In this document: one piece after another, positions 1 through 64,000 of the stretch | How positions within the stretch are numbered: the stretch's first letter is position 1 | Layout: each line of letters opens with the position of its first letter | From: Candidatus Woesearchaeota archaeon | Lineage (GTDB): Archaea > Nanobdellota > Nanobdellia > SCGC-AAA011-G17 > CAYUTI01 | Direction: 5' to 3' | DNA: 64,000 nucleotides | Assembly (NCBI GenBank): GCA_964447685.1 | Contig: CAYUTI010000001.1 | Coordinates: forward strand, 267,064-331,063 | Position numbers and translations under genes: made by a program | The notes under the pieces: generated by a model | The model's input: only the letters and a program-made list of their open reading frames with translations | Told to the model about the DNA's origin: nothing | Database searches by the model: none

Positions 1-1
1 A

Positions 2-271
2 TTTGGAGCTACTGAAATTATTCAAGGGGTTTCAAGTAGTGTTTCTTTTGATAATAGTGAAACAGGTTATTTGGCTTTAAAACAAGAGTGGAACTTCCCT
101 GAAAATAAGGAGTTTGCTATTAGGATTACTTACCCTGATAGTGAATATACTTATGAACCTGTTGAGCCTTTCCAGCAAGCCAAAGTTTATGTTAGAGAAT
201 GGAAAGATTGGGAGTTAGATACTAATACTGGTGCGAGAGAGGAGGTTACAATAAATGTTAGAGTCTGGTAA
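2..271 (+). CDS. C-terminal fragment of a gene that starts upstream of the window; hypothetical
   Basis: Frame 2 is open from nt 2 with no stop. The listed ORF 71..271 is only its internal-Met portion. Confidence 0.4.
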   Translation, partial: FGATEIIQGVSSSVSFDNSETGYLALKQEWNFPENKEFAIRITYPDSEYTYEPVEPFQQAKVYVREWKDWELDTNTGAREEVTINVRVW

Positions 272-674
272 TAAAGGTTATTTGAGAACCTTAGAGGCTG
301 TAATCGCAATTATTGTTATATTACTATTTATTTATACTGTTACTCCTCGAAATTCTAATGTTGAAGCAGGAGTTCCTTCTAATGTTCAATCTGCTCAGGA
401 TTTTATCTTTAAAGAATTAAGCTTTAATGAGAGTATTAGGAAATGTGTAGTTCAAACTGTAGTTTCTAATGATTGTCAAGGTTGGGTTAACGAGGTTGTT
501 GAAAATAATTCACCTTTTGGTTATACTTTTGATGTTGTAATTTGTGATAAAACTGCTTGTGTTTCTTCTGAACCACCTTTTGATAAGAATGTTTATATGA
601 GTGATGTTTTTATTAGTTCTAGTTTGGAAGAACAAAATCCAAAAATAATAAGAATTTATATGTGGGAAAGTTAA
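255..674 (+). CDS. putative type IV pilin-like protein with class III signal peptide
   Basis: N-terminus NKG|YLRTLEAVIAIIVILLFIY: a charged segment, then Gly, then a hydrophobic helix with Glu near +5/+6, the prepilin-peptidase type. Confidence 0.4.
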   Translation: MLESGNKGYLRTLEAVIAIIVILLFIYTVTPRNSNVEAGVPSNVQSAQDFIFKELSFNESIRKCVVQTVVSNDCQGWVNEVVENNSPFGYTFDVVICDKTACVSSEPPFDKNVYMSDVFISSSLEEQNPKIIRIYMWES

Positions 675-2467
675 GCTTTAATATTGTATTTCTTTTCTAA
701 GCATTTTACAGCCCTTTCTGGAAGTGTACTAGTTTCTAAAAGTAATTCGTACATCTTTGGTCCTTGTTTAAGAGCTTCACAAGCTAGTCCATGAATCTCA
801 GCCATTGCTTCAACTGCAATTCTATATACAACTTCTTGTTCGTCAGCAGTTCCCATACTCATATCTTTAAGAACATCTAAACCTTCAAGACCTTCTCTTA
901 TTTTTGCTTCTAATACTTGATCATCGCCTTCTGTTTTATATCTTCTAATTGATTCTAGGAAATGATCATCTTGAAGTACAGGATAAATCTTTTCTAATAC
1001 TTGTCTTACTAGTGGTTTTGATTGTGCTGTGATATATTTTATTACATTTGGAGGTATTTCTCTTTCAGATCTGATTATATTACCTTCTTGATCAACTTCT
1101 CTAACTGGAACTCTTTCTCCTTCTCTATAACTCACTTCCCTTTTTTTGTAAGCATGAAGTATTGCTTCTTCTGGGATTATGCTACTTAAGACATTGTGAT
1201 GATCTTCTCCACCAGCTTTTACAATATCGTTTCCTGCTTTGATAAAGTATAATAATGCTTCTAAATGAATATTCCTTCCATCAGTTCCTTTTTCTAGGAA
1301 ACCACATACATAATCTATTACACCACTGATAATGCCTTCTCTTATTTCTGCGGTAGCTTCTTTAACTTCTTTAGTAATATGAGTTGTAATTCTTTCTAAT
1401 GCACTTTCATGATGCGGAATTGTAAGATCTTTCATTGCATTTTGATGTGCATAGAAAACATGCATACCCCTTACTTTTTCACTATCTAGATGACTAGTTA
1501 TTTCTATTTCTTCAGGAATACTATATGTTCTTCTGAATTCTTCTGGATTTTTTGTATAAATAATTATCTTTAATGGTTCGTCTTCTTGACGTGATAGCTC
1601 ATTTGATAAAATTGCTTTTAATCCTGTATGATTTGGCATGAAATAATCAAGATCTGTATCTGCATTCAGTTTATCTGGAGTAAGTCTTGCAAATAATGCA
1701 TTTGTTTCCCTCATTGAGAAATCACCATTGAAACCTTTAATTTCTTCAGTTAATCTTTTTCTTTCTTCTTCTTTATGATAATCTAATATCCTGCTTGAAT
1801 CTAATAATACTTGAATCGCATTCATTCTTGCGCAATTTCTAAGTTTTGCTTCATCGGGAATTACAACAATTCCTTTAACTATTTCTTCCATCTCGTTTAT
1901 TTCTTTTTGATATTTTTTTTGTTCTTCAGGAGTTAATCTTTCTTTAGCAATTTCATAACTTTCTTTTGTAGAATCAATTACTGTTCCAACAAGATTTTCG
2001 TCGATATCAATAGTTCCTTCTTTAACTAGGCCTCTTAATCTCATTAAAAATTCAAAGACGGTATCATTAACTTGGGTACTTAAATAAAGTCCTTTTACTC
2101 TATCTTCAGTTGTTAGATGGGCATCAAATATCTTTTCATTCATATCCCATTCTTGTTCTATCTCTTCTAATGTTCTTAATGTTTTTGTAAGTCTCTCTTT
2201 GTACATAGTTTTTAACCTTTCATCACTTTCTAAAACAGTTTTATAAGCCGCCATTAGTTCATTAACTTCTGGAATATCTTCTTGAGGGGTATCTTGTTGT
2301 AGAATTTCTAGTTCAGCTAATTCTTTTTCACATACTCTATTTCTTTCAGCTTTTGAACTATCTAAAATTTTTCTTTGTTTAAGAATTTGGATAATAACAG
2401 GAATCTGATTAGTTGTATCGTCTAATTTTTGTTCTAATTCTTGGAAAATCTCTTTTGTAGCTTCCAT
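671..2467 (-). CDS. large conserved hypothetical protein (598 aa), divergent from archease
   Basis: Long ORF with uniform codon usage and no motif I can assign. Confidence 0.5.
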   Translation of the reverse strand: MEATKEIFQELEQKLDDTTNQIPVIIQILKQRKILDSSKAERNRVCEKELAELEILQQDTPQEDIPEVNELMAAYKTVLESDERLKTMYKERLTKTLRTLEEIEQEWDMNEKIFDAHLTTEDRVKGLYLSTQVNDTVFEFLMRLRGLVKEGTIDIDENLVGTVIDSTKESYEIAKERLTPEEQKKYQKEINEMEEIVKGIVVIPDEAKLRNCARMNAIQVLLDSSRILDYHKEEERKRLTEEIKGFNGDFSMRETNALFARLTPDKLNADTDLDYFMPNHTGLKAILSNELSRQEDEPLKIIIYTKNPEEFRRTYSIPEEIEITSHLDSEKVRGMHVFYAHQNAMKDLTIPHHESALERITTHITKEVKEATAEIREGIISGVIDYVCGFLEKGTDGRNIHLEALLYFIKAGNDIVKAGGEDHHNVLSSIIPEEAILHAYKKREVSYREGERVPVREVDQEGNIIRSEREIPPNVIKYITAQSKPLVRQVLEKIYPVLQDDHFLESIRRYKTEGDDQVLEAKIREGLEGLDVLKDMSMGTADEQEVVYRIAVEAMAEIHGLACEALKQGPKMYELLLETSTLPERAVKCLEKKYNIKA

Positions 2468-2580
2468 TATGTATCTTTTAGTATATACTTCCCTTTATAA
2501 AGCTTTTGCTTTTTAATTACTCTATAGTAGTTAACTACTATTGGGTTAAGTATTTAAATGCAAGGGTTTTCGGTTATGTT

Positions 2581-2994
2581 ATGACTTATGAAAACTTTGA
2601 GCATAAGGCTGATATTGGTGTTAGAGGTATTGGAAATTCTGTAGAAGAGGCGTTTGAGGAGGCTGGAAAGGCGTTATTCTCTGTAATGGTTGATATTGCT
2701 GCTGTTAAGCCTTCAAATGGGATTAAAATAGAGTGTGGGGCTAGTAATGTTGAAGAATTGTTTGTGGAGTGGTTAAATGCTTTATTGGCTGAAGCTGATA
2801 TCTATGGAATGATGTTTTCTGAGTTTAAGATTGAAGAAATCAAGAATAATAAGATAATTGGAAGTGCTAGAGGTGAAAAATTGAGTAAAGAGAGACATAG
2901 TCCTAAGATTGAAGTTAAAGCTGCTACTTATTCTGGTTTGAAAGTTGTTGAAGAAAATGGTAAGTGGGTTGCTGAGTGTATTGTTGATGTTTAA
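2581..2994 (+). CDS. archease (RtcB activator)
   Basis: MTYENFEHKADIGVRGIG...; FEH(T/K)ADIG is the archease N-terminal signature; ~138 aa from the internal ATG at 2581. Confidence 0.85.
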   Translation: MTYENFEHKADIGVRGIGNSVEEAFEEAGKALFSVMVDIAAVKPSNGIKIECGASNVEELFVEWLNALLAEADIYGMMFSEFKIEEIKNNKIIGSARGEKLSKERHSPKIEVKAATYSGLKVVEENGKWVAECIVDV

Positions 2995-3995
2995 ATTTCT
3001 ACTAATTCATATTCTTTAGAGCCTAAACCAATTTTTTCTGCATAATCTAGAGTATGTTGACCTCTAAAATCGTGTTTAAGTAAGTCCATTGTTGCTTTGT
3101 CTATTGCTACTGGATCTAGTGAAGCTAGAATTCCTAAGTCTGGTAGGAAAGGTTTCATTTCTTTACCTGCACAGTCGCATTGTTTTGTTATATTGAAAAC
3201 ATATTGGATGTAAATATTATTCTTTTTGTGAGAAGCTAAAGCATGTTCTGCTATTTTTTCGTAGAAAGTATTTGGTGTTCTTAATCCTAGCCAGTTTATT
3301 TTTACTGCATTATATGGACAAACTGCAATACATGCTGCACAACCTATACATAATTTGTGATCTATATGAGGAATCTTAGTTATTTTAGTTGCTTTAGTAG
3401 GACAGTGTTTTACACAAGTCATACATTTTTGACATGCTATCGGGTTGATGATTGGTTTTGAATCAGAATGTTGTTCAAGTTTTCCTCCTCTTGATGCGTA
3501 ACCCATTGCTAATTGTTTAATTGCTCCACCAAAACCTGCCATGATATGACCTTTGAAGTGAGAGATAACTATCATCTGTTTGTAGTTTTGAAATTCTTTA
3601 CCTATTTTACAAGTTTTGAAATGTTTTTGATTGATAGGTACTTCTATAAAATCTTCTCCATGTTCACCATCTGCTATGATAATTGGAAGTTGAGTAAAGC
3701 CATGTTTTTTTGCTAGTTTTTTGTGTTTTTCTGCTCTTGTTCTTTCTCCTCTGTACAGTACATTTGTTTCTATATAAGCAGATTTTATTTTATTCTTTTT
3801 AAGAAATTTAATAATGCCTAAAAAGTTTTTAGGTTCTATGAAAGTTTTATTTCCTTTTTCTCCAAAATGAACTTTAAGAGGTATAGTTTCTTCTAGAGGT
3901 AAGTCTTTAGTTATAATCTTTAATAGCTCTTCTGAAGCTTTGTTTATTTCTTCAGTTTCTTTATATGAAGCTATTCTTTTGAAGTATACTTTCAT
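2991..3995 (-). CDS. DUF362 domain protein with 2x[4Fe-4S] ferredoxin motif
   Basis: CQKCMTCVKHCP and CIGCAACIAVCP CxxCxxCxxxCP pairs; N-terminal DUF362-like region. Confidence 0.6.
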   Translation of the reverse strand: MKVYFKRIASYKETEEINKASEELLKIITKDLPLEETIPLKVHFGEKGNKTFIEPKNFLGIIKFLKKNKIKSAYIETNVLYRGERTRAEKHKKLAKKHGFTQLPIIIADGEHGEDFIEVPINQKHFKTCKIGKEFQNYKQMIVISHFKGHIMAGFGGAIKQLAMGYASRGGKLEQHSDSKPIINPIACQKCMTCVKHCPTKATKITKIPHIDHKLCIGCAACIAVCPYNAVKINWLGLRTPNTFYEKIAEHALASHKKNNIYIQYVFNITKQCDCAGKEMKPFLPDLGILASLDPVAIDKATMDLLKHDFRGQHTLDYAEKIGLGSKEYELVEI

Positions 3996-4083
3996 GAGTT
4001 TTTAAATAATTAAATATATATTTAAGATTATTGTTTTATAGTTACGAAATGTTTATAATTGGTGTTTCTTTTAAACTATTAAA

Positions 4084-4320
4084 ATGAAAACTGCAATATT
4101 AATACATCCTCCAGAAGGGGAAAAAACAAGTTGTTATCGTGAAGAGGTCCCTATTTTAGAGGATATATCTGTAGAAGCAATTCTTGAAGGTTTAGGTGCT
4201 CAGGCTCTTGTTCCAAGAGTTCAAGAAAGTGATAATGCTCCTGCTGCTGAATTTGATTATTCTGCTAAGAAAACAAATGGTTCTTTGAAGGCTGGAGTTA
4301 CTTATCTTGTTCTTAAATAA
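4084..4320 (+). CDS. small hypothetical protein
   Basis: 78-aa ORF in a gap between convergent genes. Confidence 0.3.
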   Translation: MKTAILIHPPEGEKTSCYREEVPILEDISVEAILEGLGAQALVPRVQESDNAPAAEFDYSAKKTNGSLKAGVTYLVLK

Positions 4321-4325
4321 ATTTT

Positions 4326-5753
4326 TTATCCTTTTATATTTCCTATAGGTTTCATTCTAACTACTTTTTTAGCTAGTTTTGCTTGATCTATTGAATCTAT
4401 AACATCTGTTACGTCTTTATATGAGCCAGGTGCTTCTTCTGCTAAACCTGGTAAAGAGTGACCTTTAACATAAATACCTTTTTTTTCTAGAGAGGTAACT
4501 ATTTTATCTCCACGCCAAGTTTTTTTAGCTTGAGTTCTTGACATGTTTCTTCCTGCTCCGTGAGCTGCTGAACCAAATGCTTTTTCTTCTCCTTCTTCTG
4601 TTCCTACTAGGATATATGAAGGTGTGCCCATTGTTCCACCGATGATAACTGGTTGACCTACTCCTTGGTAAACTTTTGGTAAGTCTTCTCTGTTTGGTCC
4701 GAAAGCTCTAGTTGCACCTTTTCTATGAACATAAAGTTCTTTCATTTTGTTATCTACTTTGTGTTTTTCTTTTTTTACTGTGTTATGTCCTATATTATAT
4801 AACATATCTAGTTCTGATTCTGGAAAAACTTTTTTGAAAGCTTGTCTTGTGAAGTGAACTATCATCTGTCTGTTTGCGAAAGCATAGTTTATTGCACAGT
4901 TTACTGCTGAGATATATTTTTGACCTTCATCTGATTCTATTGGTGCACAAACTAATTCTCGTTCTCTAATTGGAATATTATATTTTCTTGATGCATCTGC
5001 TAATATTTTTAAGTAATCTGTTCCTATTTGATGACCTAGTGCTCTTGAACCACAATGAATACTAACTATGATTTGGTTTTCTCTTAAATCGAAAGCTTCT
5101 GCTGTTTTTTTGTCAAAGATTTTATCTATTGCTTGGACTTCTAGGTAGTGGTTTCCTGAACCTAAAGTTCCTATTTGTTTTTTCTCTCTTCTAATTGCTA
5201 AATCGCTGACATGTTCTGGAAGTGCTCCATCTACTTTTCCGTTTTCTTCTATAAACTGTAAGTCTTCTTTTTTTCCATAACCATTATTTACTACCCATTC
5301 TGCGCCATCTACTAGAACATCATTAATTTTATTTCCTGGAAGTTCGATTTCTCCTCTAGAACCTAGGCCTGCTGGAACTGTGTTGAATAAAGTATCTACT
5401 AGTTTTTTTATTTTAGATTGAATCATTGGTAGGGTTAAGTTTGTTTTAACTGTTACAACACCACAGTTTACATCAAAACCCACTCCACCTACAGAAACTA
5501 CTCCTTCTTTTGCATCAAAAGCACCTACTCCGCCTATTGGATAACCGTAGCCCCAGTGAGCATCTGGTAATGCGATAGAAGCTTTTTGAATTCCTGGTAA
5601 ACATGCTACGTTTGATACTTGTTCCCAGACCTTTTCGTCCATCTCTTGGATTAAGGTTTTATTTGCAAAGATCTTTCCTGGGACGAGCATATCACCTGTT
5701 TTTGGAATTTCCCATTCGAAATCAGAGTGCTTTTTTAATTTCTTGATTTCCAT
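4326..5753 (-). CDS. rtcB: RNA-splicing ligase RtcB
   Basis: HWGYGYPIGGV, NCGV, GSGNHY and HGAGR metal/GTP-binding motifs; 475 aa, no intein. Confidence 0.95.
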   Translation of the reverse strand: MEIKKLKKHSDFEWEIPKTGDMLVPGKIFANKTLIQEMDEKVWEQVSNVACLPGIQKASIALPDAHWGYGYPIGGVGAFDAKEGVVSVGGVGFDVNCGVVTVKTNLTLPMIQSKIKKLVDTLFNTVPAGLGSRGEIELPGNKINDVLVDGAEWVVNNGYGKKEDLQFIEENGKVDGALPEHVSDLAIRREKKQIGTLGSGNHYLEVQAIDKIFDKKTAEAFDLRENQIIVSIHCGSRALGHQIGTDYLKILADASRKYNIPIRERELVCAPIESDEGQKYISAVNCAINYAFANRQMIVHFTRQAFKKVFPESELDMLYNIGHNTVKKEKHKVDNKMKELYVHRKGATRAFGPNREDLPKVYQGVGQPVIIGGTMGTPSYILVGTEEGEEKAFGSAAHGAGRNMSRTQAKKTWRGDKIVTSLEKKGIYVKGHSLPGLAEEAPGSYKDVTDVIDSIDQAKLAKKVVRMKPIGNIKG

Positions 5754-5872
5754 TAAGTTAAGTTAGGATTTTAGTTATAAAAAGGTTTCTATGTTCTATA
5801 TATTCTACTACCGAAAGCTTTAATAATAAATTAGGGTCATATAAATAGTACTTTAAAAAGGGGATAAAACAC

Positions 5873-6505
5873 ATGGTAAAATTTATGAATTTTTTGAATA
5901 AGTTCATTTCTCAGTTTTTTAAGAAAAAGAAGAATCTGAAGTTGGGATTATATGGTCCTCCTAATGGGGGTAAGAGTACTTTAGCTAATAAAATTTGTAT
6001 GGATTGGTTAGGTCAAGAGATGAGTAAAACAAGTAATATTGCTCATGAGACTAGAGAAGTTAAGATCCAAGAAAAAATAAATATTAAATCTAAAGATGGT
6101 AAAGAATTATCATTTAATATTGTTGATACTCCTGGTATTGCTACTAAAATTGATTATGAAGAGTTCTTGAAACATAGAATGACTAAAAAGGTTGCTAAGC
6201 AAAGAGCTAAAGAAGCAACTAAAGGTGTAATTGATGCTATAAAGTGGTTAGATAATATGGATGCTGTTGTTGTAGTATTAGACAGTACAGAGAATCCTTA
6301 TAATCAAGTAAATGTAACTATTATCGGGAACTTGGCTGCTAGGAATATCCCAGTTTTAATTGCAGCTAATAAAGTTGATTTGAAAAAATCTGATATTAAG
6401 AAGATTGAGAGCGCATTTCCACAATATCCTGTGGTTGGAGTCTCAGCACTAAAAGGAAACAACATTGAAGATTTTTACGACAGTTTATTTAAATTGGTGA
6501 GGTGA
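5873..6505 (+). CDS. small GTPase (MMR_HSR1-like)
   Basis: G1 GPPNGGKST, G3 DTPG, G4 NKVD. Confidence 0.8.
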   Translation: MVKFMNFLNKFISQFFKKKKNLKLGLYGPPNGGKSTLANKICMDWLGQEMSKTSNIAHETREVKIQEKINIKSKDGKELSFNIVDTPGIATKIDYEEFLKHRMTKKVAKQRAKEATKGVIDAIKWLDNMDAVVVVLDSTENPYNQVNVTIIGNLAARNIPVLIAANKVDLKKSDIKKIESAFPQYPVVGVSALKGNNIEDFYDSLFKLVR

Positions 6506-6888
6506 AAATGTTAACATTACAATTTATACCATATGAGGAAATACAAGGATTAGAATCTGAAAAAAGGATTGTTAAAATTCTAGACGTAGTTAAAAACAAT
6601 AAAATAGTTTTGTTGCAAGGTAGACTAAAAAGTGCTGAAGAAACTGAACTTATACAGAGAACGATGGAGAGTATAAATAGTAAATTTAAAGGTATTGAAT
6701 TATGTACTATTTATCCAGAAGCTAAAGATATGCAAACTTTAGAGAAAATAAGAAAGGGTGTTGTTAAAGTTTTATTAGGAAATAGAGAGGGCTTGACTAT
6801 TGTTGGTCCTGCTAGTATTGTTAAGGAAATTAAGAAGAATCCTGGTAAAATTGAATTATTAACTAAAGAAGTGCGTAGGAAGAAATAA
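6502..6888 (+). CDS. DUF2073-like protein
   Basis: Start overlaps the GTPase stop; this is the archaeal GTPase/DUF2073/Zn-ribbon gene order. Confidence 0.45.
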   Translation: MKMLTLQFIPYEEIQGLESEKRIVKILDVVKNNKIVLLQGRLKSAEETELIQRTMESINSKFKGIELCTIYPEAKDMQTLEKIRKGVVKVLLGNREGLTIVGPASIVKEIKKNPGKIELLTKEVRRKK

Positions 6889-7256
6889 TGCCACACCAAT
6901 GTGTAAAATGTAATAAAATATATGAAGATGCTAGTGAAGAGTTATTAAAAGGATGTACGTGTGGCGGTAAATTTTTCTTTTTTGTTAGGAAAAAAGATAT
7001 TGAGGAAGCTCAAAAAATTACTATTAACTTAACTTCTCAAGATAAAGAAGAAATTGAGAAAGATGTTAAAGAGATAATTGGTAAAGAGTTTGATGAGACT
7101 AAACCTGTTATTTTAGATCTTGAGAGTATTCGTGTTCTAAAACCTGGTAAGTATGAATTAGATTTAGTTGAATTGTTCCAGGGGAAACCTTTAGTTTATA
7201 GATTAGAAGATGGTAAGTATTTTATTGATATTGCTGCTAGTCTTGGGAAACATTGA
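6888..7256 (+). CDS. Zn-ribbon protein (DUF2072-like)
   Basis: CVKCN...CTCGGKFF CxxC..CxC ribbon at the N-terminus. Confidence 0.5.
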   Translation: MPHQCVKCNKIYEDASEELLKGCTCGGKFFFFVRKKDIEEAQKITINLTSQDKEEIEKDVKEIIGKEFDETKPVILDLESIRVLKPGKYELDLVELFQGKPLVYRLEDGKYFIDIAASLGKH

Positions 7257-7434
7257 CATAGTTGCTTATATAATCTTGGTCTGGTTTATCTTCAATTTTA
7301 TTTTGGAATCTCCAGTAACCTAGAATTGTTAATCCATGAGAATTTACTTGTTCATCTTCTTTAGATTGAATAAACAGGGGTAATTTTATCATTCTTGTTT
7401 TATCTTCTGAATCTATGTAGTTTATTGTTTGCAT
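7237..7434 (-). CDS. small hypothetical ORF
   Basis: 65-aa ORF in a convergent gap; weak. Confidence 0.2.
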   Translation of the reverse strand: MQTINYIDSEDKTRMIKLPLFIQSKEDEQVNSHGLTILGYWRFQNKIEDKPDQDYISNYVNVSQD

Positions 7435-7469
7435 TTTAATATATATTTTGTAGAATCTATTTAAAAAGA

Positions 7470-9323
7470 TTATGTTTTGAAGAATTCTTTAACTTTGTCT
7501 TCTGGTAAGGCTGTTGTTGTGAAGTGTAGGTCTTTTGGAAAGCATTTTTGGTAGTTTCTCCAGGAATATCTTTCGTCCATAAAAGCTATAACTCCTCTGT
7601 CATCTTTTGATCTTATGCAACGACCTGCATTTTGTAAAGTAGTTATAATTGCTGGATATATATAGCCGTAATCCCAGCCTTTTTGATATTTGTGATCATA
7701 GTATGCTATTAGTTCTTGAGTTTCTAAGTTTGGTTTTGCTAATGGAATGCCTACAACTATTACGCCTTTAAGTAAATCTCCTGGTAGATCAATACCTTCT
7801 GCATAGGAACCTGAACTTACACCTAGTAAAACTGCTCCTGTATTTTTGTAGGTTTTGAATTTTTCAATTAGTTCTTGCTTTTCTTTTTTGTTTAGGTTTG
7901 AATCTTCTAAGAAAGTAGTTTTGTTACACAGGGTTTGGAAGTAGTAGTTTATTTCATCTCTTAATGAGTAAGATGGAAAGAAGATTGCGGAGTTTCCTGG
8001 AATTAAGTTTACTATATTTGCGCAGTGTTTAGCGATTTTTTCATACATTTCTTTTGAACGTTGAGTGTATTTAGTTGAGATGGTGGGTATAATGAAGTTT
8101 AATCTGTTTTCTTTTGGGAAAGGATTATCTAGTTCTAGAGTTTCTGCGTCTTTGAAACCTAGTAAGTCTTCGTAAAGTTCTACTGGTGCTAGAGTTCCTG
8201 ACATTAATATTAAGGAATGAGCTTGTTGAATTAATGGTAGAGTAGCTATTGAAGGATCTAAACATCTGTAGGTTAAAGCTAGGAAGGGTTTTCCGTCTCT
8301 TGTGAAATCTCTGGTTAGTATTCTTGCAAAACCTGTGTCTTGACCTAGCCAGGCTTCTAAGAATGATGATAAGGAAGAGAGATATGATTTCTTTTTTTCT
8401 TCTCTTATTTCGTCTGCTGCTAATTCTAGTTGAGTGGTTAGTTCTTCATAGTCTTTTATTTGTGAGGAGAATTCTGATTTTTTAATTATTCTTTCTGTTT
8501 TGTTAAGTTCTAGTTTTTTTGATAGGTTGTTTAATGTGATGTTTAAGTTTTCTATCTCTGGTTCTAGATCTTCAAAGAAAAAGTTTTTTGCTTCTTTTTT
8601 TGATCTATCTATTAGGAAGGTTGATAGTGTGTGAGTGAATAGATCTCTTGTTTTGTTTGGAATGTTATGGGCTTCATCGAAAATGATAATTGATTGAGGA
8701 AGTTCTTTTTCTGTTTTTTGGAATAGGGTTTCTCTTATTGATGGTGCTAATATATGATAATAGTCTGCTATTATTATTTGTGCTTCTTTTGCTAGTTCAC
8801 ATTGCATTTCAAAAGGACAGACTTTATTTTCTGTGCAGATCTTACAAGTTTCTTCTATTGGGATGGGGTTTTGTTCTTTAAGAATTTCTAGAGTATGCTT
8901 CTTTTTGAATTTGTTTTTTAGATTTTGGAAGTATTCACAAGTTCCTTTTTCTCTGACTTCTTTACAATATTCTCCGAATTCACTTGAAGATAATAAGTCT
9001 GTTCCTGCAACTGGACACATCCATTTTTTACCTATGAAATCGGCTGCTAGAAATCTGGTTTTGTATTTGTTCTTTATTAATTTTAGAGTTTCTATTGCTA
9101 TATGATGTTGAGTATGTCTTGGAGTTATGAAGAAGATTGTTTTTTTGTTATCTATTGCATATTTTAGAGTTGGAGCTATGATTGTTGTTTTACCTATGCC
9201 TGTTGGTGCGTGTGCTAGAAGATGCTTCTTTTTTTTAATTGTTTCTAGTGCTTTTGCTAAAAGAATCTCTTGAGTAGGTCTTATTTCATCGTAAGGGAAA
9301 AGAATTTCCTCTTTTTTGAGCAT
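7470..9323 (-). CDS. xpd: XPD/Rad3-family FeS DNA helicase
   Basis: Walker A AHAPTGIGKTT, DEAH-box FDEAHN, and a four-Cys FeS insertion (CPVAGTD..C..C..C). Confidence 0.8.
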   Translation of the reverse strand: MLKKEEILFPYDEIRPTQEILLAKALETIKKKKHLLAHAPTGIGKTTIIAPTLKYAIDNKKTIFFITPRHTQHHIAIETLKLIKNKYKTRFLAADFIGKKWMCPVAGTDLLSSSEFGEYCKEVREKGTCEYFQNLKNKFKKKHTLEILKEQNPIPIEETCKICTENKVCPFEMQCELAKEAQIIIADYYHILAPSIRETLFQKTEKELPQSIIIFDEAHNIPNKTRDLFTHTLSTFLIDRSKKEAKNFFFEDLEPEIENLNITLNNLSKKLELNKTERIIKKSEFSSQIKDYEELTTQLELAADEIREEKKKSYLSSLSSFLEAWLGQDTGFARILTRDFTRDGKPFLALTYRCLDPSIATLPLIQQAHSLILMSGTLAPVELYEDLLGFKDAETLELDNPFPKENRLNFIIPTISTKYTQRSKEMYEKIAKHCANIVNLIPGNSAIFFPSYSLRDEINYYFQTLCNKTTFLEDSNLNKKEKQELIEKFKTYKNTGAVLLGVSSGSYAEGIDLPGDLLKGVIVVGIPLAKPNLETQELIAYYDHKYQKGWDYGYIYPAIITTLQNAGRCIRSKDDRGVIAFMDERYSWRNYQKCFPKDLHFTTTALPEDKVKEFFKT

Positions 9324-9434
9324 TTAGTTCTTGAGAGTAAAGTAGTATATATAGATTGTTGTAGTTTAGTTTGGTACTATTATATAATGGTAATGAATGG
9401 AAAGATTTAAAAATTATTTTTTTGACTTTTTATT

Positions 9435-9890
9435 ATGACAGTGAGAGGAAACCCTAAGTTTAGGATGAATATACATGAAATGCAAGTTGGAGATAGGGGG
9501 TATACTCTTTGTTGGGCTTTATCTTATGATTTTGATGGAACCCCTTATCTTAATACTCGTTATCCTGTTTATCAAGAACGAAGGGGAACTGTGAAGTTAC
9601 CTATTTTAAGAAAAGGTCCTGGTGATGCTGATTTTATTATAGACATTAGGGATGTGAATTATGTATGGGACAAGCGTGATATGTCTAATTATCCTGATTA
9701 TTTCGTTCGATTGGAGACATCTTTGGACCAAGGAATTGAAGATATTATGATTTCTGAAGAAAATGGTTTATTAGATGAGACTTTTTCTCTTGATAGATTA
9801 ACTAATCAATTAAATAAGGCAGTTGCATCTGAGAATTATGAATTGGCTGCTAAGCTTCGTGATGAGATTAATGAGTTTCTTGGTTTTTAG
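9435..9890 (+). CDS. hypothetical protein with C-terminal UVR (UvrB/C) motif
   Basis: C-terminal LNKAVASENYELAAKLRDEINEF matches the UVR domain pattern. Confidence 0.5.
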   Translation: MTVRGNPKFRMNIHEMQVGDRGYTLCWALSYDFDGTPYLNTRYPVYQERRGTVKLPILRKGPGDADFIIDIRDVNYVWDKRDMSNYPDYFVRLETSLDQGIEDIMISEENGLLDETFSLDRLTNQLNKAVASENYELAAKLRDEINEFLGF

Positions 9891-9925
9891 TAAACTATTT
9901 AAACTATTATATATAGTATAAAACT

Positions 9926-10492
9926 ATGGATGAAAAAGAGAGGTTGAACATAATTGATATTTTAAAGCGTTCTAGAACAGCGCTTATTAAAAAAGATGAT
10001 GCTAAATTAAAAGAATTAAGTAATATGACTATACATAGTTCAAGTATTGAACAGGATTCTGATTATATATTGATAGCAGTGGTTATATATGCTTTACATA
10101 AAATTACTTTAATGAAAGATTATCAGCAGTATAAAGGGTGGGATTTATTCTATGATACTACCTTAGCTAATTTAGAAAAAGCTTGGAAGTTCTTAGAACA
10201 TAAGAATGAGGGTGGATATGAAAGATGTTTAAATAATATCCTTAAAGTAGGTAATAAATTGAGTGGAAACTTAAAAAAGTATGTTAAAGAGGTTATGGAG
10301 AGATCTAAGATATCTAAGGGTTCTAGAGTGTATGAGCATGGTATTAGCTTGGGGAGAAGTGCAGAATTATTAGGTGTTAGTGAGTTTGAATTATTAGAAT
10401 ATGTTGGTAAAACAGGTATTTCTGATGTAAAATTGGCTGAAACTCAGAAAATCTCTGAAAGATTGAATTTTGCAAGGGGTTTATTCAAATGA
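9926..10492 (+). CDS. UPF0175-family antitoxin-like protein with long N-terminal extension
   Basis: C-terminal GISLGRSAELLGVSEFELLEYVGKTGI is the UPF0175 HTH signature; protein is 188 aa versus the usual ~85. Confidence 0.6.
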   Translation: MDEKERLNIIDILKRSRTALIKKDDAKLKELSNMTIHSSSIEQDSDYILIAVVIYALHKITLMKDYQQYKGWDLFYDTTLANLEKAWKFLEHKNEGGYERCLNNILKVGNKLSGNLKKYVKEVMERSKISKGSRVYEHGISLGRSAELLGVSEFELLEYVGKTGISDVKLAETQKISERLNFARGLFK

Positions 10493-11196
10493 AAGCCTTA
10501 GTTTTTGATGCTAGCCCATTAATTACTATAAGTATGAATGGTTTATTAGATACACTTAGATTATTGAAAAAGAGTTATGGTGGAAGATTTTGTATTTCTG
10601 AAGGTATTAAGAAAGAAGTTGTTGATAATCCTATTCATACTAAAAGATTTAAGTTTGAAGCTATCAAAATTATGGATACTATTAAGGATGGTTATTTGGA
10701 AGTTTGTAATAAAAAAGGAATTGATAAGTTGACTAAAGAATTGTTGTGGTTATCTAATCATATTTATCAGGCTAAAGGAAATTGGATTAAAATTTTGCAT
10801 GAGGGAGAGTTAAGTGCTTTGGCTTTATGTTTATATTTGAATGCTGATGCTTATGTGGTTGATGAAAGAACTATGAGAATGTTGATTGAAGATCCTGTAA
10901 ATCTAGCTGAATTGTTAAGTCAAAAATTACATATTAATGTAACTACTAATGAAAAGAATTTAATGAAGTTTCAGGGTATAGTTAAAGATGTTAAAATAAT
11001 TAGAAGTGTTGAGTTAATGACTGTTGCTTTTGAAAAAGGTTTATTAGATAAATATTCTGCTAGAGTTGGTAAGAAATTAGTTGATGTTAATATTAGAAAA
11101 GAATTATTGGATGGAGTTTTGTGGGGATTGAAGTTAAGAGGTTGTAGTATTTCTGTTCAAGAAATTAATCAATTGATGAAGATTGAAGGTTTATAG
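10489..11196 (+). CDS. DUF3368 PIN-like nuclease with C-terminal extension
   Basis: VFDASPLI..HEGELSALALCLYLNADAYVVDERTMR matches the DUF3368 D..GE..A..LA....A.LL.DD..AR pattern; start overlaps the upstream stop. Confidence 0.6.
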   Translation: MKALVFDASPLITISMNGLLDTLRLLKKSYGGRFCISEGIKKEVVDNPIHTKRFKFEAIKIMDTIKDGYLEVCNKKGIDKLTKELLWLSNHIYQAKGNWIKILHEGELSALALCLYLNADAYVVDERTMRMLIEDPVNLAELLSQKLHINVTTNEKNLMKFQGIVKDVKIIRSVELMTVAFEKGLLDKYSARVGKKLVDVNIRKELLDGVLWGLKLRGCSISVQEINQLMKIEGL

Positions 11197-11237
11197 TAAT
11201 ATTTATATAGGGTGTTTTCTTATAGAAATTATTCTAA

Positions 11238-11310
11238 GGGGACGTAGTTTAACCTGGCAGAGCACGTGGCTCCAGACCATGAAATGGGGGTTCAAATCCC
11301 TCCGTCCCCA
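11238..11310 (+). tRNA. tRNA-Trp (CCA)
   Basis: Hand-folded: acceptor GGGGACG/CGTCCCC, anticodon arm CGTGG-CTCCAGA-CCATG, T-arm GGGGG-TTCAAAT-CCCTC; no intron. Confidence 0.8.
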
Positions 11311-11429
11311 TCCTAATTTTTCTTTTGTCCTTAATTTGGGACAAAACTTCTACCGTAAGCTTTATATAGGGTATATAACTCTTGATGAGTAATTACATAT
11401 ATGTATTTACTAGGGAGTTGTCATAAAAA

Positions 11430-13493
11430 ATGGATATGAAGAGACAAATTTTAGGGATTGTTTTGATATTTTTGTTAGGCTTAAGTTTAGTTAACGCTGG
11501 TGTTGGTGTCCTTGATGATGGTGTTAGAATTTCTGAACCAACTGGTTATCAAGCTGCACCTTATGTTTATGAAGAAGGAGATAGTTTTGATGTTTGTTTT
11601 ACATTGAAAAATGAAAACAATTATGTTGCTTTAATCAACCCAACTTTTTATGTTATGAAATTAAATTATGCAGTTACTGGTTTTCCAGTTTATACTGAAG
11701 AACAATTGTTATGGGTTGTTCAAAATTATAATCCTACTCAAACTTTATATCATACTGAAAGTCGATTTATGGGATTAGGTGTTGATCAAACAAAATTAGT
11801 TTGTTTTAGTTATGAATTAGAAGAAGAAGGATATTACCAATTTGATTTGGGAAGAGATGGTAATGATAGTATGTGGGCTGCTGGTTTTATCAGAGTTGTT
11901 GATAATGATTCTGATGATGATGAAATTCCAGATCCTGAAGATAATTGTCCTTTAGTTTACAATCCTAATCAAACTGATAGTGATAATGATGGATTAGGTA
12001 ATGCATGTGATAACTGTGCATTTGACTATAATCCTTCCCAGGAAGATAGAGATGGTGACGGTATTGGGGATGTTTGTGATCCTAATGGTAGCACTGAATG
12101 TGATGATGGGATTGACAATGATGGAGATAACTTAGTAGATATGGATGATCCTGACTGTTCAAGTCCTGAAGATGATGATGAAAGTGGTAATAGTTTACCA
12201 GAGTGTTCAGATAATCTAGATAATGATGGAGATAATTTAATTGATGAATTAGATCCTGGTTGTTATACTAATGGATTCTATAATCCTCTAGATGATGATG
12301 AGAGTAATGATATCCCTGGAAGTTATGAATGTTCAGATCTAGTTGATAACGATGGAGATAACTTAGTAGATATGGATGATCCTGACTGTTCAAGTCCTGA
12401 AGATGATGATGAAAGTGGTAATAGTTTACCAGAGTGTTCAGATAATCTAGATAATGATGGAGATAATTTAATTGATGAATTAGATCCTGGTTGTTATACT
12501 AATGGATTCTATAATCCTTTAGATGATGATGAGAGTAATACCTCTGGTTACCAGTATGAATGTTCCGATTTAGTTGATAACGATGGAGATAATTTAGTTG
12601 ATTGGTATGACCCTGGTTGTTATACTAATGGAATCTATAACCCTTGGGATGATGATGAAACTAATGTTCCTAATGGAGATTATGAATGTTCAGATCAAGT
12701 TGATAACGATGGGGATGGATTAGCTGATGTTTTAGATCCTGGTTGTTGGGATAATGGTGTTTATAATCCTCTAGATGATGATGAGAGCAATGATATTCCT
12801 GGAACTTATGAATGTTCAGATTTAGAAGATAATGACAATGATGGATTTACTGATATGTTAGATCCTGGTTGTGATACACCTTTAGATGATGACGAGACTA
12901 ATGTTCCTAATGGAAATTATGAATGTTCAGATTTAACAGATAATGATGGAGATGACTTAATTGATTGGTTTGATCCTGGTTGTTATACCAATGGATACTA
13001 TAATCCTTGGGATGATGATGAGAGAAATCAAGGTAGTACTAATCCTGAATGTTCTGATGGAAGAGACAATGATGGAGACGGTTTAATTGATATGAAAGAT
13101 CCTGATTGTTTGAATCCTTGGGATGATAGAGAAGAAGGTAACAAAGGTTCTAATGCTGCAAGCCAACCTTGTGCTAAACACAGTTTAAGCATTACTCAAG
13201 TTGTATTGAATGATGACTGGACTGTTATCCAAGCAGGAGATCTTTTAGAAATCTATTCTAGCATTAAGAATGATGGAAGCTTCACTGAAAAGGGTGTTCA
13301 TATTAAAGCTGAAGTTGTTGAGTTAGGTGTTAGTGAAGAAAGTATTAGATTTACTTTAGGACCTAAAGAATCTGATTTCGCTAGTGTTTATTTAGATATT
13401 CCAGCTGATGCTTATGGTGTTTATACCTTAAGATTAGAAGTTGAGAATGACAATACAAAAGACGTACATTATGTTGATTTCGAGGTCTTTTAG
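11430..13493 (+). CDS. secreted Asp/Cys-rich repeat protein (thrombospondin type-3 / MopE-like motifs)
   Basis: Signal peptide; [27 protein letters not shown] (TSP3-like); nine ~38-aa repeats of ECSDxxDNDGDxLxDxxDPGC. Confidence 0.8.
12120..12581 (+). repeat. 2 x 231-bp near-perfect tandem duplication inside the repeat-protein gene
   Basis: 12120-12308 is nearly identical to 12351-12539 (one mismatch seen by eye); downstream copies become degenerate. Confidence 0.85.
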
Positions 13494-13568
13494 GCCTTGA
13501 ATCATGATACCGAAAGGTTTAAATATGGAAAATAACCATTCAATAGTGGTTATTTTATAGTACTATAA

Positions 13569-13573
13569 GGAGG
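13569..13573 (+). promoter_or_regulatory. Shine-Dalgarno GGAGG upstream of candidate S-layer gene
   Basis: aaGGAGGatacgagattaaaATG; A/T-rich tattttatag box further upstream. Confidence 0.5.
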
Positions 13574-13586
13574 ATACGAGATTAAA

Positions 13587-14903
13587 ATGAAAATAGCAAA
13601 ATTTGTTGCTGTATTGGCTGTATTTTTAGTAGCTCTTACTACTTTTGTAAGTGCTGAAAATACTGATTTGTACAGTATTAAACAAGTAAAAGTTGACGGT
13701 ATAACTGTTGACGGAGACGTAGTTGTTTACGCTGAGAGAGGAAGTTCACTTCCTGTTGAAGTAATAATCGAAGGAACTTTAGATTGTCCTGTAGATGAAG
13801 ACTGTTATTCAGAATACGATGCAAGAGTTAAAGCTTGGATTGGTGGTTATGAATACGGTGAAGTTAAAGATGTTACATCTGCTTTTGAAATTGAATCAGG
13901 TGTTACATACAAAAAGACTTTATCTTTAGATTTACCTAATGATATGGATGCTTCTGATGACTATACCTTACACGTTGAAGTTTATGATGACGACAACGAG
14001 TACAGAGAAAGTTACACTTTAAGAGTTCAAGAGACAAGACATCTATTAGCTATCCAAGATGTAATCTTTAGACCAAGTTTAACTGAAATTGATGCTGGTA
14101 GACCTTTGTTTACAACTGTTAGAGTTGAAAACTTAGGAGATAACAAAGAAGAAGACATCAAAGTTACAGTTAAAATTCCTGAATTAGGTCTTGAAACTAG
14201 AGACTATATCGACGAATTAACTGCTGATGAAGACAGAGATGAAGCTGAAGATAATGAGTATGAAGAAGATTCAGCAAGTTCTGATGAACTTTATTTAAGA
14301 ATCCCTGACAATGTTCAAAGTGGTTACTACGATGTTGTTGTTGAAGTTGAATACAACAGAGGTCACGATGTTGTTAGAGCAACCAAATCTCTTTACATAA
14401 ATGGTGTTCAAGCTGAAGAAACACAAAAAACTGTTATCAGTGTTGATGGTGGAGACAAGGAAATCGTTGCTGGTGAAGACGCTACATACAAAGTTATGTT
14501 CGCTAACCTTGGTGACGAAACTAAAATCTACACTGTTGAAGTTACTGGTGCAGGAAGCTGGGCTGACGTTAATGTTGAGCCAAGTTTCGTAGCTGTTAAA
14601 TCTGAATCAACTGGAGAAGCTTATATTACAGTTACTCCAAATGAAGATGCTAAAGCTGGTCAACACATGTTTACTGTTCAGATCTTAGAAGATGGCGATG
14701 TAGTTAAAGAAGTTAACTTAGTTGCTGATGTTGAAGCTAAAGAATCTGGATGGGATATCGCTAAAACAGTATTAGCTGTAGCTTTTATTGTATTATTAAT
14801 TGTATTAATAATCTTAGCTATTGCTTTAGCTGTTAGAGCTGGTAGAAGAGACGACGACGATGAGTTAGAGCCTACTACTGAAGAAGGCCAAACTTATTAC
14901 TAA
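13587..14903 (+). CDS. acidic cell-surface protein with C-terminal TM anchor; candidate S-layer / major envelope protein
   Basis: Signal peptide, C-terminal TM + RRDDDDE tail; codon usage shifts to GAC/TAC/AAC/ATC/GGT/GCT unlike neighbours; strong SD and hairpin-oligoT terminator. Confidence 0.6.
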   Translation: MKIAKFVAVLAVFLVALTTFVSAENTDLYSIKQVKVDGITVDGDVVVYAERGSSLPVEVIIEGTLDCPVDEDCYSEYDARVKAWIGGYEYGEVKDVTSAFEIESGVTYKKTLSLDLPNDMDASDDYTLHVEVYDDDNEYRESYTLRVQETRHLLAIQDVIFRPSLTEIDAGRPLFTTVRVENLGDNKEEDIKVTVKIPELGLETRDYIDELTADEDRDEAEDNEYEEDSASSDELYLRIPDNVQSGYYDVVVEVEYNRGHDVVRATKSLYINGVQAEETQKTVISVDGGDKEIVAGEDATYKVMFANLGDETKIYTVEVTGAGSWADVNVEPSFVAVKSESTGEAYITVTPNEDAKAGQHMFTVQILEDGDVVKEVNLVADVEAKESGWDIAKTVLAVAFIVLLIVLIILAIALAVRAGRRDDDDELEPTTEEGQTYY

Positions 14904-14935
14904 GGAGCTTTATCCTCCTTATTTCTTTTTTTTTA
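14902..14935 (+). terminator. hairpin + oligo-T terminator
   Basis: aaGGAG-cttatc-CTCCTT followed by atttcttttttttt. Confidence 0.55.
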
Positions 14936-14937
14936 AT

Positions 14938-15198
14938 ATGGACAAACAAATTTATTATGATGCCCTAGCTGGAAAACTGGTTTTTGAAAAAATAACTGAA
15001 GAGGAACTTCTAAAAATTGTTAATTATAAACCTGGTAAATCATTCTCAGATGTTAATGAAGCTGTTAAAAGTGGTAAACTTGAAAATACAGGACCTTATG
15101 CTTATAATATCCCTTATATTGCGGGTAAGCTTACTGAAATTGTAGAACTTGATACTACAAAACCATGGAGAGAAGTTATTTTTGGAGTTAAAGATTAA
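14938..15198 (+). CDS. hypothetical protein
   Basis: 86-aa ORF; no recognisable motif. Confidence 0.4.
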   Translation: MDKQIYYDALAGKLVFEKITEEELLKIVNYKPGKSFSDVNEAVKSGKLENTGPYAYNIPYIAGKLTEIVELDTTKPWREVIFGVKD

Positions 15199-15199
15199 A

Positions 15200-15481
15200 A
15201 TGAAAAGATTATTCTTATTGTTTGTTTTATTGTTCTTAGTAGGATGTAGTTCTAGTATTGCTGATGTTAAAGTTGATGAGAATGTTGGTAAATCAGTTGT
15301 TGTTAGTGGTGTTGTTGAAAGCCCTATTAAAATCGGTAAATTATCTGGTTATACTTTAGTTGATGATAGTGGCAGTATAAGAGTTTCTTCTGAAAATCTT
15401 CCTGCAGAAGGTGATTCTGTGAGTGTGAGAGGGGTTTTAATTAAAGATAGTTTGTTGGGTTATTATATTAAAGTTCAATAA
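15200..15481 (+). CDS. putative lipoprotein
   Basis: MKRLFLLFVLLFLVGCSS lipobox-like signal; ATG immediately after the upstream stop. Confidence 0.5.
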   Translation: MKRLFLLFVLLFLVGCSSSIADVKVDENVGKSVVVSGVVESPIKIGKLSGYTLVDDSGSIRVSSENLPAEGDSVSVRGVLIKDSLLGYYIKVQ

Positions 15482-15514
15482 TCTTTAAATAGTTCTTTTT
15501 TTTGATAATTATTT

Positions 15515-15937
15515 ATGTTTGATTTATTTAAACCTAAGGAAGAAAGAAAAGAGTCTATCTATCTGGTTATACCTACTTCTTTTAGAGATAGTGGGATTGG
15601 TAGGAATAGTGCTCTTGAAGAAAAAGCAAGATTAATTGAGGACAATAGTGGAAAAGTTGTTATGGTTGATGATTTTCATCATAGTGTTAGCGAAGGAGAT
15701 TTTAGGTTAGCGAGGGTTTTATATGATCCTAAGGATTTAGAGTGTTTTTATGCTCAATGGTTAAGGGATAAAAGTTTGATTGAAGATAGATTACATTACC
15801 CTGATTTGAGAGGATTGATGATTCAACCAAATGTGAGTGGTGCTTCTTATCAAGGAAAGTTTCAATTAATTCCTACAGAATTTACAAGATTACGTAAATT
15901 TCGTACTGCTGTTGAAGAATTTGCGCCTTTGGTTTAG
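15515..15937 (+). CDS. hypothetical protein
   Basis: 140-aa ORF. Confidence 0.4.
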   Translation: MFDLFKPKEERKESIYLVIPTSFRDSGIGRNSALEEKARLIEDNSGKVVMVDDFHHSVSEGDFRLARVLYDPKDLECFYAQWLRDKSLIEDRLHYPDLRGLMIQPNVSGASYQGKFQLIPTEFTRLRKFRTAVEEFAPLV

Positions 15938-18900
15938 ATTTTTAAACTAACTACTTTAGAGATACCTTGTTGCATTGAAACTCCATATAATAAGTTTGCT
16001 TCTGAGATTAAAGAGTCATTGTGTGAGATAACTATGTACTGTGCTTTGTCAGAGTATTTTGCAATTAGTTTTGATAATAATTCTGAGTTATGTTTATCTA
16101 GAGCTGCATCTACCTCATCTAATAAGTAGAATGGTGCAGGATCTAAGTCTTGAATAGCGAAAATAAATGATAAAGCGGCTAGAGTTTTTTCTCCACCTGA
16201 TAAGGATTTGATGTCCAAGTATTTATTTCCCACTAATTTAACCCTAATATCTACTCCTGCTTCGAAAGGTTCTTCAGGATCTTCTAGTTCTAGAGAAGCT
16301 TCTCCTTTAGTGGATAGTGATGAGAAAATTTCTTTGAAGTTTTTATTTATTACTCTAAAGGTTTTCATGAAGGTTTCCTTTTTCTTTGTTTCTATTTCAT
16401 TCATCATATTTAAAACATCATCTTTTTCTAATCTTAGTTTTTCAGTCTTTTCTAGAATCTTTGAGTATTCTTCATTAACTTTTTCATAGATGTCTAAAGC
16501 TCTTAAGTTTACTGAACCTATCTTTACTAGATCTTGTTCTGCTTCTCTTATTTCTGCTCTTAATTGTTCTGGAGTTACTTTTATTCTTATTTTAGCATCT
16601 TTGAATTCTTCGAATTCTGCATTTAATCCTTCTAATTCAGAAGTCACTTTAGCTTTTTCAATTGATACTGAATTGATTCTGTCTTGTGAGGAGGATAGTC
16701 TTGTATCTTCTTGAATGATGGAGTTTTCTAATTTCTTTATTTCTTCTGCTAACTTGTTACGTTTTTGGAATAGATTTTTGAAATCTTGATGGAATTCTTT
16801 TTCTTTCTTTACTTTTTCTTGTAAAGCTAGTTTTCTCACTTTAGTGGACTCTGTTAATTCTTGTAATTCTTTCTCAAATTGTTCTAGTTCTTGTGAGTGT
16901 TGTTTAATGATTTGAGAAATCTTATTAGTTTCAGGTAGGTGAATACTATTTATTTGAATATCTATATTTTTTATTTCTGAGTTAAGTCTGATTATCTCTT
17001 CTTTAGCGGATTGTTTTTGTGAATCTAATTTGTTAAGTTCTTCATTTAGTTCTGGAGCCTTGATAGCTGTTAATTTCTTGTTAAGCTCTTGTTTTGATTG
17101 CTTGGTTTGGTTAAGTTCTTTTAGTTTTGTGGTTAGTTGTTGTTCTACTTCTTTTAATTGAGTTTTAACTTGAGTTTGTTTTTCTAATAATTGAGCTCTT
17201 TGTTCCCTTTGTTCTTTTGTTTCTGTAGTGATACCTAAATTATTTTCTATCTTTTGGATTTCTCCTTGTAAGGTGTATTTCTTATCTTTGTAATCATAAA
17301 CCTTGTTTTCTAGATCTAGTTTTTTCTTTTCTAAATCATTAATCATTGTTTGTATTTTAGTTACTTCTAACTCTAAGCTGCTTAGATTTGAGCTAAGTTG
17401 TTTTTCTTGGAAACCTAATCCTTGGGTTCTTGCTCTGTAACCACCAACCATTGCTCCGGAAGGTTCTATTAATGTTCCATCTAAAGTAACCATTCTTGCT
17501 CTGCCTATACCAATTTTCCTTGCTGTTTCTAAATTATTAATAATTACAGTAGATCCTAAAACATAAGAGAATACATTCTTGAATTTTTTATCAAATTTAA
17601 CAAGGTTTACTGCTAGATCTACAACCCCTGAGATATTTTTAAGTTGATCTATATTGTCTTGTTCTTTTCTTTCTTTTATTTTGTTTAGAGGTAAGAATGT
17701 AGCTATACCTAGTTTTTGCTCTTTAATTAATTTGATGTATTTTGCTGCTGTTAAATCTGAATTAACTACTATGCTTCTTGTTCTTGAACCTGCTGCTACT
17801 TCTAAAGCTAATGAATATTTAGAGTCTACTTGACCTAGATCAGAAACTAAGCCGAAAACATTATTATCTTTTTGGGATAATATCTTTTGGATTGCTTGAT
17901 TTGCACCCATTGATTCTTTGATACTTATATTCCTTGCTGTACATTTAACAAGTTCTTCGTTTCTTGATTGGTATTTGATTCTTAATGATCCTAATTGTGC
18001 GGAGATTCCTGCTTCTTCATTTTGAGCTTTTGATAAGTTTAAAGCTATTTGTTTGTATTCTTTTCTTAGTGAGTCTAGTTCTTTTACCTTATTTTTGTTT
18101 TTTTCTTCTAGAACTTTTATCTCTTGAAGTTGGTTATCAATATGTTCTATTTTAATTGCTAGTTGATCATGTTCTCTTATAATCTCATGTTTTTTATCTT
18201 GGAGTGTTGAAACATTTTGTTCTAAGTTTGTGATTCGGTTGTCTAGTTCTTCTATTTTTGTTGGAAGATCTGAAATTCCGTGTTTTTCTTTGAATTGTTT
18301 AATCTGAGCGAGAAGAGTTTGTTCTTTTTTTGTAAGGTTTTCTTTGCTTTGTTCTAGAGAAGATTTTTCTTTTTGTAGGTTGGTTATCCTTTTCTCTAAT
18401 TCTTGTTTATCTTTTTCTAAGTTAAGTTTCCTTTGCTTTATTCTCTTTAATTCTGTTTGGCAGGTTTCTAGTCTGTTTTCTTCTTTTAGTAAGTTGGTTC
18501 TTAGTCCTTCAATATCTTTTTGTAATTCTATCTGTTCTTTTTCACCTTTTTCTTCTATTTTTTTATTAATCTTTGTTGAGGATTCTTGTTTTTCTTGGAT
18601 AATCTTTCTTGTTTCTTCTATTCTTTGTTTGATTCCATCTATAATCGACTTTTGTTTGTTATATCTTGATTCTACTTCTTCTAGTTTTAGCTTTTTATCT
18701 TTGATTTGTAAGTGTAAGTAAGTAGCTTTGTTTGATTTGATTGTTCTTTGAATCTCATTGTATCTTAGTGCTTGATCTCTTTCTTTTTTTAGTTCTCTTA
18801 AGTAAGCTTCTCTTTCTGTTAGAATAATATTTGCTTCTGAAAGTTTACCTTCTACCTTTTCAAGTTCTTTTATGGATTGAGCTTTCTTTTCTTCATACAT

Positions 18901-19407
18901 CGATATGCCTGCAATCTCTTCGATAAGTTCTCTTCTCTCTTCAGTTTTCATACCCATGAAGTGAACTATATCTCCTTGTAGAATTATATTATGTCCATCT
19001 GGATCGATTCTTGCTCTTCTTAGAATATCTACTACTTGTTGTCTTGTATATTTTTGATCATTAATATAATATTCAGAAGTTCCTTTTGATTTGATTTTTC
19101 TTGTAATTTTTATTTCTTTTGAGTCTATTGGAAAGGTTTTCTTTTTGTTACTGAAAACTATTGAAGCTTGCGCTTCTTTTGCTGGGCTACCTTTTTTTCC
19201 ACCATTGTAGATTAAGTTTGCTGATTTTTCCGCTCTTAAAGCTTTAGCTGAGGATTTTCCTAGAACGAAACAGATAAGGTCTACTACATTTGACTTTCCT
19301 GAGCCGTTTGGCCCTATTATGCAATTGAAATTATTGCCAAAAGGGATCTCTGTTGGCTTTGCAAATGATTTAAAACCTTTAGCTTGAAGCTTTATTATCT
19401 CACTCAA
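15934..19407 (-). CDS. smc: chromosome segregation protein SMC
   Basis: Walker A GPNGSGKSN, long coiled coils, hinge, signature LSGGEKTLAALSFIFAIQ, Walker B LLDEVDAALD; 1157 aa. Confidence 0.95.
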   Translation of the reverse strand: MSEIIKLQAKGFKSFAKPTEIPFGNNFNCIIGPNGSGKSNVVDLICFVLGKSSAKALRAEKSANLIYNGGKKGSPAKEAQASIVFSNKKKTFPIDSKEIKITRKIKSKGTSEYYINDQKYTRQQVVDILRRARIDPDGHNIILQGDIVHFMGMKTEERRELIEEIAGISMYEEKKAQSIKELEKVEGKLSEANIILTEREAYLRELKKERDQALRYNEIQRTIKSNKATYLHLQIKDKKLKLEEVESRYNKQKSIIDGIKQRIEETRKIIQEKQESSTKINKKIEEKGEKEQIELQKDIEGLRTNLLKEENRLETCQTELKRIKQRKLNLEKDKQELEKRITNLQKEKSSLEQSKENLTKKEQTLLAQIKQFKEKHGISDLPTKIEELDNRITNLEQNVSTLQDKKHEIIREHDQLAIKIEHIDNQLQEIKVLEEKNKNKVKELDSLRKEYKQIALNLSKAQNEEAGISAQLGSLRIKYQSRNEELVKCTARNISIKESMGANQAIQKILSQKDNNVFGLVSDLGQVDSKYSLALEVAAGSRTRSIVVNSDLTAAKYIKLIKEQKLGIATFLPLNKIKERKEQDNIDQLKNISGVVDLAVNLVKFDKKFKNVFSYVLGSTVIINNLETARKIGIGRARMVTLDGTLIEPSGAMVGGYRARTQGLGFQEKQLSSNLSSLELEVTKIQTMINDLEKKKLDLENKVYDYKDKKYTLQGEIQKIENNLGITTETKEQREQRAQLLEKQTQVKTQLKEVEQQLTTKLKELNQTKQSKQELNKKLTAIKAPELNEELNKLDSQKQSAKEEIIRLNSEIKNIDIQINSIHLPETNKISQIIKQHSQELEQFEKELQELTESTKVRKLALQEKVKKEKEFHQDFKNLFQKRNKLAEEIKKLENSIIQEDTRLSSSQDRINSVSIEKAKVTSELEGLNAEFEEFKDAKIRIKVTPEQLRAEIREAEQDLVKIGSVNLRALDIYEKVNEEYSKILEKTEKLRLEKDDVLNMMNEIETKKKETFMKTFRVINKNFKEIFSSLSTKGEASLELEDPEEPFEAGVDIRVKLVGNKYLDIKSLSGGEKTLAALSFIFAIQDLDPAPFYLLDEVDAALDKHNSELLSKLIAKYSDKAQYIVISHNDSLISEANLLYGVSMQQGISKVVSLKI

Positions 19408-19459
19408 TTATTTCACCTCGGTTTTAAGACTAAGTTTTTATTTATATAGTTTATTGTTT

Positions 19460-20116
19460 TTAATAGTCCGTTAATGCTTTTTGTTTCTTTTTCTTTAAAA
19501 CATTTTGATAAGAAGCCCAGGTTTGTCTGAAGATTTCTGGGTGTTTGTCATAGTTTTCTTTTAAGAAGTTTTGTGTTATTTCATTTGCTGGATAACCAGG
19601 TCCGCAGTTACCGTACTTTTCTTGGATTTCTTCCATTCTTTTATCTCTTGTTAATTTAGCTAGAATTGAAGCTGCTGCAACAATTTTGTGATTAAGATCT
19701 GCTTTGTGTTCTGAGATTATTTCTACTTTTTTATTGTTTATTCTTTCTTTTATATATTCTGTGAAAGCTTTTATGTTGTTAGAAGGACAGTCTAATATTA
19801 CTTTTTGAGGTTGTAATTTGTTGATAAGTTCTACTACTTTAAGAGCTTCTAGCCAGTTTAGATTTAAGTCTGAAGAGTTTAGAGTGTCATCTATTTCACT
19901 TGGAGGAATCTCTATGATTTCTATTTTTTCTGCTACTTCTTCTATATGGTCTTTGATGTGTTCTCTTTGTTTTTTGCTTAATAATTTAGAATCTTTAATA
20001 CCATCATGTTCTAGTTTTGGTAAGTCCTCTTCTTTAATTAGAACTCCTGCTATTACTAATGGCCCTATTACCGGACCCCTTCCCGCTTCATCAATGCCTA
20101 GAATCAATTTTTCCAT
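19460..20116 (-). CDS. rnhB: ribonuclease HII
   Basis: LGIDEAGRGPVIGPLVIAGV; start reassigned to MEKLILGIDEA because the longer ORF runs into the adjacent tRNA. Confidence 0.9.
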   Translation of the reverse strand: MEKLILGIDEAGRGPVIGPLVIAGVLIKEEDLPKLEHDGIKDSKLLSKKQREHIKDHIEEVAEKIEIIEIPPSEIDDTLNSSDLNLNWLEALKVVELINKLQPQKVILDCPSNNIKAFTEYIKERINNKKVEIISEHKADLNHKIVAAASILAKLTRDKRMEEIQEKYGNCGPGYPANEITQNFLKENYDKHPEIFRQTWASYQNVLKKKKQKALTDY

Positions 20117-20125
20117 TTTTTTGAA

Positions 20126-20200
20126 TAGCGAAGGGTGGATTTGAACCACCGACCTTTGGGTTATGAGCCCAACGGACACTCCTAGCTGTCCTACTTCGCT
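20126..20200 (-). tRNA. initiator tRNA-Met (CAT)
   Basis: Hand-folded; anticodon loop CTCATAA; A1:U72 pair and three G:C pairs in the anticodon stem (GGG/CCC) typical of archaeal initiators. Confidence 0.75.
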
Positions 20201-20444
20201 AGGATAAATGATTTAGAACTTTGTTTTTAAAGCTTTCGTATGAAGAATTGAAAAAAGAAGAAGGGTTGATAGAATTAAATTCTATGAAATGATTAGAAAA
20301 CTAATTTATTTCTTTTTCTTTGCTTTTGTTTTTGCTTTTTGAGCTGCCATGGCGAATTCACCTCTTTAATTATTAAGTGCAAAGTTATATGCAAACTTAC
20401 TTATCTCATTTTCTGTCTTTCAAAATATATTTTGTAGTATCTAT

Positions 20445-21503
20445 TTATACTAAACTACTTGTAATCAAGAAAGTCATGAATGCTGTATAGAGTATTAAGA
20501 AAAATAAACCTTCTGTTCTTTCTATCTTCCAACCACTTCTAATGAAGATTAATAATAACGCGCTAATGATTATCATGAATGGTGCAGTGATACTGATTGT
20601 TGAAGGTAAAATTATAAGTGGTTTAATCAAACTTGCTATTCCTCCTATGAACAAAATGTTTGCAATGTTAGAACCCAAAATGTTTCCTAAGGCAATGCTA
20701 CCATATCCTTTTTTAGTTGCTGAAAGAGACACGGATAGTTCTGGTAAAGATGTGCCTACAGCAATTAGGCTTATACCTATGATGTTTTCAGATATATTTA
20801 ACAGTTTAGCAAAAAATATCGCTTCTTCAATTAAATAATTTGCACTTAGAACTATAAATCCTCCACTAATAATTAAGATTAGAAAATCTTTAATTAGACT
20901 TTCTTTAAATGCTTCTCTAATCTTCTTTTTTTCTGCTGGAGAAATCTTTTTGTTATTCTTTCTATTGTTAATGCTTATTAATACCTTACTCTTAACTGTT
21001 AATACATACCTGAATTTGAAAAAATAATTAATAAATTCTCTAAAGTATCTTTGGTCTTGTGGATTTAATTCGAATAAGAATATTACATAAGCAATATAGA
21101 CTAGGATCATTAGAATTGCTTCTATTCTTGAAACTAGTCCGTTGTATAAGAAGATATAAAATAAAATAGTGATAAATAACATAATGTATCCATCTCTTTT
21201 TAGAATGCTTTCTTTTGTTTTTATAACGTAGAGAGTTGCTACGAAACCTAAAATTAAACTTATATTAGCTATATTTGAACCAATAATATTTCCTATAATG
21301 ATTCCAGGAGCATCTTTTAAAGATGCAGCTACTGATGAAGCCAATTCTGGTAAAGAGGTTCCTAATGCAACTACTGTTAAACCGATTATAAAATTTGAAA
21401 CACCTAACTTTTTGGATATTGTTGCTGCTACTTTAACGAAATGATCGGAGCTTTTAACTAGGAGTGTTAATGCTATTATAAAAATTAATAATTCTAGGAT
21501 CAT
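20445..21503 (-). CDS. Na+/Ca2+ exchanger (CaCA family, YrbG-like)
   Basis: Duplicated alpha-repeats GNIIGSNIANISLILG and GNILGSNIANILFIGG; multi-TM. Confidence 0.75.
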   Translation of the reverse strand: MILELLIFIIALTLLVKSSDHFVKVAATISKKLGVSNFIIGLTVVALGTSLPELASSVAASLKDAPGIIIGNIIGSNIANISLILGFVATLYVIKTKESILKRDGYIMLFITILFYIFLYNGLVSRIEAILMILVYIAYVIFLFELNPQDQRYFREFINYFFKFRYVLTVKSKVLISINNRKNNKKISPAEKKKIREAFKESLIKDFLILIISGGFIVLSANYLIEEAIFFAKLLNISENIIGISLIAVGTSLPELSVSLSATKKGYGSIALGNILGSNIANILFIGGIASLIKPLIILPSTISITAPFMIIISALLLIFIRSGWKIERTEGLFFLILYTAFMTFLITSSLV

Positions 21504-21835
21504 TTTTTCTTTCTTTTCTTCTTATTATTTTTTTTTGATATTTTTTTAACAATGAAATCTATCTCTGTATCTGTTTTGGTGATTATTATTATTGCTAATA
21601 TTAATAAAATTGTTGCAACTATAGCAGCTAATAATTTATAAAACATTCTTTCTCCCATAGGAACTATAGTTTCTATGAGGCTGTTAATTACATCTCTCCA
21701 CATAAAACCTGTTGCTAAAGTGAATGCACTTATCAACGAAGTTTTAACGATTTTTTTTGGTGTTATTTTTGCTTTTACCATTTTTCTTTTTGTAGATTCT
21801 ACTAAAGAATCCATTAATATGTTTTTCTTTTTCAA
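21500..21835 (-). CDS. small membrane protein with poly-Lys tail
   Basis: One TM segment; KKKRKKK C-terminus; coupled to the CaCA gene. Confidence 0.4.
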   Translation of the reverse strand: MKKKNILMDSLVESTKRKMVKAKITPKKIVKTSLISAFTLATGFMWRDVINSLIETIVPMGERMFYKLLAAIVATILLILAIIIITKTDTEIDFIVKKISKKNNKKKRKKK

Positions 21836-22124
21836 TTACATAATTGCTGATAACTGAACCTAGTAAATATAACATTATTCCTACTCCTAATAATGAATAG
21901 AATGAAGTGAAAATTTTTGTTAGGGGTGTAGTTGGTACAAAATCCCCATAACCAATTGTTGTGAGAGTCATTGTTGAAAAATAAAAGGAATCTAGATAAG
22001 ACCAATTCTCTGCTCCATGGAAGAAGATGGTTCCTAGTGATAATAATAGTATTACTGTTACTGAAGTAGCAATAATCTTATGATTCATTTTATCACATCC
22101 ACTACAACTGCACTTAATGAACAT
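21744..22124 (-). CDS. 2-TM potassium channel (KcsA-like pore)
   Basis: Selectivity filter TLTTIGYGD between two TM helices. Confidence 0.7.
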   Translation of the reverse strand: MFIKCSCSGCDKMNHKIIATSVTVILLLSLGTIFFHGAENWSYLDSFYFSTMTLTTIGYGDFVPTTPLTKIFTSFYSLLGVGIMLYLLGSVISNYVIEKEKHINGFFSRIYKKKNGKSKNNTKKNR

Positions 22125-22531
22125 GGAAATGTAACAATCACTGTTCGTTTAAAAGCTAATAAAAAATCTAGAGTCCATGGCGCTTTTTGTATTAAAGAGA
22201 GTGTTAGAGCTACTACTAGAAATGAAACTACATATGTTGTGATTGTTCTTTTAATGAAATGGTTTATATCTATTTTAACTGAATGTTTGTAATGATTAAA
22301 ATAAATGAACATTGCTATAAACAATATTGAAAGTAACATAAAAATCATTATATTTGTTAAAGGTAAAATATCTCCTAAGTGCCATGTTTCTTCTGTATAT
22401 CCTACTGGGATGGCTAGAATCGCTGCGCCTACAATAATTTGTAAAATATCTTTTGGATGAAAATTTTCTTTTACTGGTTTAATTAGTTCTTTAATTCTTT
22501 CGATCTCCTCTTTTTTAAGATTTTTTGGCAT
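22085..22531 (-). CDS. membrane protein, hypothetical
   Basis: Multi-TM hydropathy. Confidence 0.4.
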   Translation of the reverse strand: MPKNLKKEEIERIKELIKPVKENFHPKDILQIIVGAAILAIPVGYTEETWHLGDILPLTNIMIFMLLSILFIAMFIYFNHYKHSVKIDINHFIKRTITTYVVSFLVVALTLSLIQKAPWTLDFLLAFKRTVIVTFPCSLSAVVVDVIK

Positions 22532-22532
22532 T

Positions 22533-23129
22533 TTATATTATTTCCATTAGGATTAATAGTCCTAATATTAATAAACCTATCGATGCTATTTCTTCTTTGT
22601 ATTTTATTTTTGATATTTTTTCTGATGCATAGATAACTAATAAAATTTCTAGAATTGTTGCTGTTAAGATTCCTGCTATGGTTAAGATTCGATTATTTTC
22701 TAAGAACAATGGAGAGTAGGCTATGATGTCATCAATTACTGTTGCTACAGAAGCAATAAAACCTATTAACAATAAAATTAAACCTCTTTTTTTTGAGGGG
22801 TAATTTTTAATTATTTTTTCTTTTTCTTTTTCTAATTTTTCTACTTTTGCTCTAGGTTTGTGAATTAGTAAATCGAAGTAAATTATTATAGCTAGTGCAA
22901 AAATTAAAGTTGCTGCTATATATCTGTAATATGGGAAGAGTTTAAGAATACTTGAGAAGAAAATTGCTAGGATTATTGCAAGGATAATCGCTAATAAAGT
23001 TCCTATTGAAAAGAAAATTTTTCCTGTTCTTGTTTTTGTGACTGAAGCTAAAATTGGGATATGGGTTATAGTGTCATCTAAACCGGTTATTATTTTTACT
23101 AAGAATCCTAGTATGAAGTATTTTAACAT
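22533..23129 (-). CDS. putative two-repeat cation/metal efflux membrane protein (CadD-like)
   Basis: Two homologous halves, each with an intramembrane Asp motif (GLDDTITHIPILA / ATVIDDIIAYSPLF). Confidence 0.35.
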   Translation of the reverse strand: MLKYFILGFLVKIITGLDDTITHIPILASVTKTRTGKIFFSIGTLLAIILAIILAIFFSSILKLFPYYRYIAATLIFALAIIIYFDLLIHKPRAKVEKLEKEKEKIIKNYPSKKRGLILLLIGFIASVATVIDDIIAYSPLFLENNRILTIAGILTATILEILLVIYASEKISKIKYKEEIASIGLLILGLLILMEII

Positions 23130-23158
23130 CCTTTTTTATTATACTTTTTTCAAAAAAT

Positions 23159-23428
23159 TTATTTTAAGATCTTTTTTGCTAGTTTTTGAGTTGTATCCAT
23201 AGCTATTCTGTTTGTATTGCTTATTGCTTTTATTATTGCTTTTTCAAAATTTGTTGCAGTAACAACTCCTCCCTTGGCTAGTTTTTTTGCTTCTTTAAAA
23301 GTATTGTTAGTTGCTTTTAGTAAAAGGTTTCCACTATAGCCTGTATCTGAAAGAATTCTTTTTACTGTATTAGCTGGAAGTTCAATAATTTTTCCAGCAG
23401 GGGTTTTAACCTTTATTTTTTTTGACAT
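23159..23428 (-). CDS. small basic protein, possible histone-fold/DNA-binding (DUF1931-like)
   Basis: 89 aa, Lys-rich, no TM. Confidence 0.3.
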   Translation of the reverse strand: MSKKIKVKTPAGKIIELPANTVKRILSDTGYSGNLLLKATNNTFKEAKKLAKGGVVTATNFEKAIIKAISNTNRIAMDTTQKLAKKILK

Positions 23429-23523
23429 TATACATGCACCTCCTTTTTATGTTATAATCTATAGATTTAGTTATATAAAAGTTTTTCGTTAGTTTTATTA
23501 AGTTTGTTTGTTTTATTTTTAAT

Positions 23524-24534
23524 ATGATTATTGATGGAAGTTATGGAGAGGGAGGAGGAAGTATTGTTCGGCAAGCTGTAAGTTTAGCTGCTGTTACTGG
23601 AACAGAAATTGAGATTGAGAATATTAGAAAAGGTAGATGTACTTCTGGTTTGAAAGAACAACATTTGCAAGGTGTTCGTGCTGTTGCTTCTTTATGTGAC
23701 GGTTCTTTGGAAGGTGATGTGATTGGAAGTTGTGATATTAAATTTGTGCCTGGTGATAGTTTTAAGAGTTCTTTGAAAGTTAATATTGGAACTGCTGGTT
23801 CTGTTGGTTTGGTTTTGCAAGCTTTGATGTTGCCTTGCTTTTTTAGTTCTAAGAATATTAAGATTGAAATAAAAGGTGGAGGGACTTTAGGTTTACATGC
23901 TCCTAATTTGTTGTATACTTCTTCAGTATTATTACCTCTTATTTCTAAGTTTGGTTATAATGGTTCTGTTGATATTTTGAAACATGGTTTTTATCCGAAA
24001 GGTGGAGCGGATGTTATCTTTAAGAGTAAGCCTTGTTCGGAAGTTAGTAACTTTGAGTGTTTGGAAAAAGGAAAACTTTTAGATGTTAAGGGTTATAGTT
24101 TAAGTTCTGAAGATTTGAAAACAGCTAAAGTTTCTGAAAGAATGAGTTCTGGTGCAAGAGAATCTTTAAATATACCTGAAGTCTCATTTGAGAATCAGTA
24201 TGCTGAGAGTTTAAGTTCTGGTGCAGGGATTTTACTTGTTGGGAGTTTTGAGAATTCTTTAATTAGTTGGGATGCTTTAGGTGAGAAAGGAAAAAGAGCA
24301 GAAGTTGTTGGTTCTGAAGCTGGAAGTGGATTTATTAAACAGATTAGTTCTAGTGGAGTAATTGATGATTATATGGTTGATCAGATTTTATCTTTCTTAG
24401 CGTTTAGTTCTAAGAGTTCTAAGTTTAGAGTAAATTCTGTGAGTGAACATGCTAAAACTAATATGTGGTTGATTAAAAAGTTTTTAGATGTTGATTTTAA
24501 AGTTAGAGGAAATGTTGTGGAGGTTAGAAAATGA
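23524..24534 (+). CDS. rtcA: RNA 3'-terminal phosphate cyclase
   Basis: DGSYGEGGGSIVRQAVSLAAVTG at the N-terminus (the RtcA GEGGGQ loop). Confidence 0.85.
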   Translation: MIIDGSYGEGGGSIVRQAVSLAAVTGTEIEIENIRKGRCTSGLKEQHLQGVRAVASLCDGSLEGDVIGSCDIKFVPGDSFKSSLKVNIGTAGSVGLVLQALMLPCFFSSKNIKIEIKGGGTLGLHAPNLLYTSSVLLPLISKFGYNGSVDILKHGFYPKGGADVIFKSKPCSEVSNFECLEKGKLLDVKGYSLSSEDLKTAKVSERMSSGARESLNIPEVSFENQYAESLSSGAGILLVGSFENSLISWDALGEKGKRAEVVGSEAGSGFIKQISSSGVIDDYMVDQILSFLAFSSKSSKFRVNSVSEHAKTNMWLIKKFLDVDFKVRGNVVEVRK

Positions 24535-24923
24535 GTCACTTAAAAACAAAAATAGCGGAATATGGAATAATAATTAAAGATAATAAATTTTTAATGCTTA
24601 AATTTTCTAAGGAAGCAAATCCTTCTGAGAAGTGGATCTTTCCTGGTGGGAGATTAGATAAAGGTGATAATCCTAAAAAAGCTTTAGTTCGAGAGATTAA
24701 AGAAGAAACCAATTTAGATGTTAAAATTCTTTATCCTTGTGATGTTAGTGTATGGGGAAAAGGAGAAGATCATAGATATGCTGTATTTTTTGTTTGTAAA
24801 TTGAAAAAAGGAGAAGTTAAATTATCTAAAGAACATCAAGATTTTAAGTGGTTTTCTTTTGATGATAAAATAGATTTTCATGATAAGTCTTTTGAAAAAG
24901 TTTTGGAGGTGATTAAAAAATGA
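24531..24923 (+). CDS. Nudix hydrolase
   Basis: Nudix box GGRLDKGDNPKKALVREIKEETNL. Confidence 0.75.
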   Translation: MSHLKTKIAEYGIIIKDNKFLMLKFSKEANPSEKWIFPGGRLDKGDNPKKALVREIKEETNLDVKILYPCDVSVWGKGEDHRYAVFFVCKLKKGEVKLSKEHQDFKWFSFDDKIDFHDKSFEKVLEVIKK

Positions 24924-25135
24924 GTGGACCTGGAGAAGGAAAAAAATTGTTGAAAGGTGTTAAGGTGTATGTGCATGAGAAAGGGAAATCTGGTGCTACT
25001 GTTACTCATATAGATATTGAGGGGGCTAGCATTTCTAAGATTATTAAAGAAGGTGAGACTAGTTTTGTTAAGGGTAAGAAAGGTGGATGTTTTATTGCTT
25101 TGAAGAAGGAAATGATTAAGAGGGCTGAGAAATGA
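24920..25135 (+). CDS. small basic hypothetical protein
   Basis: 71 aa, coupled by start/stop overlap. Confidence 0.4.
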   Translation: MSGPGEGKKLLKGVKVYVHEKGKSGATVTHIDIEGASISKIIKEGETSFVKGKKGGCFIALKKEMIKRAEK

Positions 25136-25362
25136 GTTTGAATCCTTTGGTTGCTAAAGCTCAAGGTTTTGAACAGATGAGCCTACATGAAAGAGGTGGA
25201 TCTTGTAGAAGTAGTATGGAAGATATAGTTAGGAATAATCTTGAGAGGTTGGAAGTTGTTCGTAAGTTTATTGAAGAAGGTCCTTGTGTTGAAGAAGTTA
25301 GTGAGTATAAAGGTAAATTAAATCTTTTGGTTGCTAAGGTTCATGGAAGATATAGACAATAG
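25132..25362 (+). CDS. small hypothetical protein with internal repeat
   Basis: NPLVAKAQG...NLLVAKVHG duplicated segment. Confidence 0.4.
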   Translation: MSLNPLVAKAQGFEQMSLHERGGSCRSSMEDIVRNNLERLEVVRKFIEEGPCVEEVSEYKGKLNLLVAKVHGRYRQ

Positions 25363-25400
25363 AAAGGTTTAAAAGATTAAATTTGTTTTATTTTTATTGT

Positions 25401-25528
25401 GCCGAGGTCGCATAGCCTGGCCATTGCGAAGGATTGCTATAGGCTAAAAAGTCTATTAGATTACCTTTAATGGCTTACAAAGATCCTTTGTCCGTAAGGG
25501 CACGGGGGTTCAAATCCCCCCCTCGGCG
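25401..25528 (+). tRNA. tRNA-Ser (GCU) with 43-nt intron at 37/38
   Basis: Acceptor GCCGAGG/CCTCGGC, discriminator G, long variable arm GTCC-GTAA-GGGC, T-loop TTCAAAT; exon anticodon stem AAGGA/TCCTT; intron 25440-25482. Confidence 0.75.
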
Positions 25529-25540
25529 TTTTTATTATTT

Positions 25541-25813
25541 TTAAGAATAAACTCTTAATCGCTCTTGGATATATTGGGGTAATTGAGAAAAATCAATATT
25601 TTCGTTTATCACTACATCAAACATAGCAATCATAAACTTTGTTAAACCTTCATAAAAATCATTAATTGAACCTGCTGTTAAACATTCCTCTTTATAGATC
25701 ATTCTTATACTTTCTTCCATTGCTTTTAATCTATGTTCATTTATTCCTTTGGCTCTTGCTTCAGCGAACAAATCAGATTCTACTCTTGAGAAATCTTGTA
25801 GTGTGATTAACAT
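25541..25813 (-). CDS. hypothetical protein
   Basis: 90 aa. Confidence 0.4.
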   Translation of the reverse strand: MLITLQDFSRVESDLFAEARAKGINEHRLKAMEESIRMIYKEECLTAGSINDFYEGLTKFMIAMFDVVINENIDFSQLPQYIQERLRVYS

Positions 25814-25817
25814 TTTT

Positions 25818-26192
25818 TCAAAGAACTCTTTTTAGCATTGAATCTGCTGTATCGCTTTCTAAGTAAGCTGTTGAATTAATTTGATAAGCACTTTTAGGAA
25901 TTGTATTTAAAAGACCACTTAGTTTTTCTTTTAATGGGCCTTCAGCTTTATGACCTGCTTTTGTTGAAAACATGATTAATCTTTCATCTTCTGAAACCAT
26001 TTCGTCTATCATTATAATGCCCTGTTCAGGTAATAAATTTTTTTGAGTTGCTTCTTCTAAGGTTTCTTCTATTTGGGTCCTATAACGACCATTTTTTACT
26101 TTAATACTAAGAACTACAGGATTTCCATATTCTGGATCTGAATCTACTATTGCTTGGTCCAGGCATATTCTTAAGTCGTCTATTTTGTTCAT
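25818..26192 (-). CDS. hypothetical protein downstream of the GGDEF gene
   Basis: 124 aa; possibly an alpha/beta regulatory fold. Confidence 0.4.
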   Translation of the reverse strand: MNKIDDLRICLDQAIVDSDPEYGNPVVLSIKVKNGRYRTQIEETLEEATQKNLLPEQGIIMIDEMVSEDERLIMFSTKAGHKAEGPLKEKLSGLLNTIPKSAYQINSTAYLESDTADSMLKRVL

Positions 26193-26266
26193 TTTAACCC
26201 TTAATTTTTAAGTATTTTTGGTTTATAAATCTTTCTAATTGTTATTATTTCTTAGTAGTGGTATTT

Positions 26267-27211
26267 TTAGACAGATTTTACGGTTTGATTTCTACCACTC
26301 TGTTTAGCGGTGTATAATGCTTTGTCTGCTCTTGCTACTAAATCTAGTTTATTTTCTTCTTCTTTAAGCTGAGCAACACCTGCACTGATAGTAATTCTAA
26401 TAGGAATACCTTTATATTCAAAATATTCATTTTCTATTGCTTTTCTTATTTCATCAGTTTCTTTTTGAGCAGTTTCTAAATCTTTTCCTGGGAACAGTAA
26501 TGAAAATTCTTCTCCACCATACCTTCCACTTAATTTTTCTCCAGCTTTCTCTCTGATTATTCTTGATACTTCAGTTAGAACATAGTCACCTCCTAGGTGA
26601 CCAATTCTTTCATTATGATCTCTAAAATGATCAATATCAATCATTGCAAAGGAAAATGATTCATTATATCTATTTGCTGTTCTTACTCTATAGTCTATTG
26701 CTCTTTCTAGAGTTCTTCTATTTTGTAAGCTAGTTAAAGCGTCTATATCACTTAGTTCTTCATTTGCTTTTTTGTTTTTGATCTTTTTTTCTGCTAAAGA
26801 AGCAATCTTTTTAATTAAATGGATTTGTGGACCTATGAAACCTTGTTTATTATAAACAAAGAATACCCCATTTTCAGTAGGAATTGCTAGGTAAGGACCA
26901 TTATGAGTTGTTCTTTGACTTTCATAGGTTGTAGTTATTAACTCTTCTACTCCTTCCAAGGTTTCTGGAGTTTCTTTAATTCTTCCTCTTTCAAGTAATT
27001 CATCTCCTTCAATAATTCTAACAGAACCACCTTCTAATTCATCTCCAAGGTTTCTGAAATATTCTTGAATTGCTCTAAGAGTTTGGTTTGCTAATTCTCC
27101 AACATCATTATAATCATCTAACTCTTCTTGAACTGCACTAATAAAAGAGAGCTCACTAGGCGAAAACTGTCCATATTCTCTTATAAGTTTGTCTAGTGCC
27201 ATTTTATTCAC
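26267..27211 (-). CDS. GGDEF-domain diguanylate cyclase with unknown ~150-aa N-terminal domain
   Basis: Full motif set DALTSLQNRR, FSFAMIDIDHFRDHNERIGH, GGDYVL, GRYGGEEFSLLFPG, ISAGVA, ADKALYTAKQSGRNQ; no RxxD I-site. Confidence 0.85.
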   Translation of the reverse strand: MNKMALDKLIREYGQFSPSELSFISAVQEELDDYNDVGELANQTLRAIQEYFRNLGDELEGGSVRIIEGDELLERGRIKETPETLEGVEELITTTYESQRTTHNGPYLAIPTENGVFFVYNKQGFIGPQIHLIKKIASLAEKKIKNKKANEELSDIDALTSLQNRRTLERAIDYRVRTANRYNESFSFAMIDIDHFRDHNERIGHLGGDYVLTEVSRIIREKAGEKLSGRYGGEEFSLLFPGKDLETAQKETDEIRKAIENEYFEYKGIPIRITISAGVAQLKEEENKLDLVARADKALYTAKQSGRNQTVKSV

Positions 27212-27271
27212 CTATTTTAGTTACTAATAAGTAGTTATTATAGTTTATAAAGGTTTCGGTATGTTAGAACG

Positions 27272-28024
27272 TTACAAAGACCGTTTATATCCTATATTTA
27301 GGCTTTCTAGAAGAGTTTTTACATGTTCTTTGTTAGATCCTAGGCCTTTCCAGTCTAATAAAATGAATTCTGTAGGTTCTTTAGATTTCTGTATACATTG
27401 GTTTAGAAGGTCTTCATTTAAAGCGGGTAAAGAGTGTTTTGCACAGATGTAACTGATTGTATATTCTGTTTCTAAGAGAACATTATTTGCTTTTTGATTA
27501 TAGTGTTGACCACCTAGTAAAAGTATTGATTTGTAGGTTTTATATGGTTTAGAGAGGGTCTCTATTAGGGTTTTAGCTATGATTTTTGCTGGTAATTTGT
27601 CTGTCCATTGGGTTTTTGTAGTGCCTATTTCTATGAATATTACAGGTGTTTCTAAGTAGGGTCCATGATGAACTTGTTCTGTTGTTAATTCGTAGTTTGA
27701 ATCGTTGTTTTTGTTAAGGTTTAAGAAAAGAGTTTTGAAGAATGAGGGGATTGTAGGACAGATTTTTTTTGGTTTTCCGCCGAATTCTGCTTTATCCCAG
27801 TTTCCAGGAATGTGTATAGATAGAGTTTTTCTTTCTTGTTGAGATTGGTGTTTAGTTGCGAAAATTATTAAGTCTGAGTTTAGAGTTTTGTCTATATTTT
27901 CTGCGTAAATAGATTCTTCTACATGGTGGATTGATACATTTTTTGGTAAAGTGAGTTTTTTTAGTTCTTGTTCTATGTTTAAAGAAGCTTTGTCCTGGTT
28001 TGAGATGATAATTGTTGTTTTCAT
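27272..28024 (-). CDS. dtdA: D-aminoacyl-tRNA deacylase, archaeal type (DtdA/DTD2)
   Basis: SIHIPGNWDKAEFGGK, HHGPYLETPVIFIEIG and LLDWKGLG align with the archaeal DTD2 conserved blocks. Confidence 0.7.
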   Translation of the reverse strand: MKTTIIISNQDKASLNIEQELKKLTLPKNVSIHHVEESIYAENIDKTLNSDLIIFATKHQSQQERKTLSIHIPGNWDKAEFGGKPKKICPTIPSFFKTLFLNLNKNNDSNYELTTEQVHHGPYLETPVIFIEIGTTKTQWTDKLPAKIIAKTLIETLSKPYKTYKSILLLGGQHYNQKANNVLLETEYTISYICAKHSLPALNEDLLNQCIQKSKEPTEFILLDWKGLGSNKEHVKTLLESLNIGYKRSL

Positions 28025-28067
28025 TGTTTTGGGAAGGTTTTTATAGGTATATAAGTTTTTTTAATAT

Positions 28068-29522
28068 ATGTTAAAATATGTAATCATAGATTGTTATACG
28101 GATGAACCTGCGGGATTAGGTGTTCCGCCTTACTTAGGAACTTATCCTAGATATCTTTATGGAAAGTATTTTGGGAAGGTTTCTTATTTGACAATTGATG
28201 ATATTCGTTTATGGAAGAAAACTGGTTCTAAAATAAAGAGAGTTAAGATAAGTGGTAAGAGTGATAAGAAGACTTACAATTTATCTAAGAATTATGCTAA
28301 GGTTGAGGGTTTGTTGAGAAAAGCTAAAGTTTTGATTGTTATATTGGGTGTACATACTCCTGGAAAGTATTTGAGTGCTGAACCTGGAACTTTGAAAGAG
28401 ATTAATTCGTTGTTGAAAGATGTTAAGACTAAAAAGGTTTTAACTGGACCTGCTGTTTATGGAACTCAAGTTGAGGGTGGAAAGAAAGTAGAGTTAAGAT
28501 TTGAGGGTTTAGTTGAAGAAGATATGATTGGTAGTTATGATGAGATTAAGAAGTATGCTTTAAAAGGTGTTAATATTTTAGATGAGATTGATGATTTAAG
28601 AATAGTTGAGATTGAAACTTCAAAAGGTTGTTCTCGTAAAAAAGGATGTAGTTTTTGTACTGAGCCTTTGAAAAGTTGTTTAGAAGTTCGTAAGTTAGAT
28701 GATGTTTTAAAAGAAGTTGAAGCTTTGTATAAAAAAGGTGTGAGGTATTTTAGAATTGGTAAGCAAAGTTGTTTTTATTCTTATCCTTGGGCTATTGAGT
28801 TACTTAAAGGAATTCGTGCTAAGTGTCCTGATATAAAAGTTTTACATATTGATAATGTAAACCCAATGATGGTTGTTAGTGATAAAGGTGTTGAAATTAC
28901 TAAAGCTATTGTTAAATATTGTACTTCTGGAAATGTTGCTGCTTTTGGAGTTGAGAGTTTTGATCCTCAAGTTATCTCTGAGAACAATTTAAATTGTGTT
29001 GATGTTGATAAAGTAATTGAAGCTATTAGAATTATTAATAAGTATGGTTCAGAAAGAGGTTCTAATGGTTTGCCTAAGTTTTTACCAGGTATTAATTTAA
29101 TTTTAGGTTTGAAAGGTGAAAGTAAAAAAACTTTAGATTTGAATTTTAAGTATTTGAAAAAGATACTTGATGAAGGTTTGATGATTAGAAGAATTAATAT
29201 TCGTAAAGTTGTTGTTTTTCCTGGAACTGAAATGAGTAAGGTTGGAGATAAGTTTCTTAAACAGAATGGTAAGTATTATTTTGAGTTTAGGAAGAAGCTT
29301 AGAGAAGAGATTGATGCTAAGTTTTTAGAAAGAGTTGTTCCTAAAGGTAATATTCTTAAAAATGTTAGAATGGAAGTTTATGAAGGAAAGAAAACTTTTG
29401 GTAGACAGGTAGGGACATATCCTTTAGTTGTGGGTGTTGAGGGTAGATATGGAATAGGTAAGTTTTATGATGTTGAAGTTGAGGATTATATGCTTAGAAG
29501 TGTGAAAGGGAAAGTTATTTAA
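28068..29522 (+). CDS. radical SAM superfamily protein with YgiQ/UPF0313-like N-terminal domain
   Basis: N-terminus VIIDCYTDEPAGLGVPPYL; Cys cluster CSRKKGCSFC (Cx5Cx2C rather than Cx3Cx2C). Confidence 0.55.
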   Translation: MLKYVIIDCYTDEPAGLGVPPYLGTYPRYLYGKYFGKVSYLTIDDIRLWKKTGSKIKRVKISGKSDKKTYNLSKNYAKVEGLLRKAKVLIVILGVHTPGKYLSAEPGTLKEINSLLKDVKTKKVLTGPAVYGTQVEGGKKVELRFEGLVEEDMIGSYDEIKKYALKGVNILDEIDDLRIVEIETSKGCSRKKGCSFCTEPLKSCLEVRKLDDVLKEVEALYKKGVRYFRIGKQSCFYSYPWAIELLKGIRAKCPDIKVLHIDNVNPMMVVSDKGVEITKAIVKYCTSGNVAAFGVESFDPQVISENNLNCVDVDKVIEAIRIINKYGSERGSNGLPKFLPGINLILGLKGESKKTLDLNFKYLKKILDEGLMIRRINIRKVVVFPGTEMSKVGDKFLKQNGKYYFEFRKKLREEIDAKFLERVVPKGNILKNVRMEVYEGKKTFGRQVGTYPLVVGVEGRYGIGKFYDVEVEDYMLRSVKGKVI

Positions 29523-29562
29523 ATAAGTTTTAATTATAAATAGTAAAAGGAGGGACATTAAA

Positions 29563-29784
29563 ATGACTAATAAAGAAATTCCTACTAAGACAATGGCTAT
29601 TTTGTTAGTATTTACACTAATAGTTGTTATGTCTGGAACTTGGGTTGTTGTAAGTAATGTAAGTCCTGAAGTATCTGCTATTGTAACAGGTTCAGTATTA
29701 GATGGTTCTACTACAGGTTATACTACTACTGATATCCCTGAAGAACCAGAATTAAATGAAACTTTGGAAGAAATTCCTGAATAG
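29563..29784 (+). CDS. small membrane/secreted protein
   Basis: 73 aa, one TM, Thr-rich. Confidence 0.4.
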   Translation: MTNKEIPTKTMAILLVFTLIVVMSGTWVVVSNVSPEVSAIVTGSVLDGSTTGYTTTDIPEEPELNETLEEIPE

Positions 29785-29820
29785 TAAGGCTTAAAAAAGC
29801 CTATTTCCTTTATTTATTCT

Positions 29821-30183
29821 ATGAAAAAACTAGTATTATTTTTAGTTTTAGTGGTATTATTGTCTAATTTTGCTAGTGCTTGGTATTCTTTAAGTTATGA
29901 AGATAGAGCTTATAGAGACCATCTTAGAGAGTATGAACCTGAAAGATATCAAGAAAATTATGGTTATGAGAGAAGTTCAGGTACTTATGGTATTTTTGGG
30001 AGTAGACATAGTACTAGAACAAGTAGTGAATGGAAAAGTGGTTATGTAAGTCCTAATTATAAAAATAGAATCTATGGCTTAAGAGAACCTATTCCTAGAA
30101 AGTATACTTATTCCTGGTATCGTCAAAAAGAGTATGTGCATTGTAGTTTGGATAATGGGAGATATACCTGTCATACTGATTAA
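29821..30183 (+). CDS. small secreted Tyr/Arg/Ser-rich protein
   Basis: Signal peptide; low-complexity mature region. Confidence 0.4.
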   Translation: MKKLVLFLVLVVLLSNFASAWYSLSYEDRAYRDHLREYEPERYQENYGYERSSGTYGIFGSRHSTRTSSEWKSGYVSPNYKNRIYGLREPIPRKYTYSWYRQKEYVHCSLDNGRYTCHTD

Positions 30184-30185
30184 AA

Positions 30186-30905
30186 ATGTTAGCTTTAATT
30201 TCTTTAGGATTATATTCTTTGAAAGATATAAGTATTAGAGGATTGGAGTTAGCTAAAAGTTGTGATAAATTATATTTTGAGAATTATACTTCTTATTTTG
30301 ATTCTTCTTTAGAAGAGATGAAAGAACTGTTTGGTGTTGAGGTTGTTGATATTTCTAGAGAAGAAGTAGAGAGTTCTAAGTTGATTAAGGAAGCTTCTGA
30401 GAGTAAAGTTGGTTTGTTAATCATTGGAGATGCCTTAAGTGCAACTACACATATTAGTTTGGTAAATGATTGTAAAGAGAAAGATATTGAAGTGGTTATT
30501 GTTCATGGTTCCAGTGTGTTTAGTGCTGTTGCTGAAACTGGTTTAAGTTTGTATAATTTTGGAAGAGTGATTAGTATTCCTTTTGATAATGAGTTGTTAA
30601 AGAAACCTTATGAAGATTATTTAGTTAATTTTGAAAAAGGTTTTCATACTTTGTTTTCGTTGGATTTGAAAGATGGCTCTTATATGACAATAAAAGAAGC
30701 TTTAGATTATTTAATTAGAGAAGGATTGAGTAAAGATGTTTTAGTTATTGGTTGTGCTGGGTTGGGTTCGGAGAAACCTGAAATTAAAGTTGGAAAAGTT
30801 TCTGAAGTTCTTGAAATTAGTTTTGAATTGAAACCAAGATGTTTGGTAATTCCCGGTAAATTACAGTTTTATGAAGAGGAAGCTTTGGGAAAGTTTAATA
30901 AATAA
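30186..30905 (+). CDS. dph5: diphthine synthase
   Basis: MLALISLGLYSLKDISIRGLELAKSCDKLYFENYTS is the Dph5 N-terminal tetrapyrrole-methylase signature. Confidence 0.75.
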   Translation: MLALISLGLYSLKDISIRGLELAKSCDKLYFENYTSYFDSSLEEMKELFGVEVVDISREEVESSKLIKEASESKVGLLIIGDALSATTHISLVNDCKEKDIEVVIVHGSSVFSAVAETGLSLYNFGRVISIPFDNELLKKPYEDYLVNFEKGFHTLFSLDLKDGSYMTIKEALDYLIREGLSKDVLVIGCAGLGSEKPEIKVGKVSEVLEISFELKPRCLVIPGKLQFYEEEALGKFNK

Positions 30906-30934
30906 GTTTACATTTTAATATTTAAGAAAAGAGG

Positions 30935-32386
30935 ATGAAAAAGAGGAAATTTAAACATGTTAAGGAGTATAAGGATTTTATTATTCTTATTTGGGTTATT
31001 TTTGGAGTTGGTTTAGTAATCTTTAATTCTAATCTTTCTTTGGAAGATATAACTGGTTTTGTTGTTAGTGGAGATGATTTTGATATCTTTGTTGAGTGTG
31101 TTATTCCTAATCAAAGTGTTGGACATGGAGATAGTGGTTATATTATTAATTTTAGTTATCTTTGGAATGGATTTGAAAATCTTAGTTTAGATGAAAGTAA
31201 ATTTAGAGGACCTAAAACTGATGTTGAACCTATTACAGTATTTGAACCTGGGAAACATTCTTTTTTAGTTGGCGTTCATGCTAATGGAAATTTAAATTGG
31301 GAAGTTGTTATTGAGGAAATTGAAAAGGGTATAACTGTTGGTAAGGATTATGGAACTGTTTGTAATGTTAGTTTAGATTTAGATGAAGATGGATTTTATG
31401 AAGATGATTGTGATGATACTAATGCTTTGATAAATCCTTATGCTTATGAAATTTGTGATGGTTTAGATAATGATTGTAACTTAGATACTTTAGATGGTTC
31501 TTTTGAGAATTGGTATTTTAACACTACTTCTTGTGGGATTGGAGAGTGTTTTGCTATGGGTATTATGGATTGTATAAATGGTAGTTTAGTGAATACTTGT
31601 ACCGTTCTTGATGAATCTGTTGAAGATTGTGATGGTCTTGATAATGATTGTGATGGTTTGATTGATGAGGATTTAACTAGAGAGTGTAGTAATAATTGTA
31701 GTGTTGGTGTTGAGATTTGTTTTGATGCTGAATGGATTAATTGTAGTGCTGAGGCTTGTGTAGAGGTTCCCTTGAATGAAACGATTCCTGAGAATGAAAC
31801 TATTCCTTTGAATGAGACAATACCTGAAAATGAAACCTTGCCTGAGGAAGAAATTGATTTTGGAATTGTTTTATTAAGTCCTGAAAATGAGTTGAGTACT
31901 TATGATAGAGATTTTGAGTTTGAGTATTTAAGTAATGCTAGCAATTGTAGTTTAATTTTAGATGGGATCGAGGTTAATGGTTTCAATTTTAATTTAGGGA
32001 TTGGTAAACATAATTGGAGTGTTAGTTGTTTAGAAAATTCTAGTGAGGTTTGGAGTTTAGTTATTTTAGAGCAAGTTAATACTGGAAGTTCTGGAAGTGG
32101 TTCTAATGGCAAGGATGATAATATAGAAATTGTTCCGGTTCAAGAGGTTGTAGAAGAACCTGAGGAGATTGTTGTTGAACCTTTTGAAGTTGAGACTGGA
32201 GGAAGTAGTAGAATTGTTAGAAATGAAACTATTATTGAAGATGAACCTTCGATTAATCCAATTACGGGTTTTGCTGCTTTGGATATAATGAGTGATCTAA
32301 ATCCTGGTTGGTGGTTGATTTTACTAATAGTTAGTTCTGGATTGGTTTATTATGTTTATAAGAAGAAGTTCTTGAAGAAAAAATGA
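30935..32386 (+). CDS. surface protein with MopE-like CDGxDNDCDG metal-binding motifs, NET tandem repeats and C-terminal TM
   Basis: CDGLDNDCN.. and CDGLDNDCDGLIDED; NETIPENETIPLNETIPENETLPEE; C-terminal TM + KKKFLKKK. Confidence 0.7.
   Translation: MKKRKFKHVKEYKDFIILIWVIFGVGLVIFNSNLSLEDITGFVVSGDDFDIFVECVIPNQSVGHGDSGYIINFSYLWNGFENLSLDESKFRGPKTDVEPITVFEPGKHSFLVGVHANGNLNWEVVIEEIEKGITVGKDYGTVCNVSLDLDEDGFYEDDCDDTNALINPYAYEICDGLDNDCNLDTLDGSFENWYFNTTSCGIGECFAMGIMDCINGSLVNTCTVLDESVEDCDGLDNDCDGLIDEDLTRECSNNCSVGVEICFDAEWINCSAEACVEVPLNETIPENETIPLNETIPENETLPEEEIDFGIVLLSPENELSTYDRDFEFEYLSNASNCSLILDGIEVNGFNFNLGIGKHNWSVSCLENSSEVWSLVILEQVNTGSSGSGSNGKDDNIEIVPVQEVVEEPEEIVVEPFEVETGGSSRIVRNETIIEDEPSINPITGFAALDIMSDLNPGWWLILLIVSSGLVYYVYKKKFLKKK
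31774..31845 (+). repeat. 4 x 18-bp tandem repeat encoding NETIP(E/L)
   Basis: aatgaaacgattcctgag / aatgaaactattcctttg / aatgagacaatacctgaa / aatgaaaccttgcctgag. Confidence 0.7.
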
Positions 32387-32592
32387 GTAGTGTAACTGTT
32401 AAAGTAAAGTGTGGAAAACCCAAGACAAAAATTGTTAAAGAGGGGGAGATAGTTATGTTGGATGTTAAGGCGAGGCCTATTAAGGGAGAGGCTAATCAAG
32501 AGATTGTTAAATTTTTTTCTAAGAAAACTGGTAAAAAGGTTAAAATCATTAAGGGTTTAAAAAGTAGTGTAAAGGTTCTGAAAATAGAGTAA
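32383..32592 (+). CDS. DUF167 (YggU/UPF0235)-like small protein
   Basis: 69 aa, KARPIKGEAN pattern. Confidence 0.45.
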   Translation: MSSVTVKVKCGKPKTKIVKEGEIVMLDVKARPIKGEANQEIVKFFSKKTGKKVKIIKGLKSSVKVLKIE

Positions 32593-32634
32593 GATTTAAA
32601 TAGTTAGATTACACCACAAATGTTAGATTAAAAA

Positions 32635-35600
32635 GTGGTGTATAAACGTTATATTACTGATAAGAATGGAAAAAAGAGAGGACCTTATTATTACAAGAAT
32701 ATTCGGGAGAATGGTAAGGTAAAATCTGTTTATTTAGGTACTAAGAATCCTGAAGATAAAAATGTTTTTAATTATAAACCTATGTTCGTAGTTGCTTTGT
32801 TTTTGATTGGTGTGTTTGGTATTGTTTTTTTGAATTTAGTTTATACTGGTTATTCTGTACATGAGTCTAATTCTTCTAGTACCGATGAGTGGATAATGTT
32901 TGGTAGAACTTTAAATAATACCCGACTTTATCCAGATAATATTAATTTAGCAAATTTTGGACTTTTGTGGACTTCTCCTGCTACTAGTGGTTCAATGGTT
33001 TATACAAGTGCTTCTATTCTTGAAGGAGTTTTATATTATGGAGATACAGGAGGTTATATTCGTGCTATTAATCTGTCTACTGGTGAATCAAGATGGAATT
33101 TTTCTTTAAATTCTACTATTACTTATTCTTCTTCTGCAATTGCGAATAATACTTTATTTATTGGTACAGGAAGTACTAATGAAGAGGGCAGTAAACAACT
33201 TTTTGCTTTAAATATTACGAATGGAACTCGGCTTTGGAATCGATCTCTTGGAAATGCAGTTGGTTCTCCGGTAGTATATAATAATACTGTTTATGTTATG
33301 ACTCAGAATAAGGTTTTTGCATATTCTTTATATGGTGATCACTTGTGGAATCGTAGTGGAAATGGATCAGATATTATTCCATATCCTCCTTCTTTAGCAG
33401 TATATAATAATACTTTGGTAGTTTCTTTAAAAGAAAGCACGAATCATTTTTTACAAGCTTTAAATGCTACTGATGGAACCTTATTCTGGAATTCTCACCT
33501 TCGGGGTAGAACATCAAATCCAGCGATTTATGAAGATGTAGTTTATGTTGGAGGAGGTTTAAATTCTTCTTGGGCAATGGTTACTGCAGTTTGGTTCACT
33601 AACGGAACCCAAAGATGGAATTATACTTTTGATCAGACTTGTTCGATGGTTCGGTCTTCTCCTGCGGTTTCTAATGATAGAGTTTTTGTTGGAGTTACTT
33701 GTCCTCAAGCCTTGGATGATTTTTATGCTTTTAATGCTACAAATGGTTCTGTTATTTGGAGTAAAAACTTGGGTACAAATTTAGTTCCAAGCCCTACTGT
33801 TACAAATAATGGAATTGTTTTTATGGGTTCTGATGACAATAAAGTTTATGCTTTTGATGTTACTAATGGAGATGAACTTTGGATGTATACTACTCCTAAT
33901 CTAATAACTTACTCTTCTCCTACTATTGTTGATGGAAGATTGTATATCGGTTGTGAGAACGGAAATATGTATGCTTTTGCACAAAATGATACTATCGCTC
34001 CTCAAGTTAATCTTCTTACTCCTCTTGATAATCAATCTTATTTTACAAGTGAAGCTACTAGAACACTTACTTTTACTTATAATGTTTCAGATGGAGGTAA
34101 TGATATTGCTAATTGTAGTTTAATTTTGGATGGTGCTGTGTTTAGTACTAATAGTACCATTGTTAAGAGTCAATCTAGTTTGAGTTTTGATGTGGCAATA
34201 CCTTATGGAGATCATACTTGGAATATTAATTGTACAGATTATGGAAATAATGAGGGAACTAATTCTAGTAGAAGTTTGAATTTATTACTTGTTTCTGAAA
34301 ATAACTCTATTAGTGATTGGTTAATGTTTAGAGGAACATTAAATCATACCGGTTATTATCCTGGAACGGTTAATTTGAATAATTTTGGTTTGTTGTGGAA
34401 TTATCCTACTTTTGATGATTTGAGTACTCCTGCATCTTCTCATGCTATTTATTCAAGTCCGGTTGTTTATAATAATACTGTGTTTTTTTCTGCTCAACAT
34501 CAATCCCCACCTATTCATAATCACTATTCTTTAAATGCTACAAATGGAAGCAAGGTTTGGAATTACAGTTATAATATACTTGGTTCTATTGGTGAACCTT
34601 CCAGCCCGGCTATCACTAACCATCTCTTATATGTAGGAAGTAGTATAGGAAATCTTACTTCTATCTGGGTTAATAATGGAACACCAAAATGGAAGGGAAT
34701 AGAGGGAGTTATCCTTTCAAGCCCAGCGATTTATAATAATACTCTTTTTATTGGAGAAGGAACAAATCTTTCTGCATTTAATGCAAGCGACGGTACTTTG
34801 CTCTGGACGCGTTACTCAAATAATTCGAATAATTATGCAACTCCTGCTGTTAGAGATGGTATAGTATATATGGGGGGGTCTAATGGTACTGGAAATCTTG
34901 GTGTATTCTATGCTCTTTGGACTAATAATGGAACTATAAAGTGGAGTAAGAAATTAAATGGAACTTATACATCTAGTCCTACTTTAGTTAATGATCTGCT
35001 TTATATCGGAACTTTGACTAAACAGGTTTATGCCTTAAATACTACTGATGGAGATATTGTTTGGAATTATACTACCGGAGATGTTATTTATTCTTCTCCT
35101 GCTTTTTTTAAAGGTGTGACTTATATTGGAAGTAATGATAATAATCTTTATGCTTTTAATGCTACCAATGGTACTTTAGTATGGAATTATTCTACAGGAG
35201 GAGATGTTTATTCAAGTCCTACAATCACAGAGAATGGTATTTTATTTGTTGGTGGGGCAGATAATAAATTTTATGCTTTTAATGCTACTAATGGAGAAAA
35301 ACTTTGGGAATATACAACAGAAAATCTTATTAGTTATTCTAGTCCTGCTATTGCAAATGGTAGGATTTATATTGGTTGTGTGAATGGAGATATGTATGCT
35401 TTTGCTGCAAGTGCGGATACGGATTATCCAATAGTTACTTTATCAATTCCTACTGCTGGACAGACTTTTTCAGTAGGTTCACAAAATATAAGTATTACTT
35501 TTACCTATAGTGTTTCGGATGTAAGTAATGATATTGCTAATTGTAGTTTGATCATTGATGGCGTTGTTAATTTGACTAATAGCACTATTGTTAAAAGTCA

Positions 35601-36858
35601 AAGCAGTTTATTTTTTAACCAAACTTTTGCTATATCAACAACTCATACTTGGGATGTAAATTGTACAGATTATGGAAATAATGAAGGAAATAGTAGTGGA
35701 CCTAGGAGTTTTAGTATAAATGCTATAACTAGCCCAGGAGGTCCTAGTTCTTCTAGTTCTCCTAGCACTCCCGTTACTCCAGTTACTCCAGTAGTAGTTC
35801 CTGAACCTAAGCCCGAAGTAAAACCTGAATCGGTGATAGAACCAGCACCTCCAGTTACAACTCAAATTTTGAGTAGTGCAGGTAACTCAAGAAGTCAGAT
35901 GAGATCTTGTTTGAAGGAAGCTGATTTTAGTCCTGAAGAAGCGGAGTATATAGTTGATGTGTTAGGTTTAGATTTGTGTGCTTTTAAGAGAGGTAATGTT
36001 GATATTGCTGTTGAGGAGAGATGTGGGGGTATAGAAATTGTTTTAGATTCTAATACAAGAGTATTTAGTTCAATGTTGGATAGTGTCCCTGAATTCTTAG
36101 TGGATTTTAGTGCTAAACAGATTAGTGAAGAATGCCCTTGGTGTAATAATGGTGTTAAGGATTATGATGAAGAAGGAATAGATTGTGGTGAAAGTTGTAA
36201 AGCTTGTGATGTTGTTGAGGAAGTTATTTATGAGTTTGATTATAAAGAAGTGTTGCCTTGGTGGTTGTTGATTCTTGCTTTTGGATTTTTGGTTGTTTTA
36301 TTTTATTTTAGAAATTACTCTAGGATTCATTTTAAATCTTTTACGGTGGTAGGGATTTTAATTGCTTTTGGATTATTTTTAATGAATGGTTCTGGTAAGA
36401 TTACTGGTGCTGCTATAGGTCTTGTTGATACATTAAATAATATCTATATCTTTGTTTTGTTTTGGTTTATTGTTTTTGGATTTTTAGGTTTTTGGATTTA
36501 TAAAAAAATTACTCGTGTTAGGCCTAGTTTGATGAGTGTTGAAAGTTTATTGAAAGATTGTATGGATTTACTGAAAAAAGAGGAATATGGTCATGCTAGA
36601 GAAGTGTTTGATTTAGCAGATAGCAGGTATCATGATTTACGTAAGAGTAACGAAGAAGTTGATAATCTATATAATGAAATTGAATTTTATCTTGAAGTTT
36701 ATGATTTATGTAATCGGATTAAATTGAAGGAAAAAGTTAAAGAAAAAGAATTTGATAAGTTGATTGCTAAGGCTTCTAAAATTAAAGTGAGTTCTAAAGA
36801 TGTTTATGCTGATATGAAATCTAAGTTTGATTCTGCTTTAAGAAGCTTTAAAAGATAA
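32635..36858 (+). CDS. giant (1407 aa) membrane-anchored surface protein: 2 x [PQQ-like beta-propeller + Ig-like module], Pro/Thr linker, Cys knot, 3 C-terminal TMs
   Basis: Repeated PQQ/BamB-like blades (VYVGS.DNKLYAFNATNGxxLWxYTT); duplicated ANCSLIxDG...IVKSQSSL...NCTDYGNNEG modules; dense NxS/T sequons; start is GTG/uncertain. Confidence 0.75.
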   Translation: MVYKRYITDKNGKKRGPYYYKNIRENGKVKSVYLGTKNPEDKNVFNYKPMFVVALFLIGVFGIVFLNLVYTGYSVHESNSSSTDEWIMFGRTLNNTRLYPDNINLANFGLLWTSPATSGSMVYTSASILEGVLYYGDTGGYIRAINLSTGESRWNFSLNSTITYSSSAIANNTLFIGTGSTNEEGSKQLFALNITNGTRLWNRSLGNAVGSPVVYNNTVYVMTQNKVFAYSLYGDHLWNRSGNGSDIIPYPPSLAVYNNTLVVSLKESTNHFLQALNATDGTLFWNSHLRGRTSNPAIYEDVVYVGGGLNSSWAMVTAVWFTNGTQRWNYTFDQTCSMVRSSPAVSNDRVFVGVTCPQALDDFYAFNATNGSVIWSKNLGTNLVPSPTVTNNGIVFMGSDDNKVYAFDVTNGDELWMYTTPNLITYSSPTIVDGRLYIGCENGNMYAFAQNDTIAPQVNLLTPLDNQSYFTSEATRTLTFTYNVSDGGNDIANCSLILDGAVFSTNSTIVKSQSSLSFDVAIPYGDHTWNINCTDYGNNEGTNSSRSLNLLLVSENNSISDWLMFRGTLNHTGYYPGTVNLNNFGLLWNYPTFDDLSTPASSHAIYSSPVVYNNTVFFSAQHQSPPIHNHYSLNATNGSKVWNYSYNILGSIGEPSSPAITNHLLYVGSSIGNLTSIWVNNGTPKWKGIEGVILSSPAIYNNTLFIGEGTNLSAFNASDGTLLWTRYSNNSNNYATPAVRDGIVYMGGSNGTGNLGVFYALWTNNGTIKWSKKLNGTYTSSPTLVNDLLYIGTLTKQVYALNTTDGDIVWNYTTGDVIYSSPAFFKGVTYIGSNDNNLYAFNATNGTLVWNYSTGGDVYSSPTITENGILFVGGADNKFYAFNATNGEKLWEYTTENLISYSSPAIANGRIYIGCVNGDMYAFAASADTDYPIVTLSIPTAGQTFSVGSQNISITFTYSVSDVSNDIANCSLIIDGVVNLTNSTIVKSQSSLFFNQTFAISTTHTWDVNCTDYGNNEGNSSGPRSFSINAITSPGGPSSSSSPSTPVTPVTPVVVPEPKPEVKPESVIEPAPPVTTQILSSAGNSRSQMRSCLKEADFSPEEAEYIVDVLGLDLCAFKRGNVDIAVEERCGGIEIVLDSNTRVFSSMLDSVPEFLVDFSAKQISEECPWCNNGVKDYDEEGIDCGESCKACDVVEEVIYEFDYKEVLPWWLLILAFGFLVVLFYFRNYSRIHFKSFTVVGILIAFGLFLMNGSGKITGAAIGLVDTLNNIYIFVLFWFIVFGFLGFWIYKKITRVRPSLMSVESLLKDCMDLLKKEEYGHAREVFDLADSRYHDLRKSNEEVDNLYNEIEFYLEVYDLCNRIKLKEKVKEKEFDKLIAKASKIKVSSKDVYADMKSKFDSALRSFKR

Positions 36859-37308
36859 AATTGGTTGAATTTTATCTTCTATTACTTCTTTGTTAATTGC
36901 ATTAATTTTTGAATTTAATACATTAAAAGATTTTGTTAGTAAAGTTATATTCCAAGTTGGTTTAGAATTTATTGTTTGTAGGATTATTATTGTTTTTTCT
37001 TCTTGTTCTTCTGGGTGTTTATCTTTGATTAATTCTATTATCTCTTCAGGTGTTGTTTTTATTTCAGTTATATCTAAAGGTTCTAGATCTTTTTGTTCTT
37101 TGCTGAATTGTTTCTCTTCTTTGTAAGCTAGTTTGTTAGCTTTGAAAGAGGTGATTAGTTTTGTAGTTTTTGAGAAGAAATCTAGTTGCCATTCATTGTC
37201 TATTAAAGAACATGAGCATAGGTGGGATTCTTTATTTTCTTTTTTGAAGGTTTTGTAGTCTTCTGATTTATTTAGGTTTTTTAGTTCTCTTTTTAGTTGG
37301 TCTAACAT
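36838..37308 (-). CDS. hypothetical protein
   Basis: 156 aa; coupled to thrS. Confidence 0.4.
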   Translation of the reverse strand: MLDQLKRELKNLNKSEDYKTFKKENKESHLCSCSLIDNEWQLDFFSKTTKLITSFKANKLAYKEEKQFSKEQKDLEPLDITEIKTTPEEIIELIKDKHPEEQEEKTIIILQTINSKPTWNITLLTKSFNVLNSKINAINKEVIEDKIQPILSFKAS

Positions 37309-38984
37309 TTTTTAGTTTCTATTTCTTTAAGTAAGTCTTTAATGAAAGAGTCTAGTTTAACATCAAACTTAACTTTTCCATCTCTATCTCTTACTGCTAA
37401 AGTCTTTTTTTGTTGTTCTTTATCACCTATTGTAACCATATAATTTACTTTTTCTAGTTGAGCATCTCTTACTTTCTTGCCTATTGATTCGGTTCTATCA
37501 TCTAATTCTACTCTGATGTTGTTATTTAATAATTCTTGATGAACTTTTTCTGCGAATTTTATGTTTTTATCATTCATGGTTAGGATTTTAACTTGAACGG
37601 GTGAAAGCCAAAGAGGTAGTTTGCCGTTTAAGTGTTCTAGTAAAATTCCAATAAATCTTTCTAGTGAACCGAAGATAACTCTGTGAAGCATTACTGGTCT
37701 TTGTTTTTTGTCATTTTTATTAGTGTATTCTAGTTCAAATCTTTCAGGCATTGCAAAGTCTAATTGAATTGTTGCACACTGCCAGGTTCTGTTTAAAGAA
37801 TCTTTAATATGGAAATCAATTTTTGGACCGTAAAAAGCTCCATCTCCTTTATTAATTTTGAATTTCATCTTGTTCTTTTTTAGAACTGATTCTAGGATTT
37901 TTTCTGCTTTATCCCAAAGTTTCTCATCTCCTATTCTTTTTTCTGGTCTTGTTGAAAGTTCTACATGATATTCTAATTTGAAGATTTTATAGAATTTGTC
38001 TATTAGTTTCATGATATTATTTATTTCTTGTTCTATTTGGTCTTCTGTACAGAAAATATGAGCATCATCTTGTGTGAATTTTATTACTCTAAATAAACCT
38101 GCTAAAACTCCTGATAGTTCTTGTCTATGTACTTGACCTAGCTCTCCTACTCTTAAAGGTAAATCTTTGTAGGATTTTGGTCTTGATTTGTAAATTAGTA
38201 AATCTCCTGGACAGTTCATAGGTTTAACTGCGAATTCTCTATTTTCATATTGAGTTAAGAATATATTATCTTTATATTTTTCCCAGTGTCCGGAAATAAG
38301 CCAAAGTTTTTTATCTAGGATTTGTGGAGTTGAAACTTCTTTATAACCTGCTTTTCTGTGTTCAGTTCTCCATAGGTTTACTAGTTCATTGTAAATTATT
38401 AATCCTTTGTCATGCCAGAAAACCATTCCTGGTGCTACATCATTGAAACTGAATAAATCTAAATGTTGACCTAGAATTCTGTGATCATTATCTTTTAGTT
38501 TAGAAGTATCTAGTTTTGCCTTTGAGATTTCTTTTAGTAATTGTTTTGGGTCATAAGCTTCTTTAGATTCATCTATTTTTATCTCTCTTGAAAGTTCTGA
38601 TAAAGGATGACCTTTACATGAGATTGTGAAAGCTTTATACCAGCCAAAAGGTGCTCTTGTTACTTTGAAACCTTTTAGTTGTTTTTCTGCTTCTATTAAC
38701 ATGTTTAGTGCAGTACTTGGAGATGATGGTTTATTTGTCAAATGAACATAAGGGTATAGAACAATGTTCTTTGTGTTTACTTTTTTTGCAATGTCTTTTA
38801 TGTTTTTTACTAGTTCTTCTACTGCTTTTTTTGAATTATTTTCATCTCCTTTTTCACCTGCAGTTAGAACTACTAGACATTCTTTTACTTCTATTGGTTC
38901 TTTACTTATTTCTTCAGCATCTTTGATTGCTTTCTTTTTTGCTTCAATCTTTATATAGTCTGAATGTAAAGCTAAGATTTTCAT
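37302..38984 (-). CDS. thrS: threonyl-tRNA synthetase (archaeal type, N-terminal DTD-like editing domain)
   Basis: N-terminus MKILALHSDYIKIEAKKK (archaeal editing domain); class II motifs FRVIKFTQDDAHIF and GPKIDF. Confidence 0.85.
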   Translation of the reverse strand: MKILALHSDYIKIEAKKKAIKDAEEISKEPIEVKECLVVLTAGEKGDENNSKKAVEELVKNIKDIAKKVNTKNIVLYPYVHLTNKPSSPSTALNMLIEAEKQLKGFKVTRAPFGWYKAFTISCKGHPLSELSREIKIDESKEAYDPKQLLKEISKAKLDTSKLKDNDHRILGQHLDLFSFNDVAPGMVFWHDKGLIIYNELVNLWRTEHRKAGYKEVSTPQILDKKLWLISGHWEKYKDNIFLTQYENREFAVKPMNCPGDLLIYKSRPKSYKDLPLRVGELGQVHRQELSGVLAGLFRVIKFTQDDAHIFCTEDQIEQEINNIMKLIDKFYKIFKLEYHVELSTRPEKRIGDEKLWDKAEKILESVLKKNKMKFKINKGDGAFYGPKIDFHIKDSLNRTWQCATIQLDFAMPERFELEYTNKNDKKQRPVMLHRVIFGSLERFIGILLEHLNGKLPLWLSPVQVKILTMNDKNIKFAEKVHQELLNNNIRVELDDRTESIGKKVRDAQLEKVNYMVTIGDKEQQKKTLAVRDRDGKVKFDVKLDSFIKDLLKEIETKKC

Positions 38985-39057
38985 GAGAATAAGTTTTGTT
39001 TTGATGTTTATAAATTTGTCGTTAACTTTATATATAAGTTTTTGATTTTAAATAGTA

Positions 39058-40989
39058 ATGAAAAAGAGGATTTTAGTAGTTTTGATGTTTTTATTAATGG
39101 TAAGTTTAGTTTCAGCTAGTCTTAAGGTAGAAGGCCCTAGCAGAGATACATATAATTATGGCGATGATGTAGCAATAGAAGGTTATGTTTTTAGAGATGA
39201 TGATTTTAATGGTTTCCTTAAATTAAGTTTTTTATGTTCTAATCAAACTTTTCCTTTGGGTGTTGTTAGTCTAAGTTTGGAAGGTGGTGAAAAAAAACAA
39301 TTCCCTGGTGAGATCGCATTGCCTAAACTTTTTATTTCTAGTTCTTTAAGCGGGAGTTGTAATATAAATGTTAAACTTGTTTCTGGTGCAAATGTTGTGG
39401 AAGAAACTAATAGTGGAATGTTCTCGATAAGTAAGAATTTGGAGGGTATTTTTAATCTTGATTCTAGTGTTGTTCAGATTGGAGGTAAAATAGAGTTAGT
39501 AGCTGATATTTCTAAATTAAATGGTATTGGAACTAGCGGTAGTGCAGAAATCTATTTTGAAACTAATGGTACTGAAAAATATTTGGTTGATGTTGTTAGC
39601 TTTGAAGATGGAGATTTAGATTATCAATATATTGTTCCTTCTTATAGTTCTAGTGGGGAGTATACTATTGATCTATTAATAAATGATTATTATGGTAATC
39701 AGCAATATTTTGATGATGTTGCGAATTTTATTTTAATGAGTGAATTAGATCTTGATGTTAATACTAATGTTAAAAGTGTTATGCCTGGAGAAAGTATAGA
39801 GATTTATGGAGAAGTTAAAACTGTATTACAAGAGAAAGTAGATTCAGGTAGTGCTAAAATATCTTTAGATGGAGATAATTTTGTTTGTGAAATTGAAGGT
39901 GGAAGTTTTAGTTATACTTATGAGATTCCTAATAATTTCCCTAGTGGAGAGCATGTTTTTAAAGTAAGTGTTATGGATGAATTAGGTAATAAAGGGAGCG
40001 TAGATGTATCTTTTCAAGTAACCCCTATTGTTACTTCTTTAGGTCTTGAATTAGAGAAGGATTATAATCCCGGTGTTGAGATCAGTTTAATACCTATGAT
40101 TTATGATCAGGCAGGAGAAGTAGTTGAGGGTGAATCAGTTAGTCTTGAGATAATTGATCCTGGTCGAAAAACGGTTTTTAGAGATGTTGTAGATAGTGGA
40201 GATAGTTTAGAAATTGAATTAAGCAGAGATGCAAAACCAGGGGAATATGTAGTTAAGGCTTATGCTTTAGGAGTAAGTAAGGATTTTAAGTTTGGTGTTA
40301 ATGAATTAATGATTATAGGTGTTGAATTAAATAATCAGAGTTTAATTGTTACTAATACTGGAAATGTTAAATATACTAAACCTATTGAGGTTGAATTGAA
40401 TCTTGGAGAGTATACAATTGTTAAAAAGAATAGTTTAGCTCCTGGTGAAGTTTTAGAGATCAGATTGGATGAAGAGGTTCCTAGTGGTATTTATGATGTT
40501 AGAGTTCCTTTAGCTGAGAATGGTGGCGAATTTAGAAGAGTAGTTATTGTTGGTAAAAGTGGGATTAATATCACTTGGATTTATTGGTTATTAGCTATAG
40601 GTGTGATTATTTTATTATATTATTTATTTAAAGGTAAGAAGAGAGAAAGAAAACAAGTTCATTTTAAGAAAAGAAAAGATTTCAAAGAAGGGGAAGAAAT
40701 TAAAAAAGAAAAAGAAAGACGTGAGACTGAAGATGAAAGAGTTAAGAAGTTTAGAAAGAGAATTGCTAATACTTTAAGTGGTAAGAAAAAGAAAAAATTT
40801 AGTTTTGGTGGGAAAAAAGAAGGTGGTTATATTACTATAAAAGTTAAAGATGAAGAAGGTGATTCTATAGGTTCTAATTATAATCATAGTGGTTATAAAG
40901 AAGAGAGAGCTAGTCCTTATCGTTCTACTGAAAATAAAGGAAAAAGTTCTGATGAACCTAGTTCTGGTTTTATGAATATGTTTGGTTAA
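39058..40989 (+). CDS. secreted surface protein with C-terminal TM and Lys/Glu-rich tail
   Basis: Signal peptide, beta-rich Ig/CARDB-like body, TM near aa 510, basic tail. Confidence 0.6.
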   Translation: MKKRILVVLMFLLMVSLVSASLKVEGPSRDTYNYGDDVAIEGYVFRDDDFNGFLKLSFLCSNQTFPLGVVSLSLEGGEKKQFPGEIALPKLFISSSLSGSCNINVKLVSGANVVEETNSGMFSISKNLEGIFNLDSSVVQIGGKIELVADISKLNGIGTSGSAEIYFETNGTEKYLVDVVSFEDGDLDYQYIVPSYSSSGEYTIDLLINDYYGNQQYFDDVANFILMSELDLDVNTNVKSVMPGESIEIYGEVKTVLQEKVDSGSAKISLDGDNFVCEIEGGSFSYTYEIPNNFPSGEHVFKVSVMDELGNKGSVDVSFQVTPIVTSLGLELEKDYNPGVEISLIPMIYDQAGEVVEGESVSLEIIDPGRKTVFRDVVDSGDSLEIELSRDAKPGEYVVKAYALGVSKDFKFGVNELMIIGVELNNQSLIVTNTGNVKYTKPIEVELNLGEYTIVKKNSLAPGEVLEIRLDEEVPSGIYDVRVPLAENGGEFRRVVIVGKSGINITWIYWLLAIGVIILLYYLFKGKKRERKQVHFKKRKDFKEGEEIKKEKERRETEDERVKKFRKRIANTLSGKKKKKFSFGGKKEGGYITIKVKDEEGDSIGSNYNHSGYKEERASPYRSTENKGKSSDEPSSGFMNMFG

Positions 40990-41166
40990 CGATTAGTATT
41001 TATGTTAAACCAAGTGTAAGGCATACAATGTCCTGTTATAATTGTAAATATTAGCAAGGTTGTTACTATGTAAAGCCATGGTGTGTATTTGTAACCTAAG
41101 TAAGCTGTGATAATTGCTAGAATACCTCTTATTATTTTATCTGTAGTTCCGACGTTTTTGATCATT

Positions 41167-41643
41167 TTATCTTCCTCCTTTTATGAAAATGATATCTTTA
41201 TCTTCTTCTATTTGGTTGTAGTCCTTTAATAACTTTTGTATTTCTTTTAGATATTTAGATCTTTTTAAGAAGGAGATTGCAATTTGAGCATTAGGTTTTG
41301 CTACTCTATTTATTTCTTTTATAGCTTGTTTTAGATTTGAGTGGTGGAGAGCTGTTATGCTTATAATTGTATCGAAGGTGTTATCTTTGAAAGGTAAAGA
41401 TTCTGCTTTTGCTAGAACTTTTTTTCCTTTGTATTGTTTAAGTAGTTCTTCTGAAGGATCTAGTGCTATTGCTTCTTTGGAATCTTTTTCAAATGGTTTA
41501 GTGGAAATCCCTGTACCTGCTCCAATGTCTAGAAGTTTTCCATAAGGTTTTTTTAGATGTTGTTTGATTATTTTAACTTTCTTTAGTTGTTCTTCTTTGT
41601 GAAGTTCATTGTAACCTTTGGCTGTTTCGTTGTAGTATTTCAT
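41167..41643 (-). CDS. class I SAM-dependent methyltransferase
   Basis: Motif I LLDIGAGTGISTKPF. Confidence 0.65.
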   Translation of the reverse strand: MKYYNETAKGYNELHKEEQLKKVKIIKQHLKKPYGKLLDIGAGTGISTKPFEKDSKEAIALDPSEELLKQYKGKKVLAKAESLPFKDNTFDTIISITALHHSNLKQAIKEINRVAKPNAQIAISFLKRSKYLKEIQKLLKDYNQIEEDKDIIFIKGGR

Positions 41644-41810
41644 TTTTCGCTTAGATCACATATCTCATTATTGTTTGTATCTTGATATTGTCCACAAGAG
41701 CCAGGGTAGGGATCATTTGTTAAACCTGAAGGACATTCTGTGTTTGTTGTTGTTTCTGTTGAGCATCCGGTTAGTAAAAGCAATATTATTAAAATAATTA
41801 TTAGTTTCAT
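41640..41810 (-). CDS. unannotated 56-aa Cys-containing lipoprotein (below the ORF-track length cutoff)
   Basis: MKLIIILIILLLLTGCS lipobox; mature peptide with 4 Cys; its ATG overlaps the permease TGA and its TGA overlaps the MTase ATG (ATGA twice). Confidence 0.5.
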   Translation of the reverse strand: MKLIIILIILLLLTGCSTETTTNTECPSGLTNDPYPGSCGQYQDTNNNEICDLSEK

Positions 41811-42832
41811 AGTAATACATTGAATAAATAACCTAATAATAAAACTTGTGGTCCTGCTATTATTGGAAGCCAGATAGCAGATTTTCTTCCGATGTTTGAC
41901 CAGATAAGACCTATTTCTGTATAATCTGTTACAACTCCTGCTAGTAAGAAAACAAATGAGTTTCCGAAAGCCCCTGTTTGTTGGAAGATTTCAAAGGCTA
42001 AAGGTGATGAACCTTCTGAACAAACTTCTATTATTGTTGCTAAGATTAGAGTTACAAATAAACCTAAAACTGTGGGCCCCATATATTGATGGAATAAACT
42101 TTCTGAAATAAAGGTTCTTGCTACTGAAGCTAATAAAATACCTATTAAAATCCACCATGTTACCATCTTGTTTAGTTTCCATGCACCTTTAAATAAGCCA
42201 GTAAGATCTTTTTTTAAATTGAAATTGTAAGCTGCCTTTCTTTTTCTGATATCTTTCATGATAGAGAAGTTCTTTTCTAGTTCTATGGTTCTTGATTGTT
42301 CTATAAGTCCTTTTTTATCTAGATATTGGTAGATAAAACCAGTTATTATTGCTATGATTATTGCACCTATTATAATCATCAATGCATTAACTCCGAAGAA
42401 GCTGAATAGTAGTAAGGTTATTGTAAAGTTAGCCCATGGTGATGCTAGTAAAAAAGCTATAACTGCCGGTATAGAAGCTCCTTTTTTGTAAAGTTCTATT
42501 GAGATTGCTAAGATACCATGTGAACAAGCAGACATTATAAAACCTAATAAAACTGCATTTAGGATTGTTGTTTTTTTCTTCTTTGAAAGATATTTTGCTA
42601 TATATTCTTCTGGGACGAAGTAGTCGATAAATCCTCCGATGAAAAATCCTAATAAAACTGCCCACCAAATTATTTTAATATATTCTGTGAAAGCCGCTAG
42701 TAATGGATTCAAGAGGGGGATTAGATAAGATATGGTTAAGATGATTATTGTTAGTATTAACACTTGATAGAATCTTTCTTTGTACCATTTATTTACTTGA
42801 ACAGTACAAGTTGGACATTCCTCTTTTTTCAT
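41807..42832 (-). CDS. DUF318/YraQ-family permease with N-terminal CPTC motif
   Basis: 8-10 TM helices; N-terminal MKKEECPTCTV. Confidence 0.55.
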   Translation of the reverse strand: MKKEECPTCTVQVNKWYKERFYQVLILTIIILTISYLIPLLNPLLAAFTEYIKIIWWAVLLGFFIGGFIDYFVPEEYIAKYLSKKKKTTILNAVLLGFIMSACSHGILAISIELYKKGASIPAVIAFLLASPWANFTITLLLFSFFGVNALMIIIGAIIIAIITGFIYQYLDKKGLIEQSRTIELEKNFSIMKDIRKRKAAYNFNLKKDLTGLFKGAWKLNKMVTWWILIGILLASVARTFISESLFHQYMGPTVLGLFVTLILATIIEVCSEGSSPLAFEIFQQTGAFGNSFVFLLAGVVTDYTEIGLIWSNIGRKSAIWLPIIAGPQVLLLGYLFNVLL

Positions 42833-42878
42833 AGTTATATTAAAGATTAAGTAATATTAAAGGTTTGTGGAGGGAGCT

Positions 42879-43118
42879 TTAAGCTCCACATCCACAGCTT
42901 GAGATTCCACAAGAACCTTTACATTCTTGGTTGCAGGTTGCTGCACCGCAGGTACTTGCACATCCACATCCTTCAATACCACAGTTACCCCCACATTCTC
43001 CGTTACATGTGCTTTCTCCGCAGGTTGCTGCTGTTTCTTGTGAAGAAGCTGAGGCATAGATTGCTCCTCCTACCAATAGTACAGCGATTGCCATTACTGC
43101 TAAAGTTGTTTTTCTCAT
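42879..43118 (-). CDS. secreted Cys-rich repeat peptide (signal peptide + 2 x 24-aa [Cx4Cx3Cx3Cx4CxC] units)
   Basis: MRKTTLAVMAIAVLLVGGAIYASA signal; TCGESTCNGECGGNCGIEGCGCAS / TCGAATCNQECKGSCGISSCGCGA internal duplication; GC-richer codons. Confidence 0.6.
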   Translation of the reverse strand: MRKTTLAVMAIAVLLVGGAIYASASSQETAATCGESTCNGECGGNCGIEGCGCASTCGAATCNQECKGSCGISSCGCGA

Positions 43119-43273
43119 ATAGTTTACCTCCTATTGTTTTATAATTAGTAGAACTAGATATGATATATATTTAAGGGCTGAAACTGATGCAAGAAAAAGG
43201 GGTTTATTGCTTGAATTTGTTGAGTAGACCGTTTATAGTTAAATATTTAAAGAGTTAGAGTTAGCTTTTTGTT

Positions 43274-43480
43274 ATGGTAATAAAAATAGACTATAAAAAA
43301 TGTTGTTGGAAAGATGGTAAGTGTACTTCTTGTTGTTGTGGTGGAAAGTGTGAAGGTTGTGTTGAAGCTTGTCCAGTTGGTGCATTGACTAGAGGTAAGT
43401 TAGTTGAAGTAGATGCTGAGAAGTGTATTAATTGTGGTGCTTGTATTAGTGCTTGTAAGCATGAAGCTATTAAACTTTAA
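43274..43480 (+). CDS. small 2x[4Fe-4S]-type ferredoxin with extra N-terminal Cys cluster
   Basis: CEGCVEACP and CINCGACISAC ferredoxin motifs, preceded by KKCCWKDGKCTSCCCGGKC. Confidence 0.7.
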   Translation: MVIKIDYKKCCWKDGKCTSCCCGGKCEGCVEACPVGALTRGKLVEVDAEKCINCGACISACKHEAIKL

Positions 43481-43985
43481 TCTTAAGAAATACTTGTTTT
43501 GTTTTTCCTTTTTGTTTTCTTGTAATTAATCCTTTTTTCTCTAGGTTGTCTAGAACTATACTAAGTTTAGATTTGTGTAAACCTGTTCTTAGTCTTAGAG
43601 TTTGTTGAGTTATGCCATCTTGTTCTTTGATGGCTTGAATAACTTTCTTTTCATATTCATCTAAACCTTTTTGTAGGATTTCAAATCTTTCTTCTTCTAA
43701 ATTAAGTTGTTTTTGTTTTTCTAGAGTTGAAACTATTTCTTTTTGTGATTTTTCAAAGAATATTAAGTAAATACCTAGAGCTGCTAATGCACTAATTAAT
43801 GCTATACCTGCATAAGTTGGCCAAGGGGTTTGTACTTCGTGAGGACAGACTCCACCTTCTTCCATTTCAGTACATGAACATGCTGTTGCTGTTTGTTGGT
43901 TTAATGCTTTATTAAATGAGAAAATTAAACATCCTAGTAAGATACAGATTACAATTAAAATTATTCCTAGTTTTTTGTTTTCCAT
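43470..43985 (-). CDS. membrane-anchored wHTH (MarR-like) regulator with extracytoplasmic CxC..CPH loop
   Basis: Two TMs flanking ACSCTEMEEGGVCPHE; C-terminal winged helix GITQQTLRLRTGLHKSKLSIVLDNLEKKGLITRK. Confidence 0.55.
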   Translation of the reverse strand: MENKKLGIILIVICILLGCLIFSFNKALNQQTATACSCTEMEEGGVCPHEVQTPWPTYAGIALISALAALGIYLIFFEKSQKEIVSTLEKQKQLNLEEERFEILQKGLDEYEKKVIQAIKEQDGITQQTLRLRTGLHKSKLSIVLDNLEKKGLITRKQKGKTKQVFLKIKV

Positions 43986-43987
43986 CT

Positions 43988-44506
43988 TTAAACGAAACTA
44001 CCTAGTAAGTCTCCTACTATATGAGTTATTATTATTACTATAATTGCGATTATTAAATGTTCTGAAACTGCAATCCAGGATCTTTTTTCTGTTTTATACA
44101 TTTTGTAACTTGTTAAGGCGATTAAAGATAACCCCCAAATGATGCTTACCCAAATAGCTATAATTAAATTGAAAATAAAAAGAGGTATTAAGAAGGTTAA
44201 AGCGAAAATGAATTTGAAAATGAATGTTGATATTGTTGCTTCCCAAACGGTTTTATGTTTATGTTTCTTTTCAAACTCTTCTGAAATATGAATGCCTAAA
44301 GCATCTGATAGCGCATCTGCAATTGCTATTGTTAGAATACCTGTGATAACTATTAGTTTTGATCCGGTAGAAGAATTTAAACCCACCATTAACCCTAAAG
44401 TTGTTATGATACCTGATGTTAATCCGAATGATAACCCCTTTTTATATGATTCTTTCATGATTTTGTTTTTATCTTTTAATTTAAATAGTTTACTGATTTT
44501 CTTCAA
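43988..44506 (-). CDS. VIT1/CCC1-family (DUF125) putative Fe/Mn transporter, short form
   Basis: GLSFGLTSGIITTLGLMVGL plus three further TMs. Confidence 0.5.
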   Translation of the reverse strand: MKKISKLFKLKDKNKIMKESYKKGLSFGLTSGIITTLGLMVGLNSSTGSKLIVITGILTIAIADALSDALGIHISEEFEKKHKHKTVWEATISTFIFKFIFALTFLIPLFIFNLIIAIWVSIIWGLSLIALTSYKMYKTEKRSWIAVSEHLIIAIIVIIITHIVGDLLGSFV

Positions 44507-45467
44507 ATAAATATTTTGGAAGATAAGATCTTTTGTAGTAAGTGTAAAAATCTATCATATTAAACGTTTCTAGAATTTCTTTATAATTTTCTCTAATCTC
44601 TGTTATTATTTTTCTTATTTTTGTTTTGTTCATTGATTCAATATCTAGCTCCATATCCCAATCGCCTACTGTCTTATTGATTTGAACTATTTCTGTATTT
44701 TTTAATAAAAATTTAGTGAATTCTGCTTCTTTTTCTAAATCTAGATTGTGTAATTTTAGTAAAATTCTAACTTTGTGGATGTCTAATTTATTCGTGTTTA
44801 TTATTCTTTTGAAACCTTTAATTATATTCTTTTTCATTAGTTGGTTTAAGGTTGTCTTAGCTGTTTTAATGTTTAAGTCTGTTTCTTTTGCTAGATCTGT
44901 TAATCTCATATTTGGATTTTTTAGTAGACTCTTAATTATTTTTAGCTCATTGTTTGATAGGGTTTCTGGTTCTCTATCTCCTCCGAATAAGGTTTCTGGA
45001 TATTTTTTATCTAGATTTTTTGTGAGATAATCTCTTGGAGTTAAGTAAGTAACTAAATTCAATATAATTTTATAATCTTTTAAAGTTGGAATGGATGTTA
45101 CTAACTTTTTAAGTTCTTTGTTAAACTTTGATGGGTTTGGAGAAGCGAATTCTATAGCTAAATCAAATTCTCCTTCTAGTTCATAGATTGAAAGGATGAA
45201 AGGATTGTCTCTAAGTTCTTTAATTATCTTTGACCTGTCTTTTTCACTAATATATGCATTCCTAAAATAGACTCTAAATAAAATTAATCTGAAATAGGAG
45301 TATTCGAAAATGCAAAAAGGTTCTTTAAGTATATCTTCCTTTTGAAGTGTAGAAATTGAGTATTTTAACCTTTGAGGACTTTTCTTAAGGATTTTAGAGA
45401 TTTCTTTTAGTGATAATCTACTGTTTTCTGATGTTAAATATAAGAGGTTATAGTCTATTTTTCCCAT
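44490..45467 (-). CDS. tandem-HTH (Lrp/AsnC-like N-domains) transcriptional regulator
   Basis: Two HTH units: NLLYLTSENSRLSLKEISKIL.. and ELKIIKSLLKNPNMRLTDLAKETDL... Confidence 0.5.
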   Translation of the reverse strand: MGKIDYNLLYLTSENSRLSLKEISKILKKSPQRLKYSISTLQKEDILKEPFCIFEYSYFRLILFRVYFRNAYISEKDRSKIIKELRDNPFILSIYELEGEFDLAIEFASPNPSKFNKELKKLVTSIPTLKDYKIILNLVTYLTPRDYLTKNLDKKYPETLFGGDREPETLSNNELKIIKSLLKNPNMRLTDLAKETDLNIKTAKTTLNQLMKKNIIKGFKRIINTNKLDIHKVRILLKLHNLDLEKEAEFTKFLLKNTEIVQINKTVGDWDMELDIESMNKTKIRKIITEIRENYKEILETFNMIDFYTYYKRSYLPKYLFEENQ

Positions 45468-45588
45468 TTTTAGATATATATTTTTATTAATTAATAAACT
45501 TTTCTATTTTTTTGGATAAAAATAAAAAAAAGGTTAAGATAAATTATAAATACAAGTATTTTAATTAATAAAGATAGGAGTTAATAAA

Positions 45589-46507
45589 ATGGATGAAAAA
45601 ATAATGATGTCTTATTTGTGTAAGATTTTAAATAGAGTAGAGGCTTGGTTAACTAGCGGTGTTCCGCCATTTCCTCCAGATGATGTTTATTCATGGGGTT
45701 ATGTTGGGAGCTCAAGTTTAGATAATAAAGTTTCAGTTGATTTAATCAAAAGAGAGGCAGGTCTTCCTGGTTTAGTGAGATATGATACACCAAGATCTTT
45801 TTGATTGGTCAACAGATTATCATGTAGATGTTAATTTAGCTAGAGTTATGCCTTTAAAATTAGATGAAGAAGTAAAGGATGAAGAGGGCGAAGTTGTTCC
45901 TCAAGGATCCGATACCTGTTCTAGGGCTAATGCATTATTGGTTATTGCTGATGGTTGCACTCTTGTAGATAAACTTAGAGCAGATGGAATTATTGAAGGA
46001 CCTATAATTGGACCTTATGAAATTCCTGATAAGCAAGCTTATTTTTCATTTTTGAATCAGAATAGTCATAATGATGGAGTTTATGTTTGTGATGGTGATA
46101 ATAGAAGAATGTGGAGAGTTCCTGAATTAGGTAATTCATTCCCTAGTTTAAAACATAAATTTAATGGAGAGTTTCCTTATCATTTAGTGGCTCCTGATGA
46201 TTTTATTGATCCAAAAGGCGGATTTGATGCAACTAGATTAGGGACTAAAACAAGATTGTTTTTTAAGATACCTCATGCTTATGAAGGAGTTCATACATAT
46301 ATTGTAAAGAAAAGCAGATATGGTAGAACTGAATTAGGTCCAGTATTACATGCTACTAATCAAGGGTTAGTTGAATCAATGTTTTTTGATCCTACGGAAG
46401 AGGGTGTTTCTTCTGTACACAGAAAATATGAACAAATTGGATTGGGTGTAGTAAAAAAAGAAGAATATTCTGTTAAAATTCCAGTATGTGAAATGGCCTG
46501 TGCATGA
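45589..46507 (+). pseudogene. conserved hypothetical gene interrupted by a +1 frameshift at a T5 run (~45797-45801), or sequencing error
   Basis: ORFs 45589..45804 (frame 1) and 45782..46507 (frame 2) overlap by 23 nt across ccaagatcttttt; joining gives ~310 aa. Confidence 0.45.
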
Positions 46508-46542
46508 AAAGCTTTATATTGCTGAATTAGTTTGATTTCTTT

Positions 46543-47163
46543 ATGGATGAAATTGCAATTTTCTCTAATGAAACTAATTATTATTATAAGTTTGTTAATA
46601 CCAAAGATTGGCCTACTATTAAAATATCTGGAACACCCATGCATAGATATACAAAGCTTTCTCCTAAAGAAGATACTATCTCTAAAATTAATGAGATTAA
46701 ACCTGTTAAAGGAAAAGTTTTAGACACTTGTTGTGGATTAGGTTATACTGCAATAATGGCTGCTAAAGATGCTGAAGTGGTTTATACTTTTGAATGGGAT
46801 GATAACATGATCTATATGTGTGAACAAAATCCCTTTTCTAAGGAATTGTTTAAAGCTAAGAATATTAAATTAGTTAGAGAAGATGTAGCTGATGGTATTA
46901 AGAAATTCCAAAATGATTTCTTTGATCGGATTGTTCATGATCCACCTACATTTAAGATGTCACCTGAATTGTATTCTTCTAGATTCTATGCTGAGCTTTA
47001 TAGAGTCTTGAAGAGAGGCGGTAAGTTGTATCATTATCTTCCTGCTCCTCAAAAAACTAAAGGTAAGAATTTTTATATTAATGCGGTTAAAAGATTGAAA
47101 GAAGCAGGTTTTAAGAATGTTGAATATCATCCAGAAAGTTCTGGTGCAGTTGCTGTTAAATAA
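46543..47163 (+). CDS. SAM-dependent amino-methyltransferase (DPPY-like motif IV)
   Basis: Motif I VLDTCCGLGYT; motif IV VHDPPTF. Confidence 0.55.
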   Translation: MDEIAIFSNETNYYYKFVNTKDWPTIKISGTPMHRYTKLSPKEDTISKINEIKPVKGKVLDTCCGLGYTAIMAAKDAEVVYTFEWDDNMIYMCEQNPFSKELFKAKNIKLVREDVADGIKKFQNDFFDRIVHDPPTFKMSPELYSSRFYAELYRVLKRGGKLYHYLPAPQKTKGKNFYINAVKRLKEAGFKNVEYHPESSGAVAVK

Positions 47164-47734
47164 GTTTCTTAATTATTTCTTTTATATCTAATTTGTTTTC
47201 TTCGGCTTCTATTTTCTTTAGTTCTGATTTTGTTGCAGGATTTTTTGGTAGGAATGGGCAGGTGTGTTGGTCTTGAATTGAAATGTCAAAGGTTCCTATT
47301 TTCTTCGCTATTGTGATTGCTTCTTCTTTGTCGTAAGCTAGTAAAGGTCTTAGTACTGTCAATTTGGTTGCTTGATCTAAAACTGTTAAGTTATCTAGGG
47401 TTTGTGAAGCTACTTGACCTAGTGATTCTCCTGTTAGAATATATTTTGCTTTGTGTTTTTTTGCTAAGGCTTCTGCGATTCTGTACATCATTCTTTTGCA
47501 AAGAATGCAGGTGTATTTTGGGTTAGTATGTTTTTTTATTTCTTGTAAAGGAATTGTTTGATCTATTATAATTAGTTTTGAATCTTTGTTTATTTTGTTT
47601 TTTAGTGTTTCTATCTTTTTATTATTGTTTGATGTTGAGAAGTGTAAGAAGATTAGTTCTAGTTTGTTTTTCATTAAGTGTGAAGCTACTGGTGAGTCTA
47701 TGCCTGTTGAAAGTAAAACTATTGCTTTTTCCAT
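47156..47734 (-). CDS. ThiI-like PP-loop ATP pyrophosphatase (no THUMP domain)
   Basis: PP-loop LLSTGIDSPVAS (SGGxDS-like); CILCKRMMYRIAEALA matches the ThiI C-terminal block. Confidence 0.55.
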   Translation of the reverse strand: MEKAIVLLSTGIDSPVASHLMKNKLELIFLHFSTSNNNKKIETLKNKINKDSKLIIIDQTIPLQEIKKHTNPKYTCILCKRMMYRIAEALAKKHKAKYILTGESLGQVASQTLDNLTVLDQATKLTVLRPLLAYDKEEAITIAKKIGTFDISIQDQHTCPFLPKNPATKSELKKIEAEENKLDIKEIIKKLI

Positions 47735-48381
47735 TTTATCCTTTCTAGAGTGTTATTTTTTAGGTTTAATCTTAGAATATCTTTTTCTATATTTTGTTTG
47801 GTTAGGATTTTAATTGCTTCTGAAACTTGTAGAGATGAAGCTATACTTGCGGTTGGCGAAATAATTCCTGTCTTTTGAGGATGTAAAGGTGTTTTATTTA
47901 GTAAGTTTGAAATGTCTTCGTTGATTACTGTTTTTAGAATGATTAAGTAACCTGTTGCTGCAGTGAAGATCCAAGGAATGTTGTTTGTTTTGCAATAATC
48001 ATTAATTACTTTTCTTGCTTCTTGGTTATCTGTGCAATCTAGAATTAGGTCTGAATTGTAGAGTAATTGAGTATTAGTTTGATTTAGTTTTTCATTTTTA
48101 ATGTTTATTTTAATATTTTTATTTATTTTTTTTAAATGAGTTTTTAGAGCATTTACTTTTAGTTTTTTAACATCTTTTTCTTCATACAACCTTTGCCTAT
48201 GTAGATTTTTTAATTCTACTTTATCTTGATCAATAATTGTTAGTTCTTTTATTCCTGCTCTTGTTAAGAGTTCTGCTGAGTTTGTTCCTAAGGCACCTGC
48301 TCCAACTATAGTTACTTTAGAAGATTCTATTAGAGATTGTGCTTTTTTTCCTATTAGATTTGTTTGAGTAATGTAACGCAT
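47719..48381 (-). CDS. E1-like ThiF/MoeB/UbaA-family adenylyltransferase
   Basis: Nucleotide-binding VTIVGAGALGTNSAELLTRAGI..IIDQDKVELKNLHRQ. Confidence 0.75.
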   Translation of the reverse strand: MRYITQTNLIGKKAQSLIESSKVTIVGAGALGTNSAELLTRAGIKELTIIDQDKVELKNLHRQRLYEEKDVKKLKVNALKTHLKKINKNIKINIKNEKLNQTNTQLLYNSDLILDCTDNQEARKVINDYCKTNNIPWIFTAATGYLIILKTVINEDISNLLNKTPLHPQKTGIISPTASIASSLQVSEAIKILTKQNIEKDILRLNLKNNTLERIKWKKQ

Positions 48382-48413
48382 ATTTTCTAGAAGATATTTC
48401 TAGTTTTTAAGGT

Positions 48414-49013
48414 TTACTCTAAGATAGGAACTTCATAATTTAGGAAACATAATGCAACTAAAGCTGTTCCGTGTTTCTTTGTTGGTGTGAAACTCTTGAT
48501 CATTAACTTTTTATCTTTAAGTTCAAACCTTTCAGAATAACCATTGGTGTATAATTCATTTAAACTTGCATTTAATGATTCTTTAACAAATGCTTCTGTA
48601 TCATTACCATTGTATTCGCATACTAATCCACCATATTTTTTCTTTGTTTTTTTATCATATAACCAACCAAAAATTATTCCTGCTGTTGCACGTTCACCTT
48701 TTTTAGAATTTGCGCAAGCGGTGATAGTTTCCATTACTGCACCGTGTGTTAAGGAATTAATTAGAGTAGGTGTCTTTTTAATTTCTCTTGCGATACCAGG
48801 TAAAATTGAAGAATATGTCATGATGTTACATCTTTCAATGCCTGCATCACATAAAGCTAGATGATATGAACCTGCATGGACTGTTATGTCACTCTCGCCC
48901 ATACCAGTGGTTATAAAGAAGTCTTTAGGTACCCTGTTGCCTACCAATATTTTTTTTGGTATCTTGATTTGATTTTCATAACTCATCTTCACCTTTGTGT
49001 GCTTGATATGCAC
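48414..49013 (-). CDS. pdaD: pyruvoyl-dependent arginine decarboxylase
   Basis: TTGMGESDITVHAGSYHLALCDAGIERCNIMTYSSILP matches the PvlArgDC conserved core. Confidence 0.6.
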   Translation of the reverse strand: MHIKHTKVKMSYENQIKIPKKILVGNRVPKDFFITTGMGESDITVHAGSYHLALCDAGIERCNIMTYSSILPGIAREIKKTPTLINSLTHGAVMETITACANSKKGERATAGIIFGWLYDKKTKKKYGGLVCEYNGNDTEAFVKESLNASLNELYTNGYSERFELKDKKLMIKSFTPTKKHGTALVALCFLNYEVPILE

Positions 49014-49135
49014 TTAATTATTGAATCTAATTTTTTATTTATTTGGGTTTATAAAGCTTTTTATTGCTGTTTTAAGAGGTTTTTAGAAGTTAGTTTCGAA
49101 AAGTTTATATATAAGTATTAACTATTGTTAACACT

Positions 49136-49489
49136 ATGCATTCATTACCTCAAGAGATCGAAGTTTGGTATGTAATCCCTGCTATTCGTAGAGAGTTTGT
49201 TAAAGAGATGAAGAGTAAAGGATTGAATCAAAGTGAGATTGCTGTTAAATTAGGTTTGACAAGAGCTGCTGTTTCGCAATATGTTTCTGGTAAGAGAGGT
49301 AGTGAAGTTAAGTTTAGTAAAGATGTTAAAGAAGAGATTTCAAAAGCTGTTGTTGGTTTGATGGAAGGTCGTGAACCAGTAAGTGCTATTCAGAGAGTTT
49401 TAAATTTTATTAAGAAGAAAGGATGTTTATGTGATATTCATAAAAAATTAGATAAAAATGTTTGTAATTGTGGAGGTTGTTGCAAATGA
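49136..49489 (+). CDS. HTH regulator with C-terminal Cys cluster, upstream of iscS
   Basis: HTH LNQSEIAVKLGLTRAAVSQYVSGKRG; C-terminal CLCD..CNCGGCC. Confidence 0.5.
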   Translation: MHSLPQEIEVWYVIPAIRREFVKEMKSKGLNQSEIAVKLGLTRAAVSQYVSGKRGSEVKFSKDVKEEISKAVVGLMEGREPVSAIQRVLNFIKKKGCLCDIHKKLDKNVCNCGGCCK

Positions 49490-50634
49490 AAATGATATAT
49501 TTAGATAATGGGGCTACTACAATGTTAGATCCAAAAGTTGTTAAGACTATGGAACCTTATTTTAATCTTAAGTATGGAAATGCTTCTTCAACTCATGCTT
49601 TAGGTCGTGAAGCTAAGATGGCTTTGAATGATGCTCGACATGTTATTGCTAAATCTATTAAAGCTAAAGATGAAGAGATTATATTTACTTCTGGTGGAAC
49701 TGAATCAAATAACTTGGCTATTAAGGGTTTGGCTTTTAATCGAGGTAATGGTCATATTATAACTACTAAGATTGAACATGATTGTGTTTTGAATTCTTGT
49801 AAGTGGTTAGAGAAGAGAGGATTTTCTGTAACCTATTTGGATGTTGATAAAGAAGGTTTTATTAGTGTTGATTCTTTAAAGAATGCTATTCGTGAAGATA
49901 CTTTTTTGTTTTCTGTGATTCATGGTAATAATGAGATTGGAACTATTCAAAATCTTAAAGAGTTAGCTAAAGTTTGTCATGATCATGGTGTGTTAATTCA
50001 TACTGATGCTTGTCAGAGTTATACTAAAACTGAATTGAATGTTAAGAAGCAAGGTTTGGATTTAGTTACTTTGAATGCTCATAAGATTCATGGGCCTAAA
50101 GGAGTTGGTGCACTTTATGTTAGACATGGTGTGAAGTTAGAACCTTTGGCACATGGTGGTGGACATGAAAGAGGTCTTCGAAATGGTACTGAGAATGTTC
50201 CTGGAATTGTCGGATTTGCAATGGCTGTTAAGTTAGCTATGAAAGGAAAACATGTTAGAAGTATGACTAAATTAAGAGATGAATTGATTTCTGGAATATT
50301 AAAAATTCCTGGAGTTAGATTGAATGGTCCTAGAAAAGAAAGATTATGTAATAATGTTAATGTTAGTTTTAAGAACATTGAGGGTGAGGCTATTGGTGGT
50401 TATTTAGATGTTAATGGTATTTGTAGTTCTACTGGTAGTGCTTGTAGTTCACATTCATTAGAAGCAAGTCATGTTTTGAAAGCTATTGGCCTTTCAGATA
50501 TTGATGCACATGGTTCCTTAAGATTGACTTTGAGTAGATTTACAACTGAAGCTGAGATTAGAAAGTGTTTAGAGGTTTTGCCTGGTATTATTAGTAAGTT
50601 GCGGAAGATGAGTCCATATAAAGGAGGTCTTTAA
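49486..50634 (+). CDS. iscS: cysteine desulfurase IscS/NifS
   Basis: SGGTESNNLAIKG; PLP-Lys HKIHGPKG; active-site SSGSACSS. Confidence 0.9.
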   Translation: MKMIYLDNGATTMLDPKVVKTMEPYFNLKYGNASSTHALGREAKMALNDARHVIAKSIKAKDEEIIFTSGGTESNNLAIKGLAFNRGNGHIITTKIEHDCVLNSCKWLEKRGFSVTYLDVDKEGFISVDSLKNAIREDTFLFSVIHGNNEIGTIQNLKELAKVCHDHGVLIHTDACQSYTKTELNVKKQGLDLVTLNAHKIHGPKGVGALYVRHGVKLEPLAHGGGHERGLRNGTENVPGIVGFAMAVKLAMKGKHVRSMTKLRDELISGILKIPGVRLNGPRKERLCNNVNVSFKNIEGEAIGGYLDVNGICSSTGSACSSHSLEASHVLKAIGLSDIDAHGSLRLTLSRFTTEAEIRKCLEVLPGIISKLRKMSPYKGGL

Positions 50635-52152
50635 ATGTATACTGAAAAAGTTATGAAATATTTTAAGCATCCTAAGAATATGGGTGTTATTAAGAATGCT
50701 GATGCAGTTGGTCAGGTTGGAAATCCTACTTGTTTATTACCTGAAGAAATTATCCATAAAAATCCTGAAATTGTGCATATTAATAAAATTTCTAAAGATG
50801 ATAAAGTTTTAACTCATACTGGAGATTATAAAAAAGTTATTGCTATTTCTTGTAATCCTTATAAAGGAGATATTATTAGATTAAAAAATAAACTTGGAAA
50901 AATTTCCTTTACCCCAGAACATTTGGTTTATGCTATTAAAGTTCCCAAACATGATAAATTTTTAAGATCGAAGAATAAGAAAATGTTAGTGCCTGCTTGG
51001 TATCATGCAGATCAATTGGAGGTAGGAGATATTTCTTTATATCCTATCCATAAAAATGAAAAAGATATTGAATCTTTGAAGATTGATATACCCGAACTTG
51101 AATGGGATTATAGAAGTAAAGAAATCCCTGATGAAATCCCCGTTAATGATGATTTATTGAGATTGTTTGGTTATTTTTTATCTGAAGGAAATGTTCAAGA
51201 CAAACCATGTAAAACATATATCTCTTTTTCATTAAATATTGCGGAAACAGATATCGTTGAAGATATTAGAAAAATATGTCAAAATCTTTTTAATTTGTCA
51301 GTTAAAGTTAAAAATTTTCCTAAAAGGAATACAGTTATTGTTTATTTGTATAATGCAAGAATCGCAAGATTTTTTAAAAAAATTATGAGTAATGGGGCTA
51401 AAAATAAAAAAATTCCTGCTTTTGTAATGTATCTTCCAAAAGAAAAACAAAAATCATTGATTTTTGGACTTTGGAAAGGGGATGGTTATGTTAATCTTGA
51501 GAGGGATGGACCGAGAGCAGGTTATTCTACAATATCTTATCAACTTGCGCAACAATTAAAAATTTTGTTAATAAGACAAAAAATTTTACCTTCTATTTAT
51601 GAAGAGGATGAAAAAAACATTAGAGGTGTTAATCATAAAAAAAATTATAGGCTTCATGTTGGTCAAAGAGAATCTTTGATTAATCTTTGTAAAATTTTGA
51701 ATATTAATTATGAACCTAAAATTTATAAATCAATTAAATCTTGGTTTGATAATAATTTTCTTTATATCCCCATTACGAAAAAAGATTCTTTTTATTATGA
51801 AGGGAATGTACATAATTTAGAGGTTATTGATTCACATTCTTTTGTTTCAGGTGCTTTTTGTTTGCATAATTGTGGTGATGTAATGAAGATTTATTTAAAA
51901 ATTGGTAAGGATTCTAAAGGTAGAGAGGTGATTAAGGATTGTAAATTTGAAACCTTGGGATGTATTGCTGCAATCGCTACAAGTTCTATTACTACTGAAT
52001 TAGCCAAAGGGAAGACTCTTGATGAAGCTATGAAAATTGATAAGAAAAAAGTAGCTGATTCTTTAGGGGGGTTGCCTGCTGCTAAATTTCATTGTTCTAT
52101 TTTAGCTGTTGATGCTTTGAAGAAGGCTATTGAGAATTATCGGAAGAAATAG
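50635..52152 (+). CDS. iscU: FeS scaffold IscU interrupted by a 380-aa intein
   Basis: Exteins MYTEK..VGQVGNPT and CGDVMKIY..LGCIAAIA..KFHCSILAVDAL rejoin as the IscU GNP(T)CGDVM core. Confidence 0.85.
   Translation: MYTEKVMKYFKHPKNMGVIKNADAVGQVGNPTCLLPEEIIHKNPEIVHINKISKDDKVLTHTGDYKKVIAISCNPYKGDIIRLKNKLGKISFTPEHLVYAIKVPKHDKFLRSKNKKMLVPAWYHADQLEVGDISLYPIHKNEKDIESLKIDIPELEWDYRSKEIPDEIPVNDDLLRLFGYFLSEGNVQDKPCKTYISFSLNIAETDIVEDIRKICQNLFNLSVKVKNFPKRNTVIVYLYNARIARFFKKIMSNGAKNKKIPAFVMYLPKEKQKSLIFGLWKGDGYVNLERDGPRAGYSTISYQLAQQLKILLIRQKILPSIYEEDEKNIRGVNHKKNYRLHVGQRESLINLCKILNINYEPKIYKSIKSWFDNNFLYIPITKKDSFYYEGNVHNLEVIDSHSFVSGAFCLHNCGDVMKIYLKIGKDSKGREVIKDCKFETLGCIAAIATSSITTELAKGKTLDEAMKIDKKKVADSLGGLPAAKFHCSILAVDALKKAIENYRKK
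50731..51870 (+). mobile_element. LAGLIDADG homing-endonuclease intein in iscU
   Basis: Starts with Cys (CLLPEE..), ends ..CLHN followed by extein Cys; two LAGLIDADG blocks (LLRLFGYFLSEGN, LIFGLWKGDGYV). Confidence 0.8.
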
Positions 52153-52215
52153 TTACTACTTTGTGATAATTAATAATCGAAAGATTTAAATATTAGAAAA
52201 TTAATGGCATTTTAA

Positions 52216-52707
52216 ATGTTGGATATTAAGATGACTGAAAACTATGAATCTGAGAGAAAAAGAAAATTTTACAAATTTTATAATGTTTCTAATACGATTT
52301 GTGGAACTCTTATACTTGCTGCTGTTGGTAGTTTATTTGCTCTTATGGGTTACGCAATGATTTATGATGATATTTTAGTAAATAAATCAAATAAAAAAGC
52401 AGGAGTTGAATCAAGAATAAAACTTAATGAAATTGTAACTATTGGAACATCTAGATTTGGATGTGTAAGATTATATGATTTTGATGGTGATAACCAAGTT
52501 GACGGATTTAGAAAATTTGATAATTCTGATTCACCAAATGTTTTAGAGTATATTGCTGAAGGTTTTACACAAGAAGATGCTGAACAAGCTAGAACAAATA
52601 TAATTGAAGGTTATACTCAAGTTATGTCTGATGATTTAAGATCTAGATTATCTGAATCTTATGTTTCAATTAAAGAAGCTAATGAAATGCTTTTAAGAGG
52701 AGAATAA
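52216..52707 (+). CDS. hypothetical protein with N-terminal TM
   Basis: 163 aa; first of three tightly spaced unknown genes. Confidence 0.45.
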   Translation: MLDIKMTENYESERKRKFYKFYNVSNTICGTLILAAVGSLFALMGYAMIYDDILVNKSNKKAGVESRIKLNEIVTIGTSRFGCVRLYDFDGDNQVDGFRKFDNSDSPNVLEYIAEGFTQEDAEQARTNIIEGYTQVMSDDLRSRLSESYVSIKEANEMLLRGE

Positions 52708-52708
52708 A

Positions 52709-53260
52709 ATGGCATTAGAAGAAAAAAACCCTTCTATCTTTGATAGATTACTTGATAAATCTAGAAGAATGAATTTATTGGAAGGTTTACCAACAGATCC
52801 TAAGTTCTCAAAACCATTTAAAGGTTTAGATGGTAAATGGTATTCTTCTTTACAAGCTTCTGCTGAAGCTGATAATGCGTTTATGATTGCTAAATTAGAA
52901 TCTATTAAACTTATAGATTATGAAACTTCTAATCCACAAAAGCCATTTTTAGAAAAGAAAACAAAAGAAAATATTACTTATTTTAATCATAAATCATTAG
53001 ATCCTGTAGCATCATTTAGAAAAGAGTTATTCCCTGAGGATTTTGCTCGAGTACCAAAACAATCTTCTCAAATATTAGATTATGTAACAGCAAACCGGTC
53101 TTTAGAACTTGCAAGACAAGCAAATGAGTTAAGATTACAAGCAAGTTGTGCTTTTTTAAAAGGAGAAGCTGAGACTTTAGAGGCTAAAGCTGAAAAACTT
53201 GAAAGACAAAGGACTAAATTAATTTTAGGAATGTCTGAAGATACACCTTTTAATTATTAA
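52709..53260 (+). CDS. hypothetical protein
   Basis: 183 aa; 1-nt gap to the upstream gene. Confidence 0.45.
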   Translation: MALEEKNPSIFDRLLDKSRRMNLLEGLPTDPKFSKPFKGLDGKWYSSLQASAEADNAFMIAKLESIKLIDYETSNPQKPFLEKKTKENITYFNHKSLDPVASFRKELFPEDFARVPKQSSQILDYVTANRSLELARQANELRLQASCAFLKGEAETLEAKAEKLERQRTKLILGMSEDTPFNY

Positions 53261-53261
53261 A

Positions 53262-53828
53262 ATGACACAATACCCAGTAGTAAAAACTAAAAAAGAAATT
53301 TGGGTTTTTAACCCTAAGAGTAAACGTAGTTTAAAATTAGCGAGTTTGGACTCTACATTTTTTGATATGTATGTTTCTAATAGTGGTATTTTTCATGCTG
53401 TGGAATCTTTTAATTATAATCAAAAATCTGTAGAGGGGATAACTGTAAGGTTCCCTGCTAATTATGTAACTATTTTAGATTCTATTTCTGGTGGAAGTGT
53501 TAAAACTGTATATCCAGAAGGGCAATTAGAATTACCTTTTGAAGATAGACTTGTAGATCTTGAGTTCTCTTTTTTTAGAGATGGAAATAGTTTGTGTTAT
53601 CGACTTAATGGTAATGAAGCTACTTTGTTTGATAAATTAAATGGTCATGTTAACCCTAAATGCGAGGTAGTTGTAGAAGGGAATAAGATATATGTTGATG
53701 GTAGAAAAGCAGCTACTACTCAATTTGATATTTCTCATTGGGGCTTAATTAATGAGAGAAGTTTTTCTAAGTTAGCTAAAAGAAAAAATGAAAACCTTTA
53801 TAGTAAAATTAAATCTTTACATTCCTAA
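53262..53828 (+). CDS. hypothetical protein
   Basis: 188 aa; 1-nt gap to the upstream gene. Confidence 0.45.
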   Translation: MTQYPVVKTKKEIWVFNPKSKRSLKLASLDSTFFDMYVSNSGIFHAVESFNYNQKSVEGITVRFPANYVTILDSISGGSVKTVYPEGQLELPFEDRLVDLEFSFFRDGNSLCYRLNGNEATLFDKLNGHVNPKCEVVVEGNKIYVDGRKAATTQFDISHWGLINERSFSKLAKRKNENLYSKIKSLHS

Positions 53829-54023
53829 GAATTTTAACAATTCAAACACTAAGAAAGCTGGCCAAACTAATGCTTTTAGAACACCTAAAACTCCTATCCA
53901 GAAACTTGGTGCTGTTGAGATATAATAAACTGCTGCGCCTATAAAACCTAATCCATAAATCATTCCAGTATTGCAACAATTACTTTTAATATTGCAATTG
54001 CATTTCTCTTTTATCTTTTTCAT
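53817..54023 (-). CDS. small membrane protein with N-terminal Cys cluster
   Basis: CNCNIKSNCCNTG then two TMs. Confidence 0.35.
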   Translation of the reverse strand: MKKIKEKCNCNIKSNCCNTGMIYGLGFIGAAVYYISTAPSFWIGVLGVLKALVWPAFLVFELLKFLGM

Positions 54024-54235
54024 GGGTTCTTGTAGATATAAATAATATATCCAATAATTGCTACTGATAGGAATACAAATAAAGTTAGTAAGAAACTAGA
54101 ATTTCCACTAAAATCCATAGTTGCGTTACCTGTTATGTTATTATTGTTTATGTGTGTTCCTATGATCACAAGAGAACCTAAAAAGATTATTGCTGAGAAA
54201 ACAATATCAATTCTCTTTTTTTTAAGTGCATCCAT
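54020..54235 (-). CDS. small membrane protein
   Basis: 71 aa, two TMs. Confidence 0.35.
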   Translation of the reverse strand: MDALKKKRIDIVFSAIIFLGSLVIIGTHINNNNITGNATMDFSGNSSFLLTLFVFLSVAIIGYIIYIYKNP

Positions 54236-54267
54236 GGTTTTTTGAATGTTTTCATTCTTTATAAATT

Positions 54268-55188
54268 TTACTTTAATTCTTTTAAAATATTACAAGCTTG
54301 ACAAATGTCTTGAGAAGAAGGTTCTTTACATTTTTTACAGGTTTTAATCTTAGAATCATTAGTTTTGTAATGGTTTTTAAGTAATGGAAGTATTTCTAGG
54401 AAAGAATTAATAACTGCATGTTTAGATCCTGGATGTTTTTGATTGTAATCATTTAATAAATTTCTTACATCATCTCTTAAAGCTTCTTCTGAATAGGGAC
54501 ATTCTGTGAATTCATGTAATAAGTTGTTTAAGAAAGCATAGGTCATTATTTCTTTTTCTGTTAGTAGATAGAAAGGTTTTATTCTTGGGATGAATTTTTT
54601 ATCTTTAATTACCCCTGTTAATGGTCCTAGTCTTGCTTGGGTTTCCATAGAGTTTCTGAATTGATTCATAAGAATAGATTGAGCTTCATCATCTAAGTTG
54701 TGGCCTGTTGCTATTTTATTTACTTTTAATTTTCTAGCATATTTATTTAGAAGGTATTTTCTTAAAACCCCGCAGATTGTACAAGGGTGTTGAGGAAGTT
54801 TTTTCTTTCTTGCTATTTTAATCATTTCATCTAGAGTTAAGCCAAATTCTTTTTTGAATGAAACTATAGTTAGATTTTTACTTAAAGTTTTAAGATGTTG
54901 AATGTTTAAGTCTCTGTAAGGTTTTATTCCTTCATCAATTACTATAATCTCTAATTCTAAATTTCTGGTATTTTCTGAGAGTTTACTTAAGAAAAATAGT
55001 AAAGCATTAGAATCTTTTCCGCCTGAGCAGGCTACAGCTATCCTATCTTTTTTATCTAAGAGATTGTAAGCTTTAATTGTTCTTTTAGCTTTTTTCTCGA
55101 AGTATCTTATGAAGCAAGCCTTACATAATTGTACTTCTGAATTTGGTAATCTAATTACTGGGGCTGTTTTACATAATTTACACGGCAT
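54268..55188 (-). CDS. ncsA: tRNA 2-thiolation PP-loop ATPase (NcsA/Ncs6/TtcA family)
   Basis: PP-loop ACSGGKDS; N- and C-terminal CxxC..CxxC zinc fingers (CKLCK..CKAC; CKKCK..CQAC). Confidence 0.7.
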   Translation of the reverse strand: MPCKLCKTAPVIRLPNSEVQLCKACFIRYFEKKAKRTIKAYNLLDKKDRIAVACSGGKDSNALLFFLSKLSENTRNLELEIIVIDEGIKPYRDLNIQHLKTLSKNLTIVSFKKEFGLTLDEMIKIARKKKLPQHPCTICGVLRKYLLNKYARKLKVNKIATGHNLDDEAQSILMNQFRNSMETQARLGPLTGVIKDKKFIPRIKPFYLLTEKEIMTYAFLNNLLHEFTECPYSEEALRDDVRNLLNDYNQKHPGSKHAVINSFLEILPLLKNHYKTNDSKIKTCKKCKEPSSQDICQACNILKELK

Positions 55189-55386
55189 TTATCCTCCGGA
55201 GATTACAGAGAGAAGTCTAATTTTATCTTTAGGTTGAAGTTTAGTTGCCTCTGTGATTAATTCATTGTTTCTTGTTATTATTACTGTTTCTGAGTTGATA
55301 GCTAACTGACTAAGTAAGTCTGGAATATCCTTTGCTTCAAGCTTTTTTGTTTGATTATCTCTTTCTATGAATACTTCTATCTGCAT
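55189..55386 (-). CDS. ubiquitin-like small archaeal modifier / sulfur carrier (ThiS/MoaD fold) with C-terminal Gly-Gly
   Basis: 65 aa ending ..LLSVISGG; sits immediately upstream of ncsA. Confidence 0.6.
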   Translation of the reverse strand: MQIEVFIERDNQTKKLEAKDIPDLLSQLAINSETVIITRNNELITEATKLQPKDKIRLLSVISGG

Positions 55387-55419
55387 AGATTACTAGTCTT
55401 GCTGGTGCTTTATAAATAT

Positions 55420-55746
55420 TTAGTTTTCAATGTTTTTGATGAATCCAAAATTATGTTGGAATTCATCAACTATCTGAGGTGATCTTGTATTTAACCAGTC
55501 ATGGACGTATTCAATGTAACAGTACGAACAAAAGTTCATATGATTACCACAAATTACACATGTGTTGGTTTTGCCGTATGCCATTGTTTTGAACTCTCTA
55601 GTTCTCTTCCTTAGTTCACTTAAGAGACGTCTGTCTTTGTCATTTAGCCAGTACTCCATTTCTCTAGCTAAACAATCTGGGCATATTGGATTGGTGATAG
55701 CTTCACCACATGCCATACATAGTTTTTCTGGTTTTATATTTTTCAT
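55420..55746 (-). CDS. double zinc-ribbon protein
   Basis: CMACGE..CPDC and CVICGN..CSYC. Confidence 0.45.
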   Translation of the reverse strand: MKNIKPEKLCMACGEAITNPICPDCLAREMEYWLNDKDRRLLSELRKRTREFKTMAYGKTNTCVICGNHMNFCSYCYIEYVHDWLNTRSPQIVDEFQHNFGFIKNIEN

Positions 55747-55973
55747 TTTAGATACCTCTTGATTATGAGAAATTCTTTTGGTGCGTCGTTAAGTTTTCTT
55801 AGAATTTGATTATATCTTAACGCGCACAGGATTATTCGGTTTTCTTGCCTGTTGCGCAATAGACTGGTCTGCCTAGAATAAAGTGATTACATAATCTTAA
55901 TAGACCAGTATTTATCATATTAAGTATAATGTTAAGTAAATATTTAAAGATATGTATACTAGAGAATATAAGT

Positions 55974-56447
55974 CTATAATTCTGTTTCGTTTGGAGTTTC
56001 TTCTAAGATCTCTGGTTCTTCTTCAATAGGTTCTGTTTCTTCTTTGATCTCTTCTATCTCTTCAACAGTTTCTAATTTGTTCATTAAATAGAATACTTCT
56101 TCAAGGTCTACTGCTTGATTAAAAAAGTATTTTCCATCTTTTGTCATGTAAGCTGTTGTTTTTTGAGTTACATCCCTAGTGGTTACAGAAAGATATAATT
56201 CATATAAACCGTCTGTTTCAATTACTTTATCTACTGTTACACTTATATGTGCAGTATTTTCTTTTGTTAAACTTAAAAAGTCTGTAGCCCTTTGTTTTGC
56301 TTCTTCTGGAGTAAGGTTTCTTTTGCTTAAATCAATACTTCCGTTTGAATAGAATGAGAAAACTAGTAATATTAATAGGATTAGACTGATTATTTTCCAA
56401 GTATAGGTTTTAGCTAGTCTTTTTCTTTTTAATTTACTTATCTCCAT
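55974..56447 (-). CDS. membrane-anchored protein with acidic C-terminal tail
   Basis: N-terminal TM; EEIEEIKEETEPIEEEPE tail. Confidence 0.45.
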   Translation of the reverse strand: MEISKLKRKRLAKTYTWKIISLILLILLVFSFYSNGSIDLSKRNLTPEEAKQRATDFLSLTKENTAHISVTVDKVIETDGLYELYLSVTTRDVTQKTTAYMTKDGKYFFNQAVDLEEVFYLMNKLETVEEIEEIKEETEPIEEEPEILEETPNETEL

Positions 56448-56556
56448 AAGTACTTTTGATTAATCTGTTCTTTTTAAGTGTTTTTAATGAGTAATAGTTA
56501 TTTTAGAATGTGTATATTATTGTTGTTAAATACTTAAATAAATTAGTGAGTGATTA

Positions 56557-57273
56557 TTGGATATGAAAACATTCGATATTGTTTTGTTATTTTTACTTGT
56601 TTTTCTAGCTGGAATTATCGTAGGTTTAGAGTTTATTCCTAGGGGGAACGTTCAGGAGAATGTTATTCTAAGCGATATCAATGAAAAAGTAAGTGTTTAT
56701 TCCCCTGCTTTATCTGGAGAAGAGGGAGTAATTGTTGAAATTGTGGTATATGTTAAGGAGGGTTCTGGTAAGATTCTTGTTGATGTTGACGATGTTTTAT
56801 CTGATCTTTATATTCAAGAGAGTGCTCGTTTAGCTGCTAAGGCTGCTTCGCATTTAGCTAATATTAGTCTTGATAATAAGGATATAATCTATTCGGTTAA
56901 GGCAAAGACTGGTGTTATTGAGGGACCTAGTGCTGGTGCAACTATGGCTCTTGGAACTTATGCTTTATTGACTGGGAAACAGATTAAAAGGGATGTTATG
57001 ATGACTGGAGCGGTTTTAGAGAATGGAAAGATTACAGCTGTTGGGGGTGTTGTTGAAAAGGCACAAGCTGCTAAAGATTTTAATGTTACTAAGTTTATAG
57101 TTGCTAAGGGTTTAGGTTATGAAGTTGAGAAATATAATAGAGTTGAAGCCTGTAAAGGAATAGTTTGTAGAATTGTTTATAGGCCTGTAATTAAGAGTTT
57201 TGGGGATGATATTGGTATACAAGTAATAGAGGTAGATACCTTGGAAGAAGCTGCTGAGGTGTATTTGGAATGA
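56557..57273 (+). CDS. membrane-anchored Lon-like (S16) protease domain protein
   Basis: N-terminal TM; catalytic-Ser block EGPSAGATMALG and Lys block GGVVEKAQAAK match the Lon C-terminal Ser-Lys dyad. Confidence 0.7.
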   Translation: MDMKTFDIVLLFLLVFLAGIIVGLEFIPRGNVQENVILSDINEKVSVYSPALSGEEGVIVEIVVYVKEGSGKILVDVDDVLSDLYIQESARLAAKAASHLANISLDNKDIIYSVKAKTGVIEGPSAGATMALGTYALLTGKQIKRDVMMTGAVLENGKITAVGGVVEKAQAAKDFNVTKFIVAKGLGYEVEKYNRVEACKGIVCRIVYRPVIKSFGDDIGIQVIEVDTLEEAAEVYLE

Positions 57274-57800
57274 GAAAAAAACATAAGAGGATCTTTGTTA
57301 TATTGTGTTTTGTATTATTATTAAGTTTGTTGATTAATGCTTATCTTGTTTATAGATATGTTGAAATTCCTGAACCGGTGGAAGAGATTTCTTTGGAAGA
57401 TGTGGACCTGCTTGGTTTGGTTAAAGTTTCTTATAATGTGAGTGATGATGGTTTGATTCGTCTTGTTCATGATTGTGAGGAATTAACTGCACAAACTAGT
57501 GAAGTGCAGGCTATTTCTATTAATGAAGGAATACAGAAAACTCATTTAAATAGACCTTGGTCACATGATTTGATATCTGATATCTTGAATTATTATGAAA
57601 TAAATGTATTGTTTGTTAGAATTACTGAAATAAATTATGGTTGGTATTATTCTGATTTGGTTCTTGAGAAAGATGGTTTTGTGTTGAGTGTTGATTGTAA
57701 GCCAAGTGATGCTATGGCTGTTGCTGTTAGATTTAATGCTCCAATCTATGTTAGTTCTGAATTATTTGAGAAGTATGGTGTAAATATCTGTGATGATTAA
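57270..57800 (+). CDS. membrane-anchored DUF151 (bifunctional-nuclease domain) protein
   Basis: N-terminal TM; NRPWSHDLISDIL matches the DUF151 RPxTHDL motif; ATGA overlap with the Lon-like gene. Confidence 0.55.
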   Translation: MRKKHKRIFVILCFVLLLSLLINAYLVYRYVEIPEPVEEISLEDVDLLGLVKVSYNVSDDGLIRLVHDCEELTAQTSEVQAISINEGIQKTHLNRPWSHDLISDILNYYEINVLFVRITEINYGWYYSDLVLEKDGFVLSVDCKPSDAMAVAVRFNAPIYVSSELFEKYGVNICDD

Positions 57801-58366
57801 TAGTTCTGCCATAACCAAGGTTTATTTTTTCTAGCTTCTAAGAAATATCTTTTGAAATTTTTACCTAATAACTCAGCATCTCTCCCAGGGTCATAACTTG
57901 GGTAGATATCTTCTCTAAACCCTTCGTCTTGGATTCTTGCTCTAAAAATATTTGTTAAATCTTCGTCAACTAAAACATCAATTCCTCTTTGGTGTGCTCT
58001 CTCTGCTAATTTTTCTACACAATCCCATATATGAAAACCTGCAACTCTTAGATGGTCTATATCTCCAAGTTGATCTAATATAAAATCTTGGTTTGGATAG
58101 GGATATTCCCCGTTAACTTGAGTAGTGTGTTCATTAAAACTTAATCCAACTCTTATTATTCTATCTTTTTTATATATTCTAATCATATCAGAAATTGAAT
58201 GGTCATCAAAAAGTGCGAAGTTGACTTGAAAACCCTTTTTCCTATATCTTAGATCTATACACCTATTTAATTTTCCTTTGTATTCTTCTTTAAATTTTTT
58301 TGATCTATGTTTTAAATCAAAATCAAAGTATTCAGGTATTGGGTATAAATAAATCAATTGGTCCAT
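57797..58366 (-). CDS. isochorismatase-like cysteine hydrolase (tentative)
   Basis: RVAGFHIWDCVEKLAERAHQRGIDVLVDED resembles the isochorismatase catalytic-Cys block. Confidence 0.4.
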   Translation of the reverse strand: MDQLIYLYPIPEYFDFDLKHRSKKFKEEYKGKLNRCIDLRYRKKGFQVNFALFDDHSISDMIRIYKKDRIIRVGLSFNEHTTQVNGEYPYPNQDFILDQLGDIDHLRVAGFHIWDCVEKLAERAHQRGIDVLVDEDLTNIFRARIQDEGFREDIYPSYDPGRDAELLGKNFKRYFLEARKNKPWLWQNY

Positions 58367-58518
58367 TTTAGTTTAAACCTAGGAGAAAGCCCCACGAAGG
58401 AGCTTCTTCCCAGGAAAAAAGAGGTGATAAGGAAAAATGTTATTAAACTACTATTTAAAGGTTTCTGTTAGGAACCATTCTTGAGTAGGAACAGGGAATT
58501 ATATACAAAAGAATATAA

Positions 58519-59268
58519 ATGAGTTGTTTTTCTTATGTTTTTGTAATGGAAGATAAGATTTATGATATGTTAATGAGAGAGGATGAAATTACTTGGCAAA
58601 CCATTTTGCAAGATTTAGTAAAGTCTGAAGAGATGAATCCTTGGGATATTGATATAGGAGTTTTGGCTAAAAGATATATTGAAACTATCAAAAAGATGCA
58701 AGAGATGAATTTTTTTATATCTGGTAAGGTAATCTTGGCTAGTTCTATTTTATTAAAAATTAAATCTGATAAATTAATTGGTGAGGATATAGCTGGTTTT
58801 GATAATCTACTTTATGGAAATGAAGAAGAGATTGAGGATTTGGATGATTTTGTTCAGGAAGAAAGACCTGTGTTTAATGTTCCTGGTTTAGCTATTAAAA
58901 GTCCACAGAAAAGAAAGAGAAAAGTTAGTATTCAAGATTTGATTAGTGCATTACAGAAAGCTTTGGATGTTGATAAGCGTAAGAAGTTAAGAAGATTAGA
59001 AGAAGAAGCTTATGAAGCACCTAGGCCTCCAGAGAAAAAAGTTGATGTTGGTCAGTTGATTAAGGATGTTTATTCTAGAGTCTTAGGATTTTTTACTCGT
59101 AAAGAAAAAGTTAACTTTACTAAGTTAGTTGGTGAGAATGCAACTCGTGATGATAGGATTTATACTATTATTCCTCTTTTACATTTACGAAATAATGATC
59201 AAATTGAGTTAGAACAAGCAGAACATTTTGGTGAGATTGAAATTTTGAGACCTGCTACTGAAGAATAA
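58519..59268 (+). CDS. scpA: segregation and condensation protein A (kleisin)
   Basis: N-terminal block EEMNPWDIDIGVLAKRYIETIKKMQEMNF..SGKVILASSILLKIKS is ScpA-like; start may be the internal MEDKIY. Confidence 0.65.
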   Translation: MSCFSYVFVMEDKIYDMLMREDEITWQTILQDLVKSEEMNPWDIDIGVLAKRYIETIKKMQEMNFFISGKVILASSILLKIKSDKLIGEDIAGFDNLLYGNEEEIEDLDDFVQEERPVFNVPGLAIKSPQKRKRKVSIQDLISALQKALDVDKRKKLRRLEEEAYEAPRPPEKKVDVGQLIKDVYSRVLGFFTRKEKVNFTKLVGENATRDDRIYTIIPLLHLRNNDQIELEQAEHFGEIEILRPATEE

Positions 59269-59303
59269 TAATTTATTTAAATCTTAAAGTCTATTTATTT
59301 GTT

Positions 59304-59720
59304 ATGGGAAACGCAATTATGCCTCCGAGAGATCCTGAATTAGAAGACAGCATGCTAAGATGGAGATATTTTTATAAAAAGGTTAAAGAAGGGAATAAAG
59401 AATCCATTGATTTAGTTCTTAGAGCTTTAAATTTTTCAGAAAATCTAAAAGATGCGCTTCCTTTATTTATAGAAGAAGATGAGGTTTCTAGTTTGGATAT
59501 ATTTGATTGTTTTATGGATTATTATGCGCATTCTGGTAGAGAAAGAGGTAAGGAAACATGGAATTTTCATGGTGATCTTGTAAGATATCTTCGAAGATTA
59601 AGAGATAATGAACCTTTATATCTGTTGTCTGAAGAAGAACAAAAAATTGGTTATGGTTTTGTTGAGGCACTTAAAACTTCTCCTCTTGAAGGGAGATTAT
59701 GTTCCTTGATGCTTTTTTGA
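59304..59720 (+). CDS. hypothetical protein
   Basis: 138 aa. Confidence 0.4.
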   Translation: MGNAIMPPRDPELEDSMLRWRYFYKKVKEGNKESIDLVLRALNFSENLKDALPLFIEEDEVSSLDIFDCFMDYYAHSGRERGKETWNFHGDLVRYLRRLRDNEPLYLLSEEEQKIGYGFVEALKTSPLEGRLCSLMLF

Positions 59721-59755
59721 ATAAAGTTTATAAAGGTTTATTTGTTAATTAGTTT

Positions 59756-60442
59756 ATGCTTGATTTATTGAAGAAAGATTTTGAGAAGTTAGCTAATAAA
59801 GAGAAAGCTTTAATTCTTTCTAGATTTTTTAAGACTGGTCCTGGAGAGTATGGAGAAGGTGATGTGTTTTTGGGTGTGGTTGTTCCTTCGCAAAGAAAGT
59901 TAGCTAAGAAGTATAAGGATTTGTCGTTAGATGAAATACAATCTTTGTTGGATTCTAATATTCATGAGTATAGGTTAACTGCACTTTTTATATTAGTTGA
60001 TCAGTATTCTAAGAGTAAAGATAAGAGGTATGTTGATTTTTATTTAAAGAATACTTCTAAGATAAATAATTGGGATTTGGTTGATTTATCTGCGTATAAG
60101 ATATTAGGTGATTATTTATTTGATAAGGATAAAGATGTTTTGTATAGCTTGGTTAATTCTTCTAATTTATGGGAAAGAAGGATTGCTATTTTATCTTGTT
60201 TTTATTTTATTAAGGAGGATAAATTTGAAGATGCTTTGAAGATTTCTAAAATTCTTTTACATGATAAACATGATTTGATTCATAAAGCTGTAGGTTGGAT
60301 GTTACGTGAGATTGGGAAGAGGGATGTTAAGATTGAAGAAGAGTTTCTTAATAAATATTATAAAGAGATGCCTCGAACTATGTTAAGGTATTCTATTGAG
60401 AAGTTTTCTAGAGAAAAAAGAGATTTTTATATGAAAGGATAG
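59756..60442 (+). CDS. DNA alkylation repair protein (AlkD/AlkC-like HEAT repeat)
   Basis: FFKTGPGEYGEGDVFLGVVVPSQRKLAKKY. Confidence 0.65.
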   Translation: MLDLLKKDFEKLANKEKALILSRFFKTGPGEYGEGDVFLGVVVPSQRKLAKKYKDLSLDEIQSLLDSNIHEYRLTALFILVDQYSKSKDKRYVDFYLKNTSKINNWDLVDLSAYKILGDYLFDKDKDVLYSLVNSSNLWERRIAILSCFYFIKEDKFEDALKISKILLHDKHDLIHKAVGWMLREIGKRDVKIEEEFLNKYYKEMPRTMLRYSIEKFSREKRDFYMKG

Positions 60443-60495
60443 TTGTTTTGGAGTATAATAATGTTTTTAAAGTTCATTTGGTCTTTAATTTTTAG

Positions 60496-61023
60496 ATGGT
60501 CGTGAACTTCAGTACGATTTCTGAAGAGGAAAGAAAATGGAATATCATGAGTTTATGGAATATTTGGATACTATTGAAAAAAAAAAATAATACAATTGAA
60601 GAAGTAATGACTAAGAAATTTATGGAGTATGTTTATGTAGCTCGAATTCCTAAACCAAGAGAATCTCCTGGATTGGGTTTAGTTTCTTATGTTCGCCTTT
60701 TCAATGCTTGTTTGAATTTTATTAAGAATGGTGGAAAAATTCCTGAAAGATCTAAATTGGAAGAAAGTGTTGAAAGTATTCTTGAATCTGCACATAAAGA
60801 ATCTTTAGGGAAGAGGTCTTGTTCTCTTGATGAAACTCAAAAATATCCTCCTGAGAATGGAGAACCTTTCTATGATGAAGTAGATTTCCCTGAGGGAGGT
60901 ATTATTTTGGATGAGGATGATGAAGATATTTATTATGGAGATGAAATTACACCTGAAGAAGTAGATAAATTGGATCTAAGTAGTTATTTTAATCCTGCTG
61001 ATGATGAAGCTGAAATATGGTGA
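60496..61023 (+). CDS. hypothetical acidic protein
   Basis: 175 aa, Asp/Glu-rich C-terminus. Confidence 0.4.
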   Translation: MVVNFSTISEEERKWNIMSLWNIWILLKKKNNTIEEVMTKKFMEYVYVARIPKPRESPGLGLVSYVRLFNACLNFIKNGGKIPERSKLEESVESILESAHKESLGKRSCSLDETQKYPPENGEPFYDEVDFPEGGIILDEDDEDIYYGDEITPEEVDKLDLSSYFNPADDEAEIW

Positions 61024-62286
61024 TTAATTCTTAAGTTTTTCAATTACTTTTTCTACTGGTAATTTAAACTCTTCACCTGTGTTCATATTTCTTAGAGTTA
61101 GTTTGTTATTAGAAAGTTCTTGTTGACCTATGAATAATACATAAGGAATTTCTAGTTTGTTTGCGTAATCTAGGTTTTTTGAAATACCTTTTTCATTAAG
61201 ATCTATTTCTGTTTTAATATTATTTTCTCTTAATTGTTGTGCTATCTTTATAGATTCTTTTTGAGTTTTGATTGGGATGATGTAAATTTCTGAAACTGTT
61301 TTTCTTGATTTTCTTTCTATGTTAGTTGCAATTGCTGATAAACCAAATGAGATTCCAACTGCAGGATATTCTTCTTTTGAACCTAAGTATTCTTGAATCA
61401 TTTTGTCGTATCTTCCACCTGCTGCTATTGCTGAAGTGAAAGTGGAGTTTTTTAGAAAGACTTCAAAAACTGGTCCAGTGTAGTAAGCTAAACCTCTTGC
61501 TAGAGAAGGTGTTACTTTTATGAACTTTTCAGAAGTTAGTTTTGTGATTTGTTTTAATTCTTCTATGCCTTCATTAGGTCCTAAAACTTTTTCTAGTTCT
61601 TGTAAAATTTCTTTGTTTGAACCTTTGATTTTGATAATTTTAGTTATTTTATTTATTTGAGCATCTGTTAAACCTTTTTCTTTTAGTTCTTTTGTTACAC
61701 CTTGTAAACCTACTTTTTTTAGTTTGTCGATTGATAAGATTGCAGGTATTTTCTTTTTTTCATCTACTTTTGCATAAGTTAATATTGCATCTAGGATTTT
61801 TCTAGAGTTAAGTTCTATTTCTACTGAAAGTTTTAGTTTTTTGAAAGCATCTACTGCTAAGTTTAATAGCTCTACTTCTGCTAGCATATTCTTAGAACCT
61901 ACTATGTCTACATCACATTGCCAGAATTGTCTGGATCTTCCTAGTTTGATTGGGCCATCTCTGAATACTGGGCCTGTGGCATATCTTTTGAAAGGCATTT
62001 TTACAGTTGGGTTCATGCCTATAAATCTTGAAAATGGAACTGTTAAGTCATATCTTAGAGCTAGTTTTCTTTTACCTTGATCTATTAGTTTGAAAGTTTC
62101 ATTTAGGATTTCTTCTCCACCCGCATATTTTGCTGATAGGATATCAAATCTTTCTAAGATAGGTGTTTCTAGAGGTGAGAAACCATATAGTTCGAATGTT
62201 TCTGTTAGAATGTTTAATAATTCGTTCTGTAAGATCTTTTGTTCTGGTGCTAAATCTTCTGTACCTTTTGGAAGTTCTAATTTCAT
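61024..62286 (-). CDS. hisS: histidyl-tRNA synthetase
   Basis: Class II motifs RYDLTVPFSRF, FKRYATGPVFRDGP, GRSRQFWQCDVDIVG; C-terminal anticodon-binding domain. Confidence 0.9.
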   Translation of the reverse strand: MKLELPKGTEDLAPEQKILQNELLNILTETFELYGFSPLETPILERFDILSAKYAGGEEILNETFKLIDQGKRKLALRYDLTVPFSRFIGMNPTVKMPFKRYATGPVFRDGPIKLGRSRQFWQCDVDIVGSKNMLAEVELLNLAVDAFKKLKLSVEIELNSRKILDAILTYAKVDEKKKIPAILSIDKLKKVGLQGVTKELKEKGLTDAQINKITKIIKIKGSNKEILQELEKVLGPNEGIEELKQITKLTSEKFIKVTPSLARGLAYYTGPVFEVFLKNSTFTSAIAAGGRYDKMIQEYLGSKEEYPAVGISFGLSAIATNIERKSRKTVSEIYIIPIKTQKESIKIAQQLRENNIKTEIDLNEKGISKNLDYANKLEIPYVLFIGQQELSNNKLTLRNMNTGEEFKLPVEKVIEKLKN

Positions 62287-62311
62287 TTTTTTTCACCTCT
62301 TATTGAAAAAG

Positions 62312-62384
62312 GGCAAGCGGCGAGAGTCGAACTCGCGTTGCAAGATCCACAGTCTTGAGTAATAGCCGTTATACCACGCCTGCC
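62312..62384 (-). tRNA. tRNA-His (GUG) with genome-encoded G-1
   Basis: Hand-folded; anticodon loop CTGTGGA, T-loop TTCGACT, discriminator C73 opposite the extra 5' G (G-1 at 62384). Confidence 0.75.
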
Positions 62385-62662
62385 ATAGATATTTCTAGAA
62401 ACTAATTGTTTATAAAGTTTTTTAAGAAAGTAAGAACTATTTCTAACAATGAATACAACCAGTGCACTGCACCTTAGCCTCAATTGTAGTTTTCATATTA
62501 AATAAGGAGGTTTTGAAGTATTTAAGAGTTTTGGTTAAGTATGTAGATTACAAGGTTGTTTTTATTCTGAAGGAATTTATCAAGCACCTGAGCCTGTTGA
62601 TTTTTCTAAAATTTTACCACATATTGATTGGGAAGGAACTAAACATAGAAGGATGAGATAAT

Positions 62663-63439
62663 TTAAAATCCTAATTTTTTTAACAATTTAATCATGAACT
62701 TTTGCTTAGGTTTATCAGCTTCTGGATCATATTGTTGATTTATTAAGTCTGCTGCTAGTTTTTTGTAAGCGATTGCAGAATGAGAATATGGATGAGAATA
62801 AACTACAGGATCTTTTGCTGCTTGAGATTCTTTAATTGCTTTGTCTTCTGGGATGATTCCAATGACTGGTTTTTCTAAGAGTAGTTCAATATTTCTGATT
62901 GACATTTCTGTTTTAAGATTTGATTTCTTAGTTACAACTACACCTAAAACTTTTTTCTTATAATCTTCTACAACTTTTATTGTTTTAAGAGCATCAGTTA
63001 CTGCAGCGAGTTCTGGATTTGTTATAATTAAAACCTCTTCTGAAGGTTGTAAAGCTGAAAAAGCTTCTCTACCTAAACCTGCTGCACAATCTATTATTAC
63101 AAAATCAGTATATCCTTTAAGTTTTCTAATATGGTTATTAAGTTTTGTTGAGTCTGTTAATCTTAAATCTTCTACAGACAAACTTGCAGGAATAATTTTG
63201 GTACCTGTTGGGTGTTCATATATTGCTTCACCTATTGAATGTTTTCCTTGAAGAACATGATGTAAATGGATTGGAACAACTGGTGCACCTAAATGAACAC
63301 CTACATTTGGAGTTGTTAGATTACCATCGATAATTGTTGTGTCACGACCAAAATAAGTTAAAGCAGAAGCGATATTTATTGCAGATGTAGTTTTCCCTAC
63401 TCCCCCCTTTCCCCCAGACACCAGGATGAATCTCGTCAT
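62663..63439 (-). CDS. minD: MinD/ParA-family ATPase (archaeal MinD)
   Basis: Deviant Walker A VSGGKGGVGKTT. Confidence 0.85.
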   Translation of the reverse strand: MTRFILVSGGKGGVGKTTSAINIASALTYFGRDTTIIDGNLTTPNVGVHLGAPVVPIHLHHVLQGKHSIGEAIYEHPTGTKIIPASLSVEDLRLTDSTKLNNHIRKLKGYTDFVIIDCAAGLGREAFSALQPSEEVLIITNPELAAVTDALKTIKVVEDYKKKVLGVVVTKKSNLKTEMSIRNIELLLEKPVIGIIPEDKAIKESQAAKDPVVYSHPYSHSAIAYKKLAADLINQQYDPEADKPKQKFMIKLLKKLGF

Positions 63440-63879
63440 GGCTTTACTTCTCCCCCTATATAAGCCTCAATGAACATTACAAAAGCAATTGTTTTTTCAT
63501 AAAACTCATGAATTGTTGGGATATCTATTTCTATAAATTTTGTGATTAATGTTACATTTTTTCTATATTCTTCTTTTTTTTCATAGTTTTCTGTTTTATC
63601 TACTCTTTTAAGTAGCCTGTAGAATTCAATGAAATCTTTCATATCTGTTGATTTTTTGAAAATTTCAGCTAGTAAGTCTGCTTTTTCTTGTTGAGTTTTA
63701 GGAATCTGTTTTACTTTTGAATTTTCTAGAGCTAAATCAATAGACATTTCAATTGCAGAAATCAATCTTTTGATAATATTCTTTATAACATCAACTGTTC
63801 TAGTGTATTTTAAAGTAACATAAATTAAGTGATCGGCTCTTTTAAGCTCTCCTCTTGGGGTATTATCATCCTGAATCAT
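63436..63879 (-). CDS. hypothetical protein co-transcribed upstream of minD
   Basis: 147 aa; its stop overlaps the minD start. Confidence 0.4.
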   Translation of the reverse strand: MIQDDNTPRGELKRADHLIYVTLKYTRTVDVIKNIIKRLISAIEMSIDLALENSKVKQIPKTQQEKADLLAEIFKKSTDMKDFIEFYRLLKRVDKTENYEKKEEYRKNVTLITKFIEIDIPTIHEFYEKTIAFVMFIEAYIGGEVKP

Positions 63880-64000
63880 TTTGGAATTATTTTAGCTATC
63901 TTTTCAACGAATAATTTAGATTGGAATAAATAGTTTTTAAGCTTTTCTATTGTTAAAGTTTCCATTCGGTAGTTTGGTGAGCAGATTATATACTTATCTT

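What the first reader, a model, noticed from the sequence alone, without database searches (positions are those of the whole stretch)
42879..44506. Candidate undescribed Cys-rich metal/redox module: secreted Cys-repeat peptide, Cys-cluster ferredoxin, membrane wHTH sensor-regulator and VIT1-like transporter
Four adjacent genes in alternating orientation share a Cys-chemistry theme. (1) A Sec-secreted 53-aa mature peptide is an exact internal duplication of a 24-aa unit [T-C-x4-C-x3-C-x3-C-x4-C-x-C], giving 12 Cys. It is metallothionein-like in CxC/Cx3C spacing but exported, and its codon usage is GC-richer than its neighbours. (2) Divergently transcribed is a 68-aa 2x[4Fe-4S] ferredoxin carrying an extra N-terminal KKCCWKDGKCTSCCCGGKC cluster. 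(3) A one-component regulator has two TM helices flanking an extracytoplasmic ACSCTEMEEGGVCPHE loop and a cytoplasmic winged helix, i.e. a membrane-embedded metal/redox-sensing transcription factor. (4) The fourth gene is a short VIT1/CCC1-family transporter. I do not know of this combination being described. It could be an extracellular metal-chelation or detoxification system, or a redox-active peptide (RiPP-like) system with its own sensor and exporter.
Basis: partly seen in the sequence, partly recalled or inferred. Interest (0 to 1): 0.8.

Follow-up and report, generated by a model that had tools for sequence, protein, structure and literature searches.

The report
Membrane copper sensor with exported cysteine peptide
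A tiny uncultured archaeon (Woesearchaeota) carries a previously unannotated system: a membrane-anchored gene switch with outward-facing cysteines, sitting next to a conserved DNA control element that most likely turns on an exported, metallothionein-like 12-cysteine peptide and a metal efflux pump, probably to handle copper-type metals outside the cell.

Summary
All four genes exist as described, but the four-gene module is only half right. The membrane wHTH regulator (43470-43985) and the exported Cys peptide (42879-43118) belong together. In 68 Woesearchaeal loci holding a regulator homologue, 46 carry one conserved 85-nt promoter/operator, usually starting on the regulator's stop codon. 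It drives interchangeable cassettes:
- the Cys peptide, in 22 loci, with or without an ArsP_1 permease;
- a MerTP-like Cys-tailed membrane protein plus ArsP_1;
- CopZ, an HMA-DsbD_2-cupredoxin protein and a Cu(I) P-type ATPase.

The window holds exactly one copy of this element, in front of the peptide.

The peptide family has about 123 clusters, six invariant Cys, no Pfam, NCBIfam or PDB match, and is always called "hypothetical". VIT1 never co-occurs (0/68). The ferredoxin is a widespread Woesearchaeal protein found near the module in about 4% of loci. No RiPP maturase is nearby.

Best reading: an extracytoplasmic Cu(I)/soft-metal-sensing transmembrane transcription regulator controlling an exported metallothionein-like peptide and efflux. 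Metal identity, binding and direction of regulation are inferred, not shown.

The parts
43470..43985 (-). Transmembrane transcription regulator, 171 aa. Layout: N-in TM1, a roughly 30-aa outward loop with C36-x-C38-x8-C47-P-H, TM2, a long helix, then a C-terminal winged helix.
   Evidence: Pfam MarR, MarR_2, DUF7343, TrmB and HTH_24 all score above cut-off. There are 581 homologues; the top 120 listed are 64-78% identical, and the named ones are Woesearchaeota/Nanoarchaeota. C36, C38 and C47 are invariant in 24 sequences. AF2 gives pLDDT 74.5 with helices 3-36 and 55-105 and a wHTH at 110-167. Foldseek matches MarR family and CadC.
43163..43247 (-). Conserved 85-nt promoter/operator. Consensus: TATAAACGrT, about 11 nt, GAATTCT, about 5 nt, TTTCAGCC-TTTT, about 7 nt, TCAGTTTCA, 3 nt, CTAAAATATATAT (TATA box). 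An SD (GGAGGT, 43126-43131) and the peptide ATG follow it.
   Evidence: It is the only copy in the 64-kb window, with 0 expected by chance. The same element with fixed 51-nt box spacing occurs in 46 of 68 regulator loci. It overlaps the regulator stop codon in a fixed register in 27 of 46. No consensus RNA structure exists on either strand.
42879..43118 (-). Exported Cys-rich peptide, 79 aa. It has a Sec-type signal ending ASA, an acidic/polar linker, and two 6-Cys units (C-x4-C-x3-C-x3-C-x4-C-x-C).
   Evidence: Homologues lie directly after the regulator/operator in 25-27 of 65 loci. Six Cys are invariant. The family has 36 word-seeded hits and 123 clusters in the exhaustive HMM search, all 58-151 aa. 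No motif ORF occurs in 384 kb of control loci. There is no Pfam, NCBIfam or PDB relative. AF2 predicts the Cys domain as disordered.
41807..42832 (-). ArsP_1-family permease, 341 aa, with an N-terminal CPTC motif and CSHG/CSEG membrane motifs. It is the probable soft-metal efflux component.
   Evidence: Pfam ArsP_1 E=1.1e-39. Best NCBIfam hits are SO_0444 Cu/Zn efflux (123.9 bits, below the 300 cut-off) and SaoE. ArsP_1 follows the peptide or the MerTP-like protein in at least 12 loci. SO_0444 is required for Cu/Zn tolerance (PMC3219624).
41640..41810 (-). Small lipoprotein-like Cys protein, 56 aa. It has an LLTGC lipobox-like site and the motif ECPxGxxxDPYPGxCGxY. Its start overlaps the permease stop by 4 nt.
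   Evidence: ORF. Precomputed Pfam hit PF27309 MJ0753_N. Homologues lie directly after the regulator in L045 and L038.
41167..41643 (-). Class I SAM methyltransferase, 158 aa, translationally coupled by a 4-nt overlap. It is an operon member in this genome, but its role in the module is unclear.
   Evidence: Pfam Methyltransf_11 E=2.9e-20. It contains no Cys, so it is not an ArsM-type enzyme (sequence). Similar methyltransferases occur only sporadically in related loci.
40986..41165 (-). YgaP-like two-TM protein, 59 aa, the last gene of the co-directional string.
   Evidence: Pfam YgaP-like_TM E=3.5e-12. Gene call.
43274..43480 (+). 68-aa 2x[4Fe-4S]-type ferredoxin with a Cys-rich insertion (KCCWKDGKCTSCCCGGKC). 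It is a neighbour, not a core part. It is divergent from the operator (36 nt from box 1) and its 3' end overlaps the regulator by 11 nt.
   Evidence: Pfam Fer4. 219 metagenome relatives were found. Of the 80 loci kept, 2-3 have a regulator nearby. The conserved motif is KCCWKdGKCxSCxCGGxCxGCVEaCP. The same divergent arrangement occurs in L006, and in L005 the ferredoxin follows the regulator on the same strand.
43988..44506 (-). Short VIT1/CCC1-family membrane protein, 156-172 aa. It ends 2 nt before the regulator start, so it is probably co-transcribed here. It is not a conserved partner.
   Evidence: Pfam VIT1 E=1.3e-11. It is near the regulator in 0 of 68 loci.

Best explanation
The region holds one cassette of a thiophilic-metal (most likely Cu(I)) regulon shared across Woesearchaeota. 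The proposed mechanism has four steps.

1. **Sensing.** The 171-aa regulator is a transmembrane transcription regulator. Two TM helices display a short loop outside the cell. That loop carries conserved Cys...Cys-[P/L]-His ligands (here CxC-x8-CPH). The C-terminal winged helix stays in the cytoplasm.
2. **DNA binding.** The winged helix binds the conserved 85-nt element, which in most genomes begins on the regulator's own stop codon. The element ends immediately upstream of the BRE/TATA of the next operon, so the membrane-tethered factor acts in cis.
3. **Signal transfer.** Metal binding, or metal-driven thiol chemistry, at the outer loop is transmitted through TM2 and the long helix and changes promoter activity. 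Activation is slightly favoured because the sites lie upstream of BRE/TATA. Repression is not excluded.
4. **Output in this genome.** The operon is peptide, ArsP_1 permease, small Cys lipoprotein, methyltransferase, YgaP-like protein. The peptide is exported by Sec. Its two six-Cys units fold around metal-thiolate clusters as in metallothioneins, for example Cu4S6 per unit. This buffers metal in the space between membrane and S-layer while the permease expels cytoplasmic metal.

**Shown in silico:** gene architecture, family conservation, the operator and its linkage to metal cassettes.

**Inferred:** topology, metal identity, metal binding by loop and peptide, DNA binding, sign of regulation, and direction of transport.
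For: **Synteny**
- The peptide lies directly downstream, on the same strand, of the regulator in 25-27 of 65 loci.
- No motif ORF occurs in 384 kb of control loci from the same lineage.

**Operator**
- 47 copies share fixed spacing and an 85-nt consensus.
- The element travels with the cassette when another gene is interposed (L005, L013, L016, L021, L027, L037, L041, L047, L048, L050).
- There is one copy in the window, in front of the peptide.
- It shows no RNA structure.

**What the operator drives**
- Peptide first in 18 loci, plus 4 behind a TM-thioredoxin.
- HMA chaperone in at least 10.
- MerTP-like Cys-tailed protein in 7.

**Metal identity of the partner genes**
- HMA and DsbD_2 above Pfam cut-offs, a weak Cupredoxin_1 match (16.8 bits against 27) and an E1-E2 ATPase.
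- The ATPase passes TIGR01511, the copper-translocating IB1 model (640 bits against a 397 cut-off). It has CPC, YN and MxxSS motifs (sequence; motif meaning from PMC7558416).
- The ArsP_1 permease is nearest to SO_0444, a family shown to be needed under Cu/Zn stress.

**Sensor loop**
- All three loop subtypes keep two Cys and a His or Met.
- That ligand set matches the Cu(I) site of CsoR and Sco-type proteins (PMC7558416).

**Peptide properties**
- 23% Cys and no aromatic residues in the mature part.
- Six invariant Cys.
- AF2 predicts disorder, as expected for an apo-metallothionein, which folds only on metal binding (PMC7558416).
- Cys/Gly tails of similar composition, ending SCGGSCG...CGCGG, terminate the DsbD_2 and MerTP-like proteins under the same operator.
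Against: - There is no experimental datum for any member of the regulator or peptide family.
- The peptide-domain HMM does not significantly match the Cys tails of the larger proteins (E of about 1-5). That resemblance is compositional, not demonstrated homology.
- The permease scores far below the SO_0444 equivalog cut-off (123.9 against 300).
- Cassettes also contain DsbA, TM-thioredoxins and DsbD_2. Neighbourhoods hold rubrerythrin, SOD, Ogg and thioredoxin reductase. A thiol-redox signal is therefore not excluded.
- MerTP-like proteins hint at Hg or other soft metals rather than Cu alone.
- 22 of 68 regulator loci lack a recognisable operator under my filter.
- Topology rests on hydropathy and AF2 only.
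- No CopA or HMA gene is present in this 64-kb window.
Confidence: 0.6

Rival explanations
1. Extracytoplasmic thiol/disulfide (oxidative) stress module. The loop cysteines of the regulator sense oxidation, by O2 or by metal-catalysed disulfide formation. The regulon restores reduced thiols outside the cell. The peptide would be a sacrificial thiol buffer or a disulfide-rich protective mini-protein.
For: - TM-thioredoxin precedes or follows the peptide in L005, L014, L039, L040, L055 and L057.
- DsbA-like and DsbD_2 proteins are in the cassettes.
- Rubrerythrin, SOD, thioredoxin reductase, glutaredoxin and Ogg recur upstream.
Against: - The commonest non-peptide outputs are dedicated metal proteins: CopZ/HMA, a Cu(I) P1B ATPase above the TIGR01511 cut-off, MerTP-like proteins and ArsP_1.
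- AF2 gives no confident disulfide-knotted fold.
- The conserved His/Met next to the last Cys suits a metal site better than a redox switch.
- Copper and disulfide stress are mechanistically coupled, so the thioredoxins fit the metal model as well.
Confidence: 0.18
2. Metal acquisition rather than detoxification. The exported peptide acts as a proteinaceous metallophore that captures scarce soft metals (Cu, Zn, Ni). The ArsP_1 or MerTP-like proteins import them, and the membrane sensor reports external metal availability.
For: - MerT/MerP-type proteins are importers in mer systems, and Mem238 weakly resembles a MerTP fusion.
- DPANN archaea have reduced genomes and live in sulfidic settings where soft metals are poorly available (general knowledge).
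- The peptide is exported.
Against: - The same operator drives CopZ plus a Cu(I)-exporting P1B-1 ATPase.
- The characterised relative of the permease, SO_0444, confers tolerance, which points to efflux.
- No recognisable receptor or uptake system for a peptide-metal complex was found.
Confidence: 0.1
3. Peptide, Cys-extended ferredoxin, regulator and VIT1 transporter would work together as one metal/redox module, with VIT1 as the exporter.
For: - The genes are physically adjacent in this window. VIT1 ends 2 nt before the regulator start.
- The ferredoxin is divergent from the operator here and in L006, and follows the regulator in L005.
- NapH-like 4Fe-4S membrane proteins follow the regulator in L005, L027 and L043. 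A ferredoxin-fed electron path to external thiols is therefore conceivable.
Against: - VIT1 is within 6 kb of the regulator in 0 of 68 loci.
- The ferredoxin is near the regulator in 3 of 68 loci, and a regulator is near the ferredoxin in 2-3 of 80.
- The ferredoxin family is highly conserved (66-80% identity) and usually sits in unrelated contexts.
Confidence: 0.06
4. RiPP or bacteriocin-like secreted peptide with its own exporter and sensor.
For: - It is a small Cys-rich repeat peptide next to a permease and a regulator.
- There is a faint NCBIfam hit to the Cys-Xaa-Xaa-Xaa repeat radical-SAM target family (E=0.069, 13.2 bits against a cut-off of 50).
Against: - No radical SAM/SPASM, YcaO, lanthionine synthetase or peptidase-containing ABC transporter lies within about 7 kb, nor recurs in the 68 loci.
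- The peptide has a classical Sec signal, not a leader peptide.
- Its partner genes are metal-handling proteins.
Confidence: 0.03

Closest known systems
Transmembrane transcription regulators (TTRs): ToxR/CadC in bacteria, ArnR/ArnR1 in Sulfolobus
   Same: It is a one-component regulator that stays in the membrane, senses outside the cell and binds DNA inside. The class has been catalogued as widespread in archaea (PMC10269533; ArnR in PMC6396743).
   Different: - The order is reversed relative to ToxR, CadC and ArnR (from my own knowledge of those proteins): an N-terminal TM hairpin and a C-terminal MarR/TrmB-type winged helix.
- The sensor is only a roughly 30-residue Cys2(Cys)His loop, not a folded periplasmic domain.
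- The inferred signal is a soft metal.
- The operator is fused to the regulator's own stop codon.
- No member has been studied.
Cytoplasmic Cu(I) sensors CsoR, CopY, CueR and the ArsR/SmtB family (e.g. CadC of pI258)
   Same: - It would control copZ/copA-type efflux genes and metal-binding proteins.
- The Cys2His ligand set resembles that of CsoR (PMC7558416).
- The wHTH core superposes on CadC and MarR structures.
   Different: - Those sensors are soluble and read cytoplasmic metal. This one places its ligands outside the membrane.
- There is no sequence homology in the sensing part.
- It lacks the MarR or ArsR dimerisation helices.
Metallothioneins (bacterial SmtA/BmtA, MymT)
   Same: - It is small, 23% Cys, with CxC and Cx3C spacing, no aromatic residues and modular duplication of a Cys unit.
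- It is predicted disordered without metal. Metallothioneins fold on metal binding (PMC7558416).
- It is controlled by a metal-type regulator.
   Different: - It carries a Sec signal and is therefore extracytoplasmic. Known prokaryotic metallothioneins are cytosolic.
- It matches no Pfam, NCBIfam or PDB family.
- It is archaeal (DPANN).
- Metal binding is untested.
Csp1-type exported copper storage proteins
   Same: It is an exported Cys-rich protein proposed to hold Cu(I) outside the cytoplasm (PMC7558416; PMC12510493).
   Different: Csp1 is Tat-exported, forms a pre-folded four-helix bundle of about 120 aa and assembles as a tetramer. This peptide is a Sec-exported, unstructured Gly/Cys peptide of 35-55 residues.
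SO_0444 / ArsP / SaoE permeases (Pfam ArsP_1)
   Same: It has the same Pfam family and membrane Cys motifs. SO_0444 is needed for growth under Cu/Zn stress (PMC3219624).
   Different: Its scores are well below the equivalog cut-offs. It has an extra N-terminal CPTC motif, or a TRASH-like domain in relatives. The substrate is unknown.

Membership tests
MarR/TrmB-type winged-helix DNA-binding domain (Pfam PF01047, PF12802, PF24034, PF01978) | Profile match above the curated gathering score | tested here: met
   DUF7343 32.8/27.6, MarR_2 31.0/27, MarR 29.8/24.6, TrmB 26.6/25.6, HTH_24 24.1/21.9
MarR/TrmB-type winged-helix DNA-binding domain (Pfam PF01047, PF12802, PF24034, PF01978) | Three-helix bundle plus beta-hairpin wing fold | tested here: met
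   AF2 gives H110-122, H127-134, H138-150, E154-159 and E162-167. Foldseek finds MarR-family chains at 1.3-2.2 A over about 65 residues.
Canonical MarR family regulator | N- and C-terminal helices forming the MarR dimerisation domain around the wHTH, in a soluble protein of about 140 aa | tested here: not met
   The protein ends at the wing (residue 171). Upstream of the wHTH are a TM hairpin and one long helix. Only the roughly 60-residue core aligns well.
Transmembrane transcription regulator (TTR) class | A DNA-binding domain and at least one predicted TM segment in one polypeptide | tested here: met
   Two hydrophobic segments at 1-29 and 56-80 plus a wHTH. Class definition from PMC10269533.
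Transmembrane transcription regulator (TTR) class | Membrane localisation and DNA binding from the membrane | not testable with these tools
   Needs fractionation, topology reporters and ChIP or EMSA.
Metallothionein (functional class) | Low molecular weight, high Cys content, CxC/CxxC-type motifs, few or no aromatic residues | tested here: met
   The mature part is about 53 aa with 12 Cys (23%), contains CGC, Cx3C and Cx4C, and has no F, W, Y or H.
Metallothionein (functional class) | Formation of metal-thiolate clusters | not testable with these tools
   Needs metal titration with MS or spectroscopy. AF2 disorder of the apo form is compatible but not evidence.
Metallothionein (known sequence families) | Profile or sequence similarity to a described metallothionein family | tested here: not met
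   0 Pfam families. No meaningful NCBIfam hit. PDB profile search gave only chance hits, E at least 0.14.
Pfam ArsP_1 (PF03773) permease | Full-length profile match above the gathering score | tested here: met
   136.8 bits against 32.3, covering 7-293 of 294 model positions
SO_0444 family Cu/Zn efflux transporter (NF033936, equivalog) | Score at or above the curated equivalog cut-off | tested here: not met
   123.9 bits against a cut-off of 300. SaoE scores 106.5 against 325.
VIT1/CCC1 family (PF01988) | Profile match above the gathering score | tested here: met
   45.1 bits against 28.1. The best stretch covers only model positions 118-213 of 214.
2x[4Fe-4S] bacterial-type ferredoxin | Two CxxCxxCxxxC(P) motifs | tested here: inconclusive
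   The second motif is intact (C51xxC54xxC57xxxC61). The first is interrupted: C10, a 15-residue Cys-rich insert, then C26xxC29xxxC33P. Fer4 scores 40.9 bits against 21.1.
RiPP precursor, including the Cys-Xaa-Xaa-Xaa radical-SAM target family TIGR04117 | Family profile match and an adjacent maturase (radical SAM/SPASM, YcaO, LanM and similar) | tested here: not met
   TIGR04117 scores 13.2 bits against a cut-off of 50. No maturase lies among the neighbours in the window or recurs in related loci.
Cu(I)-type P1B-1 ATPase (partner gene in related loci, not in this window) | TIGR01511 above cut-off, plus CPC, YN and MxxSS transmembrane motifs | tested here: met
   L016 3905-6079 scores 640.5 bits against 397. 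The motifs ACPCALG, FYN and MALSS are visible in the sequence.

The most novel reading that the evidence does not exclude
A lineage-wide archaeal system in which a membrane-tethered transcription factor reads soft-metal (Cu(I)) levels outside the cell through a minimal Cys2His loop. It acts in cis on a promoter fused to its own stop codon. It controls a new family of Sec-exported mini-metallothioneins built from six-Cys units that have duplicated in several members. If true, this would be the first exported metallothionein-type peptide I could find described and the first metal-sensing TTR, in the otherwise poorly understood DPANN archaea. The peptide could also serve as the buffer that sets the sensor's threshold.
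Probability: 0.4. Interest if true: 0.75.

Novelty: new variant of a known kind. Interest (0 to 1): 0.62.

Why it matters
**Gene regulation in DPANN archaea.** Almost nothing is known about gene regulation or metal handling in DPANN archaea. This locus offers a complete, testable regulatory unit. It has a sensor, an 85-nt operator with a clear consensus, and defined outputs. It is conserved across dozens of uncultured genomes and could serve to define a regulon in silico.

**Where metal sensing happens.** It would extend metal sensing from soluble cytoplasmic regulators to a membrane-tethered factor with external ligands.

**Where thiolate buffering happens.** It would extend metallothionein-type thiolate buffering to the outside of the cell.

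**Practical value.** The six-Cys unit is a compact candidate metal-binding tag. The regulator-operator pair is a candidate archaeal metal biosensor.

**Annotation.** More than 120 clusters of 'hypothetical' small proteins and several hundred 'MarR family' or 'uncharacterized membrane' proteins can be re-labelled.

Tried and rejected
1. **Single-sequence search.** A word-seeded search with the peptide alone returned only itself. That would have suggested an orphan or an artefact. Synteny-guided ORF scanning around regulator homologues recovered the family, and profile searches then confirmed it.
2. **Structured RNA.** RNAalifold on 47 in-register copies of the conserved intergenic element gave no consensus structure on either strand. 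Rfam found only three tRNAs in the window.
3. **Second operator-like match.** The match at 31874-31890 (1 mismatch) lies antisense inside a 483-aa surface-protein gene and lacks box 1.
4. **Homology to the Cys tails.** The domain HMM gave only E of about 1-5 against the DsbD_2 and MerTP-like tails. The claim was downgraded to compositional resemblance.
5. **ArsM/ArsP-style metalloid methylation and efflux.** The methyltransferase has no cysteine. Its best hits are generic: PRK05785, BioC and UbiE.
6. **Peptide structure.** AF2 modelled only the signal helix confidently. The Cys domain has pLDDT of about 41-49, so no fold search was attempted.
7. **Foreign origin from high GC.** GC3 equals that of the neighbouring gene.
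8. **Other cassette genes in the window.** A search for CopA, HMA or DsbD_2 found none.
9. **Literature.** Searches for MJ0753, and for metallothioneins or Cys-rich peptides in DPANN, found nothing relevant.


Full report
**1. What is in the sequence**

*Peptide (42879-43118, minus strand).*
- It encodes 79 aa, with a hydrophobic N-terminus ending in ASA.
- The mature part is about 53 residues with 12 cysteines arranged as two 24-residue units.
- Both units have the identical register C-x4-C-x3-C-x3-C-x4-C-x-C.
- The units share 15/24 residues and 48/72 nucleotides. This is an old duplication that preserved the Cys register, not an exact repeat.
- The local GC peak reflects Cys, Gly and Ala codons. 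GC3 is 0.237, the same as the next gene.
- A GGAGGT Shine-Dalgarno sequence sits 7 nt before the ATG.

*Ferredoxin (43274-43480, plus strand).* It matches Fer4 models.

*Regulator (43470-43985, minus strand).*
- It has two hydrophobic segments.
- Its winged helix passes five Pfam gathering thresholds.
- The AF2 model (pLDDT 74.5) shows TM1, a loop, one long helix spanning TM2, and a canonical wHTH.
- Foldseek matches MarR-family structures and CadC.

*VIT1 (43988-44506, minus strand).* It passes the VIT1 threshold.

*Orientation.* It is -,+,-,-.

- an ArsP_1-family permease at 41807-42832 (Pfam E=1e-39; nearest NCBIfam models SO_0444 Cu/Zn efflux and SaoE, both below cut-off; N-terminal CPTC);
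- a 56-aa Cys lipoprotein-like gene;
- a methyltransferase;
- a YgaP-like protein.

The permease, the 56-aa gene and the methyltransferase are joined by 4-nt overlaps.

**2. Which genes belong together**

*Regulator family.*
- The regulator has 581 homologues in the word-seeded search. The 120 listed are 64-78% identical, almost all about 171 aa, and the named ones come from Woesearchaeota/Nanoarchaeota.
- C36, C38 and C47 of the loop are invariant in a 24-sequence alignment.

*Synteny.* I fetched 68 genome loci around regulator homologues and compared their neighbours.
- VIT1 never occurs within 6 kb of the regulator (0/68).
- The ferredoxin does so in 3 of 68.
- In contrast, a small ORF lies 100-170 nt downstream of the regulator, on the same strand, in most of the 25-27 peptide-bearing loci (of 65 with enough flank). 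In the rest it lies 450-1360 nt downstream. It has a signal-like N-terminus, a variable acidic linker and a C-terminal ...C-x4-C-x3-CGGxCG[IV]PxCGCG[RG] domain.

*Control.* The same motif search finds 0 such ORFs in 384 kb of ferredoxin-centred loci from the same lineage. It finds only the peptide itself in the 64-kb window.

*Peptide family.*
- Six Cys are invariant across 25 peptides.
- A profile search found 36 members.
- An exhaustive HMM search of 1.84 billion cluster representatives found 123 clusters, all 58-151 aa. The named ones are 'hypothetical protein' from Woesearchaeota.
- None carries a precomputed Pfam domain, and there is no PDB relative.
- Most members have one six-Cys unit. 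The window peptide and several others (L010, L030, L037, P0132, P0139, P0146, P0155) have two.
- The single-sequence search had returned only the query. The family is too short and divergent for word seeding.

**3. A conserved operator links regulator and peptide**

*The element.* The spacer after the regulator is not random. 46 of 68 loci, plus the window, share an 85-nt element:

AAAATc..g.TATAAACG.Taa.aa.c.a.AATTct...gtTt.Agcc.TTtT.......TCAGTTTCAg..CTAAaaTATATaT

- The distance from TATAAACG to CAGTTTCA is fixed at 51 nt.
- The 3' end looks like an archaeal TATA box. A 5' leader with an SD and the first cassette gene follow it.

*Position relative to the regulator.*
- In 27 of 46 loci the TATAA of box 1 contains the regulator's stop codon in one fixed register.
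- Where another gene is interposed, the element moves with the downstream cassette (distances).

*In the window.*
- There is exactly one copy, at 43163-43247 on the minus strand, in front of the peptide. None is expected by chance.
- Here the ferredoxin gene has been inserted, in the opposite direction, between regulator and element.

*Not an RNA.* RNAalifold finds no consensus structure on either strand. The element is best read as a DNA site: AAAC/GTTT-type half-sites and a central GAATTC, upstream of and abutting BRE/TATA.

**4. What the operator drives**

*First gene after the element.*
- The Cys peptide in 18 loci.
- A membrane-anchored thioredoxin followed by the peptide in 4.
- An HMA (CopZ-like) chaperone in at least 10.
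- A roughly 240-aa membrane protein with an HMA-like domain and a Cys/Gly tail in 7. This protein weakly resembles a MerTP fusion.

*Further genes in these operons.*
- An HMA-DsbD_2 protein with a weak cupredoxin-like match, ending in ...GSCGGSCGSSTCGAAxGGSCGCGG.
- A P1B ATPase that passes the copper-specific TIGR01511 model and has the CPC, YN and MxxSS motifs (motif meaning in PMC7558416).
- FtrD-like and DsbA-like proteins.
- The ArsP_1 permease, in at least 12 loci.

*Link to copper and zinc.* SO_0444, the namesake of the nearest NCBIfam model, is required for growth under Cu and Zn stress and was complemented (PMC3219624).

*Conclusion.* The in silico regulon is therefore overwhelmingly about thiophilic metals, with copper the best-supported candidate.

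*Sensor loop.* It comes in three subtypes: CxC-x8-CP[H/M], C-x7-CLH and C-x6-CPH. All keep two Cys and a His or Met, and they show no strict link to cassette type. Two Cys plus one His is the Cu(I) site of CsoR and Sco-type proteins (PMC7558416).

**5. Mechanism proposed**

The regulator is a transmembrane transcription regulator. This class is known to be widespread in archaea, but only ArnR-type members have been studied (PMC10269533; PMC6396743).

1. It would expose the Cys2(Cys)His loop outside the membrane.
2. It would bind Cu(I) or a related soft metal there, and change occupancy or geometry of its winged helix on the adjacent operator.
3. The tight fusion of operator to the regulator's stop codon fits a membrane-tethered factor acting in cis on DNA held near the membrane by co-translational insertion. 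This is an inference.
4. Sites upstream of BRE/TATA slightly favour activation, but repression cannot be excluded.
5. In this genome the output is the peptide plus the ArsP_1 operon.

The mature peptide has 23% Cys and no aromatic residues, and AF2 predicts it as disordered. It behaves like an apo-metallothionein, which folds only around metal (PMC7558416). Because it is exported, it would buffer metal between membrane and S-layer while the permease removes cytoplasmic metal.

A six-thiolate unit matches known Cu4S6 cluster stoichiometry. That comes from my own knowledge and is untested here.

**6. Status of the other two genes**

*Ferredoxin.*
- It belongs to a highly conserved Woesearchaeal family: 219 metagenome relatives, 66-80% identical among the 80 loci kept.
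- Its conserved insert is KCCWKdGKCxSCxCGGxCxGCVEaCP. The window's CCC is an idiosyncrasy of CSC/CTC.
- In 80 loci it is next to a regulator in only 2-3, and next to the operator in at most one.
- Its divergent placement beside box 1 recurs in L006, and it follows the regulator in L005.
- A weak, occasional link is therefore possible, for example supplying electrons to the NapH-like or DsbD_2 proteins. It is not a core part.

*VIT1.* It is probably co-transcribed with the regulator here, given the 2-nt gap. Nowhere else is it a partner.

**7. Rivals**

- **Thiol-redox stress.** Thioredoxins, DsbA, DsbD_2 and nearby oxidative-stress genes keep this reading alive. It explains CopZ, CopA and the MerTP-like proteins poorly.
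- **Metal acquisition.** This reading conflicts with the efflux ATPase and with the SO_0444 phenotype.
- **RiPP.** This reading fails for lack of any maturase and because of the Sec signal.

**8. Novelty**

I found no description of this regulator family, the operator or the peptide family. Pfam, NCBIfam and PDB hold nothing for the peptide.

Each component type has precedents: TTRs, metal-responsive operons, metallothioneins and exported Csp1. I therefore class it as a new variant of a known kind, not categorically new.

The main uncertainties are all experimental: topology, metal identity and binding, DNA binding, and sign of regulation.

Noticed in passing
L035, L047, L032, L031 (subtype II); L036, L055, L058, L029 (subtype III); window 43470-43985 (subtype I): The regulator's outward loop occurs in three sequence subtypes: A[SG]CxCxxMxxGGxCP[H/M], GSCFL[E/D]DGTCLH and ACPSDPxxCPHEQR. 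All keep Cys...Cys-[P/L]-His. Each subtype is found with peptide, HMA/CopA and MerTP-like/ArsP_1 cassettes.
   Followed up: partly
L063 2859-5216, L064, L062, L066, L029: More divergent regulators (42-53% identity) sit upstream of a different conserved cassette of 4-5 small Cys-motif proteins. Motifs include CEYCCG...CxCAHS, an HCPLCT membrane protein, a roughly 80-aa protein ending MVGGC, and a CCHTSHKH membrane protein. None of the five members scanned matches Pfam; the four scanned against NCBIfam (all but the roughly 80-aa protein) also have no match.
   Followed up: partly
L016 2445-3917, L011, L006, L013, L033 (C-termini); L008, L031, L032, L042, L048, L060 (C-termini): HMA-DsbD_2 proteins (with a weak cupredoxin-like match) end in GSCGGSCGSSTCGAAxGGSCGCGG. 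MerTP-like membrane proteins end in GCSxCxxCxGxCGGTCxI. These Cys/Gly tails resemble the peptide in composition but are not significant matches to the peptide HMM.
   Followed up: yes
window 42873-42887: A perfect palindrome GGAGC-TTTAA-GCTCC spans the peptide's stop codon. It could form a small hairpin at the 3' end of the peptide cistron, before the permease gene. That might set peptide-to-permease stoichiometry.
   Followed up: no
window 43237-43274 and L006 2718-2771: The ferredoxin start lies only 36 nt (window) or 52 nt (L006) from operator box 1, in divergent orientation. The reverse complement of box 1 reads TTTATA, and an AAATATTTAAAG stretch lies about 25 nt before the ferredoxin ATG. 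The ferredoxin promoter may therefore overlap the operator.
   Followed up: partly
window 44490-45467 (-): A 325-aa protein is made of two tandem Lrp/AsnC-type units (HTH_24/HTH_AsnC plus an AsnC ligand domain). It lies directly upstream of VIT1 and the regulator, and its stop overlaps the long (TTG) VIT1 start.
   Followed up: no
window 41640-41810 (-); L045 6387-6596; L038 2765-2911: A small lipoprotein-like protein carries the conserved motif ECPxGxxxDPYPGxCGxYxD (precomputed PF27309 MJ0753_N). It follows the permease here, but follows the regulator directly in L045 (and about 400 nt downstream in L038). No literature was found for MJ0753.
   Followed up: partly
window 30935-32386 (+) and 32635-36858 (+): Two large predicted surface proteins. 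One has DxDxDG/Cys-rich repeats and tandem ETIPENETIP repeats. The other is a 1407-aa protein with repeated beta-propeller-like WN/YA motifs and duplicated Ig-like segments. Both end in a TM anchor.
   Followed up: no
window 47156-50634: A sulfur-relay-like cluster: ThiI (PP-loop), a ThiF/E1-like protein and a class V aminotransferase (cysteine desulfurase-like). A pyruvoyl arginine decarboxylase lies between them.
   Followed up: no
window 43988-44506 (-): The VIT1 gene has two candidate starts. TTG gives 172 aa and overlaps the upstream gene. An internal ATG gives 156 aa and is the one used by an independent gene call on the Logan contig.
   Followed up: no

What the first reader, a model, noticed from the sequence alone, without database searches (positions are those of the whole stretch)
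49136..52152. IscU scaffold carrying a LAGLIDADG intein, downstream of iscS and a Cys-cluster HTH regulator
The IscU exteins (..GNPT | CGDVMKIY..) are split by a 380-aa element beginning with Cys, ending with ..HN + Cys, and containing two LAGLIDADG blocks. This is a full-length homing intein inserted at the FeS-ligand cysteine of IscU. Inteins in FeS assembly proteins are known for SufB but are uncommon in IscU. The small HTH protein upstream ends in CLCD..CNCGGCC, suggesting FeS-responsive autoregulation of the operon.
Basis: partly seen in the sequence, partly recalled or inferred. Interest (0 to 1): 0.55.

Follow-up and report, generated by a model that had tools for sequence, protein, structure and literature searches.

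The report
Intein-split IscU scaffold with its regulator
The gene for the iron-sulfur scaffold protein IscU is interrupted, exactly at one of its cluster-binding cysteines, by a complete self-splicing intein with a homing endonuclease, and the small regulator gene in front of the operon belongs to an undescribed family that heads Fe-S assembly operons and has a conserved operator at its own promoter.

Summary
ORF 50635-52152 (505 aa) is an IscU/NifU_N scaffold interrupted between Thr32 and the first cluster-ligand Cys by a 380-aa class-1 intein (nt 50731-51870). All splicing residues and both LAGLIDADG motifs are intact. The predicted fold matches solved intein endonucleases (TliVMA, PI-SceI, PI-PkoII, PI-PfuI). 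With the intein removed, the extein aligns without gaps to A. fulgidus IscU.

The allele is not rare. It occurs in at least 477 protein clusters and 112 species-level genomes. These include DPANN, Thermoplasmata and Asgard archaea and genuine bacterial contigs (Omnitrophota, Elusimicrobia). The site is always the same, the length is 372-384 aa, and the catalytic residues are almost always intact. Intein-free alleles of similar extein divergence also exist. I found no paper describing an IscU intein.

The upstream HTH protein belongs to an unnamed family with a conserved C-x2-H...C-x2-C motif. In loci chosen by HTH similarity alone, 57 of 74 have the gene directly in front of iscS, sufB or sufC. 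A palindrome, TTAAC-nATn-GTTAA, lies between the TATA box and the start codon in 40 of 79 promoters, including this one (49118-49131). Autoregulation is therefore well supported. Fe-S sensing remains an inference.

Verdict: an ordinary kind of element in a new host protein, plus a new candidate Fe-S regulator family.

The parts
49103..49110 (+). TATA-box-like element (TTTATATA) of the operon promoter. It lies about 26 nt upstream of the ATG, which implies a leaderless or near-leaderless transcript.
   Evidence: Read from the sequence. A TTTATAWA element sits at the same relative position in most of the 79 related promoters. Promoter function is inferred.
49118..49131 (.). Putative operator: the 14-bp palindrome TTAACTATTGTTAA, between the TATA box and the start codon of the HTH gene.
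   Evidence: It is the only exact TTAAC-N4-GTTAA in the 64-kb window. The same palindrome is exact in 40 of 79 upstream regions of HTH homologues, and 56 of 79 match with at most 1 mismatch. Sites cluster at -15..-21 or -45..-48. Only about 18 other exact sites occur in 584 kb of the same loci. The spacer is conserved as nATn.
49136..49489 (+). HTH regulator, 117 aa. It has an N-terminal PQEIEVWYxIPAIRRE helix, an XRE-type HTH (about residues 32-49) and a C-terminal C99-x2-H102-x9-C112-x2-C115 motif (nt 49430-49480).
   Evidence: Pfam HTH_3. Family alignment. AF2 model with pLDDT 90, six helices and no significant PDB neighbour. Gene-order association with iscS/sufB/sufC.
49486..50634 (+). Cysteine desulfurase IscS/NifS type (MisS), 382 aa. 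Its ATG overlaps the HTH stop codon, and GGAGGT lies 9 nt upstream.
   Evidence: Aminotran_5 2.7e-82. NF002806 IscS subfamily 308 bits (cut-off 304). TIGR03402 NifS 497 bits (cut-off 531).
50635..52152 (+). IscU (MisU) precursor ORF, 505 codons plus stop. The ATG abuts the iscS stop codon, and GGAGGT lies 7 nt upstream.
50635..50730 (+). N-extein, residues 1-32, ending ...VGNPT.
50731..51870 (+). Intein, 380 aa (residues 33-412).
- Block A: C33, nt 50731-50757.
- Block B: T93xxH96, nt 50896-50934.
- LAGLIDADG motif 1: E184, nt 51154-51195.
- LAGLIDADG motif 2: D283, nt 51454-51492.
- Block F: nt 51802-51849.
- Block G: ...HN412, nt 51850-51870.
   Evidence: GC is 26% against 32-34% in the exteins.
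51871..52152 (+). C-extein, residues 413-505, plus stop codon. It starts with the +1 Cys of the CGD motif (first cluster ligand plus Asp). It also holds C443 and H486-C487, the other IscU ligands.

Best explanation
This is a three-gene hth-iscS-iscU operon of a low-GC (31%) archaeon whose closest relatives for these genes are DPANN (Pace-/Woese-/Nanoarchaeota) MAGs. It corresponds to a minimal two-component ISC-type ('MIS', MisS/MisU) Fe-S assembly system.

Intein. The scaffold gene carries a canonical class-1 intein with a double-motif LAGLIDADG homing endonuclease. The insertion lies between residue 32 and the first cluster-ligand cysteine.
- Shown: the anatomy, the insertion point, conservation of all catalytic residues, the fold, and the existence of intein-free alleles.
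- Inferred: the 505-aa precursor splices itself. The steps would be an N-S shift at Cys33, transesterification to Cys413, and cyclisation of Asn412. The products would be a 125-aa IscU, whose ligand Cys is the former +1 nucleophile, and a free 44-kDa endonuclease.
- Inferred: the endonuclease cuts intein-less iscU at the GNPx|CGD-coding site and spreads by homing. This would explain the same element at the same site in many archaeal phyla and in true bacteria, next to empty-site relatives.

Regulator. The HTH protein most likely binds as a dimer to the TTAAC-nATn-GTTAA palindrome between the TATA box and the transcription start, and represses its own operon.
- Supported by comparative data: the operator and the gene-order link to Fe-S assembly genes.
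- Inferred by analogy with IscR and SufR: the C-x2-H...C-x2-C motif holds an Fe-S cluster (or another metal) that reports Fe-S status.
For: Intein
- Pfam NifU_N plus LAGLIDADG_3, and NCBIfam NifU/IscU models split around the insert.
- C33, T93, H96, H411, N412 and C413 are invariant in 120 of 120 database homologues. E184 and D283 are each present in 119 of 120.
- In 80 genome loci, 73 of 77 full-length copies have every catalytic residue, and intein length is 372-384 aa.
- The AF2 model has pLDDT 89. Foldseek top hits are TliVMA intein 7QSU (E 1e-22, TM 0.77 normalised to the target), PI-SceI, PI-PkoII and PI-PfuI. The extein part hits IscU 7C8O and 4EB5.
- The spliced extein aligns end to end, with no gap at the junction, to A. 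fulgidus IscU 4EB5_C (2e-41).

Distribution
- 477 protein clusters at E<1e-5; the best 120 all have NifU_N plus LAGLIDADG.
- 112 species-representative genomes.
- Bacterial contigs verified by bacterial pheT, RNase Y, XseA, MnmA and GGDEF genes.
- Intein-free IscU of 52-65% extein identity occurs in operons with the same HTH. The junction DNA matches at 28-37 of 48 nt.
- Intein and extein identities correlate weakly (r=0.18-0.20), against split-half ceilings of 0.61 and 0.86.

Regulator
- Conserved C99/H102/C112/C115.
- Gene order: 38 IscS, 15 SufB and 4 SufC directly downstream in 74 informative loci chosen by HTH similarity alone.
- Operator statistics.
- Operon coupling by overlapping or abutting stop and start codons.
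Against: - Nothing here is experimental. Splicing, endonuclease activity, DNA binding and metal content are all inferred.
- Block F carries an invariant Asn (N394) where, from my own knowledge, many class-1 inteins have Asp. The effect is unknown.
- The evidence for horizontal movement is soft. Intein-vs-IscS identity correlation (0.39) equals extein-vs-IscS (0.39), so long vertical co-inheritance with saturation is not excluded.
- No IscU intein was found on viral contigs.
- Only 17 of 80 intein-bearing loci carry this HTH family. 13-14 carry an unrelated ArsR-type HTH instead. Regulator and intein are therefore independent features that happen to coincide here.
- A C-x2-H...C-x2-C motif is equally typical of a structural zinc site.
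Confidence: 0.85

Rival explanations
1. The intein has been co-opted as a conditional, post-translational switch. The +1 nucleophile is itself a metal/cluster ligand of IscU. Binding of Zn, Fe or a nascent cluster at the precursor's active site, or oxidation of Cys1/Cys+1, would block splicing and tune the supply of mature scaffold. Selection for this role, rather than homing, would keep the element intact.
For: - Insertion is exactly at the ligand Cys.
- Length constancy is unusual (372-384 aa), and the whole intein is conserved. In the 120 closest homologues the endonuclease domain is as conserved as the extein (64% vs 60%).
- From my own knowledge there is precedent: the M. tuberculosis SufB intein is stress-sensitive (Topilina et al. 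2015, listed in the references of PMC4760082), and Zn inhibits several inteins through Cys+1.
Against: - Across the broader 75 loci the intein is less conserved than the extein (47% vs 60%).
- No conserved extra Cys could partner C1/C+1; C409 is Cys in only 34 of 81.
- Intein-free alleles work in comparable organisms.
- Retention of both endonuclease acidic residues is what ongoing homing predicts, and a pure splicing switch would not need them.
Confidence: 0.12
2. The intein is a vertically inherited, still-splicing relic whose endonuclease no longer homes. Its wide distribution reflects ancient insertion plus transfer of whole iscU genes.
For: - Intein-vs-IscS identity correlation equals extein-vs-IscS (0.39 each).
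- A few copies have lost an acidic residue (L031 D->H, L067 D->G, L060 E->V).
- No viral carrier was found.
Against: - 73 of 77 full-length copies keep both catalytic acidic residues and the full length. No mini-intein derivative appeared among the top hits. Degeneration is expected once homing stops.
- Occupied and empty sites are interleaved among lineages of equal extein divergence.
- The element is present in both domains.
Confidence: 0.2
3. The HTH protein is an autoregulator, but its Cys3His motif is a structural zinc site. The signal it senses, if any, is not an Fe-S cluster.
For: - C-x2-H...C-x2-C spacing is typical of zinc knuckles/ribbons.
- The C-terminal 15 residues are the least confident part of the model (pLDDT 58-79).
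- H102 is replaced by Cys in some members and by Ala/Gly in a few.
Against: - The family is found almost only in front of Fe-S assembly operons of two different kinds, iscSU and sufBC.
- An unrelated ArsR-type HTH with a Cys-rich tail takes the same position in other lineages. This looks like convergence on a Cys-based sensor.
- From my own knowledge, IscR also uses 3 Cys plus 1 His.
Confidence: 0.4
4. The central 380 codons are an independent gene or an assembly artefact, not part of iscU.
For: None found.
Against: - It is a single ORF without stops.
- The same in-frame architecture occurs in more than 100 independent assemblies.
- The NifU_N model is split exactly around the insert.
Confidence: 0.01

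Closest known systems
Class-1 inteins with LAGLIDADG homing endonucleases (PI-SceI/VMA1, TliVMA, PI-PkoII, PI-PfuI)
   Same: - Cys1, block B TxxH, terminal His-Asn and Cys+1.
- HINT domain plus double-motif LAGLIDADG domain.
- Insertion at the most conserved active-site motif of the host protein.
- Structural match at E 1e-13 to 1e-22.
   Different: - The host protein, IscU/MisU, is not among intein hosts described in the papers I could search.
- Sequence identity to solved inteins is only 12-18%.
- Block F has an invariant Asn.
- The nearest sequence relatives outside IscU (35-40% identity) sit in 2-oxoacid:ferredoxin oxidoreductase beta subunits, UDP-glucose dehydrogenase, a pyridine-nucleotide disulphide oxidoreductase (Pyr_redox_2), radical-SAM enzymes and methyltransferases.
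SufB intein of Mycobacterium and other SufB inteins
   Same: It is an intein inside an Fe-S cluster assembly scaffold. A SufB LAGLIDADG intein also occurs downstream of the same HTH family in locus L129.
   Different: - The scaffold family is different (SufB vs IscU) and so is the insertion site.
- Here the +1 nucleophile is itself a cluster ligand.
- Stress-sensitive splicing is documented for Mtu SufB (own knowledge) and is untested here.
IscU/MisU of archaea (A. fulgidus 4EB5, Methanothrix 7C8M) and the MIS minimal system
   Same: - The spliced product is 125 aa.
- It is 52-58% identical over the structurally aligned stretch.
- The Cys-Asp-Cys-His-Cys ligand set is present.
- The partner IscS is encoded immediately upstream. 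The two-gene system is as described for MIS (PMC13066941).
   Different: It is encoded as an intein-containing precursor, and it is preceded by a dedicated HTH regulator.
IscR (Rrf2 family) and SufR, the Fe-S-cluster-sensing repressors of isc/suf operons
   Same: - It is the first gene of an Fe-S assembly operon.
- A palindromic site overlaps its own promoter.
- It has a Cys/His ligand set; from my own knowledge IscR uses 3 Cys plus 1 His.
   Different: - The fold and family are unrelated. It has an XRE-type HTH_3 with a unique N-terminal PQEIEVWY helix, no Rrf2 or SufR match and no significant PDB neighbour.
- The operator sequence TTAAC-nATn-GTTAA is its own.

Membership tests
Intein (class 1, HINT) | N-terminal nucleophile (Cys/Ser) as first residue (block A) | tested here: met
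   C33. Cys in 120 of 120 database homologues and in all 79 genome-locus copies that cover the position.
Intein (class 1, HINT) | Block B T-x-x-H | tested here: met
   T93-P-E-H96. Invariant in 120 of 120.
Intein (class 1, HINT) | C-terminal His-Asn followed by a Cys/Ser/Thr +1 extein residue (block G) | tested here: met
   H411-N412|C413. Invariant in 120 of 120.
Intein (class 1, HINT) | HINT fold with N- and C-terminal splicing halves flanking the endonuclease | tested here: met
   AF2 pLDDT 89. Foldseek hits 7QSU at 1e-22, 1EF0, 2CW7 and 1DQ3.
Intein (class 1, HINT) | In-frame insertion whose removal restores a contiguous, alignable host protein | tested here: met
   The spliced extein aligns to 4EB5_C at 2e-41 with no gap at the junction.
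Intein (class 1, HINT) | Actual protein splicing | not testable with these tools
   Requires expression of the precursor.
LAGLIDADG homing endonuclease (double-motif) | Two LAGLIDADG motifs, each ending in an acidic catalytic residue followed by Gly | tested here: met
   LFGYFLSE184-G and FGLWKGD283-G. E in 119 of 120 and D in 119 of 120. Pfam LAGLIDADG_3 2.2e-14.
LAGLIDADG homing endonuclease (double-motif) | alpha-beta-beta-alpha-beta-beta-alpha fold | tested here: met
   Foldseek hits to I-DmoI (TM 0.75 normalised to the target), I-Tsp061I and the PI-SceI endonuclease domain.
LAGLIDADG homing endonuclease (double-motif) | Existence of intein-less target alleles (empty sites) | tested here: met
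   16 intein-free IscU genes with GxPxCGD intact; 13 of them are 52-65% identical in the extein.
LAGLIDADG homing endonuclease (double-motif) | Site-specific cleavage of the empty site | not testable with these tools
   Biochemical assay needed.
IscU / NifU_N scaffold (MisU) | NifU_N domain with the three ligand Cys plus Asp and His | tested here: met
   PF01592 1.3e-37. C413-G-D415, C443 and H486-C487 are conserved.
IscU / NifU_N scaffold (MisU) | Adjacent partner cysteine desulfurase | tested here: met
   iscS at 49486-50634, with its stop codon abutting the iscU start. IscS is upstream on the same strand in 70 of 80 related loci.
MIS minimal system (MisS/MisU only) | No HscA/HscB/Fdx/IscA partners with the pair | tested here: inconclusive
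   None is adjacent, and no SufB/SufC or second IscU lies in the 64-kb window. The rest of the genome was not available.
IscR (Rrf2) regulators | Rrf2-type winged helix domain | tested here: not met
   No Rrf2 hit in Pfam or NCBIfam; only HTH_3. It is a functional analogue at most.
XRE/HTH_3 regulators | HTH_3 domain above the Pfam threshold | tested here: met
   27 bits against a cut-off of 23. The best PDB profile hit is a lambda-repressor-like protein, 1.7e-5.

The most novel reading that the evidence does not exclude
Fe-S assembly in this lineage is under two stacked feedback loops, both built on cysteines of the machinery itself.
- Transcriptional: a new family of Cys3His HTH repressors that sense Fe-S status at a TTAAC-nATn-GTTAA operator.
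- Post-translational: splicing of the IscU precursor is gated by metal or cluster occupancy, or by oxidation, of the +1 ligand cysteine.
On this reading the intein is kept by selection as a regulator rather than only as a selfish element.
Probability: 0.1. Interest if true: 0.8.

Novelty: new member of a known kind. Interest (0 to 1): 0.5.

Why it matters
Intein. Inteins are concentrated in replication and repair proteins. This one sits in the core Fe-S scaffold, with its splice-junction nucleophile doubling as a cluster ligand. That gives a natural system for testing whether splicing responds to metal or redox state. The element is widespread: more than 100 species in both domains. It has already caused misannotation: an IscU precursor is labelled '2-oxoglutarate ferredoxin oxidoreductase beta', apparently through intein similarity.

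Regulator. The regulator may matter more. It is a compact, structurally unprecedented HTH family that heads both iscSU-type and sufBC-type operons in DPANN archaea and some other uncultured lineages. Its operator is clearly defined. It could be the missing counterpart of IscR/SufR for the minimal MIS/SMS systems, whose regulation is essentially unstudied.

Tried and rejected
- Sequence search of the intein against PDB gave only one weak hit, PI-PkoII at 4.7e-7. Structure prediction was needed.
- I tested independent intein mobility by correlating pairwise identities. Intein-extein r is low (about 0.2). However, intein-IscS and extein-IscS are equal (0.39), so I treat the result as suggestive only.
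- I looked for a conserved extra cysteine that could form a redox trap with Cys1/Cys+1. None exists; C409 is Cys in 34 of 81.
- The viral-contig scan found only distant inteins (at most 30% identity) in other genes, and no IscU intein.
- No other intein of this type lies in the window. No RNA family other than three tRNAs is present.
- The operator pattern has no second exact site in the window. The four 1-mismatch sites are at chance level, so no regulon can be defined from the window.
- PDB profile and fold searches for the HTH gave only generic HTH matches.
- Literature searches returned no paper on an IscU/NifU intein. The terms were intein with IscU, NifU or DPANN, plus the main text of the 2015/2016 intein survey. 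That survey's supplements were not held.
Full report
**1. What is there**

Between 49136 and 52152 three genes lie head to tail on the + strand.
- The first encodes a 117-aa protein with an XRE-type helix-turn-helix (Pfam HTH_3, 27 bits, cut-off 23).
- The second is a class-V aminotransferase of the IscS/NifS cysteine desulfurase type. Aminotran_5 scores 2.7e-82. NCBIfam NF002806 (IscS subfamily) is above its cut-off and TIGR03402 (NifS) is just below.
- Its likely ATG at 49486 overlaps the HTH stop codon (ATGA) and is preceded by GGAGGT.
- The third ORF, 50635-52152, starts directly after the iscS stop codon and is also preceded by GGAGGT. It runs for 505 codons without a stop.

**2. The intein**

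The 505-aa product has three parts:
- a 32-aa N-terminal IscU segment ending ...VGNPT;
- a 380-aa insert, CLLPEE...FCLHN;
- a 93-aa C-terminal IscU segment beginning CGDVMK.

Pfam finds NifU_N split into two stretches, plus LAGLIDADG_3. NCBIfam finds NifU/IscU models and intein-containing models of other proteins.

All defining intein blocks are present:
- Cys1 (C33);
- block B, T93-x-x-H96;
- two LAGLIDADG motifs ending in E184-G and D283-G;
- block F, VHNLEV..HSF;
- block G, H411-N412, followed by C413.

With the insert removed, the 125-aa product aligns end to end with A. fulgidus IscU (4EB5_C, 2e-41) and has no gap at the junction. The +1 Cys falls on Cys33 of the GNPVCGD motif. From established knowledge of IscU, this is the first cluster-ligand cysteine (E. 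coli Cys37), followed by the conserved Asp.

An AlphaFold model built on 22 homologues has mean pLDDT 89.
- Its best PDB matches are intein endonucleases: TliVMA 7QSU (E 1e-22, TM 0.77 normalised to the target), PI-SceI, PI-PkoII and PI-PfuI.
- The extein part matches IscU structures.
- The central domain matches I-DmoI-type LAGLIDADG enzymes.

**3. How common it is**

A search of 5.8 billion proteins gave 477 clusters at E<1e-5. The best 120 are all 484-562 aa and carry both NifU_N and LAGLIDADG domains.
- In these 120, C33, T93, H96, H411, N412 and C413 are invariant. E184 and D283 are each present in 119.
- The endonuclease domain (64% identity) is at least as conserved as the extein (60%).

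A scan of one genome per GTDB species found 112 genomes with the element.
- Record titles name Pace-, Woese- and Nanoarchaeota, Diapherotrites/Iainarchaeota, Aenigm-, Micr-, Alti- and Undinarchaeota, Thermoplasmata, Methanomethylicota, Bathyarchaeia and two Asgard MAGs.
- They also name Omnitrophota, WOR-1, Elusimicrobia, Planctomycetia and Patescibacteria.
- MAG labels can be wrong, so I checked two bacterial loci. L070 carries bacterial-type pheT, RNase Y and xseA. L078 carries mnmA, nadA and a GGDEF cyclase. The element is thus present in both domains.

In the 80 loci fetched, the intein is always at the same site and is 372-384 aa long. All eight key residues are intact in 73 of 77 full-length copies.

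At 50% clustering the IscU inteins form roughly a dozen clusters among 5553 related inteins. The next relatives (35-40% identity) sit in 2-oxoacid:ferredoxin oxidoreductase beta subunits, UDP-glucose dehydrogenase, a pyridine-nucleotide disulphide oxidoreductase (Pyr_redox_2), radical-SAM enzymes and methyltransferases. This probably explains why one IscU precursor (KKT26549.1) is annotated as '2-oxoglutarate ferredoxin oxidoreductase subunit beta'.

**4. Mobile or fixed?**

Intein-free IscU genes exist in operons headed by the same HTH family. Sixteen keep the GxPxCGD motif intact, and 13 of them are 52-65% identical to the window's extein. That is the same divergence as the intein-bearing homologues. 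Occupied and empty sites are therefore interleaved.

Pairwise intein and extein identities correlate weakly (r=0.18-0.20), against split-half ceilings of 0.61 (extein) and 0.86 (intein). However, both correlate equally with the neighbouring IscS (0.39). I regard independent movement as likely but not shown.

Three observations fit continuing homing better than a decaying relic:
- near-universal retention of both endonuclease acidic residues;
- absence of mini-intein derivatives among the hits;
- lower GC of the intein (26% against 32-34% in the exteins).

No IscU intein was found on viral contigs.

**5. The regulator**

In an alignment of 113 homologues only C99, H102 (His in 87, Cys in 19), C112 and C115 are conserved. 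The motif is C-x2-H-x8-12-C-x2-C. The other three cysteines are specific to this protein. The N-terminus has a near-invariant PQEIEVWYxIPAIRRE.

The family has no name in Pfam or NCBIfam beyond HTH_3. Its confident model (pLDDT 90, six helices) has no significant PDB neighbour.

I fetched 80 metagenome loci selected only by similarity to this protein. In the 74 with enough downstream sequence:

| Gene directly downstream, same strand | Loci |
|---|---|
| iscS | 38 |
| sufB | 15 |
| sufC | 4 |
| Not adjacent, but one of these within 4 kb | 9 |
| None of these | 8 |

The family is thus tied to Fe-S assembly operons of two different kinds.

Lining up the 79 upstream regions revealed a palindrome, TTAAC-nATn-GTTAA.
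- It is exact in 40 regions and within one mismatch in 56.
- It lies at -15 to -21, between a TTTATAWA box and the ATG, or at -45 to -48, just upstream of that box.
- Only about 18 other exact sites occur in 584 kb of the same loci.
- In the window the single exact site is 49118-49131. It is 7 nt after TTTATATA (49103-49110) and 4 nt before the ATG.

A site overlapping the transcription start of the regulator's own operon argues for autorepression. That the Cys3His motif holds an Fe-S cluster is an inference. It rests on analogy with IscR and SufR, and on a second, unrelated ArsR-type HTH with a Cys-rich tail. That protein takes the same position in 13-14 of the 80 intein-bearing loci.

**6. 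Context**

The window comes from a low-GC (31%) archaeon.
- The closest homologues of the finding's genes are Pace-, Woese- and Nanoarchaeota MAGs.
- Neighbours include pyruvoyl-dependent arginine decarboxylase, RtcB, RtcA, an XPD/Rad3 helicase and archaeal-style TATA promoters.
- Sulfur-relay genes surround the operon: a ThiI-type PP-loop protein and a ThiF-type E1 diverge from it. A tRNA 2-thiolation protein (NcsA/TtuA) lies 2 kb downstream.
- No SufB/SufC or second IscU is in the window.
- The pair fits the minimal 'MIS' (MisS/MisU) system described for archaea (PMC13066941).

**7. Comparison with what is known, and novelty**

The element is a textbook class-1 LAGLIDADG intein. What is new is the host protein and the site.

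I found no paper that mentions an intein in IscU or NifU. This covers full-text searches, the main text of the 2015/2016 prokaryotic intein survey and a 2026 review of Fe-S biogenesis. Subscription literature and intein databases could not be searched. The sequences themselves are public, mostly unannotated or misannotated.

The regulator family and its operator appear to be undescribed. They are functionally analogous to IscR/SufR but are not members of those families.

**8. Verdict**

- Observation: confirmed.
- Interpretation: supported, with Fe-S sensing by the regulator still untested.
- Novelty: a new member of a known kind (intein), accompanied by a candidate new regulator family.
- Interest: moderate, 0.5. 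The intein is ordinary in mechanism but well placed for testing conditional splicing. The regulator-operator pair is a concrete, testable lead for how minimal Fe-S systems are controlled.

Noticed in passing
L025:2085-2381 and 13 further loci (e.g. L013, L016, L020, L021, L027): An unrelated ArsR-type HTH (Pfam HTH_5) with a Cys-rich C-terminal tail (e.g. ...KQCCKCCAYCK) sits upstream of iscS, mostly directly. It is found in 13-14 of the 80 intein-bearing loci, in the place the XRE-type HTH occupies in the window.
   Followed up: partly
L025:3534-5985: In several Pacearchaeota-type loci, extra genes separate iscS and iscU. In L025 these are a 732-aa fusion of a ferredoxin-thioredoxin-reductase beta-like domain with a Prismane/CO-dehydrogenase-family domain, then an 82-aa DUF1858 protein. 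Many other loci show a 0.8-2.4 kb gap between iscS and iscU.
   Followed up: partly
L129:2010-5712: The same HTH family is followed by sufC and by a sufB that itself carries a LAGLIDADG intein (859 aa; SUFBD_core + Intein_splicing + LAGLIDADG_3).
   Followed up: partly
L128:125-1744: A 539-aa single ORF fuses IscS (Aminotran_5) and IscU (NifU_N) in one polypeptide.
   Followed up: no
window 47156-48381 (-) and 54268-55188 (-): Sulfur-relay genes flank the operon. These are a ThiI-type PP-loop protein (192 aa, PP-loop domain only), a ThiF/MoeB-type E1 (220 aa) and a tRNA 2-thiolation protein NcsA/TtuA (306 aa).
   Followed up: no
window 51811-51813 (residue N394, intein block F): Block F reads V-x-N-L-E-V, with Asn invariant in all roughly 200 homologues. 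From my own knowledge, many class-1 inteins have Asp at this position.
   Followed up: no
protein P0095 (KKT26549.1): A 508-aa IscU-intein precursor is annotated in GenBank as '2-oxoglutarate ferredoxin oxidoreductase subunit beta'. The cause is probably that the closest non-IscU inteins sit in that enzyme.
   Followed up: yes
window 4326-5762 (-): The RtcB gene in the window is intein-free, although its best NCBIfam model is the intein-containing RtcB family. Only the extein parts match.
   Followed up: no
window 52216-53828 (+): Three consecutive ORFs (163, 183 and 188 aa) directly downstream of iscU have no Pfam match. The first has a predicted hydrophobic segment.
   Followed up: no

What the first reader, a model, noticed from the sequence alone, without database searches (positions are those of the whole stretch)
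56557..58366. Membrane-anchored Lon-like protease coupled to a membrane-anchored DUF151 nuclease-domain protein
Two genes with an ATGA overlap each begin with a single TM helix. The first carries the Lon S16 Ser-Lys proteolytic core (GPSAG..GGVVEK) with no ATPase domain. The second carries the bifunctional-nuclease RPxTHDL motif (NRPWSHDLISDIL). A convergent isochorismatase-like hydrolase follows. Lon-like S16 domains occur in BREX-type defence (BrxL), and nuclease plus protease pairs are typical of abortive-infection or defence modules. I do not recognise a membrane-tethered protease/nuclease pair of this kind as a described system.
Basis: partly seen in the sequence, partly recalled or inferred. 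Interest (0 to 1): 0.6.

Follow-up and report, generated by a model that had tools for sequence, protein, structure and literature searches.

The report
Surface-tethered Lon protease and BFN pair
Two overlapping genes of a tiny (DPANN-type) archaeon encode a Lon-type protease without its ATPase motor and a DUF151/BFN "nuclease-fold" protein. Both appear anchored on the outside of the cell membrane, and the pairing is conserved in many related archaea, has not been described, and shows no sign of being an anti-virus defence system.

Summary
Gene A (56563-57273, +) has an N-terminal TM helix and a Lon S16 Ser-Lys domain, with no ATPase and no PDZ. Gene B (57270-57800, +) has a TM helix and a BFN/DUF151 domain. 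The two overlap by ATGA.

Both calls pass Pfam thresholds. The AlphaFold models match E. coli Lon P-domain and TM0160.

Topology is inferred to be N-in/C-out. K/R residues cluster before the TM helix, and each ectodomain carries a family-specific conserved Cys pair.

Among 80 species-level loci with a TM-Lon_C homologue, all from DPANN archaea, 32 have a TM-BFN gene directly adjacent on the same strand. It occurs in both gene orders and in different synteny contexts, usually overlapping. A sister clade (28 loci) carries a small M50/site-2-protease-like gene instead. None of 69 soluble BFN genes neighbours Lon.

Neighbouring genes are housekeeping. PADLOC gives no defence membership, so the defence reading is not supported. 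The "isochorismatase" call fails (below cutoff) and that ORF is not conserved with the pair.

The nuclease label on BFN is contested in the literature. Most likely this is a cell-surface protease plus partner module, resembling YlbL-YneA. Nutrient scavenging is the main rival. It is a new variant of a known kind, of moderate interest.

The parts
56533..56544 (+). AT-rich TATA-like element (CTTAAATAAATT) about 24 nt upstream of the ATG; possible archaeal promoter of a leaderless or near-leaderless operon transcript
   Evidence: Read directly from the sequence. This is inference only; the promoter tool does not cover archaeal promoters.
56563..57273 (+). Gene A: membrane-anchored, ATPase-less Lon-type (S16) Ser-Lys protease, 236 aa
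   Evidence: Pfam Lon_C above cutoff. Identical public protein P0001. AlphaFold mean pLDDT 81.7. Foldseek TM-score 0.77 (normalised to the target) to the E. coli Lon proteolytic domain 3WU6/1RR9, E 1.6e-14.
56578..56628 (+). Gene A N-terminal hydrophobic signal-anchor (residues 6-22; AlphaFold helix 3-23)
   Evidence: Across the family, 75 of 81 homologues have a TM segment, and K+R is richer before it than after it (2.23 against 1.43).
56923..56937 (+). GPSAG motif containing the catalytic Ser123
   Evidence: IEGPSAGA is invariant in alignment A1 and present in nearly all of the 80 homologues. It aligns to the Lon catalytic Ser in PDB sequence alignments.
57043..57060 (+). GGVVEK motif containing the catalytic Lys166
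   Evidence: E165 and K166 are invariant in A1. The motif aligns to GGVKEK of MtaLonA.
57151..57168 (+). Conserved ectodomain Cys pair of gene A (C197, C202) in a beta-hairpin insertion
   Evidence: Nearly all homologues have exactly two ectodomain Cys. 72 have C-x8-C spacing; the window has C-x4-C. The hairpin spans strands 186-198 and 201-212 in the model. A disulfide is inferred, not shown.
57270..57273 (+). ATGA start/stop overlap between gene A and gene B (translational coupling)
   Evidence: The same 4-nt overlap occurs in 11 of 15 LON>BFN loci.
57270..57800 (+). Gene B: membrane-anchored BFN/DUF151-domain protein, 176 aa
   Evidence: Pfam BFN_dom above cutoff. AlphaFold mean pLDDT 92. 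The only significant PDB fold match is TM0160 (1SJ5/1VJL), E 1.8e-11, TM-score 0.77. PDB sequence hit to TM0160 at E 2.4e-8.
57291..57353 (+). Gene B signal-anchor (residues 8-28), preceded by MRKKHKR
   Evidence: K+R before against after the TM helix is 2.57 against 0.87; the N side is richer in 23 of 30 homologues and poorer in 1. This predicts N-in/C-out.
57552..57572 (+). RPWSHDL motif of the BFN domain (R95, P96, H99, D100 invariant)
57699..57731 (+). KPSDAMAVAVR motif of the BFN domain. P145, D147 and R154 are invariant in A2 (20 TM-BFN); S146 is nearly invariant there and invariant in A4, where P145 and R154 are nearly invariant. D142 lies just upstream.
57474..57476 (+). Gene B Cys69, first of the family-specific Cys pair
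   Evidence: Invariant in 20 of 20 aligned TM-BFN proteins. Absent as a pattern from the 69 soluble BFN proteins.
57789..57791 (+). Gene B Cys174, near-C-terminal partner of Cys69
   Evidence: Invariant. The Cys-Cys spacing is about 105 residues in 26 of 28 proteins. All 11 TM-BFN proteins from metagenomes have it, and none of the 69 soluble ones do.

Best explanation
The two genes form a conserved, translationally coupled operon of DPANN archaea. It encodes two single-pass, N-in/C-out membrane proteins whose globular domains sit on the outer face of the cytoplasmic membrane.

Gene A is an ATP-independent Lon-type Ser-Lys peptidase. It has the same catalytic domain and the same membrane tether as the bacterial ecto-proteases YlbL and SepM, but no PDZ domain.

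Gene B is a BFN/DUF151 ectodomain that keeps every conserved residue of the family's dimer-cleft site.

I propose that the two act as a dedicated pair at the cell surface. The protease would process, shed or turn over the BFN protein, or use it as a cofactor. This resembles YlbL acting on the type-II membrane protein YneA.

Shown: the domain identities, the folds, the catalytic residues, and the conserved adjacency in both gene orders.
Inferred: the outside topology, the disulfides, physical interaction, and the direction of action.
For: Domain and fold identity:
-.

Extracytoplasmic topology:
- N-terminal signal anchors with a positive-inside bias.
- An invariant Cys pair in each ectodomain. 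In the BFN family it is absent from all 69 soluble BFN homologues sampled; no equivalent comparison with cytoplasmic Lon was run.
- One Lon_C homologue (L087) has a cleavable-looking signal peptide instead of an anchor.

Functional coupling:
- 32 of 80 species loci have TM-BFN immediately next to TM-Lon_C on the same strand. 17 are BFN>LON and 15 are LON>BFN.
- 20 of those 32 overlap.
- The pair sits in different synteny contexts: AlaX-BFN-LON, and MTAP-LON-BFN-TatD.
- From the BFN side, 6 of 15 TM-BFN loci have Lon adjacent, against 0 of 69 soluble BFN loci.

Links to membrane proteolysis:
- In a sister clade the partner slot is occupied by an M50 site-2-protease-like gene (28 loci).
- BFN's other domain partners are PDZ, in secreted bacterial proteins, and UVR.
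- Plant UVR-DUF151 proteins are trapped by the Clp unfoldase CLPC1 (PMC8889267).
- Precedent: YlbL is an extracellular, ATPase-less Lon-domain protease that acts on a type-II single-pass protein (PMC6051672).
Against: - No direct evidence of interaction or cleavage.
- The pairing is not obligatory. 48 of 80 Lon_C loci lack BFN within 4 kb. 9 of 15 TM-BFN loci lack Lon; several of these lie next to RpoL.
- The cytoplasmic tail of BFN is only 3-12 residues, so a signalling role through regulated intramembrane proteolysis is unlikely.
- No Lon_C-BFN fusion protein was seen among the 150 best family representatives.
- Purified YlbL without its TM helix was inactive in vitro, so the precedent itself is mechanistically incomplete.
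- Topology rests on sequence rules, not experiment.
Confidence: 0.45

Rival explanations
1. Independent surface hydrolases for nutrient scavenging. The BFN ectodomain would be a genuine non-specific DNase/RNase and the Lon_C domain a general ecto-peptidase. They would be co-expressed because both feed an auxotrophic DPANN cell with nucleotides and peptides, without acting on each other.
For: - Plant BFN proteins AtBBD1/2 and OmBBD degrade DNA and RNA in vitro as MBP fusions (PMC7249048).
- All conserved cleft residues are retained.
- In the LON>BFN clade the pair sits between MTAP/PNP and TatD. In L005 the TM-Lon_C gene (with no BFN in the locus) lies next to an adenine deaminase, PNP and TatD.
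- A TM-anchored SNase lies two genes away in L012, L014, L173 and L174.
- A large S8 subtilase with Ig-like domains follows the pair in five loci.
- DPANN archaea generally depend on salvage (general knowledge; the papers listed were not read).
Against: - Nuclease activity of DUF151 is contested. Cor/Rv1829 had none, and its authors suggested the OmBBD activity might come from co-purifying UvrC (PMC3870250).
- MTAP and TatD are cytoplasmic housekeeping enzymes, and TatD stays next to Lon even where BFN is absent (L031, L034, L044, L057). That synteny may therefore be inherited rather than functional.
- Co-expression alone does not explain adjacency being kept in both orders with start/stop overlaps, or replacement of BFN by an M50 protease in the sister clade.
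Confidence: 0.3
2. An anti-virus defence or abortive-infection module. A protease-nuclease pair that is activated on infection, related to BrxL or CRISPR-Lon systems.
For: - The S16 domain is shared with BrxL and CRISPR-Lon.
- PADLOC gives weak partial hits to CARF-Lon, CRISPR-Lon and BrxL models, 13-22 bits, E 2e-5 to 5e-3.
Against: - The hits cover only the shared catalytic core. There is no CARF, SAVED, AAA+ or BREX partner.
- No defence genes occur in the window neighbourhood or in any of the roughly 90 related loci; the contexts are housekeeping.
- Both domains are predicted to be outside the cell.
- The pair is vertically conserved, with partner type tracking the Lon_C tree. It is not patchy like a defence island.
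Confidence: 0.03
3. The adjacency has no direct functional link. The two envelope genes would simply be kept together by inherited synteny in small, compact genomes.
For: - DPANN genomes are compact and overlapping genes are common.
- Both genes also occur separately.
- Partner type follows phylogeny.
Against: - The adjacency survives an inversion of gene order and complete turnover of the flanking genes.
- The window itself has yet another context.
- The association is specific to the TM-plus-Cys-pair subfamily of BFN: 0 of 69 soluble BFN loci have Lon.
Confidence: 0.12

Closest known systems
YlbL (Bacillus subtilis) and SepM (Streptococcus mutans): membrane-anchored, ATP-independent Lon_C proteases
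   Same: - N-terminal TM anchor and an extracytoplasmic Lon S16 Ser-Lys domain, with no AAA+ module.
- The YlbL substrate YneA is a type-II single-pass membrane protein, which is the topology predicted here for the BFN partner (PMC6051672).
   Different: - No PDZ domain; the protein is only 236 aa.
- The NCBIfam SepM_fam_S16 model scores 27.6 bits against a cutoff of 200.
- The family here is archaeal (DPANN), carries a Cys-stapled hairpin insertion, and has a dedicated BFN or M50 neighbour.
BFN / DUF151 family (TM0160, Cor/Rv1829, plant BBD1/2/OmBBD)
   Same: - Same domain (Pfam above cutoff) and same fold (TM-score 0.77 to 1SJ5).
- The same invariant R-P-x-x-H-D and D-x-[RK]-P-S-D residues.
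   Different: - The characterised members are soluble and intracellular, often with a C-terminal UVR domain.
- This subfamily has an N-terminal signal anchor, an invariant Cys69/Cys174 pair and no UVR.
- The position equivalent to the proposed triad Thr57 of TM0160 is variable here (T, S, I, A, P or V).
LonB (archaeal membrane-bound ATP-dependent Lon) and LonC (MtaLonC)
   Same: The Lon proteolytic domain and membrane association (LonB). ATP-independent proteolysis (LonC; PMC3391209, listed).
   Different: - No AAA+ or AAA-like module at all.
- The NCBIfam LonB model TIGR00764 scores 31 bits against a cutoff of 516.6.
- The catalytic domain is predicted to be outside the cell, not cytoplasmic.
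Site-1/site-2 protease cascades (DegS-RseP; SpoIVB/CtpB-SpoIVFB)
   Same: An extracytoplasmic Ser protease encoded next to an M50 intramembrane metalloprotease is found in the sister clade of this family (28 loci). Type-II membrane proteins are the usual substrates.
   Different: - The window has no M50 gene within its 64 kb.
- The BFN protein has almost no cytoplasmic domain that could be released as a signal.
- No regulator is encoded nearby.
BrxL (BREX) and CRISPR-Lon/CARF-Lon defence proteases
   Same: They share the S16 catalytic domain.
   Different: Only weak partial profile hits. There are no sensor domains, no ATPase, no defence neighbours, and the predicted location is extracytoplasmic.

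Membership tests
Lon S16 proteolytic domain (PF05362) | Profile match above the curated threshold | tested here: met
   54.7 bits against a cutoff of 21.1, E 1.3e-14.
Lon S16 proteolytic domain (PF05362) | Ser-Lys catalytic dyad in GPSAG ... GG-x-x-EK | tested here: met
   S123 and K166. Both are invariant in A1 and align to the dyad of solved Lon structures.
Lon S16 proteolytic domain (PF05362) | Lon P-domain fold | tested here: met
   Foldseek E 1.6e-14, TM-score (normalised to the target) 0.77 to 3WU6/1RR9.
LonA/LonB ATP-dependent proteases | AAA+ ATPase module in the same polypeptide | tested here: not met
   The protein is 236 aa, made of a TM helix, a linker and the P-domain. There is no AAA+ Pfam hit. 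The TIGR00763, TIGR00764 and TIGR02902 models score 42, 31 and 46 bits against cutoffs of 608, 517 and 723.
YlbL/SepM-type PDZ-Lon_C ecto-proteases | N-terminal membrane anchor with an extracytoplasmic Lon_C domain | tested here: met
   The TM helix is present and the positive-inside bias predicts the domain outside. This is a prediction, not an experiment.
YlbL/SepM-type PDZ-Lon_C ecto-proteases | PDZ domain between the anchor and Lon_C; family HMM above cutoff | tested here: not met
   No PDZ hit. NF041438 scores 27.6 bits against a cutoff of 200.
BFN / DUF151 (PF02577) | Profile match above the curated threshold | tested here: met
   80.5 bits against a cutoff of 27, E 1.1e-22.
BFN / DUF151 (PF02577) | TM0160-type fold and conserved cleft residues (RPxxHD, DxRPSD) | tested here: met
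   Foldseek E 1.8e-11 to 1SJ5. R95, P96, H99, D100, D142, S146 and D147 are invariant across 39 TM and soluble homologues.
BFN / DUF151 (PF02577) | DNase/RNase activity | not testable with these tools
   The literature is split. AtBBD1/2 were active (PMC7249048); Cor/Rv1829 was inactive (PMC3870250).
BREX BrxL / CRISPR-Lon defence proteases | Full-length match to the defence-family model, with cognate system genes nearby | tested here: not met
   PADLOC gives partial hits of 13-22 bits only. There are no BREX or CRISPR genes in the window neighbourhood or in related loci.
S1P/S2P regulated intramembrane proteolysis module | M50 intramembrane protease encoded with the ecto-protease | tested here: not met
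   No M50 homologue in the 64-kb window. One is present next to Lon_C in 28 sister-clade loci.
Isochorismatase (PF00857), for ORF 57797-58366 | Profile match above the curated threshold | tested here: not met
   16.1 bits against a cutoff of 27, E 0.012, covering 49 residues only. No NCBIfam or PDB sequence hit.

The most novel reading that the evidence does not exclude
BFN/DUF151 may not be primarily a nuclease. It may instead be a proteolysis-linked module. Its three recurrent partners are a Lon_C ecto-protease (a gene neighbour in DPANN), PDZ (fused in secreted bacterial proteins) and UVR (fused in cytoplasmic and plastid proteins that are trapped by ClpC1), and all three belong to protease systems. 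On this reading the DPANN Lon_C-BFN pair, together with the Lon_C-M50 pair of the sister clade, would be a minimal archaeal cell-surface proteolytic cascade. It would also give the first functional handle on a domain family that has been enigmatic for 20 years across bacteria, archaea and plants.
Probability: 0.2. Interest if true: 0.7.

Novelty: new variant of a known kind. Interest (0 to 1): 0.45.

Why it matters
DUF151/BFN is widespread in bacteria, archaea and plants, and the experimental reports on its activity conflict. A subfamily that faces outward, has a conserved Cys pair, and is linked by operon to an ATP-independent Lon-type protease gives a concrete and testable context for its function.

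It also defines a large family of minimal ecto-Lon proteases: 852 representatives of 50%-identity clusters at E<=1e-30. Every one of the 80 best genome matches comes from a DPANN archaeon. These organisms' surface biology, including host contact, scavenging and envelope maintenance, is almost entirely unknown.

It removes one false lead, since this is not a defence system.

Tried and rejected
- Defence membership: PADLOC gave only weak shared-domain hits. Rejected.
- Isochorismatase call for the convergent ORF: below threshold, with no PDB or NCBIfam hit. It recurs only in L007, the same organism. Rejected as part of the system.
- Rosetta-stone fusion of Lon_C and BFN: none among the 150 best representatives or the 57 BFN hits.
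- M50, TatD, MTAP, EndoQ-like or SNase homologues in the window: none.
- Context of the bacterial PDZ-BFN genes: uninformative. They follow a tRNA methyltransferase and an M24 peptidase.
- The first metagenome scan with the 20-sequence BFN alignment failed because no stretch was conserved enough. It was repeated with 7 sequences.
- The Spraggon 2004 TM0160 paper could not be read. Its proposed Thr57/His58/Asp115 triad is cited second-hand from PMC7249048.
- The organism name could not be recovered, as the cluster look-up gave no accession.
Full report
**1. What is in the sequence**

The region holds two same-strand ORFs.

Gene A is listed from TTG 56557. The ATG at 56563 gives the 236-aa product that public gene calls use (P0001). 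A TATA-like CTTAAATAAATT lies about 24 nt upstream of that ATG. That spacing would fit a leaderless archaeal transcript; this is inference.

Gene B runs from 57270 to 57800. Its ATG overlaps the TGA of gene A (GGAATGAGAA).

A convergent ORF (57797-58366, minus strand) overlaps the end of gene B by 4 nt.

The window is about 30% GC throughout. The surrounding genes are housekeeping:
- an intein-containing IscU;
- a TtuA-like tRNA thiolase with a ThiS-like carrier;
- ScpA;
- an AlkD-type DNA alkylation repair protein;
- HisRS, and tRNAs (the tRNAs are).

**2. Domain calls**

Gene A matches Pfam Lon_C at 54.7 bits, cutoff 21.1. It has no AAA+ or PDZ hit. All full-length Lon and SepM NCBIfam models score far below their cutoffs.
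- GPSAG (Ser123) and GGVVEK (Lys166) align to the catalytic dyad of solved Lon proteases.
- The AlphaFold model has mean pLDDT 81.7. It shows an N-terminal helix at residues 3-23, a disordered linker at 25-40, and a domain that matches the E. coli Lon P-domain (Foldseek E 1.6e-14, TM-score 0.77).

Gene B matches Pfam BFN_dom at 80.5 bits, cutoff 27, and TM0160 by sequence at E 2.4e-8.
- Its model has mean pLDDT 92 and shows a helix at residues 2-30 followed by the domain.
- The only significant PDB fold match is TM0160 (E 1.8e-11, TM-score 0.77).

The convergent ORF reaches only 16.1 bits for Isochorismatase, cutoff 27, and has no NCBIfam or PDB hit. That part of the finding is not supported.

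**3. Topology (inferred)**

The related loci yielded 81 TM-Lon_C homologues and 32 adjacent TM-BFN genes, 30 of them with a scorable TM segment.
- A hydrophobic N-terminal segment is present in 75 of the 81 Lon_C proteins and 30 of the 32 BFN proteins.
- K+R residues are enriched before the segment relative to after it. For BFN the means are 2.57 against 0.87, with the N side richer in 23 proteins and poorer in 1. For Lon the means are 2.23 against 1.43, with 40 against 14.
- This predicts N-in/C-out, with the catalytic domains outside the cell.

Each ectodomain carries a family-specific Cys pair.
- Lon_C has exactly two Cys in nearly all members, spaced C-x8-C in 72 of them. The window has C-x4-C. 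They sit on a beta-hairpin insertion.
- BFN has Cys69 and a near-C-terminal Cys174, invariant in 20 of 20 aligned members.
- In a metagenome sample, all 11 TM-BFN proteins have the C-terminal Cys and none of the 69 soluble BFN proteins do.

Conserved Cys pairs restricted to the anchored subfamily are what one expects of extracytoplasmic disulfides. I could not measure distances because model coordinates are not exposed.

One Lon_C homologue (L087) has a cleavable-looking signal peptide (…LAQA|QE) in place of the anchor.

**4. Is the pairing conserved?**

A GTDB-wide scan with a four-sequence Lon_C alignment returned 80 species loci. All are from DPANN-type archaea, labelled Aenigmatarchaeota, Woesearchaeota or Nanoarchaeota.

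I called ORFs in these loci and built HMMs iteratively.
- 32 loci have a TM-BFN gene immediately adjacent on the same strand: 17 as BFN>LON and 15 as LON>BFN.
- 20 of the 32 overlap, and 11 of the 15 LON>BFN cases use the same ATGA overlap.
- The flanks differ between groups. BFN>LON loci usually have AlaX upstream. LON>BFN loci often lie between MTAP and TatD. The window has a third context.

On a neighbour-joining tree of Lon_C, partner type maps to clades.
- The BFN-linked forms occupy two large parts of the tree.
- A third, roughly monophyletic clade (28 loci) carries a roughly 190-aa Peptidase_M50 gene downstream instead. It has the HELAHK and NLLPxxPLDG motifs and a Pfam E-value as low as 6e-10.

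From the BFN side:
- A metagenome scan gave 11 TM-BFN loci, 3 with Lon adjacent, and 69 soluble BFN loci, none with Lon.
- Three further TM-BFN look-ups all had Lon_C next door. The closest relative of the window's BFN (P0034) did not.
- TM-BFN genes without Lon often sit next to RpoL.

The association is therefore strong and specific to the anchored subfamily, but it is not obligatory.

The Lon_C family is large. A full HMMER search found 852 representatives of 50%-identity clusters at E<=1e-30. Nearly all are 230-290 aa, and none of the 150 listed representatives has a length compatible with a Lon_C-BFN fusion, apart from one 577-aa protein with a C-terminal extension like that of L087.

**5. 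Defence?**

No evidence supports a defence role.
- PADLOC gives only 13-22-bit partial hits to the S16 core of CARF-Lon, CRISPR-Lon and BrxL.
- Neighbours in about 90 loci are housekeeping or envelope genes.
- The pair is inherited vertically.
- Both domains are predicted to be outside the cell.

**6. What does BFN do?**

The 'bifunctional nuclease' name comes from plant MBP fusions, OmBBD and AtBBD1/2 (PMC7249048). The DUF151-only protein Cor/Rv1829 had no DNase or RNase activity, and its authors suspected co-purifying UvrC in the plant work (PMC3870250).

The TM0160 structure paper proposed a Thr57/His58/Asp115 triad-like pocket across the dimer interface, cited second-hand. In the DPANN subfamily the His and Asp are invariant, but the Thr position varies among T, S, I, A, P and V.

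Three Arabidopsis UVR-DUF151 proteins are strongly enriched in CLPC1 substrate/adaptor traps (PMC8889267).

My profile search also found bacterial BFN-PDZ fusions with signal-peptide or lipoprotein-like N-termini (P0035-P0048) and UVR-BFN proteins.

BFN therefore recurs with three proteolysis-associated elements: Lon_C as a neighbour, and PDZ and UVR as fused domains.

**7. Mechanism**

Best-supported reading, confidence 0.45: a cell-surface module. An ATP-independent, membrane-tethered Lon-type protease would work with, or on, a co-translated membrane-tethered BFN ectoprotein. The nearest working analogue is YlbL. It is extracellular, lacks an ATPase, and acts on the type-II membrane protein YneA (PMC6051672). 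The replacement of BFN by an M50 protease in the sister clade also places this Lon_C family in membrane-protein proteolysis.

Main rival, confidence 0.30: two independent scavenging hydrolases.
- In favour: the MTAP/TatD synteny, adenine-deaminase/PNP genes beside the Lon_C gene in L005, nearby TM-SNase genes in four loci, and S8 subtilases in five loci.
- Against: the doubt over BFN nuclease activity, and the fact that TatD stays next to Lon where BFN is absent.

Pure inherited synteny (0.12) and defence (0.03) are less likely.

**8. Comparison and novelty**

Gene A is a member of the Lon S16 domain family. It is not LonA, LonB, LonC or YlbL/SepM, because the AAA+ and PDZ features were tested and not met. 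Gene B is a member of BFN/DUF151, in a previously unremarked anchored subfamily with a conserved Cys pair.

I found no paper in the searched library that links DUF151 to a Lon-type protease as a gene pair.

I rate it a new variant of a known kind: membrane-anchored ATP-independent Lon-like proteases, here with a dedicated BFN or M50 partner. Interest is moderate, and mostly lies in the handle it gives on DUF151 function and on DPANN surface biology.

Noticed in passing
window 50635-52152 (+): An IscU/NifU_N scaffold gene is interrupted after GNPTC by a LAGLIDADG-type intein of about 370 aa. Pfam hits: NifU_N E 1.3e-37 in two stretches, LAGLIDADG_3 E 2e-14, and a weak Intein_splicing hit.
   Followed up: partly
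window 54268-55386 (-): A TtuA/NcsA-like PP-loop tRNA thiolase lies directly downstream of a 65-aa ThiS-like sulfur-carrier gene that ends in GG. This is a compact tRNA 2-thiolation pair.
   Followed up: no
L018-L086 sister-clade loci, e.g. L026:4631-5197, L082:4739-5314: In 28 of 80 TM-Lon_C loci the gene downstream is a roughly 190-aa Peptidase_M50 (site-2-protease-like) membrane protein, often followed by a YdjM-like membrane protein and a gene I labelled EndoQ-like from its N-terminal sequence only (no Pfam hit). Some copies have a degenerate HExxH motif. This could be a minimal archaeal site-1/site-2 protease pair.
   Followed up: partly
P0035-P0048 (e.g. L168:5001-5801, L170:5001-5849): Bacterial proteins (candidate division KSB1 and others) of about 265-288 aa have a signal-peptide or lipoprotein-like N-terminus, a BFN domain and a C-terminal PDZ domain. 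This is a secreted BFN-PDZ architecture that I did not find described.
   Followed up: partly
L087:3926-5767; P0097 (577 aa): Lon_C homologues with a cleavable-looking signal peptide instead of a TM anchor, plus a C-terminal extension of about 350 aa with a weak DUF7081 hit.
   Followed up: no
L001:5001-6428 (= L002, L003, L049): Two tandem TM-Lon_C paralogues. The second has GVSSTA in place of GPSAGA, keeping the Ser and a QEK Lys. It may be a diverged or regulatory subunit.
   Followed up: no
L012:5997-6470, L014:6106-6588, L173:5730-6275, L174:5609-6085: A membrane-anchored staphylococcal-nuclease (SNase) gene lies two genes downstream of the BFN>LON pair in one subclade.
   Followed up: partly
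L011, L013:4399-7487, L015, L052, L065: A large S8 subtilase with Ig-like domains (over 1000 aa, with a signal peptide) lies just downstream of the BFN>LON pair.
   Followed up: no
L089, L091, L092, L096 (TM-BFN loci): TM-BFN genes without a Lon neighbour sit convergently next to a 92-aa gene that I read by eye as RpoL (RNA polymerase subunit L)-like; no profile search was run on it. This is a different conserved context for the anchored BFN subfamily.
   Followed up: no
window 55974-56447 (-): Divergently transcribed 157-aa protein with an N-terminal TM segment and a very acidic, E-rich C-terminus. It has no family hit and is not conserved next to the pair in other loci.
   Followed up: partly
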